Source: Candidatus Electrothrix communis (GTDB lineage: Bacteria; Desulfobacterota; Desulfobulbia; Desulfobulbales; Desulfobulbaceae). From it: a DNA stretch of 24,000 nt. The notes under the pieces were generated by a model. The model made no database searches and was not told where the DNA came from. It saw nothing but the letters and a program-made list of their open reading frames with translations. Positions within the stretch are counted from its first letter, which is position 1. Each line of letters begins with the position of its first letter. Both the position numbers and the translations under genes were made by a program. This document shows, piece by piece, positions 1 to 24,000 of this stretch. The stretch spans positions 651,572 to 675,571 of the forward strand of contig CP130629.1 in assembly GCA_030644725.1 (NCBI GenBank), in the 5' to 3' direction.

Positions 1-473
1 AGGGGCTCGCCCTTGTCGCCGAATTCTGACAAGGCCTTATTCACCAGTTCCAGGGCAATGTCTTTGACCGAGCGGTCTTCAATCTCAATGCCGCAGCGAA
101 CAGCCACGGTCTTGAGCTTGGCTTCGTCCTTGATAGCGTAGTCTGGAGTTTCCCCTAACAGGGTTTTCTTGAACACGTGCGCTATATGCAATGCATGGCC
201 GCTATGTGAGGCTGTGCCGCCTGCTATTGCGCGGGCCAAACCACGGGCAACAATGGTGTCCGCAGTTGCCCCGCAGATACCCCGGTCAGGGCCTTCACCA
301 AAGGGGTCAATACGGCAGGGGCCTTGCATGCAGTGCCGGCAACAGACACCGAGTTCACCAAAACCGCATTGCGGTTGCTGAGCCTCATATCTGTCCCAAA
401 CGGTTTGGACCTGTTTGCCCCCTTTATGATTATTCAGCACATGGATTACTGCCTTGTCGGTTGATCGTTCCAT
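1..473 (-). CDS. cooS: Anaerobic Ni,Fe-S carbon monoxide dehydrogenase catalytic subunit, N-terminal ~157 codons (gene runs off the window start)
   Basis: This ORF is not in the supplied track because it is open at the window edge. My reverse-strand translation from the ATG at 473-471 reads MERSTDKAVIHVLNNHKGGKQVQTVWDRYEAQQPQCGFGELGVCCRHCMQGPCRIDPFGEGPDRGICGATADTIVARGLARAIAGGTASHSGH... The QPQCGFG-x3-CCRHC-x2-GPCRI and GICGATAD-x-IVARG blocks are the characteristic N-terminal Cys-ligand region of CooS-type CODH and closely resemble Carboxydothermus CODH-II. A purine-rich SD (GAGGTGGAG) lies directly upstream. Confidence 0.9.
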   Translation of the reverse strand, partial: MERSTDKAVIHVLNNHKGGKQVQTVWDRYEAQQPQCGFGELGVCCRHCMQGPCRIDPFGEGPDRGICGATADTIVARGLARAIAGGTASHSGHALHIAHVFKKTLLGETPDYAIKDEAKLKTVAVRCGIEIEDRSVKDIALELVNKALSEFGDKGEP

Positions 474-1061
474 CGGCTCCACCTCTTCTCTTTCTTCTGA
501 ATTACTTTTTTGTGAAAAATAATATGTTGCAGATTTTTTTACTGCGAAGCAGAATGTAAAGACTCTGTTTTTCTTACCCTGGTCTGCTGTATTATTGCGT
601 GCGTTTCGTTTTTGTTTCGATCCCTTGTCCGTGATAGCGCATATTGCCACGTTGACATTTCTCTCAACCTTGATAGAATCCATGAGAGTTTTTCGCAGCC
701 AGGAAAAAGAGACCCGTGCTTGTTGGTCGAATTTATTATGCTTAATAATTATGCTTTTATATTTACTTTGCTCTGTAGGGAGTTAAATATTACAAATATA
801 AAAATAAGTTTTCTATCAGAAACCAACAGGAAGATCAATAGATAATATTTTTTTGTAATATCGACATGTTTTTTGCGACAGATATGATGGGATGTTATCT
901 GGTTGCATTTTTCCTTTCCTGCCCTGGCAATTGATAGACTGAGAAAGATAGGTTGGAAAATATAAAAAAGACAGTGCAAGAAATTCATATCAACGGCATC
1001 ACCTTCTGGTGATGCGGATAAAAGAGCCGTATTACCGACTAACATCAGCAAATAATGATTT

Positions 1062-1976
1062 ATGGACTTTGATTTTGAATATCTGATTGAATTGTTTTTC
1101 AGTGGTCTGACCCGAGGCTCAATCTATGCATTGATCGCCTTGGGCTATACGATGGTCTACGGCATTATCGGCCTGATCAATTTTGCTCACGGCGAAATTT
1201 ATATGCTAGGGGCTTTTACTGCCTTTATCATTGCCACTGTGCTTTCTATCTATGGTTTCCCCCTCTTTGCAGTACTGATTCTAGCGGCTGTTGCTGCAAT
1301 GATTTGGGCTGCTGCCTACGGATACACCGTGGAGAAATTGGCCTACAGGCCTCTGCGTGATGCGCCCCGGTTATCCCCCTTGATTTCCGCTATCGGTATG
1401 TCGATTTTTCTCCAGAACTATGTGCTGCTGGCCCAGACTTCAGATTATCTCTCCTTTCCTGAGCTGATCCCGGAGTTTGCCTTTCTGGAGCCTTATGTCG
1501 ACGTTATCGGATCAACTGATTTTGTCATACTGGTCACTACCGCTGTGGTCATGGGGCTTTTGACCTGGCTGATTAAGTTCACCCGGCTGGGAAAAGCCAT
1601 GCGAGCCACTGCCCAGGATCAAACAATGGCTCTGCTGGTAGGGATTAATATTAATAAGGTTATTTCGGCAACCTTTGTTATAGGTTCAGCACTGGCAGCA
1701 CTCGGCGGTCTGCTCATTGCCTCCCATGTGGGACAGATCAATTTTTTTATTGGATTTATCGCCGGGATTAAGGCCTTTACCGCTGCGGTTTTGGGCGGGA
1801 TAGGTTCTATTCCGGGGGCCGTGCTGGGCAGTTTCATCCTCGGCCTGACCGAAGCCTTTGCCACGGGGTATGTGTCCAGTGATTACGAAGATGTGTTCGC
1901 TTTTTCTCTGCTGGTGTTGATCCTGATTTTTCGGCCTGCGGGTATTCTTGGCAAGGCGAGCGTTGAGAAGGTGTAG
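1062..1976 (+). CDS. livH: Branched-chain amino acid ABC transporter permease, LivH family
   Basis: The 304-aa ORF starts MDFDFEYLIELFFSGLTRGSIYALIALGYTMVYGIIGLINFAHGEIYMLGAF, which is the typical LivH N-terminal signature. It is multi-TM throughout. No livM, livG, livF or livK is adjacent. Confidence 0.85.
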   Translation: MDFDFEYLIELFFSGLTRGSIYALIALGYTMVYGIIGLINFAHGEIYMLGAFTAFIIATVLSIYGFPLFAVLILAAVAAMIWAAAYGYTVEKLAYRPLRDAPRLSPLISAIGMSIFLQNYVLLAQTSDYLSFPELIPEFAFLEPYVDVIGSTDFVILVTTAVVMGLLTWLIKFTRLGKAMRATAQDQTMALLVGININKVISATFVIGSALAALGGLLIASHVGQINFFIGFIAGIKAFTAAVLGGIGSIPGAVLGSFILGLTEAFATGYVSSDYEDVFAFSLLVLILIFRPAGILGKASVEKV

Positions 1977-2006
1977 GCCAGGACAAATTCCTGTTAACCG
2001 GGCTTT

Positions 2007-3170
2007 ATGCCCTGTGAAAAAACAGCATATAAGAAGATGAAAATTATCGGATGGGTACTTTTTTGTTCAGTGTTTTTGGCTATGATTTTCTACAAATCAG
2101 ATCAAAATACAGAAAAACATACCGTCACTGGTAGACATGTCGTCACTGGTCATGTTTTCGATAAAGCGGGGATCATCAGTGCCTCAGATGTGCCTAGGTT
2201 TGAAAATCACCTTGATCTCATTGAGAAAGAGTCAGATCTTGACATTAAATTCCTCTTCTTAAAGACAATTCGACCTTCGACTATCGAAGAGGTGGCTGTC
2301 GAAAAGATGAGTGAATACAGAATCGGCGGCAACGGGAGGGAGGAGCGCGGAGTCCTCTTCCTCTATGTGATGGATGAAAAAAAACTCAGGATTGAGGTCG
2401 GGTATGGTCTTGAGGCATACTTTCCTGATGCGTTTGTCGGCTATCTGATCAGTAATCAGGCCGATGCTTTTTTTAATGCTTCAAATCCAAGCTTGGGTTT
2501 GAGGCTTTTGATTCGAATCCTCCAACATAGGATCAGGGAAGCGGTGCTGGACAGGGAGTATGACCCAACCATATTGGATGGAGGATATACATCAGCATAT
2601 CTCTCAGGTGGTGCCGGGGCAGCAGATCAAGTTGGCATGCGGCATTCGGATTCAGTTTTTAAACGCGACCGATTGAGCGAGGAGGAGAGAAACCGTTTAA
2701 AGGCCGTAAATACGGTGTCAGGCACCTTTAATAATTATATCACATGGCTTTATGGGAGCAAGTTTGATCCCGGTGTGGATCTGTTCACGAAGAACAGCAT
2801 GTCGCTCTTAAATAGATTTCCTATGACACCAGCGTACTTTGACTACATACTCATGTTGTATGCCGGTAAACAGTATAAGGTTGTTGATCGTGAAGATCTC
2901 GCCGTTCTTATTTTTACAGATGACCCAATAATCTCGCCGATATTCTTTAAGAAAATAGATGGAATGTGGAGAATCGATATAGCGGCCGAGGTGAGGAATA
3001 CTCGCAACTATGTCGGCGGCGTTTATGTCTGGGGATTCAATCCTGACAGCACGGATGAGTTTGCGGAAGCATTTAAAGATATCCTCGTTATAATAAGGGG
3101 GTACCATCGTTTTCAAGATGGCGATAACCGGCAACTTCCAGTGAAGGTAGATGTTCAGAAGGATGTGTAG
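2007..3170 (+). CDS. TPM-domain (YgcG-like) membrane-anchored protein with an uncharacterised ~190-aa C-terminal extension
   Basis: The ORF is 387 aa with an N-terminal TM helix (IIGWVLFCSVFLAMIF). The TPM-type block reads HVFDKAGIISASDVPRFENHLDLIEKESDLDIKFLFLKT...RGVLFLYVMDEKKLRIEVGYGLEAYFPDAFVGYLI. The start could instead be the ATG at 2037 (MKIIGW). Confidence 0.6.
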   Translation: MPCEKTAYKKMKIIGWVLFCSVFLAMIFYKSDQNTEKHTVTGRHVVTGHVFDKAGIISASDVPRFENHLDLIEKESDLDIKFLFLKTIRPSTIEEVAVEKMSEYRIGGNGREERGVLFLYVMDEKKLRIEVGYGLEAYFPDAFVGYLISNQADAFFNASNPSLGLRLLIRILQHRIREAVLDREYDPTILDGGYTSAYLSGGAGAADQVGMRHSDSVFKRDRLSEEERNRLKAVNTVSGTFNNYITWLYGSKFDPGVDLFTKNSMSLLNRFPMTPAYFDYILMLYAGKQYKVVDREDLAVLIFTDDPIISPIFFKKIDGMWRIDIAAEVRNTRNYVGGVYVWGFNPDSTDEFAEAFKDILVIIRGYHRFQDGDNRQLPVKVDVQKDV

Positions 3171-3191
3171 CCTTGCCAACTGATTCTTTGT

Positions 3192-3770
3192 TCAATCGAA
3201 TTTTACTTCCGGCGCCTGCTGTTCGCCCTCCGGCAGATCGAAATACTGCGCCTCTTCCACTTCGGCCAGGGCGGCGACAAATTGTCCGGCCACGGTGCGA
3301 CGGTAGGTGTTGGCCGCCTGCACTGCGTCGTTATACCGTTTTCGTTCCACAGCGATCCTGTTTTCTGTGCCTTCCAAGCTGTATATGAGCTTCAGGTAGG
3401 ATTGGTTCGCCTTGAGCTCAGGGTAATTTTCCTGAAGCATGAGCAACCGGGAAAGGGATTTTTCCATCCCGCTGACAGCGGCGGTTTTTTCCTGCATGGA
3501 TTCAGCCTGAGAATAGTTGGTGCGGGCATCGGCTATTCTTGTAAAAATTTCAGACTCATGCCGGGCGTAGCCTTTGACCGTCTTCACAAGATTGGGAATC
3601 AGATCGAACCGTCGCTTCAGCTGGTTCTCCACCTGCGCCCATCGGCTGTGAACCTCCTCATCCAGAGCGACCGCCTTATTGTATTGTCCCGTGCCCCATG
3701 AAAAGGCACCTGCTGTGAGGGCCACAATCACAAATAAAATAGTCAGAAGTATCTGAACACCTTTGCTCAT
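3192..3770 (-). CDS. lemA: LemA family protein
   Basis: The sequence is MSKGVQILLTILFVIVALTAGAF (TM anchor) followed by QYNKAVALDEEVHSRWAQVENQLKRRFDLIPNLVKTVKGYARHESEIFTRIADARTNY, the canonical LemA core. I moved the start to the internal ATG at 3770, which has a GGAGA SD about 8 nt upstream. The track ORF extends to 3815. Confidence 0.85.
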   Translation of the reverse strand: MSKGVQILLTILFVIVALTAGAFSWGTGQYNKAVALDEEVHSRWAQVENQLKRRFDLIPNLVKTVKGYARHESEIFTRIADARTNYSQAESMQEKTAAVSGMEKSLSRLLMLQENYPELKANQSYLKLIYSLEGTENRIAVERKRYNDAVQAANTYRRTVAGQFVAALAEVEEAQYFDLPEGEQQAPEVKFD

Positions 3771-3855
3771 CGTCGCATCTCCGATATGAAAAGTTGATCG
3801 TCTTTTGTTTTGCACAAAGAGGCTTTAGTATATAGACTAAACAGAAGATCAAGCT

Positions 3856-4344
3856 TCATTCCGCAGAATCAGTCTGTGGGGATGTCGGTGCAGCGGCTCT
3901 GGACTCTTCGGCCTTTTTTTTGCGTTCAGCCGGATTGCGAATTCCGAGTTTCGTGAATATTCGGAAAACGCCGTCACTTCCCCCTGCAATTAAGAGGGCT
4001 GTCAATACTTGGCCACCAAATCCAGATTCCGCTTTTTGGCCGAGCGCAATAAGAAGATTATGGATTATATCCAAGTCATAACTCCAGAACACCAGGAATG
4101 CTGTACCTATTACTATCGGTGTCTTCATCCCTTTCCCTTCAGCATATTTTAGAAAGAGTCGCCAGTTAAATATAGGTGTCATCGCGGCTTCAAATACGAT
4201 GGAAAGCACTAAAATAGTGAGGAGAACATCGCCGACTGAATGCAATTTCGGATCGGAAGGTATATCTCCTGATTGGGCACATGCGAATACCGGGAAAAAT
4301 AGAGACAGCATCACGAGCACCCAGCTGTAATGAAATTTTTTCAT
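3856..4344 (-). CDS. Hypothetical membrane protein with N-terminal signal sequence, immediately upstream of lemA on the same strand
   Basis: The start at 4344 (MKKFHYSWVLVMLSLFFPVFACAQSG) is preceded by AAGGAGAAG. Three to four further hydrophobic segments follow, and the tail is charged (ERKKKAEESRAAAPTSPQTDSAE). I recognise no family. Confidence 0.55.
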   Translation of the reverse strand: MKKFHYSWVLVMLSLFFPVFACAQSGDIPSDPKLHSVGDVLLTILVLSIVFEAAMTPIFNWRLFLKYAEGKGMKTPIVIGTAFLVFWSYDLDIIHNLLIALGQKAESGFGGQVLTALLIAGGSDGVFRIFTKLGIRNPAERKKKAEESRAAAPTSPQTDSAE

Positions 4345-4394
4345 TTTTCTTCTCCTTGGTTTTACGTTGACGTAATAAAAAAGCGGGTTGAACC

Positions 4395-4938
4395 TCAATC
4401 CGCTAAAAAACGACGCAGGTGCGGATGGCTATAGCTGTAATAATCCATATTAAGGATCGTGTCAAATTTATGAGGCAGGAAGAAAGCTGAGTGTTCTGCG
4501 GGACTAATACGTAAAAGGTTTGAAAGTTGCATCACGGGGTTGGGATTCCGTATGAGAGTCTGAGAAATGCGAGTTTGGTCGGTTGACCCTTTTGAGTAAG
4601 CAAGTTTTGCAGGATACCCCTTAAAAATCATTCTTCGGCAGCGTTTTCGGCGGACGACCGGCCTTGCCGGTTCGTAACGTTTCAGCACAGAACACGAAGA
4701 GGGTATTACCGTAACGACGCTCTCCGTCCGAGAAAAACGACAGATCTCCGGTCTGTGATATATATTCACAGACAGTCAACATGACCGATTCGAACAGGGC
4801 GGCATCTTTGGCCCCGCATCGCTGATCGACAATAAACCGGCTGCTTCGCTCCATGATAACGGCTGTCCATCCTTCCGAGGCATGTGCATCGGTACGCCTG
4901 CCGACAACGGTGTAGAGTTCATCGCCCTCTCGTCTCAT
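4395..4938 (-). pseudogene. Degraded DDE-type transposase remnant (N-terminally truncated, at least one frameshift)
   Basis: Two overlapping minus-strand ORFs lie in different frames (4621-4938 and 4395-4769). The first contains GDELYTVVGRR...W..VIMERSSRFIV...FFSDGERRYGN...RTGKAGRPPKTLP, which are DDE-transposase-like D..W and DG..Y blocks. The second ends ...YYSYSHPH, resembling the YN-x-x-RPH end motif of many transposases. I see no terminal inverted repeats, and the family is not assignable by eye. Confidence 0.5.
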
Positions 4939-4974
4939 AACTGGTACTCTCTCCAGGTATGAAGGTAACCAGCA

Positions 4975-5028
4975 ACAAAAAAGCCCCTCCCGATTGCACG
5001 GGAGGGGCTTTTCTATTCAGTTGCTTCT
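4975..5028. repeat. Copy 1 of a ~54-bp duplicated terminator-containing repeat (hairpin 4983-5008)
   Basis: The sequence acaaaaaaGCCCCTCCCGattgcaCGGGAGGGGCttttctattcagttgcttct has a 10-bp GC stem flanked by an A-run and a T-run. It is therefore a bidirectional intrinsic terminator lying downstream of the 5143-5901 gene. It is near-identical to 6147-6203, including 15 nt beyond the hairpin. Confidence 0.8.
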
Positions 5029-5142
5029 GCAATCCTGCTTAAAGCCAAGCTGACTCAACTCGCTGATCAAAGGGATTGATATGATTCACTCCGGTCTCGT
5101 TCAGAGAGATTAAGGCGGTGAGAGACGGGGTGTACACAGTAA

Positions 5143-5901
5143 TTACTTCCCATGTACTTGTCTGGCGTAATCAGTAAAGTCTACGGGTACGTTGGGATTT
5201 GCCTTGCTATACCCCTTGCCCCGAATATCGTCTCTTGCGGTTATGTTTCTCACAAAATTACCCGAGCTGTCATGCACCGCAATAACGCTTTTGAAATCAG
5301 AGTTAGCGATACCCTCATGCGTATTCAACGACATAACCAAGGTGGCTTTTTGGATAGTCGCAGAGGCGGGAATGCCGCTCAGGTCGGCATTAAAATTGGC
5401 AGACCCCCGTGTTTTTTTAATCAGCATCGAACTTGATCGTGAACTGGTAAATGTGCCTTCGCTGTGCTCAACGACAAGCTGTGCTGAATCAAACCAAATT
5501 CCGCAACTGTCGCAGGCCATGACGGTCTGGGAAAAAACCAGGCTGAATTTACCCGTGCCTGCAGCAGCCATGTCCAGAGTTTCTTGGGGTGCATCGGATG
5601 TGACTGCTGCAACAGCCGTGTCCTCTACTTCTTCGGGCACCTCGGATGTGGTTGCCGCAACAATCGAGTCCAGAGCTTCTTTAAGCTCCCCGGATGTGGT
5701 TGCATGGGCGGGAAGGGAGCCAAGCTCCATAATCGGCGTCGTCCATTTTTCAGGCAGCATGCTGCATCCGGCCAGAGCGGCACTTCCAATGGCAAGTTTT
5801 TGTATTACCGTTCTTCTGCTTATATTCCGCTCTTGGTCAACGGATTGCAGGCATCGGGTGGTTTCATTATTGATAGAGGATTTCGTTTCGTTAATGGGCA
5901 T
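5143..5901 (-). CDS. Hypothetical Tat-signal lipoprotein, possibly with a DNRLRE-like C-terminal domain
   Basis: The 252-aa ORF has a twin-arginine motif followed by a lipobox (NISRRTVIQKLAIGSAALAGCS). An acidic A/T/S-rich linker has three short internal repeats (ATTSGE / ATTSEV / AVTSDA). The C-terminal block SANFNADLSGIPASATIQKATLVMSL resembles the FDLS-x-IP-x-A-x-I-x-x-A-x-L motif of DNRLRE-type domains. A longer antisense ORF (5192-5980) is less coherent. Confidence 0.55.
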   Translation of the reverse strand: MPINETKSSINNETTRCLQSVDQERNISRRTVIQKLAIGSAALAGCSMLPEKWTTPIMELGSLPAHATTSGELKEALDSIVAATTSEVPEEVEDTAVAAVTSDAPQETLDMAAAGTGKFSLVFSQTVMACDSCGIWFDSAQLVVEHSEGTFTSSRSSSMLIKKTRGSANFNADLSGIPASATIQKATLVMSLNTHEGIANSDFKSVIAVHDSSGNFVRNITARDDIRGKGYSKANPNVPVDFTDYARQVHGK

Positions 5902-6146
5902 CGTTAATCTCTTTATTATTTCTGTTGTTCAATGGGAGAATAAATTTTCACTAAAATATATATGTCCTCTATTCAAGTGAGATAATTCACCCCGATATTT
6001 TTGAAGTTATTGATGTTCCTCGTACAGGCATGGTAGCTCTCGAATAAAAGCCATTACAACACAATACCACATACATCGTGGTACTACAACCTTACTCTTG
6101 TCAGCGAGCCGCTCGCTCGCAGTTAAAAACGGCAAATTCTAACAGG

Positions 6147-6203
6147 CACAAAAAAAAAGCCCCTCCCGATTGCTCGGGAGGGGCTTTTTATTCAGTTGCT
6201 TCT
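6147..6203. repeat. Copy 2 of the duplicated terminator repeat (hairpin 6159-6184); functional rho-independent terminator of the PFOR gene
   Basis: The sequence is cacaaaaaaaaaGCCCCTCCCGattgctCGGGAGGGGCtttttattcagttgcttct. On the minus strand the stem is followed by a T9 run, 60 nt after the PFOR stop codon. A second 9-bp hairpin (ATAGCCTGT/ACAGGCTAT, 6204-6229) sits between it and the stop. Confidence 0.8.
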
Positions 6204-6243
6204 ATAGCCTGTTCTGAAAAACAGGCTATTTTAGGCGAACTGT

Positions 6244-9886
<3,643 letters not shown>

Positions 9887-10156
9887 CTAAACAGATTCTG
9901 TTTGTTTCTTGGTATGCAGGTTTCTGAACAAATCCTGTCTTCAGTTCTTTTCCTGCTCGACAGGTTGTGCTGAGCGGAATTTAGTGATACAAAGCAGAGA
10001 TTTTTTGACAGGTTGTTCAATGATGAAACGCAACGACAGTGTCGAAAGCGATACTGTTATAAAAGGACAAAAATCTATCATTATAGAGCATTTTCGTCAA
10101 TTATGCAATATTAAAGCGAGCAGCAGTTGTTGGACCTGTTTACTAACGGTGATAAC

Positions 10157-10300
10157 ATGAAGTATCAGAACATGATTTTTGATTTTGACGGCACCATTGC
10201 TGATTCCTTTAACAGCTTTTTTTGGGCTTGGTTCTAACTTCGGCCATCGTGCTAAAGCAATCTACTGCCCATGCATCTATTTCGCTGACTTCCCTTTTTT
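10157..10300 (+). pseudogene. HAD-superfamily hydrolase 5' stub (motif I only), frameshifted and truncated at the cbiQ stop
   Basis: The ATG at 10157 gives MKYQNMIFDFDGTIADSFNSFF, the classic DxDGT motif I context. A stop follows after a T7 run. Removing one T continues the reading as GLGSNFGHRAK..., after which all similarity is lost where the convergent cbiQ gene ends (10301). Confidence 0.45.
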
Positions 10301-11059
10301 TTATCTGGACAGAATTTCAATCACCACTAATCCCACACCTGCCAACAGCAGGATTGTCAAGAGGAGGAGGTCGTTTTTTTGCATGCTCCTTGAGTCGTGC
10401 AGGCTATGGAATTGTCCAGAAAACCCGCGCAGCTCCATAGCCTGTTGCACCCGTGCCGCCCGGTTCCAGCTTCGGACCAGCATCATGCCCAGCATATAGC
10501 TGTAGGTTCTATAGGTATGCAGGTTTGTTCCCGGCTGAAAGCCGCGCAGGGTAGCAGCACGCTGTAAACGGAACAGTTCCTGCTGAATAAGAGCTATGTA
10601 ACGATAGGAAAAGAGAAGGAGCAGGCAGAGCTTCGGTGACAGGCGCAGTTGCTGAAGGCCGTGGCCGAGCTGGGCAGCGGTTGAGGTCGCAAGCAGGCTG
10701 ATAAAGAGAAGGATAACAGCGTTGGATTTAACGGTGATCAGCACAGCGAGAAAAAATCCGGTGCTGCTTAGATTGATCCCTATAAGCGAAATGGTGTTAC
10801 CACCTGTGTAAGTCAGCGGCAGAAGAAGGCAAAGCAGGAGGTTGAAGCTGTTAACGATGAGCAGACGACGTAAAAGCTTTGTCCATGATAAGCGTGCTGT
10901 AAGCACAAGAGTAAAGGCGAGCAGGAAACCGAGCAGGGCAGGTACCCAGGTTTGACTGAGGGCAATGACCAGACTGAGTACGCCGGTGCTGATCAGTTTT
11001 CCCTTGGGGTCTGCCCGGTGCAGAAATGAAGTGCCGTCACTGAACTGTTCAAAGGTCAT
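10301..11059 (-). CDS. cbiQ: ECF transporter transmembrane (T) component, CbiQ/NikQ family
   Basis: The 252-aa ORF starts MTFEQFSDGTSFLHRADPKGKLISTGVLSLVIAL, the usual R-x-DPR/K-x-K start of CbiQ. It has 5-6 TM segments, including ...YRYIALIQQELFRLQRAATLRGF. It is the last gene of the M-L-K-Q cluster. Confidence 0.8.
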   Translation of the reverse strand: MTFEQFSDGTSFLHRADPKGKLISTGVLSLVIALSQTWVPALLGFLLAFTLVLTARLSWTKLLRRLLIVNSFNLLLCLLLPLTYTGGNTISLIGINLSSTGFFLAVLITVKSNAVILLFISLLATSTAAQLGHGLQQLRLSPKLCLLLLFSYRYIALIQQELFRLQRAATLRGFQPGTNLHTYRTYSYMLGMMLVRSWNRAARVQQAMELRGFSGQFHSLHDSRSMQKNDLLLLTILLLAGVGLVVIEILSR

Positions 11060-11242
11060 GCGGTCTCATAACATAACTGCACTGACAGATTCAACAGATT
11101 TTTATATGAAAGTACCGGATGACTCCTTGGAGTCGCCCGACGTAACTTTCATTATTTGCTGTTTTGTTGTCCCGCTCCAGAGGGGCGGGACAGGTGCTTA
11201 TATTATCGTAGAAATCTAACCCTCTGGGGGGGTTGTTTCTTT

Positions 11243-12010
11243 TTATTTATACGCATCCAGATAGGTCCAGAGCACAGCGCCCAGCTCAACCCCTTTCTCG
11301 TTTCCTTCCGGGTCCTTGATGGTATAGTCGGCTTCATTCAGGGCAGAAAATCCCCACCAGCCTGCTTGGGGACAAGCAAAGGTGAAGACTCCGTTTTCGT
11401 CAGCCTTGACGACCTGGGTGACGTGGTAATCGCTGGGAGCACTGAATTTCTTGTCCTTGTTGTACAGCTCCACTTCAACCTCCCCGCCGGGAACCGGTTT
11501 TCCGTTCAGTAAGATTTGACCGGAAAAGCTGTTGCCTGCATAATTTCCAAAGGGACGGGTCAGTGGTACGATTTCTGTGGCAAGACCGACCGGCTCATCC
11601 CAGCCTTGATCATCACCAAAGGCGGCAATTATGGTTTTGGTGTAATGGATGATATGCAAGTCTTCAGCTGGCTCCCAGTACGGGGTCGGCTCCATGATAA
11701 AGGTGTATACTCCAGGACGTTTGATGGAAACTTCAGTTGTCCAGCTAGGGTTATCCATCACTTTGGTCGCTTTAAGAGCCGGGAGCAGGTCGGTTTTTTT
11801 ATCGCCAGACACCATAAAGAATTCTTTTGGCTTGTCCAGTTTCATGCCGATTATTTCAAAGGGATGAGAAAAAGAGAGGTCAAGTTGAACGCTCTTCTTT
11901 TTTGGTGTCAGGATATTATCCGAGGGGATAATCATTCCGAAATGGGCAAGGGCCTCACCTGTCATGCAGGCGAGAAAGAGTGCAGTTGCAGCGACAGCTT
12001 TGATCTTCAT
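11243..12010 (-). CDS. Periplasmic DUF4198-type metal-uptake accessory protein (NikK-like)
   Basis: The start at 12010 (MKIKAVAATALFLACMTGEALA|HFGMIIPS) follows a GGAG SD. The signal peptide is followed directly by the HF motif typical of DUF4198/NikK proteins that accompany CbiM/NikM. Confidence 0.7.
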   Translation of the reverse strand: MKIKAVAATALFLACMTGEALAHFGMIIPSDNILTPKKKSVQLDLSFSHPFEIIGMKLDKPKEFFMVSGDKKTDLLPALKATKVMDNPSWTTEVSIKRPGVYTFIMEPTPYWEPAEDLHIIHYTKTIIAAFGDDQGWDEPVGLATEIVPLTRPFGNYAGNSFSGQILLNGKPVPGGEVEVELYNKDKKFSAPSDYHVTQVVKADENGVFTFACPQAGWWGFSALNEADYTIKDPEGNEKGVELGAVLWTYLDAYK

Positions 12011-12090
12011 CGTGAATACTCCTTTTTTAGAATAAGGTATTTTTTGGATCAAAAAATATTAAGACCCTGTTTTTTCGACAGAGGATACAG

Positions 12091-12702
12091 TTATCTGTCC
12101 GCCGAATTTTTCTTCTTATTTTTTTTGTTTGATTGGAACCAGGCAAGGATGCCAGCCAGTCCGATAATACAGCCAACCCCGCCAAGAATATCCCGAGGGC
12201 TGATCTTTTTTTCGCGTCCTTCTGTGAGATGCTGTTTTATGGGGACCAACTCTCTCTGCAACTCTTGCTGTACGATTTTGCGTATCGCCTCTATATCGAG
12301 GCCTTCTGCCGTTGGTCGGTCTTTTTGAAGAGCCGACGACGGGGCATTGTCCGGCGAGAGGTACTCGTCTGCTGTCAGAAGCCATTCTCCACGATGACCA
12401 TCCCCGGAATCCACTGAAATCAACAGGCTCAGCTTTTGTTGAACTGCCTGTTGAGGAGGGGTGAATTGGAACTTGCCTTCTTCATCTGTTTGTGTTGTCA
12501 GCAGGGAAGTCCGGGTTTCGCTGTCTTGAACATGAACCGGTACGTTTTTTGCTTTACGCCCTCCGCTAAAAAAAGCCTCTCCGTAAATATACTGGTCACC
12601 TGCCCATGAAAAAACATTCATTTTATGGGCTTGAGCAGGCAGTGCGAAGAACGTAAACAAGACGGCAAAGAAGAGAGTTGCCAGGATACGAGAACGGTTC
12701 AT
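12091..12702 (-). CDS. Bitopic metal-transport accessory protein (NikL/NikN-like) with a carboxypeptidase-regulatory-like beta domain
   Basis: The ATG at 12702 overlaps the cbiM stop (ATGA), indicating translational coupling. The sequence is MNRSRILATLFFAVLFTFFALPAQA|HKMNVFSWAGDQYIYGEAFFSGGRKAKNVPVHVQD...TDEEGKFQF, with a C-terminal TM helper segment (ILGGVGCIIGLAGILAWF) and a lysine-rich tail. Confidence 0.6.
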   Translation of the reverse strand: MNRSRILATLFFAVLFTFFALPAQAHKMNVFSWAGDQYIYGEAFFSGGRKAKNVPVHVQDSETRTSLLTTQTDEEGKFQFTPPQQAVQQKLSLLISVDSGDGHRGEWLLTADEYLSPDNAPSSALQKDRPTAEGLDIEAIRKIVQQELQRELVPIKQHLTEGREKKISPRDILGGVGCIIGLAGILAWFQSNKKNKKKNSADR

Positions 12703-13301
12703 ACGTATTCCAGGTGTAAAATTTCCGGTTGGACCTTGGCCAGAAAACCGACAGTGAACATGGTGATACATCCTTCAATAATCATGACCGGCACATTTGC
12801 TGCGATAATGAGTTGTGCAGCAGCGGTGAAGCCAGTATCGGTAAGGGCAAGGGCGCAGGCGGTCAGCAGTGAGGCCAGGAGAATTGCCACAAATCCTGCA
12901 ATAAAAGCGGCAGCAGGGCGTGTTTTGGGATTATCCATCCAAGGGCGGGTCAGGTAATAGCAACAGAGAGCTGGAACAGACATTGTGAGCGTATTCACCC
13001 CGAGGACGGCAAAACCGCCAAATTGAAAAAACAGCGCCTGAAGAAAGAGAGCGATAAGAATCGCCGGGAAAGCAGCCCAGCCCAGCATGACTCCGAGAAG
13101 TCCGATTAACATCAGATGTACGGATCCCGGCCCGAGAGGAACATGAACGAGTCCTGCAACAAAAAATGCGGAAGAAAACAGAGCAACGGGCATAATCTGT
13201 TCAAGATCAATCTTTTTCAATCCGATAAAGGTGCCGATGGCAGTAAAAGCACCGCCGCTTATCAAAACCGGTGCCGAAAGAATCCCTTCTGAAATATGCA
13301 T
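12699..13301 (-). CDS. cbiM: ECF transporter substrate-capture (S) component, CbiM/NikM family (Ni or Co)
   Basis: I set the start at the ATG at 13301, giving MHISEGILSAPVLISGGAF. The Met-His N-terminus is the conserved metal-ligating end of CbiM/NikM. The track ORF starts further upstream at a TTG. The protein is 200 aa and polytopic. Confidence 0.85.
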   Translation of the reverse strand: MHISEGILSAPVLISGGAFTAIGTFIGLKKIDLEQIMPVALFSSAFFVAGLVHVPLGPGSVHLMLIGLLGVMLGWAAFPAILIALFLQALFFQFGGFAVLGVNTLTMSVPALCCYYLTRPWMDNPKTRPAAAFIAGFVAILLASLLTACALALTDTGFTAAAQLIIAANVPVMIIEGCITMFTVGFLAKVQPEILHLEYV

Positions 13302-13626
13302 AATGTACGAGAGTAATATTTTTTTATTTTTTGTAACACTGAGAGCCTGTTTACTATAAAACTGAGGTTTTGTCAAGCTGTAGGTGGAATTTGTAGATGA
13401 TGAGCCGTTTTTATCGTGAAGTTGAGGAAGGAGAAGTTTATCAACTTGAATTGAAAATAATGCCTGGGTGAGTGGAGTTTGTGGAGAGGGGTGAAAGGAG
13501 TTGCAACCGAGGGAAAAGGATTTGTTTTCTTCTGTATTATTTGAAGAATATTTTTTCGTTTTCCTGTCAAGGAGTGTAGGTTCAGCCTAAGGGAATAGCT
13601 GACAAAGCTGGTCATGTAAAAAAAAT

Positions 13627-13654
13627 ATTGACAGCAAAAATATTAAGGGTATCT
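13627..13654 (+). promoter_or_regulatory. Putative sigma70 promoter of the ferredoxin gene
   Basis: TTGACA (13627-13632), a 16-nt spacer, then TATCTT (13649-13654), about 95 nt upstream of the ATG. Confidence 0.4.
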
Positions 13655-13750
13655 TTGCCCAAGTCAGTACATGTTGTTTGTACATAAATAATCGTGAGGT
13701 TACTTTTATAAAAAGGGCTCGTTAGAGGGCCGCTACTAAGGAGAAAGACA

Positions 13751-13936
13751 ATGTTTGAAGTCGTTGTAGACAAAGAAAAATGTACAGGTTGTGAAGAGTG
13801 TGTCGGTTCTTGCCCCGCCGGAGTATTCGAGTTCAATGATGGGAAATCAGAGCCGGTAAACGAAGACGAATGTCTGGGTTGTGAGACCTGTGTGGAAGTT
13901 TGCGAGTCAGACGCCATCACTGTTACTGAGTCCTAA
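13751..13936 (+). CDS. fdx: 2x[4Fe-4S] ferredoxin (61 aa)
   Basis: The sequence is MFEVVVDKEKCTGCEECVGSCPAGVFEF...DECLGCETCVEVCESDAITV, containing two CxxCxxCxxxC motifs. An AAGGAGAAA SD lies 5 nt upstream. Confidence 0.9.
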   Translation: MFEVVVDKEKCTGCEECVGSCPAGVFEFNDGKSEPVNEDECLGCETCVEVCESDAITVTES

Positions 13937-14106
13937 GGGGCGCAGTTGATGATGAGGCAACGGTGTTGCTGCAGCATAGCCGTTGCCCACTATTAACCGA
14001 GGCGTTCGCTTATCGGTTTTCCTTCTCTCTGTTCCATTTTCATAATTTTCTCTTTCCCGCCACCCTTATTTCGCCCCCTTCTTCTCTTTCGGTAACAGGC
14101 AGCAAT

Positions 14107-14140
14107 AAAAAAGGGCACAGGGAAAATCCCTGTGCCCTTT
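14107..14140. terminator. Bidirectional intrinsic terminator between the convergent ferredoxin and Cys-repeat genes
   Basis: The sequence aaaaaaGGGCACAGGGaaaatCCCTGTGCCCttt has a 10-bp stem (14113-14122 / 14128-14137), with an A-run on one side and a T-run on the other. Confidence 0.75.
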
Positions 14141-14168
14141 GAGAAGCTTTACTTCAGTGTACGGCTAA

Positions 14169-15287
14169 TTAATGTTGGAAGCGCAGTCCTATACCAAAAC
14201 GTCCATATTGATCCATGTCGCTCAGCTCATCAACAGCATTTCGAGCTTCGAGGAAGACGGAAATGTTAAAGTCATCTCGATGGCCGTAGACTCGTGCTCC
14301 GATATTAGCCAGAATGTCGATGTCTGTGTCTTCGGAATCGAGATCATCATCTCCAGCACTTATCCATGCGCCGAGGCCGAGGCCGATAAAGCCATCAAAG
14401 GCACCAGACCAGTTGTATTGGGCAAAGAGATCAATCAGCAGGGCATCGTCTCCGTCAGAACCATCTAACTTAGGAGCTGCACCGACCATAGCCAAATAAG
14501 ATATATTCTCATAAGAAGTCCCAGCATAAGGGCTGTACTCCACACCTAAGCGAGCAAAGAGAAAGTCCGCCGGATCGGAGAGGCGCAGGTAACCGATGTC
14601 GCCAATAAAACGAAGTGGGCCCATTGATCCGCCGCCGTAACAGCCGAGTTCCTGGCATTCAGCCGGGCAGTCTTCTGCGTCAGGGTTGTCTTCACATTCA
14701 GCTGGGCAGTCATCACAAGTGATCGCAGCAGTTGGTTCGTCAGAGTTATCAGACAGACACTCTTCCGGCACATCCTGGCATTCAGCCGGACAGCTTTCCT
14801 GGTCTTGAGATTCACCTTTGCAGGATGCTGGGCAGTCAGTAGGGTATTTATCGCAAATATTGCAACCCAACTCGTCACACACAGGCGGGCAATCCTGTCC
14901 TTCAGGATTTTCGATACACTCTACAGAACAGTCTTCACAACTGTAACATTTTATGTCGCGGCATATATCTGGACAGCCTTCGGCATAGGGGTTGATTTTA
15001 CATTCGTCCGTACAGTCTTCACAGGATTGGCAAGTGACATCCTTGCAGATATCTGGACAATCCGTACCGTACGGGTTCATTTTGCATTCATCTGAGCAGT
15101 CGTCGCAGGATGCTTGGGATGATTGACATTCTGGATCCTTACAGACGGACGGACATCCTTTACTATAAGGATTTTCCAAACATTCATCGGAGCAGTCGTC
15201 GCAGGTGAAGGCTCTGCCTCCGGCAAAGGCGACACCCGCCGACAGCACGACTAAAACAGCAGCCTGTGCCAACACTTTCAGTTTCAT
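14169..15287 (-). CDS. Secreted acidic cysteine-rich tandem-repeat protein with a beta-rich (possibly outer-membrane barrel) C-terminal domain
   Basis: The ATG at 15287 follows an AAGGAGAG SD; the track start at 15296 is a GTG. The signal peptide is MKLKVLAQAAVLVVLSAGVAFA. About 36 Cys occupy residues 29-216 in 28-aa repeats of the form C[DE]DC[ST]xECxxNP[YE]xxxCPx[IV]Cx[DE]xxCxx: four full copies, two degenerate copies and one further full copy. The last ~155 aa have alternating-hydrophobic beta-strand character and end GIGLRFQH. Confidence 0.7.
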   Translation of the reverse strand: MKLKVLAQAAVLVVLSAGVAFAGGRAFTCDDCSDECLENPYSKGCPSVCKDPECQSSQASCDDCSDECKMNPYGTDCPDICKDVTCQSCEDCTDECKINPYAEGCPDICRDIKCYSCEDCSVECIENPEGQDCPPVCDELGCNICDKYPTDCPASCKGESQDQESCPAECQDVPEECLSDNSDEPTAAITCDDCPAECEDNPDAEDCPAECQELGCYGGGSMGPLRFIGDIGYLRLSDPADFLFARLGVEYSPYAGTSYENISYLAMVGAAPKLDGSDGDDALLIDLFAQYNWSGAFDGFIGLGLGAWISAGDDDLDSEDTDIDILANIGARVYGHRDDFNISVFLEARNAVDELSDMDQYGRFGIGLRFQH

Positions 15288-15390
15288 GGTTCTCACTCTC
15301 CTTGTTCTGTGAAGTTTATCTCATTGCCCGTATTTTCGGACGAACTGTATTCTACCTGGATACAAGTGGTAAAATTTTTTTTACTTTTAA

Positions 15391-15419
15391 TATATATAAA
15401 CTCCTTGGTGATCTGGCAA
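15391..15419 (-). promoter_or_regulatory. Putative sigma70 promoter of the Cys-repeat gene
   Basis: The minus strand reads TTGCCA (15419-15414), a 17-nt spacer, then TATATA (15396-15391), about 100 nt upstream of the ATG. Confidence 0.4.
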
Positions 15420-15606
15420 CATAAAAAAGGCGACGAGTGCCTGTAACATCATTTTTTAGTACAACAGCGTGCCACGTGTAAAGAAAATAAGATTAGCTCT
15501 TGCGTTCCCTTACCAAGAGGCTACATTACAGTTTGAGAGGCTCAGGTTGTCGCCGAGCAGATGGGTAGTGAAATTTCAGCTCTTACATGCAACTTACTTA
15601 AAAAAT

Positions 15607-16224
15607 ATGAATAAAATAAATGTAATGACCGGTCTCGTTTGGGTGTTCCTTCTGCTCGGTTATTGCTTCTTTCCAGAACTGGTTAAACAGGATTCGATTC
15701 AATTTCCCCTGGCCTTGCTTCTGTCTGTTTTTCTGCCGGTAAGTTTTTGGCAGGTTGCAAACCAGGAAAAAAGAAAATACTTCGCTTTGCTCTTTGTCGG
15801 TATATTTATTATTAATATTTCCTTCCTGCTGGTTGTCATTCGGGGTAGCTTTGCTATGCAGCAACAAATCACGAAAGAAGTGAACAGAGGGATACAGCAG
15901 GAGCTGGCAGGATATTTGGTTACCGCAGTCAGTGGTAATAAACGGAGGATCGCAGCTCGACTTATTTACCAGCGGCACGGTGTCGCCCTGCCGTTTAAAA
16001 ATGACTCAGGGTCCTACACTCTATACGTGCCGAGCGAAGCTGATAAGGAAACGTTTCAGAAAAACTTTTTCGCACGCAATGATCTCAAGCTCCAGAATGG
16101 GGGCTTTTCAGCTTCTTTTGCCACTGCGGCCCTATTGCTAATGATCCATGCGGGGCTTTTTATTACGCTGCTGGTCTTTCTGGTCCTTTATGATAAGAAG
16201 GTGATAGTAAGGGGCGAGAGGTAA
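15607..16224 (+). CDS. Hypothetical integral membrane protein
   Basis: The track ORF starts at the GTG at 15469. I prefer the ATG at 15607 (MNKINVMTGLVWVFLLLGYCFF), which is followed by 3-4 TM helices, a soluble ~90-aa loop and a final TM. There is no clear SD and I recognise no family. Confidence 0.45.
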   Translation: MNKINVMTGLVWVFLLLGYCFFPELVKQDSIQFPLALLLSVFLPVSFWQVANQEKRKYFALLFVGIFIINISFLLVVIRGSFAMQQQITKEVNRGIQQELAGYLVTAVSGNKRRIAARLIYQRHGVALPFKNDSGSYTLYVPSEADKETFQKNFFARNDLKLQNGGFSASFATAALLLMIHAGLFITLLVFLVLYDKKVIVRGER

Positions 16225-16357
16225 TACGTATCTACAGTCCTGCATCGAAAAAGGGAAAGCTTAATTTTTGAGAAGTTCATTAGGTAGCAAGATAGGGTGG
16301 TACGCGCCACCGCCCCGCCCGATAATTATCTGATTATAACAACAAGGAGAGCAGGTC

Positions 16358-16753
16358 ATGATAAAACAGGAAACACACAGTGTGGCAATGGGGTACATCC
16401 TCTGGATTTTTGGTTTTATGGGGATGCATCGCTTTTATTACGGCAAGCCGATCTCCGGCACCGTGTATTTTTTCACGCTGGGCCTGCTCGGCATTGGTTG
16501 GATCATTGATCTGTTCCTGATTCCGAGTATGGATCGTCAAGCTGACCTGCGCTTTACTCCGGGTCCTACGGATTATAATATCTGCTGGATTCTGTTGGTC
16601 TTCCTTGGAGCCTTTGGGGTTCATCGCATGTACATGGGGAAATGGCTGAGCGGAATTCTTTACCTCCTCACTCTAGGGGTATTCGGTTTAGGTATCCTTT
16701 ACGATCTCTGGACCCTGAATAATCAATTGACAGAGGTCAATACCGGCGTATAA
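16358..16753 (+). CDS. TM2 domain-containing protein (two TM2 repeats)
   Basis: Two copies of the TM2 signature are present: GYILWIFGFMGMHRFYYGKPISGTVYFFTLGLLGIGWIIDLF and WILLVFLGAFGVHRMYMGKWLSGILYLLTLGVFGLGILYDLW. An AAGGAGAG SD lies 7 nt upstream. Confidence 0.85.
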   Translation: MIKQETHSVAMGYILWIFGFMGMHRFYYGKPISGTVYFFTLGLLGIGWIIDLFLIPSMDRQADLRFTPGPTDYNICWILLVFLGAFGVHRMYMGKWLSGILYLLTLGVFGLGILYDLWTLNNQLTEVNTGV

Positions 16754-16793
16754 CGAAAAAACGTCGAGAAATTCTACCCATTATTTCGAGTAC

Positions 16794-16855
16794 CGTAGGG
16801 GGAACCTATGTGTTCGCCCTTTTATGCCGGGCAGACACACAGGGCTGCCCCTACG
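16794..16855. repeat. Inverted pair of the module-C hairpin repeat (GTAGGG..CTGTGTCTGCCC family), terminator-like after the TM2 gene
   Basis: The sequence is cgtagggggaacctatgtgttcgccc-ttttatgcc-gggcagacacacagggctgcccctacg followed by TTTT. The arms are imperfect reverse complements and are homologous to 18538-18568, 21181-21210, 22889-22920 and 22941-22967. Confidence 0.7.
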
Positions 16856-16862
16856 TTTTCAT

Positions 16863-16894
16863 GTTGCATTCCTGTTGCAATTCCTGTTGCAATC
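16863..16894 (+). repeat. Short tandem direct repeat TGTTGCA(A)TTCC x ~2.8
   Basis: The sequence is tgttgcattcc tgttgcaattcc tgttgcaatc. It lies 13-44 nt upstream of the sigma54-like element and may be a regulator-binding array. Confidence 0.6.
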
Positions 16895-16906
16895 ACACCT
16901 GATCTA

Positions 16907-16922
16907 TGGCACTCTTGCTGCA
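16907..16922 (+). promoter_or_regulatory. Sigma54-type (-24/-12) promoter candidate
   Basis: TGGCACtcttgCTGCA compares with the consensus TGGCACG-N4-TTGCW. The GG and GC dinucleotides are correctly spaced. The site is 272 nt upstream of the IscA-like ATG with no intervening credible gene. Confidence 0.35.
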
Positions 16923-17193
16923 ACTTTTACCTCTTACCCATCTCCAAACACCGTATGATGATTATTTCTCCATATCTCTGAGGCCGTGCAAACGGTATCC
17001 GGCCCAGGTTGGGCTGGCAGGACATCTCAGCGGTTCTTTCTCCTTTCTGATTTCTCTCGAATATCCTTCTTTGTTTTCCTGAAAATCAGACGAGCAGGAA
17101 ACCGTCTGGTCTCTGTGTTCTTTTTTAAGAATAAAGGGGGGCATCCCTCATTTTTCCAGGTCAACAGATCTGTCAATTTATCAGGAGATTATC

Positions 17194-17553
17194 ATGCTAG
17201 AAGTAACTGAAACAGCAATCACGAACGTTAAAGAATACCTGCGTGAGCAAAATATTGAGTCCGCAGTTCGTATTGTTATGATGTCTGGGGGCTGCTCGGG
17301 ACCCGGTCTCGGCCTGGCCCTTGATGAGGCCAAGGAGAATGACCTGACCTCTGAACAGGACGGGGTAAACTTCCTTGTGGAAAAAGTTCTTGCCGAGACC
17401 TGCGGTACTATTACCGTGGACTTCACAGAGGCCTCGGGTAGCGGTTGTGGTTGTTCCGGCGGCGGGTTCAGCATCAAAAGTGAAAAACCTCTGTCAGGTG
17501 ATGATGAAAAAAGTGGGTGTGGTTGTTCCTGTACCTCAGGTTCCTGCGGTTAA
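17194..17553 (+). CDS. IscA/HesB-family Fe-S cluster insertion protein with an extra Cys-rich C-terminal tail
   Basis: The sequence is MLEVTETAITNVKEYL...VRIVMMSGGCSGPGLGLALDE...SGSGCGCSGGGFSI, giving the canonical Cys-x(n)-CGC-x-x-x-F triad. A 24-aa tail follows: KSEKPLSGDDEKSGCGCSCTSGSCG. A CAGGAG SD lies 6 nt upstream. Confidence 0.75.
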   Translation: MLEVTETAITNVKEYLREQNIESAVRIVMMSGGCSGPGLGLALDEAKENDLTSEQDGVNFLVEKVLAETCGTITVDFTEASGSGCGCSGGGFSIKSEKPLSGDDEKSGCGCSCTSGSCG

Positions 17554-17771
17554 TTTTGTAACGGAGATAAAATTCCGTAGATAATTCCGGCGATAACTCG
17601 CCGGGATATCAGTGAATGTCCTTTCGAGGCAAGACGTTCTAGAGGGGCAAGCCGCTCATAGCCCTTCGTTTCAACGATGGGTGTAGGGTATTGATGCACT
17701 TATCTTTTGATATTTCGACGAAACAACGAGATACATAATTCTTGATGTCGAACGTAGGTTAAGCAGAACGT

Positions 17772-18335
17772 ATGGTAAAAAATATGGCGGGTTTCAAAGA
17801 TGCTGGAAATTTTATCCTCCAGCCTTTCCAGGAAGAGCGCTTTGCTGCCAACCTCCAAATCACCGGCACCCTTGCCCGCAGCGCAACCGACCTCCTGATC
17901 AGTTATGAGCTCGGCGGCAACGTGGATGATGTTCTTTTTCCTCCACCGATTAGCTCGCCCCGCCGCAGGGATGGACTTTGGCAGGCAACCTGTTTTGAGT
18001 TCTTTGTCGCGGTCAGTGGCTCGCACCAATACTGGGAAATTAATCTCTCGCCTTCCGGAGATTGGAATGTCTACGCCTTTACTGAGTATCGTCACGGGAT
18101 GCGAGAGGAAACCTCTCTTGCCGCCTTGCCTTGTACCGTGCATCGACAACCAGAATCCTATCAGCTTGCGCTGGATTTTCCTCTGGCAAAATTGATCGCT
18201 CTGGATCAGCCCATCGAAGTCGGGATCAGCGCAGTGCTGTTGGGGGAAAAGGGTCAGCAAGGTTTTTATGCTCTGACCCATTGCGGTTCTCAGCCTGATT
18301 TTCATCAGCGGGAAAGCTTTTTGATGAGGCTCTAA
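17772..18335 (+). CDS. DOMON-like (CBM9-like) domain protein
   Basis: In the 187-aa ORF, the block RRRDGLWQATCFEFFVAVSGSHQYWEINLSPSGDWNVYAFTEYRHGM matches my recollection of the bacterial DOMON-like family (LW..TCFE.F....YLEFN.SPSG.W..Y.F..YR.GM). The antisense ORF 17700-18407 is discounted. Confidence 0.5.
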   Translation: MVKNMAGFKDAGNFILQPFQEERFAANLQITGTLARSATDLLISYELGGNVDDVLFPPPISSPRRRDGLWQATCFEFFVAVSGSHQYWEINLSPSGDWNVYAFTEYRHGMREETSLAALPCTVHRQPESYQLALDFPLAKLIALDQPIEVGISAVLLGEKGQQGFYALTHCGSQPDFHQRESFLMRL

Positions 18336-18405
18336 CGACTCTAACTGGAACGCATGTTGGATTGTCCGGTAGGCAAGGAAAGCACGGCTGCACATTGGCC
18401 GCTCC

Positions 18406-18603
18406 ATGCCCCAACGGGGCTGTATCTAACCAGCCCAGGGTAACACCTTGAGTACACAATCCATCCGGGTTGCTCGGGGTATTACCCCGAGCTTGTTAGA
18501 TATAACCCTTTCAGGGTATTGGTACCCGTTAACCTGCCGTAGGGTGCAGATCCCTGTGTCTGCCCTGAATATAATGATGCCAAGGTCCTTGCCCCAACGG
18601 GAC
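18406..18603 (+). repeat. Composite hairpin-repeat cluster 1 (modules A-B-C-A')
   Basis: A is 18406-18455: atGCCCCaacGGGGCtgtatctaaccagcCCAGGGTaacACCTTGagtac. B is 18471-18520: tgCTCGGGGTattACCCCGAGcttgttagatataACCCTttcAGGGTatt. C is 18538-18568: cgtagggtGCAGATccctgtGTCTGCcctga. A' is a partial copy at 18574-18603. The cluster is homologous, module by module, to clusters 2 and 3. Confidence 0.85.
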
Positions 18604-18763
18604 ACGAATCCGCCATCCTGGGCATCATCGCAACGACCTTGCGGAATCCCGCCCTTTTTTGTACACTCCTGCTGTCCTTTTTCTTTTTCCGTTAACAGAG
18701 ATATTGCGAGGTTGTACGTTTCCCTCAGCCTTCTCTCTTCTTATCCCTTCGAGAAAATCATCT

Positions 18764-19150
18764 ATGAACGCAAAACTTTCATTGCATAACAGCGAGATAT
18801 CGGAAGAAGATATCCAGGATCTGGTCTTATCGCTTACGCAAACTCTGAACCAGGAAACCGATCTGACAGCGCGACTTCCCGAAGAAGTAGGTGGCCCAGG
18901 CAGCAAAGGGGATGCTGTCACCATTGGAGAGATTTTCATTGCCGCCCTGAGTTCCGGCACGGTTGCGGCCCTTTTGCAGGTGCTGAAGTCCTATGTTGAG
19001 CGAAAACCGACTCTGCGCATTGAAGTAGAGACCCTGGACGGCAACAAGGTTAAAATTGAGGCTGAGCATCTCAGTCCGGGGCAGATAGAGCAGACCACCC
19101 GAGCAGTGAAGCAGCTTTGCGGTCAAACCGCTGATGACGGCAATGGCTGA
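18764..19150 (+). CDS. EACC1-like (effector-associated constant component) small protein
   Basis: I place the start at the internal ATG at 18764, giving 128 aa. The pattern is EEDIQDLVLSLTQTLNQETDLTARLPEEVGGPGSKGDAVTIGEIFIAALSSGTVAALLQVLKSYVERKPTLRIEVETLDGNKVKIEAEHLSPGQIEQ. This matches the recalled EACC1 architecture: an acidic N-terminus, G-x-x-G, a hydrophobic A/G/S-rich helix, a basic turn, and then h-x-h-x-h..DG..h.h.A. Its stop overlaps the start of the caspase gene. Confidence 0.65.
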   Translation: MNAKLSLHNSEISEEDIQDLVLSLTQTLNQETDLTARLPEEVGGPGSKGDAVTIGEIFIAALSSGTVAALLQVLKSYVERKPTLRIEVETLDGNKVKIEAEHLSPGQIEQTTRAVKQLCGQTADDGNG

Positions 19151-20912
19151 AAAACGCTACGCAATCCTCATTGCCAGCAGCAGCTACCCGGATGAGCCGG
19201 GGCTGACAGATCTGCGTTGCCCGGCGAATGATGTTGATGCGCTGGATAAGGTGTTGCGTTCGCCTGATTTGGGTGGCTTTACCGAGACCGTTGTTTTTAA
19301 AAACCGGCCCAGCCATGAGGTGTTGGAGCGGATTGAGACCGTGCTGGGGGAGGCGGGCCGGGAAGATCTGGTGCTTATCTATTTTTCCGGGCACGGTAAG
19401 CTGAATCCGGCAGGCCAGCTCTGTCTGGCCACGGCAAACACCAAGTTGCGGGCACTGGGTTCAACCTCCATTCCGGCAGGGTCGATTAAATCCTATTTTG
19501 ATCATTCCGCGAGCAGGAAAAAGATTCTTCTTCTGGACTGCTGCTACAGTGGGGCTGTGGGTAAAGATTTCACCAAGGGCGGAGTGGGTGAGCAATTGCA
19601 GCTCATGTCCCGAGGTCAGGGCACCTTTATCATGACCGCTTCCACCGGGATTGAGGTGGCAGTGGAAAAGGAGGGCGATACGTACGGTCTGTTCACCAAG
19701 CATCTTGTTCAGGGGATTCGGTCTGGCGAGGCGGATAAAGATGAGGACGGTTTCGTGGACATGCAGGAGCTGTATGAGTATGTCCATGAAAAGGTGCGGG
19801 GGGAAGGTGCGCAGCAGCCCATGAAGTGGGATCTTCATGCTAAGGGAAAGCTGGTGATTGCCCGCAGCGGCAAAGCTTCGGGAGGAAAACAGCTGCGAGA
19901 GGCGAAGAGCATATTGTTCAGGCTGGCGGCAGAGGAACGGCTGACAGAGAGCATCGTGTTCGAGGCGGTCAAGCTCCTTACCCTCCCCAAGCAGGAGATG
20001 ACGGCAAAAGATCAAGAATGCAGCCTGCTGGTCCGGCAGCTTGTCGGCACGCAGATCAGCCCACCTGTCTTTATTGAACAATGGGTGAGGGCCTGTATCA
20101 CATACAAGTCTCACAAGTCGACGGAATCGAAAAAGGAACGACTTGGTCCATCGGTTGCATCTCAGCCGAAGGCACCTGTTGTCTCTCCTGGACAAGCCTC
20201 TAGGCCTACGCCGCAGCAGGGCGACACGATACAGGATGAACCCACCGGCATGGAGTTGGTTTATATTCCCAAGGGGTGTTTTCAGATGGGATCAAATGAG
20301 TATGATGGTGAAAAACCGGTGCATGAGGTCTGCGTGGACGGCTTTTGGATGGGGAAATATGAAGTCACCCAAGGGCAATGGAAGAATATAATGGGCGATA
20401 ATCCGGCCAATTTTCAAAAGGGTGATGATTATCCGGTGGAGCAAGTTTCCTGGGAGGATGCGCAGAAGTTCATTACCCAGCTGAAGAAGAGATCCGGGAA
20501 GGAATACCGCCTGCCCACTGAGGCGGAATGGGAATATGCTGCTCGGGCCAAGAGTTCGTACAAATATAGCGGCGGGGACGACTTGAATGCTGTGGCTTGG
20601 TATGACGGCAACAGCGGTGACAGCACGCATCCGGTAGGTCAAAAAAAGGCCAATGCCTTTGGATTGCACGATATGAGCGGCAATGTCTGGGAGTGGTGCG
20701 CGGATTGGTACGGCGAGAAATATTATGCCTCCAGTCCGAAAAATAATCCGACCGGGCCGGATTCCGGTACGTACCGTGTTCTCCGTGGCGGCAGCTATTT
20801 CGATAGCCCGGTGTTCTGCCGCTCTGTCTATCGGGATAGCGGCGGGCCGGGGTACCGTGACCGTTATGTCGGGTTTCGCTTGGTTCTTCCCTTCCAGGCA
20901 GCTGGAAGCTGA
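19143..20912 (+). CDS. Caspase-like peptidase C14 domain fused to a C-terminal FGE-sulfatase (SUMF1/C-type-lectin fold) domain
   Basis: The ATG at 19143 lies within ATGGCTGA, an 8-nt overlap with the upstream stop. The caspase core is KRYAILIASSSYPD...LRCPANDVDAL...LVLIYFSGHGK (His84)...KKILLLDCCYSGA (Cys133/134). The FGE-fold domain, from about residue 375, reads GMELVYIPKGCFQMGS...PVHEVCVDGFWMGKYEVTQGQW...YPVEQVSWEDAQKF...YRLPTEAEWEYAAR...GLHDMSGNVWEWCADWY...VLRGGSY...GFRLVL. Confidence 0.85.
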   Translation: MAEKRYAILIASSSYPDEPGLTDLRCPANDVDALDKVLRSPDLGGFTETVVFKNRPSHEVLERIETVLGEAGREDLVLIYFSGHGKLNPAGQLCLATANTKLRALGSTSIPAGSIKSYFDHSASRKKILLLDCCYSGAVGKDFTKGGVGEQLQLMSRGQGTFIMTASTGIEVAVEKEGDTYGLFTKHLVQGIRSGEADKDEDGFVDMQELYEYVHEKVRGEGAQQPMKWDLHAKGKLVIARSGKASGGKQLREAKSILFRLAAEERLTESIVFEAVKLLTLPKQEMTAKDQECSLLVRQLVGTQISPPVFIEQWVRACITYKSHKSTESKKERLGPSVASQPKAPVVSPGQASRPTPQQGDTIQDEPTGMELVYIPKGCFQMGSNEYDGEKPVHEVCVDGFWMGKYEVTQGQWKNIMGDNPANFQKGDDYPVEQVSWEDAQKFITQLKKRSGKEYRLPTEAEWEYAARAKSSYKYSGGDDLNAVAWYDGNSGDSTHPVGQKKANAFGLHDMSGNVWEWCADWYGEKYYASSPKNNPTGPDSGTYRVLRGGSYFDSPVFCRSVYRDSGGPGYRDRYVGFRLVLPFQAAGS

Positions 20913-21046
20913 TCCTGCTTTTCCCGTGAGCAAAGAAAAATGAGGGAGTGGAACAATGGCGGCAAGGAGCTGAGGGACGAAGCGATTGCAGCTATTGTGC
21001 AGCGAGTGAATATCGGGGATATGGGGCGAAGCCCCGGCGATTTTTT

Positions 21047-21275
21047 TGCCCCAACGGGGCTGTATATAACCAGCTCAAGGTAACACCCTGGGTACGTAGT
21101 GTATCCCGTCCGTTTTCTCGGGGTGTTACCCCGAGCTGATAAATATAACCCTTTCAGGGTATAAGGACCGCAGGCATGTTGTAGGGCGCAGACCCCTGTG
21201 CCTGCCCTGATTTTTACCGCGACATCATGCCCCAACAGGGCAATATCTAACCGGCTCAGGGTAACACCCTGAGTA
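21047..21275 (+). repeat. Composite hairpin-repeat cluster 2 (modules A-B-C-A)
   Basis: A is 21047-21095, B is 21117-21163, C is 21181-21210 and the second A is 21227-21275 (which contains the 8-bp stem CTCAGGGTaacACCCTGAG). The order is the same as in cluster 1, with about 80 percent identity by eye within modules. The cluster ends 10 nt before the ATPase ATG. It is preceded by a small GGGGCgaaGCCCC hairpin and a T7 run (21023-21047). Confidence 0.85.
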
Positions 21276-21285
21276 GAAAAACATC

Positions 21286-22851
21286 ATGCCAAAATACTTC
21301 AACACCACAGGCCCCTGCTTCCCCCGCCTCCATTACATGCTCCCACCCAAGGATCGCTTGGTCGGGGCCAGCCTGGACCGCTATATCCGCGATGAACTCT
21401 ACTGGGTACTGCACGCGCCCCGACAGACCGGCAAGACCACCTTTCTTCAATCCTGGATGCATGAGATCAACGCCGGAACCGAGGCCGTGGCCTGCTATGT
21501 CAGCTTGGAGAATTGCCAGGAGGTGACGGAAACGGAAGAGGCTATGCCGCTGATAGTGGATGCTGTCAGGAAATGGGCCGGAACCTTTAACCTGCCCGTG
21601 CCGGAGTATCCTGAGAAGGTCGCGCCGGGCAGTTCTGTCTCCGCTGTCCTTGAGAGTTGGGCAAAACAGGTTGCTCCCAGGAAACTGGTCGTGCTTTTTG
21701 ATGAGGTGGATGTTGTCGCAGGTCCGGCTCTGGTCAGCTTTCTCCGCCAACTCAGAAGTAGTTTTGCCGGACGCGGCGCAGGTGCATTTCCTGTCTCGGT
21801 GGCACTGGTGGGTATGCGTGATCTGCGGGACTATCTGGTGTCCAGCAAGGATGGCAGGCTCCTCAATCCAGGCAGTCCCTTTAATATCAAGCATGATTCA
21901 GCCACCCTGAGCAATTTCAGTCAGGCCGACATTGCCGACCTGACCTCCCAGCACAGCCAAGCAACCGGGCAGCAGTTCACCCCAAAGGCCCTGGAGCGGA
22001 TCTGGGCCTGTTCTTCCGGCCAGCCTTGGCTGGTCAACGCCTTATGCGAACAGATCGTTTACCGGATCATTCCTGAAGCGCAGACAGCGGTGCAGCCGGA
22101 GCATGTGGATCAGGCACGGGAACGGCTCATAGCCTCACGGGCCACCCATATTGATTCCTTGGGGGAACGCCTCCGGGAGGAGCGGGTGCGCCGGGTGATT
22201 CAGCCGATGATGATCGGGGAAAGTGACCCGAATTTAGGGCGTTCCGACCGCGACGTGGAGTTCTGCCTCGACCTGGGTCTGATCGCCTGGGATGGTTCAC
22301 TGGTGATAGCCAATGCGATTTATCGGGAAGTCATTGCCCGTTCCCTGAGTCAGAATTATCAGGACAATATTCCCGCCCCAGAATTCTCCTGGCAGCGGCC
22401 AGATGGCAGCTTGAACATGGACGCGCTGATGAACGAGTTTCAGAAGTTCTGGGCCTGGAATTCCGAGATATGGGAGGAAAAAGCCGACTATACCGAAGCC
22501 TTTCCTCATTTGCTCCTCATGGCCTTTCTCCAGCGTATTATTAACGGAGGAGGCAGGGTGGATCGGGAATACGCCGCAGGACGGGGACGGATGGATTTAT
22601 TGATCCGCTTTGGCGGTAAGAGTAATTTGGTGGAGATCAAGCTGGTGCATCCAAGGATGGGCCGGGAGGCGACCCGTGACCAGGGTCTGGAACAGGTTGA
22701 GCGTTATGCTGATCAAACCGGTCCTGATACCTGCCATCTGGTCATTTTTGACCGGCGTCTGGATCAGCGCAGTAAATCCTGGGAGGAACGGCTTTCCCGA
22801 GAATTCTGCATAACGTCGTCCGGGCGTTCCGTGGCCGTGATGTGGTGCTGA
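21286..22851 (+). CDS. ORC/Cdc6-like AAA ATPase fused to a C-terminal PD-(D/E)XK nuclease-fold domain
   Basis: The 521-aa ORF has the N-terminus MPKYFNTTGPCFPRLHYMLPPKDR, the FNT-x-GPC..HYML start seen in a widespread ATP-binding protein family. Walker A is HAPRQTGKTT and Walker B is KLVVLFDEVD. The C-terminus reads GRGRMDLLIRFGGKSNLVEIKLV, consistent with the D...E-x-K nuclease motif. Confidence 0.75.
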   Translation: MPKYFNTTGPCFPRLHYMLPPKDRLVGASLDRYIRDELYWVLHAPRQTGKTTFLQSWMHEINAGTEAVACYVSLENCQEVTETEEAMPLIVDAVRKWAGTFNLPVPEYPEKVAPGSSVSAVLESWAKQVAPRKLVVLFDEVDVVAGPALVSFLRQLRSSFAGRGAGAFPVSVALVGMRDLRDYLVSSKDGRLLNPGSPFNIKHDSATLSNFSQADIADLTSQHSQATGQQFTPKALERIWACSSGQPWLVNALCEQIVYRIIPEAQTAVQPEHVDQARERLIASRATHIDSLGERLREERVRRVIQPMMIGESDPNLGRSDRDVEFCLDLGLIAWDGSLVIANAIYREVIARSLSQNYQDNIPAPEFSWQRPDGSLNMDALMNEFQKFWAWNSEIWEEKADYTEAFPHLLLMAFLQRIINGGGRVDREYAAGRGRMDLLIRFGGKSNLVEIKLVHPRMGREATRDQGLEQVERYADQTGPDTCHLVIFDRRLDQRSKSWEERLSREFCITSSGRSVAVMWC

Positions 22852-22856
22852 ATCGG

Positions 22857-23033
22857 TTGCTCGGGCTGTTTTACCCCGAGCTGATAAACGTAGGGACGCA
22901 GATCCCTGTGTCTGCCCTGAATATCCGGGCACACTAAACCGGGTAGGCACAGGGACCTACCCCTACGATAATGATGCCGAGGCCCATGCCCCAACAGGGC
23001 TGCATATAACCAGCTCAACGTAACACCCTGTGT
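22857..23033 (+). repeat. Composite hairpin-repeat cluster 3 (modules B-C-C(inverted)-A)
   Basis: B is 22857-22888, C is 22889-22920 and an inverted C copy is 22941-22967 (gggtaggcacagggacctacccctacg). A is 22986-23033. The cluster fills the whole 186-bp gap between the ATPase stop and the convergent AIM24 stop. Confidence 0.85.
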
Positions 23034-23037
23034 CACC

Positions 23038-24000
23038 CTACTTCTCAAAGAGCGTAGAGATATTCCCGAGCACAGACCCCTCACCAACGCTCTCTCCGCC
23101 AGCTTTGGGCGCAGCAGCCCAGATTCGTCCGGCCAGCCGGGAAAAGGGCAGAGATTGCAGCCAGACATGGCCCGGCCCGCGCAGACTGGCAAAGAAAAAG
23201 CCCTCGCCACCAAACACAGCTGATTTCACATTGCCCACATACTCAATATCATAATTCACAGTCTGGGTCAGGGCGACTAGGCAGCCGGTGTCTACCCGCA
23301 GGGTTTCTCCGGCCTTGAGCTCCCGTTCAACGATGGTGCCGCCTGCGTGGACAAAGCAGAGGCCGTCGCCGTCCAGCTGCTGCATGATGAATCCTTCCCC
23401 CCCAAACAAGGCCGTACCGAGTCTTTTCTGAAAGGCGATTCCGATGGCAACCCCCTTGGCTGCACAGAGAAAGGCGTCCTTCTGGCAGATGATCCTGTTG
23501 CCGTACTGACTCAGATCCAGAGGGATAATCTTGCCCGGATACGGGGAGGCAAAGGCGACCTTGCCCTTGCCCTGACCCTCAAAGGTGAACATGGTGACGA
23601 ACAGCCCTTCGCCGGTGATCAGTCGTTTACCCGCCCCAAGCATTTTATCAAAAAAACCGCCTTGCTGGGAGGAGGCAGAGCCGTCACCAAAGATGGTGTC
23701 CATCTTGATAAAATCGCTCATGTACATCATGCTGCCCGCCTCGGCTACTACGCTTTCCTGCGGATCGAGTTCAATCTCGACAAACTGCATTTCGTGACCG
23801 AAAATCTCGTAATCAATCTCGTGGGCCTGCCGTCCGCTCATGGAAGGAGGCATGCGGCCTGCCGCCGTATCGGGAGCAGTCAGTTCTTTGACCTGTTCCA
23901 CTGGCAACCAATCGTTAAATCCTTCCCGCCAGACCATGGTGGCCAGGTTATACTGGCCGGATCGTACCCCGGCGATCATCTGTTCAGGGGAAAAAGGACC
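23038..24000 (-). CDS. GYF_2 domain - AIM24/TIGR00266-family fusion protein (5' end beyond the window)
   Basis: The frame stays open to the window edge: ...[40 protein letters not shown] is a GYF_2-type motif. The AIM24 core follows: [34 protein letters not shown]...[31 protein letters not shown]...[44 protein letters not shown]...[23 protein letters not shown]. Confidence 0.8.

Follow-up and report, generated by a model that had tools for sequence, protein, structure and literature searches.

The gene on the minus strand at positions 14169 to 15287 of the window (the whole 24,000-nucleotide stretch of Candidatus Electrothrix communis DNA that was analysed) probably encodes a protein of the cell envelope, and the explanation ranked highest, with a probability of about 0.4, is that the product is a cross-linked, outer-membrane-anchored periplasmic element with a structural or tethering role in the envelope of cable bacteria. 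The features of the gene that bear on this reading are the following.

15222..15287, minus strand: start codon and Sec-type signal peptide, residues 1-22, MKLKVLAQAAVLVVLSAGVAFA (sequence inspection)
15126..15203, minus strand: cysteine module R1, residues 29-54, CDDCSDECLENPYSKGCPSVCKDPEC (6/6 cysteines invariant in 24 orthologues)
15030..15107, minus strand: cysteine module R2, residues 61-86 (cysteine positions and orthologue alignment)
14946..15023, minus strand: cysteine module R3, residues 89-114 (75% majority conservation at non-cysteine positions)
14862..14939, minus strand: cysteine module R4, residues 117-142 (cysteine positions and orthologue alignment)
14757..14855, minus strand: cysteine module R5, residues 145-177, expanded, C-x6-C-x3-C-x9-C-x3-C-x6-C (six cysteines invariant)
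14640..14717, minus strand: cysteine module R6, residues 191-216 (orthologue alignment)
14172..14615, minus strand: predicted 8-stranded outer-membrane beta-barrel, residues 225-372 (AlphaFold2, Foldseek and strand hydropathy)

The open reading frame as opened by a GTG codon spans 14169..15296 on the minus strand; the start is placed at the ATG at 15287, giving a protein of 372 amino acids, because a Shine-Dalgarno sequence, AAGGAGAG, lies 8 nt upstream of it and the residues MKLKVL open all orthologues. This is not a chance or spurious reading frame, given that residues 29-177 have all of their 30 cysteines unchanged across 24 orthologues that share 55-89% identity. The signal peptide, recognised by eye, opens with an MKLK n-region, continues with a hydrophobic core of 18 residues and has AFA ahead of the predicted cleavage site; residues 5-22 have a mean Kyte-Doolittle hydropathy of 2.3, and the signal segment is kept in all orthologues. 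It contains neither a lipobox cysteine nor a twin-arginine motif, and a lipoprotein reading was dropped for want of the lipobox. The initial annotation, which described a secreted cysteine-repeat protein with a beta-rich membrane anchor, is upheld by the sequence, the family searches and the predicted barrel. The literature search retrieved no description of this protein, of its locus tags, or of cysteine-rich or beta-barrel proteins in cable bacteria.

All 36 cysteines of the protein are located between residues 29 and 216, where they account for 19.1% of the residues (36/188; the earlier estimate was about 19%), and the background is strongly acidic, as had also been noted, with 51 Asp or Glu residues and a net charge of -42. 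The canonical unit, C-x2-C-x3-C-x8-C-x3-C-x4-C, starts at residues 29, 61, 89, 117 and 191. These five full copies had been recognised at the outset, but the two degenerate copies postulated next to them are a single six-cysteine module (residues 145-177) with the mirror spacing 6-3-9-3-6, and we divide the cysteine region into six six-cysteine modules. Neighbouring modules are joined head to tail, only 2 residues apart, and the distances between cysteines are 2, 3, 4, 6, 8 and 9 residues, plus 13 between R5 and R6. Within the cysteine stretch, CxxC is present, CC and CxC occur nowhere, and hydrophobic core residues are lacking; histidine is absent from residues 1-335. The number of cysteines in the module region is even in every homologue (30, 34, 36, 44 or 48). 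The 114 distinct modules, collected with a pattern that required both pairs, all have the C-x3-C...C-x3-C arrangement, with a loop of 5 to 14 residues between the pairs, and the eight-cysteine modules of the paralogues display the mirror spacing 4-2-3-(8 or 13)-3-2-4. R6 is the least conserved module, is missing from some orthologues and is the equivalent of the single module in paralogue P0068. The non-cysteine positions of R1, R3 and R4 reach 75-80% majority conservation, equal to that of the barrel, which suggests a specific interaction surface and not a generic spacer. The 84-bp periodicity reported for the DNA does exist, 84 being the top lag with an identity of 0.51, but is a mere shadow of the protein repeat: Tandem Repeats Finder detects no 84-bp array in the DNA, and the units share 54-65% nucleotide identity, with 23-50% at third codon positions, so that the repeats must be old.

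The claim that the repeat falls in no named family stands, with no relative in Pfam, NCBIfam or the PDB. The whole protein has no match in Pfam and NCBIfam at E<=10 and none in a PDB sequence search; a 26-column profile of the module, compared with the PDB, gives only non-significant matches, the best to a designed disulfide helical peptide (E=0.033) and another to a fragment of the LDL-receptor EGF region (E=0.15), and Foldseek with a repeat-only model gives zero matches in the PDB. An exhaustive HMMER search of 1.84 billion protein representatives yields 85 matches, nearly all via the barrel, and no match to the cysteine module beyond this small family. Queried with just the repeat region, a word-indexed homologue search yields 3 fragments only, the index seeming unsuited to such a composition. 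The full-length cysteine-rich forms are confined to Electrothrix, Electronema and one Desulfobulbaceae MAG, and those with a named source organism all come from Ca. Electrothrix or Ca. Electronema.

Residues 225-372 are predicted with high confidence to form an outer-membrane barrel of the OmpA/OmpX type. The C-terminus had been described as beta-rich, and AlphaFold2 models its 148 amino acids as eight strands with pLDDT 85-97, of which six (strands 2 and 4-8) alternate hydrophobic and polar residues. Against the PDB, Foldseek matches the model to the transmembrane domain of OmpA (1bxw, E=1.8e-5, TMt 0.60) and further to OprF-N, NspA, OmpW, PagL and OmpX; the values for 4rlc, 1p4t, 2f1v, 2erv and 2m06 are similar to that for 1bxw. 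Among curated barrel models, which in Pfam include OMP_b-brl, OmpA_membrane and OmpW, neither Pfam nor NCBIfam has one that matches the protein, and OMP_b-brl reaches E=0.77 in one Desulforhopalus paralogue. The likeness to the small eight-stranded barrels (OmpA, OprF-N, NspA, OmpX/Ail, OmpW and PagL) covers the predicted fold, the amphipathic strands, a polar and charged interior, a signal peptide and, at the C-terminus, the family motif G-x-x-F-x-(F). The protein ends in GIGLRFQH, as first reported, and the family in GxGxRFxF, with conserved Gly at -6 and Phe at -3; the last residue, usually aromatic in the outer-membrane beta-signal, is Phe in most family members, His in this copy and Arg, Gln, Tyr or Leu in other Electrothrix orthologues. 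A PagL-like enzyme was considered and dropped, as the family-wide invariant residues include no His and the His-Ser-Glu triad is accordingly not conserved.

Eight-stranded barrels have both the N-terminus and the C-terminus on the periplasmic side and no pore for a polypeptide, and so cannot export a passenger domain. With both barrel ends periplasmic, the cysteine array should face the periplasm, as an N-terminal periplasmic extension followed by a C-terminal barrel, the reverse of the order in OmpA. This topology makes the previously proposed surface protein unlikely. A surface-exposed, disulfide-knotted adhesin or coat protein that uses the barrel as an autotransporter-like translocator would account for the order of N-terminal repeats and C-terminal barrel, superficially like type V secretion, and for the PKD-like domains of some paralogues; it is nonetheless highly improbable, with eight strands in 148 residues, matches to OmpA, OmpX and OmpW, and no passage for a polypeptide. 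Autotransporter barrels have 12 strands and about 250-300 residues, and 1uyn, 3qq2 and 3aeh give only weak partial Foldseek matches (TMt 0.24-0.27), so the protein was not assigned to this class.

In the AlphaFold2 models, the NP...CP loop is flanked on either side by short helices (pLDDT 80-90), and DSSP, applied to two of them, assigns helices of 3-5 residues around both CX3C motifs. The twin CX3C core, the mirror spacing and the even cysteine counts suggest helical hairpins whose two arms are bridged by cysteine pairs. In its known examples, the twin-CX3C helical hairpin is disulfide-bonded. The nearest counterparts of such a hairpin may be the small Tim proteins, the plant alpha-hairpinins and the scorpion kappa-hefutoxin type. 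Common to these cystine-stabilised helix-loop-helix hairpins and the protein are the C-x3-C/loop/C-x3-C core, the predicted flanking helices and the mirror cysteine spacing in extended modules. The protein differs from them in the extra outer cysteine pair and the head-to-tail fusion of its modules, in being bacterial, predicted to be periplasmic and predicted to be anchored in the outer membrane, and in that its cysteine modules have no sequence or Foldseek similarity to any solved structure.

Under the preferred reading, the cysteine array would extend into the periplasm from its outer-membrane anchor, and each module would form a short helix-loop-helix hairpin on the twin CX3C core, with cysteines paired rung by rung across the hairpin (C3-C4, C2-C5 and C1-C6), most likely as disulfides, so that the paired hairpins would make up a stiff, negatively charged rod. 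Such a rod would act in the specialised periplasm, that is, the ridge, fibre or junction compartment, and the conserved module surfaces would touch a specific partner there. The chlamydial OmcA and OmcB, cysteine-rich envelope proteins the cross-links of which stiffen the chlamydial cell envelope, may be functional analogues only; sequence or fold kinship is lacking, and both the architecture and the group of organisms differ. Against a disulfide rod speaks the habitat: cable bacteria live mostly in sulfidic, anoxic sediment, where periplasmic disulfides may be unstable.

The net charge of -42 and the acidic residues next to almost every cysteine would be superfluous in a spacer and would suit cation binding. 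One alternative is an acidic rod that binds Ca2+ or Mg2+ through carboxylate clusters and thereby rigidifies the envelope, with disulfide modules like those of LDL-receptor class A or calcium-binding EGF; another version is a redox buffer, in which 18 dithiol/disulfide couples respond to the local potential of the filament. The tandem six-cysteine modules with clustered Asp and Glu, the acidic barrel loops (DGSDGDD and GDDDLDSEDTD) that are kept across the family, and the weak, non-significant profile match to the LDL-receptor EGF fragment are in line with the acidic rod. The pair of readings is quite improbable all the same: there is no homology to any calcium-binding module, and the predicted structure is helical and not EGF- or LA-like.

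The main competitor of the cross-linked rod, tentative and on the whole unlikely, is a thiolate metal binder or scaffold. In the anoxic periplasm, its cysteines would be in the reduced state and act as ligands of soft metal ions, either Ni(II), in S4 sites to which a twin CX3C hairpin contributes its four cysteines, or Cu(I), in clusters, and the carboxylates would draw in the cations. Such a protein could buffer or chaperone Ni or Cu in the periplasm, serve the conductive fibres as a scaffold on which their nickel bis(dithiolene) ribbons nucleate or are capped, or be the Cu/S material of the junction cartwheel. The twin CX3C of small Tim proteins can also bind Zn in the reduced form. Consistent with metal binding are the composition of the stretch (19% cysteine, strongly acidic, devoid of hydrophobic core residues), the predicted topology, periplasmic and next to the outer membrane, where the fibres lie, and the restriction of the cysteine-rich form to cable bacteria. 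Histidine dominates in known Ni(II) chaperones and storage proteins, and its absence from the cysteine stretch counts against this reading, as does that of CC and CxC, the motifs typical of metallothionein clusters, while a disulfide ladder would explain the even cysteine counts and mirror spacing no less well. With metallothioneins and Csp1/Csp3, the protein shares a very high cysteine content, few aromatic or hydrophobic residues and, by analogy, a possible capacity for binding soft metals through thiolates, and Csp1 is likewise exported. In contrast to these proteins, its modules are regular and predicted to be folded, unlike metal-templated clusters or a long four-helix bundle; it is strongly acidic, exported by a Sec-type and not a Tat signal, and anchored in the membrane, and no homology to them was found.

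The fibres have been reported to contain a Ni/S entity and the cartwheel a Cu/S entity (10.1101/2025.10.10.681601, PMC13534509), and a published search for periplasmic Ni proteins gave a single one, a NikA-like binding protein (PMC11976967), both of which would favour a thiolate protein. However, the reported Ni ligand of the fibres is an organic dithiolene and not cysteine. Furthermore, by our own estimate, proteins with a usual Cys and Met content suffice to account for the published surplus of S relative to Ni in fibre skeletons, so that a cysteine-rich protein is not needed to supply it. Other redox classes do not fit: an Fe-S protein was rejected on account of the wrong motif, the missing Tat signal, which a periplasmic protein that receives its cofactor ahead of export would need, and the absence of reported Fe enrichment in fibres, and a c-type (multi)haem cytochrome on account of the absence of CxxCH and of any His in residues 1-335. 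The C-x2-C-x2-C-x3-C string that is present in the protein spans module boundaries, has no following Pro and is absent between R1 and R2.

The surroundings of the gene, with a ferredoxin gene and a Ni/Co uptake system, had also been noted.

13751..13936, plus strand: ferredoxin gene, 61 aa, 2x[4Fe-4S], convergent with the cysteine-module gene and adjoining nikM/CbiM
12699..13376, minus strand: nikM/CbiM, adjoining the ferredoxin gene
14110..14140, minus strand: intrinsic terminator between the convergent genes, with a 14-bp stem (8 G-C pairs), a 3-nt loop and a T tract

The positions of the reading frames bear out the described arrangement, in which the gene converges on a ferredoxin gene beside cbiM/nikM. 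The position next to nikMLKQ, which would favour the thiolate metal binder, is kept in all seven Electrothrix loci examined (7/7) and in none of the six Electronema-type loci (0/6); the oppositely oriented ferredoxin gene and the terminator separate the gene from nikMLKQ, and no operator-like repeat common to the upstream regions of nikM and of the target gene was found. The strong terminator hairpin lies 29 nt past the stop codon, and the gene is, judging by its sequence context, monocistronic, a transcription unit of its own. With conservation confined to Electrothrix, no co-transcription and no common operator detected, the significance of the Ni/Co uptake neighbourhood is weakened, this evidence also counts against the thiolate metal binder, and a functional link to the nikMLKQ nickel importer is weak. 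An accessory component of Nik/Cbi ECF-type uptake was rejected for co-location that is not general and for the lack of co-transcription. The association with nickel-sulfur envelope structures of Desulfobulbaceae, originally offered as pure speculation, has proved apt in one respect, the cable-bacterial origin of all named cysteine-rich homologues.

The region upstream of the gene contains the following elements, identified in the upstream alignment unless stated otherwise.

15288..15430, minus strand: conserved upstream region (alignment of seven Electrothrix loci)
15414-15419, minus strand: -35-like TTGCCA
15389-15398, minus strand: TATATA block, plus an A-tract in the upstream region
15349-15354, minus strand: TAGAAT
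15324-15344, minus strand: small 5'-UTR hairpin (one compensatory pair and several one-sided changes)
15296-15303, minus strand: Shine-Dalgarno sequence given above

The 190 nt upstream of the gene are strongly conserved in seven Electrothrix genomes, with invariant TTGCCAGAT, TATATA block and TAGAAT, and the aligned region of the seven loci has a mean column identity of 78%, the named blocks being invariant. The sigma70-like promoter that had been assigned to the gene is not called by a consensus scan of the minus strand upstream of it, which finds no sigma70-type site, but the strong upstream conservation makes a promoter of its own plausible. A sigma54 -24/-12 reading of the upstream AGGCAC...GCC was dropped because its spacing, measured by eye, is 2 nt short. 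Rfam gives no match in the window or in the 5' region.

No protein has so far been named as builder, template or anchor of the centimetre-long Ni-S wires and the Cu-S junction structures. Cysteine cross-links to the ends of Ni complexes have been modelled, the proteins involved not being identified (10.1101/2025.10.10.681601, PMC13534509), and, according to a recent review, the proteins behind the conduction mechanism may one day be found by proteomics (PMC11774119). The gene is a concrete, testable and unproven candidate for the Ni-S wire machinery: its cysteine-rich form is tied to cable bacteria, the cysteines of the first five modules are invariant, the predicted location is the periplasmic face of the outer membrane, where the wires lie, and the chemistry would be fit for sulfur or metal cross-linking. 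That the conductive metal-sulfur structures have their missing protein partner in this protein and its cysteine-module paralogues, whose thiols would nucleate, cap or tether the wires, is distinctly unlikely. In this case, the proteins would have their outer-membrane anchor beneath each ridge or at the junctions, and their thiols would either ligate metal, with twin CX3C hairpins supplying the Ni-S4 or Cu-thiolate sites, or be linked through S-S or S-metal bonds to the termini of the nickel bis(dithiolene) ribbons. If true, this would imply a new class of metalloprotein scaffold, a novel cysteine module inserted into an ordinary outer-membrane protein of Desulfobulbales.

Even as a plain disulfide-stapled rod, the protein would define a new cysteine module without relatives among 1.84 billion proteins and an undescribed Desulfobulbales family of barrel-anchored periplasmic proteins. 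Members of this family have C-terminal barrels with 40-56% identity to residues ~225-372 of the protein and a signal peptide of the same style, and some cable-bacterial members also carry the same cysteine modules. Cysteine-poor forms that combine the barrel with a different N-terminal domain are found in Desulfofustis, Desulforhopalus, Desulfopila and Desulfotalea; outside cable bacteria, the family members contain some 5 cysteines and have stalks that are PKD-like or proline-rich. Unlike the family, the protein has no ~140-aa N-terminal head (IGRxPFxxPPL...WMFFK...CGNxAL) and comprises cysteine modules and barrel only. The cross-linked rod would then have originated from the wider family, whose members probably have a periplasmic head connected to the same barrel by a stalk of variable type (PKD-like, proline-rich, VPV-repeat or cysteine modules); the head would have been lost, leaving the cysteine stalk as the conserved working part. 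Public records give some Desulfobulbales members the label 'IMCp domain-containing' or 'outer membrane protein beta-barrel domain-containing'.

The Cys-rich reading frame 14169..15296 (minus strand) is a real, well-conserved and uncharacterized gene. Its GTG at 15296 falls within the Shine-Dalgarno region; because AAGGAGAG lies 8 nt upstream of the ATG at 15287 and MKLKVL is the N-terminus in all orthologues, the start is placed at this ATG, giving a protein of 372 residues. The initial annotation had noted about 36 Cys in tandem repeats, and 36 are indeed present, confined to residues 29-216 (19.1% of that stretch), together with 51 Asp/Glu and no His, for a net charge of -42. Five C-x2-C-x3-C-x8-C-x3-C-x4-C units start at residues 29, 61, 89, 117 and 191. 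Residues 145-177, previously taken for two degenerate copies, contain six Cys with the mirror-symmetric spacing 6-3-9-3-6 and are better read as one module, so that the layout becomes a signal peptide, six 6-Cys modules (R1 to R6), a short linker and a 148-residue C-terminal domain. The 84-bp periodicity described for the DNA is recovered as the best autocorrelation lag across the repeat (0.51), but it is weak, and Tandem Repeats Finder reports no repeat in the DNA. The module units share 54-65% of their bases, and only 23-50% at third codon positions; the modules are old rather than recently expanded.

Sequence searches of Pfam, NCBIfam and the PDB with the protein yielded no matches, a PDB search with a profile of 32 modules gave nothing significant, and an AlphaFold2 model of the repeat alone (pLDDT 77) had no Foldseek match in the PDB, in agreement with the earlier remark that the repeat was not recognized as a named family. 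The orthologue profile, run exhaustively with HMMER against 1.84 billion cluster representatives, retrieved only 85 proteins, nearly all matching via the C-terminal domain, and the Cys part aligned solely within this one small family. By these searches, the module has no detectable relatives beyond that family and is new at the family level. Its consensus, derived from 114 distinct modules, is C[DE]DC[ST]xEC[KLI]xNP[YDE]xx[GD]CP[DPA][IV]C[KR][DE][LIV]xC; both C-x3-C pairs are present in all 114, as the search pattern itself required, and the intervening loop spans 5 to 14 residues.

The C-terminal domain, previously described as a beta-rich anchor, is recognized by no curated sequence model in Pfam or NCBIfam, and by predicted fold is an eight-stranded outer-membrane barrel, an ordinary kind of anchor. 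In the AlphaFold2 model built with a 67-sequence alignment, residues 225-371 form eight long strands (pLDDT 85-97), and hydrophobic and polar or charged faces alternate in six of the eight (2 and 4-8). The top Foldseek match of this domain in the PDB is the OmpA transmembrane domain (1bxw, E=1.8e-5, target TM-score 0.60), followed by OprF-N, NspA, OmpW, PagL and OmpX, with 12-stranded autotransporter barrels matching only weakly and partially. The C-terminus is G-x-G-x-R-F-x-F family-wide, with H as the last residue in the window copy. All known eight-stranded barrels of this class have both termini in the periplasm and a lumen too narrow to pass a polypeptide; hence the Cys array very probably faces the periplasm rather than the cell surface, and a surface adhesin, akin to the surface protein option raised initially, is very unlikely.

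The arrangement of the Cys residues points, with moderate strength, to pairing across antiparallel helical hairpins, because four features of the family converge: the twin CX3C core flanks the NP...CP loop, with short helices there in both AlphaFold2 models; the eight-Cys modules of paralogues are discrete and mirror-spaced (4-2-3-[8 or 13]-3-2-4); R5 is itself mirror-symmetric; and the number of Cys in the module region is even in all 24 orthologues (30, 34, 36, 44 or 48), including those with partial modules of 4 or 8 Cys. The linkers between the paralogue modules are Cys-free and 14-18 residues long, or 8-9 between the alternating module types of the paralogue P0051. Twin-CX3C motifs form inter-helix disulfides in small Tim proteins, plant alpha-hairpinins and kappa-hefutoxin, and small Tim proteins can bind zinc when reduced. 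Whether the rungs would be S-S bonds or metal bridges, and what the cellular role might be, are matters of hypothesis. Ranked first, at a probability of roughly 0.4, is a disulfide-stapled, acidic, outer-membrane-anchored rod that would have a structural or tethering role in the cable-specific periplasm. The second-ranked reading, a thiolate Ni/Cu binder or a scaffold for conductive structures, is possible but tentative; in contrast to metallothioneins and typical Ni(II) chaperones, the protein has no CC or CxC motifs and no His.

The named full-length homologues all come from cable bacteria: Ca. Electrothrix GW3-4, aestuarii, YB6, AW3_4 and AUS4, 'Desulfobulbus sp. TB' and 'F3', and Ca. Electronema V4 and PJ. 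Scanning GTDB with a single genome for each species gave 41 loci that split clearly once translated. Cys-rich full-length copies (30-37 Cys where complete) are limited to Electrothrix laxa, aarhusensis, MFD10219 and YB6, to Electronema KV, halotolerans, aureum and nielsenii, and to a single Desulfobulbaceae MAG, which shares 74% identity in this protein with Electronema PJ. The combination of module and barrel is found exclusively in cable bacteria. Copies from Desulfofustis glycolicus, Desulforhopalus singaporensis, Desulfopila, Desulfotalea and others share the barrel but have just 1-11 Cys, a conserved N-terminal domain of ~140 residues and a PKD-like or proline-rich middle. Such Cys-poor paralogues are retained in cable bacteria too, along with a third type in which this head domain is followed by Cys modules and the barrel. 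The protein probably arose when a barrel-anchored periplasmic protein of an ordinary Desulfobulbales kind, its stalk variable, gained the new Cys module in the cable-bacterial lineage; the gene studied here lost the head, the module array becoming the conserved business end. All 30 Cys of R1-R5 are invariant among orthologues, and outside the Cys positions R1, R3 and R4 match the barrel in conservation, a pattern that speaks for a specific partner and against a passive spacer or a simple metal sponge. A Ca/Mg-binding or redox-buffer rod ranks after the first two readings and is unlikely. The mostly-Desulfobulbales relatives (loci L013-L045, e.g. L040 of D. singaporensis and L028 of D. glycolicus) constitute an undescribed family with a signal peptide, the head (IGRxPFxxPPL...WMFFK...CGNxAL), a stalk that is PKD-like, proline-rich or made of VPV/'IMCp'-like repeats, and the same eight-stranded barrel; neither head nor barrel is covered by a Pfam model.

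The gene lies among the following features of the window:
6244-9817, minus strand, nifJ, pyruvate:ferredoxin/flavodoxin oxidoreductase, as two overlapping ORFs (9302..9817 and 6244..9489)
10301-13376, minus strand, nickel ECF-type cluster nikM-nikL-nikK-nikQ
15607-16224, plus strand, uncharacterized multi-pass membrane protein of ~205 aa, divergent from the Cys-rich gene
17194-17553, plus strand, IscA/HesB-family protein (NCBIfam IscA_HesB_Se, 122 bits)
19134-20912, plus strand, fusion of a caspase-like Peptidase_C14 and an FGE-sulfatase (formylglycine-generating-enzyme-like) domain, 592 aa

Read on the minus strand, the order is the Cys-rich gene, ferredoxin (plus strand), nikM, nikL, nikK, nikQ and nifJ. 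The ferredoxin and nikM context stressed in the initial annotation is kept in all seven Electrothrix loci, together with the membrane protein gene except in the early-branching YB6, but in Electronema-type genomes the orthologue is sited elsewhere, away from nikMLKQ. With this distribution, a strong terminator 29 nt past the stop codon and no repeat found in common between the regions upstream of the Cys-rich gene and nikM, the neighbourhood amounts to genus-level synteny and is a weak clue to function. The Electrothrix order fits 'fd' and 'hyp.' in Fig. 2C of PMC11247825, whose wording 'nikMLKQ locus' agrees with the window, where no nikO ATPase gene lies between nikQ and nifJ. In the nearest relatives, Electrothrix laxa and aarhusensis, the Cys-rich protein is 86-88% and NifJ 96-98% identical. 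In five of the six Electronema-type loci (L003, 7084-7722; L047, 7150-7845; L015, 3618-4325; L009; L010), a stand-alone membrane cytochrome b (SdhC b558 family; TIGR02046, 115-136 bits, above cut-off) adjoins the orthologue divergently, and in two of these five the orthologue is in tandem with a head-plus-Cys paralogue. At L003 and L047, where neighbours were checked, the cytochrome had neither an SdhA nor an SdhB gene next to it; the arrangement might connect the gene with membrane electron transfer.

A literature search found no paper describing the protein or its locus tags, and in a published bioinformatic search for periplasmic metalloproteins the list was limited to annotated nickel proteins and to cytochromes (PMC11976967). 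Published work on the conductive fibres names no protein components; it reports an S/Ni ratio of 11.6 in the fibre skeleton, compared with 3-4.6 in the complex alone, and models Cys cross-links at the ends of Ni oligomers (10.1101/2025.10.10.681601; PMC13534509). By our own rough estimate, the extra sulfur could come from proteins with an ordinary Cys+Met content if these fill a 50-nm fibre, and the excess is compatible with the presence or absence of a Cys-rich protein and requires neither. From sequence and model data, the gene is a candidate for a link to conduction or nickel, and it is rather improbable that its family provides the partner that nucleates, caps or tethers metal-sulfur wires. 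The gene merits experimental follow-up because it turns a long-standing question into a directly testable one.

The region upstream of the gene (15288-15430, minus strand) is unusually strongly conserved across seven Electrothrix species and may be a regulatory leader; Rfam has no matches in it or in the rest of the window. A small hairpin in this leader, GUUCGU...ACGGGC (15324-15344, minus strand), is kept in YB6 via one compensatory and several one-sided changes, and a second predicted helix, UUCAC with GUGAG, adjoins the Shine-Dalgarno sequence. Upstream of nikM, the perfect inverted repeat AAGTTGA-N15-TCAACTT (13419-13447), unique within the window, could be a regulator binding site, although a match of this type is not rarer than chance (at least one in 64 of 100 shuffles). 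The apparent frameshift near 9302-9489, a sequencing error or a pseudogene, divides the Pfam POR_N domain of nifJ at position 111/112 between its two ORFs; elsewhere in Electrothrix the orthologue is one uninterrupted gene of 1190 aa. The divergent membrane protein keeps its place, at 60-83% identity, in six of the seven Electrothrix loci and is absent from the Electronema loci; its listed 251-aa GTG ORF is probably over-extended at the 5' end. The IscA/HesB-family protein ends in an unusual tail rich in Cys and Gly, GCGCSGGG...SGCGCSCTSGSCG, another Cys-dense sequence 2 kb from the Cys-rich gene.

Follow-up and report, generated by a model that had tools for sequence, protein, structure and literature searches.

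Mosaic BIME-like clusters of two REP families, one linked to a Y1 transposase gene, in a variable island of Candidatus Electrothrix communis

The hairpin repeats found in a 24,000-nucleotide stretch of Candidatus Electrothrix communis DNA (the window) are BIME/REPIN-like elements. We consider it quite probable that the repeat clusters are mosaic BIME-like arrays of two REP families, that the first family has a cognate Y1 transposase of subclass 1.2, and that the units act as recombination sites for cassette exchange. Judged from related genomes, the clusters sit where accessory defence-type genes appear to be swapped between strains. The units and the two cassettes in the window are as follows.

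16795..16854, no strand assigned: isolated C/C' inverted doublet, two GTAG-foot REP hairpins (GTAGGGGGAACCTATGTGTTCGCCC at 16795-16819, inverted partner at 16829-16854)
18407..18454, plus strand: cluster 1 A unit (covariance model R1, 70.3 bits, E 3.5e-17; alignment)
18473..18519, minus strand: cluster 1 B, an inverted A-type unit of the B subtype (covariance model R1, 65.2 bits, minus strand)
18539..18569, plus strand: cluster 1 C, a GTAG-foot REP with the stem GCAGA/TCTGC (nhmmer, E 3e-8; GTAG-hairpin scan)
18590..18603, plus strand: cluster 1 truncated A, first hairpin only, TGCCCCAACGGGAC (sequence)
18764..20912, plus strand: cassette 1, EACC1 (18764-19150) and a caspase plus FGE-sulfatase protein (19134-20912) (Pfam)
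21047..21094, plus strand: cluster 2 first A unit (covariance model, 68.9 bits)
21117..21162, minus strand: cluster 2 B, an inverted A-type unit (covariance model, 67.7 bits, minus strand)
21181..21211, plus strand: cluster 2 C, a GTAG-foot REP (nhmmer, E 2e-7; GTAG-hairpin scan)
21228..21275, plus strand: cluster 2 second A unit (covariance model, 70.7 bits)
21286..22851, plus strand: cassette 2, an AAA-type ATPase with a C-terminal PD-(D/E)XK domain (Pfam)
22860..22889, minus strand: cluster 3 truncated B, retaining only CTCGGGCTGTTTTACCCCGAG and the start of the spacer (nhmmer, B model positions 3-32; weak covariance model match)
22890..22966, no strand assigned: cluster 3 GTAG REP doublet, C at 22890-22920 and inverted C' at 22941-22966 (nhmmer; GTAG-hairpin scan)
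22987..23033, plus strand: cluster 3 A unit, abutting the AIM24 stop codon (covariance model, 57.5 bits)

The three clusters and the isolated inverted pair lie where a preliminary description of this DNA had placed them, and all of the mini-hairpins named there are present, as identified from the sequence and a covariance model of the A unit (E 1e-13 to 1e-17). The six full A-type copies in the window score 57-71 bits with this model (E 1e-13 to 1e-17), and no further copies are detected elsewhere in the 24 kb. Every copy in the window is intergenic, as are REP and REPIN sequences, which are short hairpin repeats in extragenic DNA. The repeats had been said to fill nearly all of the intergenic space; this is so for cluster 3 (174 of 186 nt) and not for clusters 1 (197 of 428 nt) and 2 (229 of 373 nt). 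The 9-mer catcATGCC, said to be shared by the edge of module A and the ATPase start, does occur twice (21221-21229 and 21281-21289); it is treated as chance because the ATPase homologue in locus L013, 81% identical, has attATGCC at its start instead.

Three modules, A, B and C, had been distinguished. The repeats themselves are confirmed, and B does not stand as a module of its own. Module B is about 77% complementary to A, and reversed B aligns with A across the full length. B is thus an inverted, diverged A, the A-B pair is a REPIN-like convergent doublet of a single two-hairpin unit, and the modules reduce to two repeat families. The unit of family 1 (A/B) is about 48 nt long and consists of GCCCC-AAC-GGGGC, the 13-nt spacer TATNTAACCAGC, and YCAGGGT-AAC-ACCCTGR. 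It occurs mostly as convergent inverted doublets, in which A is followed by the diverged inverted copy B. A census counts 19 convergent doublets, whose two units are 15-34 nt apart, along with 16 singlets; tandem pairs are absent. Inverted doublets of fixed spacing are a REPIN feature. In the alignment the A/B units lack a GT[AG]G foot and begin with (A)TGCCCC or ATACCCC. Module C (family 2) is a canonical REP with a GTAG foot, often found as C/C' doublets, and no cognate enzyme was found for it.

In cluster 1, the first hairpin of the A unit is GCCCC-aac-GGGGC and the second, with one mismatch, is CAGGGT-aac-ACCTTG. This unit and the following B, separated by about 15-18 nt, make up a convergent doublet; the doublet folds, and B adopts a two-hairpin fold with z = -6.8. 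The conserved leader of the EACC1 operon comes after the truncated A at 18590..18603; remnant and leader are conserved in L011, and a similar truncated A is present in L015. The first A of cluster 2 is directly preceded by a terminator-like hairpin and T-run at 21022-21046 (terminator scan), and this hairpin-TTTTT-A junction recurs in L003, L011, and L015. In Electrothrix GW3-4 the syntenic island carries a solitary B-type unit with 88% identity to the B of cluster 2. The ATPase start codon lies 10 nt downstream of the second A of cluster 2. The C/C' doublet of cluster 3 gives a long hairpin fold (z = -3.4), and the same C-C' arrangement is found in L011.

The reported A-B-C order holds for clusters 1 and 2 and not for cluster 3, which reads truncated B, C, C', A. 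With a conserved B-C spacer, the order is also found in L003, L007, L008, L011, L015, and L016; the spacer, CCCGTTGAYCTGCC, recurs across loci. Different REP types, alternating orientation, and conserved linkers are thus combined as in E. coli BIMEs, where several REP types share a cluster; here the sequences are unrelated to those of E. coli, and the clusters mix two distinct REP families, of which one lacks GTAG. The view that the arrangement is more elaborate than classical REPs does not stand, since both REPINs, which are inverted doublets, and the mosaic BIME clusters of E. coli are already established. The BOX elements of Streptococcus pneumoniae (boxA-boxB-boxC) are likewise modular A-B-C intergenic repeats with predicted stable folds; they differ in sequence and lineage, and the modules described here reduce to two REP families. 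We know of no transposase for BOX elements. The binding partners of E. coli BIMEs include IHF, gyrase, and Pol I.

The core proposal of REP/MITE-like structured repeats is borne out. A strict 25-nt A pattern was scanned against 185,579 species representatives and matches only Electrothrix/Desulfobulbaceae genomes and one MAG labelled 'bacterium'; 11 metagenome contigs are matched as well. No genome has more than four strict matches, so the A-type family may be low in copy number relative to classical REPs. Profile and covariance model scans of non-redundant cable-bacterial loci, 150 kb in all, identify 63 A-type units; counts and associations are biased because the loci were chosen via the repeat or the Y1 gene. 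The units are found at no fewer than 12 unrelated loci in several Electrothrix and Desulfobulbaceae genomes and are therefore not confined to a few places. Their contexts include the rnf operon, xseA, uvrD/NACHT, a CRISPR-RT locus, lpxK, and DUF1499, and some units lie inside housekeeping operons.

Both mini-hairpins of the A unit are conserved. Compensatory changes appear at 7 of the 13 pairs, and 94.9% of the alignment cells are paired. The observed score is reached by none of 500 shuffles, and slid controls collapse. Where A and B differ, compensatory exchanges keep the pairing inside each mini-hairpin (GC/AU at columns 7:19, AU/GC at columns 36:48); as read from the alignment, these differences would give mismatches in a long A-B hairpin, which suggests that selection acts on the small hairpins.

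Between the 187-aa gene and AIM24, different cassettes are found in three genomes. Direct A copies on one strand bound the cassettes in the window, in the order A, EACC1-caspase-FGE, A, ATPase, A. The last ~45 codons of the caspase-FGE protein (about 20774-20890) resemble a DGR variable region in the paralogue alignment, and the syntenic site of Electrothrix GW3-4 holds a DGR consisting of an RT, HRDC, and a template repeat. The ATPase gene is flanked by direct B-C repeats (21117-21211 and 22860-22920), and the syntenic islands of L011 and GW3-4 lack it. Its homologue in L013 (81%) adjoins a different caspase gene, and the homology of the two ATPase loci begins at 21282, just past the second A of cluster 2.

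The points where homology stops, at a module or within one, are window positions 18521, 21045, 21241, 21282, 22985, and 23008. The homology with L003 and L011 starts about 20 nt to the left of the C module of cluster 1. Locus L003 is itself a mosaic with its breakpoint at C, matching L011 (90%) to the left and the window (81%) to the right. Since modules occupy much of the intergenic DNA, breakpoints in modules are inseparable from breakpoints in intergenic DNA as such. The A unit beside the AIM24 stop codon shows a presence/absence polymorphism: it is present in the window, in L011 (3' half only), and in GW3-4, and the alignment of filled and empty sites shows it to be absent from AX5, YB6, and Electronema V4, which therefore represent the empty site. 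This is a single comparison of species about 12% diverged and is too noisy for calling a target-site duplication, which together with terminal inverted repeats would mark a MITE of a DDE transposon. Related genomes vary in structure exactly at the clusters, a comparison that had been proposed as a check, and the suggestion that the clusters are joints for cassette exchange gains comparative support from these genomes.

A search for a RAYT/IS200-like transposase, as had been proposed, identifies a 151-aa HUH/Y1 transposase gene that has A-type doublets on either side in L005, in L006, and in the closed E. laxa genome. In L005 the gene (1896-2348) has B and A upstream and a 47/47-identical A downstream. 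The L006 gene lies at 3499-3951. The E. laxa locus (L022) contains two tandem Y1 genes, 95% identical, each bracketed by doublets. In Electronema (L023) a 144-nt x 3.3 array of diverged doublets is located upstream of the Y1 gene. A Y1 gene flanked by the same repeat, the REPtron arrangement, is thus present in L005, L006, and L022 (two genes), and with a diverged variant in L023.

The Y1 protein matches Pfam Y1_Tnp (5.6e-22) and NCBIfam transpos_IS200. A PDB profile search returns the IS608 and ISDra2 TnpA proteins at about 1e-8 as well as a Sulfolobus TnpA, and gives no match to E. coli TnpA-REP (4ER8) even at E <= 10. The invariant residues are D55-H-V-H58, W96-Q97, and Y116-I-x-x-Q120-x-x-H123-H124. 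The signature of TnpAY1 subclass 1.2 comprises DH[IV]H, WQ, Y---Q--HH, a length of ~148 aa, a conserved C-terminal tail, and low copy number; the subclass is mostly cyanobacterial or Bacteroidetes and is tabulated as 'REP: no' (Quentin et al. 2018, PMC6006769). In its motifs and length the cable-bacterial protein fits this signature (Table 1 of PMC6006769), low copy number being partly shown, and it is matched to subclass 1.2 on these sequence grounds. The likeness extends to the C-terminal tail; the differences are its occurrence in Desulfobulbaceae and a Planctomycetes MAG and the clear flanking and dispersed two-hairpin repeats. Subclass-1.2 genes in L025, L026 (the Planctomycetes MAG), and L027 are flanked by units of the same two-hairpin architecture, in which hairpin 1 covaries. 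The hairpin-2 stem CCCAGGGT..ACCCTGGG is common to cable bacteria, L026, and L027, and L025 has CGGGGGT..ACCCCCG. The Group 3 of Bertels, with abundant flanking 16-mers and no duplicates (2017, PMC5581495), is similar to the present Y1; that Group 3 equals subclass 1.2 is a guess.

Two other assignments were rejected. Class 2 TnpA-REP (RAYT sensu stricto) does not fit a Y motif of YIxxQxxHH instead of Y---NP and a protein with no similarity to 4ER8. Subclass 1.1 of IS200/IS605 does not fit either; the Y[IV]ENQ motif is absent, no tnpB adjoins any copy, and the sole duplicates observed are a tandem pair.

The resemblance to REPIN/RAYT systems (P. fluorescens; E. coli TnpA-REP; Bertels & Rainey 2011, PMC3116915; Nunvar 2010) lies in short intergenic hairpin repeats, mostly in inverted doublets of fixed spacing, and in a low-copy HUH/Y1 gene bracketed by them. 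Repeat and gene also diverge together between genera, here Electrothrix and Electronema. In contrast to those systems, the A/B unit consists of two hairpins and lacks the GTAG foot, the enzyme is IS200-like with Y---Q--HH in place of the class 2 motif Y---NP, and the copy number looks modest.

The cognate enzyme of family 1 would be the low-copy 151-aa single-strand DNA transposase in its REPtron-like arrangement. By analogy with IS608 TnpA and E. coli TnpA-REP, a Y1 dimer may recognise the small A/B hairpins on single-stranded DNA, for example at replication forks, and may cut and rejoin the DNA there, which would seed copies in intergenic DNA. The dispersed near-identical units could then become sites of homologous or illegitimate recombination, leading to gain, loss, and exchange of accessory cassettes between fixed flanks. 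The cassettes exchanged here would be EACC1 with the caspase-FGE DGR target and the AAA/PD-(D/E)XK ATPase. Some A copies have clearly spread by segmental duplication and not by transposition. An extension of this scheme has a small chance of being correct: the subclass-1.2 Y1 would be a second RAYT-like lineage with a bipartite two-hairpin substrate, able to excise and re-insert whole cassettes as single-stranded circles. If true, it would be an HUH-based analogue of integron cassette exchange that serves DGR-diversified conflict systems.

REP/RAYT partnerships are a standard example of domesticated transposases; to our knowledge, nearly all of those characterised come from Proteobacteria and combine GTAG-foot repeats with class 2 enzymes. 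The Y1 protein described here is much nearer to IS608 TnpA, which is amenable to biochemistry, and its subclass is one that had been listed as lacking repeats. The pairing of this protein with a two-hairpin repeat, seen again in two further genomes and a Planctomycetes MAG, would broaden the view of REP/RAYT systems, and the repeat would offer a defined substrate for biochemical work. For cable bacteria, a previously undescribed repeat family delimits a variable island that holds caspase/DGR conflict genes and is useful for assembly, strain typing, and the study of genome plasticity in this uncultured multicellular lineage. If the elements are only passive repeats, they constitute an ordinary new REP family.

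It is unlikely that the A units are ordinary selfish elements and not part of a domesticated RAYT/REPIN-type partnership; in that reading they would be the hairpins at the two ends, left and right, of an active IS200/IS605-type IS, together with its gene-less PATE/MITE-like derivatives. The closest solved relatives of the enzyme, IS608 and ISDra2 TnpA, come from such elements, which also have small subterminal hairpins that would likewise be read on single-stranded DNA, and the NCBIfam transpos_IS200 threshold is passed. The direct 47/47-identical A copies on one strand around the L005 gene are like LE/RE hairpins, and that Y1 locus differs from the one in Electrothrix and Electronema. However, each cluster of Y1 homologues maps to 1-3 contigs, the only two copies observed in a closed genome are the 95%-identical tandem pair, and scattered identical gene copies and tnpB are absent. 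The Roc-COR / Y1 / FGE-sulfatase neighbourhood is conserved in two genera, and the Y motif is Y---Q--HH instead of the Y[IV]ENQ of true IS200. The units far exceed the genes in number and mostly form inverted doublets of fixed spacing, not one left and one right end.

A mainly RNA-level role, in which the clusters are 3'-UTR stabilisers, terminators, or insulators that benefit neighbouring operons and the Y1 link is incidental, is very unlikely. Classical REPs stabilise upstream mRNA, the hairpins here covary, the clusters lie downstream of ORFs, and the folds are stable (z = -3.9 to -4.7). Yet no Rfam family matches at the gathering score, with only chance-level matches at E <= 5. The units occur in both orientations relative to the flanking genes and run against transcription at the rnf locus (L007) and in L020, which argues somewhat against a strand-specific RNA role. 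In addition, cluster 2 is preceded by a separate terminator-like hairpin, and the two-hairpin unit also brackets Y1 genes outside cable bacteria. The units may exert a regulatory effect on neighbouring genes. The RNA-level and REP/Y1 readings could both hold.

Local or segmental duplication of the caspase/FGE-sulfatase (DGR target) family and its 3' flank, with no mobile repeat family, is highly improbable. FGE-sulfatase genes are present in 7 of 20 repeat-selected loci, and the paralogues share the variable region at the 3' end, ~135 nt of downstream sequence, and a terminator-like hairpin, with A next in several. Against this, units occur at loci without an FGE or caspase gene (rnf, xseA, uvrD/NACHT, CRISPR-RT, DUF1499, and lpxK), the AIM24 stop site is filled in some genomes and empty in others, and the unit adjoins Y1 genes in other genomes that lack any FGE gene. 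The idea that the doublets are integron-like attC sites separating gene cassettes is effectively refuted: they are imperfect palindromes of ~113 nt at the boundaries of co-oriented accessory cassettes, and ATCTAAC and GTTAGAT in cluster 1 fit the RYYYAAC/GTTRRRY consensus, but this fit is by chance, the core-site match being missing from cluster 2 and the B-type consensus (GATAAAT), conserved R/L boxes are absent, the window encodes no tyrosine recombinase or integrase, units lie inside housekeeping operons, and the associated enzyme is an HUH/Y1 protein.

The isolated inverted pair had been described as built of the same three modules as the clusters; the pair is present and is composed of module C only. 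This doublet lies 41 nt downstream of the TM2 gene and gives a single long hairpin fold (z = -3.9). Its 86%-identical counterpart in Electrothrix AX5 adjoins a 129-aa ORF, a possible TM2 homologue.

Three clusters of hairpin modules and an isolated pair were located in the window where the preliminary description had placed them. Their constituents are listed below.

Cluster 1: A, 18407-18454; B, 18473-18519; C, 18539-18569; remnant of A (14 nt), 18590-18603
Cluster 2: A, 21047-21094; B, 21117-21162; C, 21181-21211; A, 21228-21275
Cluster 3: truncated B, 22860-22889; C, 22890-22920; inverted C, 22941-22966; A, 22987-23033
Isolated pair: module C alone in both orientations, 16795-16854

Repeats were searched for with a covariance model as well as nhmmer profiles. 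With the model built on the A unit, six full A-type copies were detected in the window (57-71 bits, E-values of 1e-13 to 1e-17), and no further match beyond the known copies was obtained in the 24 kb. The clusters were originally thought to fill essentially all of the intergenic space, which holds for cluster 3 (94% of the gap) but not for clusters 1 and 2 (46% and 61%, respectively). The sequence catcATGCC at the ATPase start had been equated with the edge of module A. This 9-mer is not kept in the homologue at the compared locus L013, and the link was taken as chance. The sequence CCCTAC, which is GTAGGG on the opposite strand, follows the A unit near AIM24 (window 23034-23041; 2532-2537 in locus L011). 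It overlaps the AIM24 stop codon in both sequences and puts a GTAG tag beside hairpin 2 of A.

Module B, initially presented as a module of its own, is an inverted and diverged copy of A. The repeat finder gave 77% complementarity, and the B copies, once reversed, align with A along the whole length. In the A-type unit of ~48 nt, a 13-nt spacer (TATNTAACCAGC) separates hairpin 1 (GCCCC-AAC-GGGGC) from hairpin 2 (YCAGGGT-AAC-ACCCTGR). Among 44 distinct A-type copies, standard pairing was found in 94.9% of the cells and both-sided changes in 7 of the 13 pairs. The observed covariation was reached by none of 500 shuffles, and the signal collapses when the partners are slid. The systematic differences between A and B are compensatory within each mini-hairpin (base of hairpin 1, GC versus AU; hairpin 2, AU versus GC), and inspection of the alignment by eye indicates that they would put mismatches into the long A-B hairpin of RNAfold. 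We therefore infer from the alignment that selection probably acts on the small hairpins and not on the long A-B hairpin.

In module C, the foot of a ~7-8 bp stem bears the tetranucleotide GTAG. Pairing is kept in many stem variants (GCAGAC/GTCTGC, GCGAAC/GTTCGC, GCGCAC/GTGCGC, GCGGAC/GTCCGC, and others), and inverted doublets are frequent. A hairpin with a GTAG foot is the canonical form of REPs (PMC6006769, PMC3733652). No Y1 or RAYT gene was found for module C, and a search of the clusters against Rfam at gathering and permissive thresholds gave no meaningful match. Another two-hairpin motif, TTGTCCC-GGA-GGGACA...GCCCAGTGATTTATCGCTGGG, is common to the mosaics of loci L003 (3760-3818) and L013 (1300-1346, minus strand) and is possibly a further module type.

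A contig of MAG GCA_026123015.1 matches the window at 99.5-100% identity. A strict 25-nt A pattern matched nine stretches among 185,579 species (one genome each), eight in Candidatus Electrothrix/Desulfobulbaceae and one in a MAG labelled only "bacterium"; a slightly looser pattern matched 11 metagenome contigs. In profile scans of the pattern-matched loci (150 kb of non-redundant sequence), 63 A-type units were counted, including 19 convergent inverted doublets (gaps of 15-34 nt), 16 singlets, and no tandem direct pairs. The order A-B, after which C usually comes at a constant distance behind the conserved spacer CCCGTTGAYCTGCC, appears in loci L003, L007, L008, L011, L015, and L016 and twice in the window. 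The A-type units sit in mutually unrelated gene contexts (among them lpxK, DUF1499, xseA, the rnf operon, a CRISPR-RT locus, and a uvrD/NACHT pair) and in mixed orientation relative to the neighbouring genes. The A-type family is dispersed and is not a local duplication, the alternative against which the preliminary description had set a repeat family. Genes for FGE-sulfatase domain proteins (FGE) occur in 7 of the 20 repeat-selected loci. A was spread in part by segmental duplication, since the paralogous FGE genes have in common their last ~45 codons, ~135 nt downstream, and a terminator-like hairpin, followed in several by an A unit.

A scan of viral collections using hairpin 1 plus the spacer gave no match, and the scan using hairpin 2 gave 18 mostly interrelated IMG/VR contigs with a variant unit (L029-L046). 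These are viral-classed UViGs of 18-148 kb (most 50-148 kb), mostly from metagenome 3300045988, and the second hairpin is identical. In several of them, two direct copies of the variant unit ~2.7 kb apart enclose a segment, which in L030, the sole contig examined, encodes a ketoacyl-synthase, an ACP, and an ORF. No Y1 gene was found in the fetched flanks of the variant units. In locus L010 (5689-6191 and 7336-7977), an RT ORF without its N-terminal part begins directly beside an A/C/C'/A cluster (C', inverted C), and a periodic repeat array downstream of it translates to recurring LEHLPYEEGIKT / WNTYPMKRVLR. This locus is most likely a CRISPR array with its associated RT disrupted by repeats. 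Assignment of the fragment as the RT of a diversity-generating retroelement (DGR) was rejected because it adjoins the CRISPR-like array and lacks a variable-region match; it is therefore unrelated to the FGE variable regions.

The suggestion that a RAYT/IS200-like transposase might accompany the repeats was borne out by a 151-aa HUH/Y1 transposase gene (Y1) bracketed by A-type units in L005, L006, and E. laxa. Proteins with Y1_Tnp make up 2 of the 117 ORFs in the repeat-selected loci. The Y1 genes and their neighbourhoods are located as follows.

L005, 1896-2348: Y1, preceded by B and A and followed by a 47/47-identical A
L006, 3499-3951: Y1, with one doublet on each side
L022 (closed E. laxa genome), 7730-13241: Roc-COR GTPase / Y1 / short FGE-sulfatase protein
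L023 (Electronema), 4626-8795: same arrangement
L006, 2611-6124: same arrangement

A search for homologues pointed to the closed E. laxa genome, which has two tandem Y1 copies, 95% identical and each between doublets that can be aligned end to end with the window's A-B doublets; it is the Y1-FGE pair that is tandemly duplicated there. Upstream of the Electronema gene lies a tandem array (144 nt x 3.3) of diverged doublets, the stems of which are compensated (GCCCC-GAA-GGGGC and CCCAAGGC-AAC-GCCTTGGG). The Roc-COR / Y1 / FGE-sulfatase neighbourhood is kept in both Electrothrix and Electronema. The bracketing of the Y1 gene by A-type doublets matches the REPtron, the defining arrangement of REP-associated transposases.

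The Y1 protein matches Pfam Y1_Tnp and NCBIfam transpos_IS200, and the nearest solved structures are those of IS608 and ISDra2 TnpA. No match of E. coli TnpA-REP to the Y1 family profile was obtained even at E <= 10. The invariant motifs of the 151-aa protein are DHVH, WQ, and Y116-I-x-x-Q120-x-x-H123-H124. Motifs of the type DHVH, WQ, and Y---Q--HH are the signature of TnpAY1 subclass 1.2, which was reported as repeat-less (Quentin et al. 2018, PMC6006769). This subclass may correspond to "RAYT-like IS200 Group 3", described as having abundant flanking 16-mers and no duplicates (Bertels et al. 2017, PMC5581495). No later paper connecting subclass 1.2 with repeats was found.

Three subclass-1.2 loci outside the cable bacteria were compared. 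In L025, from a 4.5-Mb genome, the Y1 gene lies between 54-nt inverted arms that are 94% complementary. The Planctomycetes MAG locus L026 carries at least 8 two-hairpin units on both sides of the Y1 gene, and L027 (GCA_037024415.1) carries several. In all three, the first hairpin has 5 bp and a GAA/AAC loop and is separated by ~13 nt of spacer from a second hairpin, the outer stem of which (CCCAGGGT...ACCCTGGG) is that of the cable bacteria in L026 and L027; in L025 it is CGGGGGT...ACCCCCG. The units were detected by the cable-bacterial covariance model with E-values of 1e-9 to 1e-5. Since two-hairpin units flank the subclass-1.2 genes in these three loci, the pairing is not peculiar to Electrothrix.

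It is quite likely that the A-type repeats are of the REP type and linked to the Y1 gene. We read the clusters as BIME-like mosaics of two REP families and the A/B family as a REPIN-like non-autonomous element that would be serviced by the subclass-1.2 Y1 enzyme, which may read the A/B mini-hairpins on single-stranded DNA. Dispersed copies could then act as recombination substrates and reshuffle accessory cassettes. Catalysis by Y1, its choice of target, and any RNA-level effect of the repeats are putative. The main rival, considered less likely, is a still-active IS200-type element with gene-less derivatives and no domesticated partnership, against which stand the low copy number of the Y1 gene, its synteny, and its motif signature. 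An attC/integron reading was dismissed because the window encodes no integrase and matches to the core site are inconsistent. Elements and enzymes of the REP, REPIN, BIME, and RAYT types are known already. No description appears to exist for the two-hairpin unit, for its tie to a Y1 subclass listed as lacking repeats, for the occurrence of this pairing in a Planctomycetes MAG as well as two more non-cable genomes, or for the A/B family in cable bacteria.

The genes between the clusters are of accessory conflict type: EACC1 with a caspase/FGE-sulfatase protein, and an AAA ATPase with a PD-(D/E)XK domain. In three genomes the locus lies between the same two genes, the 187-aa gene and AIM24, and the enclosed contents differ.

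Order of genes and modules from the 187-aa gene to AIM24 (C', inverted C; a' and b, truncated A and B)
Window: A B C a' / EACC1, caspase-FGE / A B C A / ATPase / b C C' A
L011: ORF380 / C C' a' / ORF256, caspase-FGE (45% identical) / A B C C' a''
Electrothrix GW3-4: ORF371 / solitary B-type unit / four ORFs, among them caspase-FGE, HRDC, RT, two further ORFs / solitary A

Related genomes differ structurally at the clusters, a point that the preliminary description had proposed to check. In the three-genome comparison, homology breaks at or within modules at window positions 18521, 21045, 21241, 21282, 22985, and 23008. Locus L003 is a mosaic that matches L011 to the left of C (90%) and the window to the right of C (81%); its A/B hybrid without inner hairpins corresponds to a deletion between ATATAAC repeats of the two arms. 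Direct B-C repeats flank the ATPase cassette in the window. The cassette is absent from L011, where C' directly follows C, the outcome that recombination between B-C copies would give. The A unit at the AIM24 stop is absent in the Electrothrix genomes AX5 and YB6 and in Electronema V4. The AX5 junction reads TAG directly followed by GTTTTTTTGGGGGG, and GW3-4 has ~75 nt including one A unit ahead of GTTTTTTTTTTGGGGGGGGG. The strain comparison supports mobility of the units. Structural change in these alignments is concentrated at them, with the caveat that the modules fill much of the intergenic DNA, where breaks would fall anyway. A role of the clusters as recombination joints is put tentatively at somewhat below even chances. 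A caspase domain ~75% identical to that of the window (19134-20912) is fused to an Lcl_C/DUF1566 sensor instead of FGE-sulfatase in L005 (103-1728), and L013 (1574-2950) has the caspase-Lcl_C architecture with a far more distant caspase domain; this exchange represents domain swapping within the conflict-system family.

The 3' coding block shared by the FGE genes consists of invariant blocks broken by codons that vary at positions 1 and 2. The ~45 C-terminal caspase/FGE codons at 20774-20912 (~20774-20890) look like a DGR variable region. The shared downstream sequence (20913-21046) contains TTCCAG-GCAG-CTGGAA and, accompanied by a T-run, the hairpin GGGGC-GAA-GCCCC. The window itself has neither a template repeat nor an RT. 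The syntenic GW3-4 island (L047, CP147990.1, 12376-15726) contains a caspase-FGE target, an HRDC accessory gene, an RVT_1 RT, and a template repeat (12376-12483), with the variable region at 14057-14188. Mismatches fall at template adenines in the ungapped core; over the whole alignment, which includes a 24-nt gap, template adenines account for 8 of the 23 substitutions. By sequence, the DGR of this island is complete. The DGR is a system of its own that shares the island by coincidence, and no evidence was found for the hairpin modules taking part in it. Nothing on REP, transposase repeats, or DGR was found in the literature on cable bacteria.

The MAG contig JAGIXJ010000025.1 (L001), near-identical to the window, lacks 242 bp (20793-21034). 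The missing stretch, which lies between short CGGC repeats and ends 12 nt before cluster 2, is exactly the variable region of the DGR together with the flank on its 3' side. The two sequences also differ by 32 clustered substitutions inside the caspase domain (19397-19770). These differences suggest strain mixing or assembly collapse at hypervariable DNA; repeat-mediated exchange was rejected for the 242 bp, an assembly or population artefact of the hypervariable region being more likely.

Elsewhere in the window, the coding sequence of pyruvate:ferredoxin oxidoreductase is divided between two ORFs that overlap (9302-9817 and 6244-9489, minus strand); one has POR_N positions 1-111, the other positions 112-231. 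The frameshift reflects a pseudogene or else an error of sequencing. A 40-nt palindromic terminator-like sequence (AAAAAGCCCCTCCCGATTGCNCGGGAGGGGCTTTT) is present in two copies, 95% identical (4973-5012 and 6149-6188), which bracket an unannotated gene at 5143-5901. A 375-aa ORF without a Pfam match (14169-15296, minus strand) has internal cysteine-rich repeats, and the direct-repeat families D2 and D4 lie inside it at 14655-15205.

Follow-up and report, generated by a model that had tools for sequence, protein, structure and literature searches.

An EACC1-caspase gene pair of a cable bacterium whose sensor domain bears a signature of retroelement-targeted hypermutation

We analyzed a 24,000-nucleotide stretch of Candidatus Electrothrix communis (contig CP130629.1, positions 651,572 to 675,571; hereafter the window) that contains two overlapping genes. 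The stop of a 128-aa ORF (18764-19150) overlaps the start of a 589-aa ORF (19143-20912) by ATGGCTGA (8 nt), confirming the arrangement described in the original prediction. The features of the locus, in window coordinates, are as follows.

18406..18603, no strand assigned: REP-like hairpin cluster, upstream; folding z = -3.4; outside module function
18764..19150, plus strand: EACC1 gene, 128 aa; predicted pro-toxin and caspase substrate
18899..18913, plus strand: codons for G46-x-K48-G49-D50; predicted cleavage region in a predicted disordered loop
18914..18985, plus strand: EACC1 hydrophobic helix, rich in small residues, residues 51-74
19143..20912, plus strand: sensor-protease gene, 589 aa; encodes a caspase, then a helical segment, then the variable domain of C-type-lectin/FGE fold
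19143..19865, plus strand: caspase-like domain, residues 1-241; H84 at 19392-19394, catalytic C134 at 19542-19544
19869..20204, plus strand: conserved four-helix segment (residues 243-319) and disordered linker (residues 320-354), from AF2 secondary structure and pLDDT
20223..20909, plus strand: FGE-sulfatase/C-type-lectin-fold domain of the DGR-target (TvpA-like) type, from sequence and fold matches
20766..20897, plus strand: DGR variable region (VR), 132 nt, residues 542-585, recognized by adenine-biased differences from template repeats (TRs)
20891..20908, plus strand: hairpin CTTCCAG-GCAG-CTGGAAG at the 3' boundary of the VR (IMH region), 1 nt short of the stop codon at 20910-20912
20917..20931, plus strand: conserved element GCTTTTCCCGTGAGC, 3' of the VR; every TR is followed by its reverse complement
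21023..21047, plus strand: hairpin GGGGC-GAA-GCCCC resembling an intrinsic terminator, with a T run after it; ends the two-gene operon
21047..21275, no strand assigned: REP-like hairpin cluster, downstream; two copies of a 60-nt unit

The product of the small ORF had been proposed to be EACC1, and a profile search bears this out: it matches Pfam PF19953 with 38.2 bits (cut-off 23.6, E=1.5e-9) over profile positions 5-106 of 107. An NCBIfam search with the 128-aa ORF gave no match, so the ORF qualifies through the Pfam model. PADLOC reported nothing for EACC1 and only a weak generic 'caspase' match. The protein is 100% identical to P0241, annotated in Ca. Electrothrix communis, and those of the 82 homologues found that carry a source name all come from cable bacteria and Desulfobulbus MAGs. 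From its N-terminal part it proceeds through a loop with a conserved KGD to a hydrophobic helix of small residues (AVTIGEIFIAALSSGTVAALLQVL; Kyte-Doolittle 19-residue maximum 1.73, centered on residue 65) and two β-strands. This helix corresponds to the single TM helix, bearing a patch of glycine and other small residues, that is conserved in EACC1 (Kaur et al. 2020). In alignments of 21-25 EACC1 sequences, G46, K48, and G49 are invariant or nearly so and D50 is kept in most; G55 and G65 are also nearly invariant. The G-x-K-G-D50 motif immediately precedes the helix, and a cut after D50 would give fragments with computed masses of 5.4 and 8.3 kDa. The structure prediction for EACC1 had a pLDDT of 40, too poor for use.

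The 589-aa protein matches NCBIfam NF047832 ('caspase, EACC1-associated type') with 179.3 bits (cut-off 140), Pfam Peptidase_C14 with 58.6 bits and Pfam FGE-sulfatase with 176.8 bits, as expected of the proposed fusion of a caspase to an FGE fold. An exact-protein look-up returned no entry for the 589-aa product. Its AF2 model has a mean pLDDT of 77. Profile searches against Pfam and NCBIfam found no NTPase domain in it, and we found neither a TM segment nor a signal peptide; with a hydropathy maximum of 1.1, the protein is taken to be soluble. The caspase domain lies at the start of the protein, contains the motifs YFSGHG (H84) and DCCYSG, and has MALT1 paracaspase as its matches among solved structures. 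H84 and C134 are invariant among 21 homologues of 40-97% identity. The dyad is therefore intact, as had been predicted, but C133, which had been offered as an alternative catalytic residue, is Ser in P0089. It is C134 that aligns with C152 of KrAvs12, the experimentally tested catalytic cysteine, and the C133A mutant suggested earlier would thus alter the wrong residue. The stretch of about 120 aa that follows had been read as a linker. Residues 320-354 are indeed disordered, but residues 243-319 form a conserved four-helix segment in which L267, A275, L296, L300, F310, and W314 are invariant or nearly so.

The overlapping pair of EACC1 and caspase-FGE genes recurs in all five other contexts that we compared (L001, L002, L003, L055, and L056), including a member with 45% identity (L055) and one from Acidobacteria (L056). 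The flanks of the pair are unrelated across these contexts and share no NTPase, and the C-terminal domain varies as well, with paralogues carrying DUF1566 in place of FGE. These data support the earlier assignment of the pair as conserved neighbors and as a conflict module of EACC1 and caspase with a C-terminal FGE-fold sensor. The repeat clusters on either side (18406-18603 and 21047-21275) are real, with 0 expected in shuffles, but they do not mark module boundaries. With a third cluster at 22855-23046, repeats also stand on both sides of the 521-aa gene downstream, and the core motif TGCCCCAANGGGGC is dispersed in the intergenic DNA of all Electrothrix loci fetched, so the repeats are genus-wide, REP-like elements that are not specific to the module. 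Accordingly, we rejected the idea that they are the ends of a mobile element carrying the pair. An Rfam scan of the whole 24-kb window found no RNA family.

The best PDB match of the C-terminal domain by sequence is 2Y3C, TvpA of T. denticola (E=1e-36, compared with 7e-26 for true FGEs), and TvpA is also its best match by fold (Foldseek E=4e-20, TM 0.71), aligning without gaps across the segment encoded by the VR. This domain appears to be a DGR variable protein, a feature overlooked in the original prediction, and it has its VR at the extreme C-terminus of a lectin/FGE fold. The window VR differs from the TR of L045 at 21 of 31 TR adenines and 7 of 101 other bases (p=2e-11) and from that of L053 at 17 of 30 adenines and 4 of 102 other bases (p=4e-10); both TRs come from relatives and not from the window's own genome, and the 4-7 non-adenine mismatches that remain could be accounted for only if the genome's own TR were a mosaic of the L053 and L045 types. 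Among related VRs, variation is confined to codon positions 1-2 (NNC/NNT) and falls between constant blocks. The 3' end is of the IMH type: the hairpin is present after 14 of 14 VRs of the family and is replaced by CTCACGGGAAAGC (IMH*-like) in 6 of 6 TRs, all of which diverge from the VRs exactly at CCCTTCCAG. The sensor domain thus shows the pattern of hypermutation that a retroelement directs to its target, and this is the new point for the module in a cable bacterium.

A TR predicted from the window VR matched exactly one metagenome contig. On that contig the TR directly follows an RVT_1 reverse-transcriptase (RT) gene, which is itself preceded by an HRDC gene. Five further HRDC-RT-TR cassettes were found on Electrothrix-type contigs. 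The VRs of L045 itself differ from their TR at 17-18 of 31 adenines and at none of 101 other bases, and that of L053 differs at 14 of 30 adenines and 1 of 102 other bases. In these relatives, RT, HRDC accessory gene, and TR lie at a Roc-COR/LpxK locus, elsewhere on the chromosome from the pair. A sensitive blastn search of the VR against the 24-kb window returned the self-match and no TR, and no ORF containing YxDD was found in the window or in L001-L003, L006, L013, L018, and L028. In relatives, sequence fetched for 3-10 kb to either side of the pair or the VR match contained neither RT nor TR. A scan of the genome collection with the constant 19-mer recovered VRs and chance matches and no TR; the source genome was not matched.

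In E. laxa, IS200-type transposase genes occupy the position of the HRDC-RT-TR cassette of relatives. Since E. laxa has lost its cassette, the VR in the window could likewise be a fossil of past DGR writing, left behind when the cassette was lost or the gene ceased to be a target, and the sensor would now be a lectin domain of fixed specificity. We regard this as a serious possibility, although we would put it at somewhat under an even chance. The window holds no RT or TR and no E. communis-named RT of the DGR family appears among the 120 best matches or the cluster members, but DGR cassettes commonly lie on short contigs, which MAGs lose. The VR is identical in the independent read set L052, so no within-population variation is seen; yet in the US4 strain (99.5% identical) the only 3 VR differences from the window all fall at TR adenines, and short-read contigs of the locus break at the VR edges. 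Finally, the non-adenine mismatches to every TR found fit a fossil VR, whereas both the homing hairpin and the element 3' of it are intact, and L002 is 96% identical over the 150 nt that follow the VR, terminator-like hairpin included.

We think it probable that the locus is a self-contained, translationally coupled EACC1-caspase suicide module with a DGR-written sensor that works as follows. Since the ligand-binding face of the C-terminal lectin/FGE-fold domain is encoded by the VR, the domain would act as a hypervariable intracellular receptor. A cognate and probably multivalent ligand, most likely a phage component, would bring the N-terminal caspase domains (H84/C134) together and so activate them; as there is no NTPase to drive oligomerization as in Avs12, this activation step is conjecture. 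The active caspase would cut the co-expressed 128-aa EACC1 pro-toxin within the G-x-K-G-D50 loop, at a bond predicted to lie near D50. The freed C-terminal fragment of about 8 kDa, made up of the hydrophobic helix and β-strands, would then oligomerize into membrane pores, and the resulting death of the cell would protect the remaining filament. The VR would have been written in trans by a cable-bacterial DGR, whose cassette in relatives sits beside a Roc-COR GTPase gene at another locus.

In this scheme, cleavage by the caspase-like protease most likely turns its small partner into a toxin that forms membrane pores. KrEACC1-KrAvs12 of K. racemifer is the sole experimentally studied EACC1 module (Evans et al., bioRxiv 10.1101/2025.11.14.688446). 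KrEACC1 is cleaved by the caspase into fragments of 5.7 and 7.1 kDa, with Asp49 as the putative cleavage site; of these only the C-terminal fragment is toxic, and it permeabilizes liposomes (Evans et al.). BLASTP gave no alignment between the window EACC1 and KrEACC1, and hhalign paired the two with 59% probability. With this divergence and a pLDDT of 40, transfer of the mechanism rests on family membership. In the hhalign register, G55 of the window protein corresponds to G51 of KrEACC1 (E=9e-5), which places Asp49 two residues before the equivalent glycine. More doubtful is a wider picture, in which one DGR cassette of a cable bacterium would target, in trans, several lectin-fold sensor genes at unlinked sites, that of the EACC1-caspase pair included. 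Filament lineages would then carry hypermutable receptors wired to a gasdermin-like pore toxin without an NTPase switch. Such wiring could underlie 'ghost cells', and the reverse-complement element may be an address tag for remote homing.

The same machinery might serve a purpose other than phage defense, namely developmental or social death: fragmentation of filaments, production of ghost cells, or discrimination between kin and non-self through the receptor. There is a strong enrichment of EACC1 systems among multicellular prokaryotes (650 of 671), cable bacteria show unexplained dead 'ghost' cells and possess caspase-domain genes whose role is given as unknown in the literature, and Evans et al. 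raise non-defense stress roles for DnaK-fused EACC1 modules. We nonetheless consider this reading unlikely. A receptor diversified by a DGR is better suited to a foreign ligand that evolves fast than to a developmental cue that stays the same, the 589-aa protein without signal peptide or TM segment would do its sensing inside the cell, and KrAvs12, the member that has been tested, responds to phage proteins.

The original prediction assigned EACC1 a different part, that of a membrane gate or anchor that licenses or localizes a caspase acting on other targets, and it drew in the ATPase-nuclease encoded at 21286-22851 as a non-canonical partner in place of a STAND/MoxR NTPase that appeared to be missing. 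EACC1 was indeed first proposed to be a membrane-associated sensor that activates the caspase (Kaur et al. 2020), but KrEACC1 has since been found to be both the caspase substrate and the death effector, its C-terminal fragment alone killing cells (Evans et al.); the same work outdates the statement that no EACC1-caspase pair had been characterized biochemically. No NTPase partner is missing, because the EACC1 system is by definition a self-contained two-gene 'System 4' for which an NTPase is not required (Kaur, Burroughs, Iyer & Aravind, eLife 2020), and no MoxR or STAND NTPase is fused to the effector or conserved beside it. The 521-aa ATPase gene adjoins the pair here and in L001, and in L002 an orthologue (86% identity) is found 3.7 kb downstream, with two other genes between it and the pair, but the gene is not beside the pair in L003, L055, or L056. 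Within the window, the terminator and a REP cluster separate it from the pair, and its Pfam matches are all under their cut-offs. Collectively, these observations make the gate model improbable.

That the C-terminal domain is an enzyme, and the protein a protease-enzyme fusion, can hardly be right: NCBI names the 99% identical P0001 a 'SUMF1/EgtB/PvdO family nonheme iron enzyme' and the Pfam FGE-sulfatase match is strong, but the domain, although complete as a fold as predicted, lacks one of the two FGE cysteines (D554, in a segment encoded by hypervariable codons, aligns with the first catalytic or Cu-binding Cys of S. coelicolor FGE), misses all NCBIfam equivalog cut-offs (for instance, PvdO 105 vs 500 bits, EgtB 84 vs 360 bits), and has the non-enzymatic DGR protein TvpA as its nearest solved relative. 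With neither the cysteine pair nor a score above an equivalog cut-off, we rejected the enzyme assignment.

The module itself is not new, since the EACC1-caspase pair was defined in 2020, has curated models, and had its killing mechanism worked out in 2025. What the locus provides is a clear case of an EACC1-caspase module that has no intervening NTPase and whose trigger domain is a hypervariable lectin fold apparently written by a DGR, in cable bacteria, which are multicellular conductive filaments. Links between EACC1-proteases and DGRs occupy a single sentence in Evans et al. (bioRxiv 10.1101/2025.11.14.688446), and no paper naming both DGRs and Electrothrix was found in the searchable literature. 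For programmed cell death in cable bacteria, the locus suggests a concrete and testable chain that would run from variable receptor to caspase C134, EACC1 cleavage, and pore.

Among known systems, the pair most resembles System 4. It shares with System 4 a 5' EACC1 gene encoding a TM helix of small residues, a 3' gene whose product begins with a caspase and ends in a variable domain, close coupling of the two genes, and a multicellular host, and it passes both curated models (PF19953 and NF047832). By its published description, System 4 is prevalent among actinobacteria and occurs sporadically in proteobacteria; the host here is a cable bacterium, with relatives in the Desulfobulbaceae. Unlike the described System 4, the cable-bacterial set has expanded, with paralogues whose sensors are FGE or DUF1566 domains.

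Similar to KrAvs12, the catalytic cysteine is the second Cys of the LDCC motif (C152 there, C134 here), although the caspase domains are only ~21% identical. As in KrEACC1, a loop bearing an Asp lies right before the hydrophobic helix and the fragment sizes are similar. By contrast, the K. racemifer system relies for sensing on a STAND NTPase, Avs12, which phage tail-connector proteins trigger, whereas the sensor here is a DGR-type lectin fold without an NTPase. The proposed logic is also that of bacterial gasdermins and of mammalian caspase-gasdermin D, in which a caspase-family protease strips an inhibitory portion from the product of a neighboring gene so that it can form membrane pores (Evans et al.). 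Gasdermins nonetheless have no relationship to EACC1 in sequence or fold, and EACC1 is a protein of ~128 aa whose inhibitory part is N-terminal.

The sensor shares with DGR variable proteins such as TvpA (PDB 2Y3C) and Mtd of Bordetella phage a C-terminal VR within a lectin fold and, at the 3' end of this VR, a hairpin whose loop has 4 nt. Its differences from the TRs of relatives are biased to adenines, with AAY codons in the TR, and the relatives' cassettes, like those of other DGR systems, include an RT gene and an HRDC accessory gene. The DGR-diversified 'antigen sensors' of multicellular bacteria likewise have N-terminal effector domains of conflict systems (Dore et al., PNAS 2024; Vallota-Eastman et al. 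2020). In contrast to those systems, the target in the window is remote from any RT or TR, and its output is EACC1-caspase in place of the MoxR-vWA/VMAP or STAND modules that they describe.

Analysis of the two adjacent reading frames revealed that the stop codon of the 128-aa ORF overlaps the start of the 589-aa ORF within ATGGCTGA, as originally predicted. The smaller protein matched the Pfam EACC1 model at 38.2 bits (cut-off 23.6), bearing out its proposed identity, and an NCBIfam search with it gave no match. The predicted fusion of a caspase to an FGE fold was likewise recovered: the larger protein scored 179.3 bits (cut-off 140) against NCBIfam NF047832, "caspase, EACC1-associated type", and 58.6 and 176.8 bits against Pfam Peptidase_C14 and FGE-sulfatase, respectively. 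An AF2 model of the 589-aa protein (mean pLDDT 77) resolved four parts.

Features of the EACC1-caspase module
18764-19150, + strand: EACC1 ORF, 128 aa (Pfam EACC1 match)
19143-20912, + strand: caspase-FGE ORF, 589 aa (NF047832, Peptidase_C14 and FGE-sulfatase matches)
Residues 1-241 of the 589-aa protein: caspase domain (AF2 model)
Residues 243-319: conserved four-helix segment (AF2 model)
Residues 320-354: disordered stretch (AF2 model)
Residues 360-589: lectin/FGE fold (AF2 model)

The 589-aa protein lacks a hydrophobic segment (hydropathy maximum 1.1) and is therefore cytoplasmic, and EACC1 has a single one at residues 51-74 (maximum 1.73). In an alignment of 21 homologues sharing 40-97% identity, H84 and C134 were invariant and C133 was nearly so, with a serine in homologue P0089. 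The histidine of the proposed catalytic dyad thus stands, but its cysteine is C134, because this residue aligns with C152 of KrAvs12 from Ktedonobacter racemifer, mutation of which abolished activity in experiments (Evans et al., bioRxiv 10.1101/2025.11.14.688446). Accordingly, a C133A mutant would miss the catalytic residue.

The EACC1 protein matches one annotated in Candidatus Electrothrix communis at 100% identity. The window shares 99.5% identity with the "Desulfobulbus sp. US4" MAG (L001) and matches a Logan contig (L052) at 100%. The host is accordingly a cable bacterium, multicellular and filamentous. The two genes were found together, with overlapping stop and start, in L001 and in every other context recovered, in line with the expectation of a conserved neighborhood.

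Further contexts of the pair
L002: pair, 87% identity
L003, E. aarhusensis: pair, 66% identity
L055, a 9.5-Mb genome: pair, 45% identity
L056, an acidobacterium: pair, small ORF barely above the EACC1 cut-off

Cable bacteria carry many paralogues, and some of their genomes have several EACC1 genes. In some paralogues (P0040, P0041, P0054, P0064, P0068, P0084, P0094 and others) DUF1566 (PF07603) replaces the FGE fold; their caspase parts are up to 83% identical, and both kinds occur together in some genomes. The window and the US4 MAG show 54 differences, 32 of which crowd into 19397-19770 (374 nt, caspase domain). Most of these 32 are synonymous, a pattern suggestive of recombination or gene conversion with a diverged allele or paralogue as donor.

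The genes flanking the pair differ in each of the five contexts (L001, L002, L003, L055 and L056) and no NTPase is common to them. Since an NTPase is not part of the EACC1 system definition either (Kaur et al., eLife 2020), the notion that a usual NTPase partner is missing falls away. The ATPase-nuclease proposed in its stead, a 521-aa protein (21286-22851), had AAA and PD-(D/E)XK Pfam matches that were all below cut-off. In L002 an orthologue with 86% identity is located 3.7 kb downstream of the pair, and none occurs next to the pair in L003, L055 or L056; this gene is not a conserved partner. Genes of the AAA_14/DUF4143 and AAA-ATPase_like/PDDEXK_9 types also lie near the pair in L002, and orphan ATPase genes appear loosely associated with the locus. 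Other neighbors of the module are a GYF_2 and AIM24 protein (23038-23979, - strand) and a TM2-domain protein (16358-16753, + strand); GYF-domain proteins are coupled to some GTPase-centric conflict systems (Kaur et al., eLife 2020). The surrounding intergenic DNA contains the following elements.

18406-18603: REP-type repeat cluster 1
21023-21047: terminator-like hairpin, end of the operon
21047-21275: REP-type repeat cluster 2
22855-23046: REP-type repeat cluster 3

The repeat clusters said to bracket the pair are real (a 60-nt unit present four times plus companion hairpins; 0 expected by chance). However, there are three, so that the 521-aa gene is bracketed too, and their core motif is dispersed, in either orientation, through the intergenic DNA of every Electrothrix locus retrieved, adjoining IS200/Y1 transposase genes in L006. 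The clusters are REP-type elements that do not belong to the module.

Close homologues of the 589-aa protein are conserved up to the motif RVLRGG and diverge sharply beyond it. We compared this region, the putative variable region (VR) of a diversity-generating retroelement (DGR), in the window and six relatives (L002, L006a/b, L013, L018 and L028). The blocks CGTGTTCTCCGTGGCGGC, CCGGTG and TGCCGCTCTGTC, as well as the 3' end, are constant throughout, and the codons between them vary at positions 1 and 2 only (NNC/NNT). From this pattern we predicted a template repeat (TR), CCGGTGAAYTGCCGYTCTGTCAAYCGG, and scanned a metagenome collection with it. Exactly one metagenome contig, L045, matched. 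In it the predicted sequence is part of an adenine-rich repeat of 132 nt that immediately follows an RVT_1 reverse-transcriptase (RT) gene, itself preceded by an HRDC-domain gene; two FGE-fold genes and a Roc-COR GTPase gene flank this cassette. In both L045 VRs, 17-18 of the 31 adenines of the TR are replaced, against 0 of its 101 other bases. Homologous cassettes are present in L046-L048, L053 and L054; L053 and L002 derive from one sample.

20766-20897, + strand: VR of the window, delimited by TR comparison
20891-20908: hairpin CTTCCAG-GCAG-CTGGAAG at the VR 3' end

The window VR differs from the L045 TR at 21 of 31 adenines and 7 of 101 other bases (Fisher p=2e-11), and from the L053 TR at 17 of 30 adenines and 4 of 102 other bases (p=4e-10). 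Each non-adenine mismatch to the L053 TR falls at a position where the VR matches the L045 TR, and the mismatches to the L045 TR are mostly resolved by L053. Because the two TRs explain each other's mismatches, these data suggest a mosaic of both types as the TR of this genome. The hairpin is common to 14 of 14 VRs, and it is precisely there that the 6 TRs part from them, an IMH/IMH* arrangement as known from DGRs such as that of Bordetella phage BPP-1. A few bases past the hairpin, all 14 VRs carry GCTTT(T)CCCGTGAGC (20917-20931 in the window), and its reverse complement, CTCACGGGAAAGC, directly follows all 6 TRs (L045 9785-9797; also L046-L048, L053 and L054). This element may act as a tag that directs homing to distant targets through RNA-DNA pairing; we know of no description of a reverse-complement element flanking VR and TR. 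Consistent with a DGR target, the lectin/FGE fold is closest to the DGR variable protein TvpA, its best solved relative both by sequence (E=1e-36 versus 7e-26 for true FGEs; alignment gap-free across the VR) and by fold (TM 0.71). That the domain is an enzyme was ruled out: D554 replaces the first catalytic cysteine of FGE, and the domain reached no NCBIfam equivalog cut-off.

Collectively, these data provide good support for the EACC1-caspase module as an in-trans DGR target. The gene pair, the curated models and the killing mechanism were already known, as were conflict systems of multicellular bacteria whose FGE-fold sensors are diversified by DGRs. In Evans et al. (bioRxiv 10.1101/2025.11.14.688446), one sentence links EACC1-associated proteases to DGRs. 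A 2025 paper lists caspase-domain genes of cable bacteria with unknown role, and no paper in the searchable literature names DGRs and Electrothrix together.

Diversification of the window VR may be current. Its homing elements are intact, all three differences from the US4 VR (20769, 20772 and 20773) fall at TR adenines, two short-read contigs stop at the VR edges, and 246 nt, from the VR interior to the terminator, are missing from the US4 assembly. However, neither RT nor TR is present in the window or in the sequence retrieved on either side of the pair in relatives, no RT bearing the E. communis name is among the best 120 matches, and the VR of L052 is identical to that of the window. Furthermore, in Ca. 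Electrothrix laxa (L006 1-5000) two IS200/Y1-transposase genes and REP-like elements replace the HRDC-RT-TR segment of its relatives; E. laxa has apparently lost the DGR but kept two variable regions. The Electrothrix DGR locus is otherwise syntenic (L045, L053 and L054): Roc-COR GTPase, FGE target, HRDC, RT, TR, FGE target, LpxK, LpxC. The US4 gap covers window positions 20793-21034, ending just before the T-run of the terminator, and so truncates the US4 protein P0001 (564 aa). Either a genuine deletion at CGGC microhomology or collapse of the assembly over hypervariable or repeated sequence would account for the gap. Separately, in the VR of the 87% identical homologue (L002 9646-9777), a single inserted nucleotide shifts the frame of the last ~25 codons and gives P0002 its odd C-terminus; either the target is decaying or the insertion is an indel error of long-read sequencing.

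In the EACC1 system the caspase is constant, the C-terminal domain has about 50 alternatives, and multicellular prokaryotes show a strong enrichment for the system (Kaur et al., eLife 2020). The original prediction had EACC1 gate or localise the caspase activity. Work on the K. racemifer pair (Evans et al., November 2025, bioRxiv 10.1101/2025.11.14.688446) argues otherwise: the Avs12 caspase domain cuts KrEACC1 into 5.7- and 7.1-kDa fragments, putatively after Asp49, toxicity resides in the C-terminal fragment alone, the N-terminal part acts as an autoinhibitor, and cleaved EACC1 permeabilises liposomes. By analogy with these results, EACC1 in the window is probably the effector and not a gate. 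It has the same layout as KrEACC1, with a nearly invariant G46-x-K48-G49 followed by D50 in a predicted loop directly before the hydrophobic helix AVTIGEIFIAALSSGTVAALLQVL, and a cut after D50 would yield computed fragments of 5.4 and 8.3 kDa. Profile comparison matched Kr G51 to window G55 (E=9e-5), placing Kr Asp49 three residues after D50. The exact bond is a prediction, and K48 is an alternative P1 residue, should the enzyme have metacaspase-like specificity.

In our model, ligand binding by the hypervariable lectin domain would bring caspase domains together and activate them. The caspase would then cut EACC1 in the KGD loop, and the C-terminal fragment would form pores and kill the cell, sparing the filament. 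Cleavage and pore formation are carried over from one distant, experimentally studied family member and would hold here by analogy. Ligand binding and caspase association are steps we infer; the module has no NTPase to drive oligomerisation, unlike Avs12, in which an NTPase does so.
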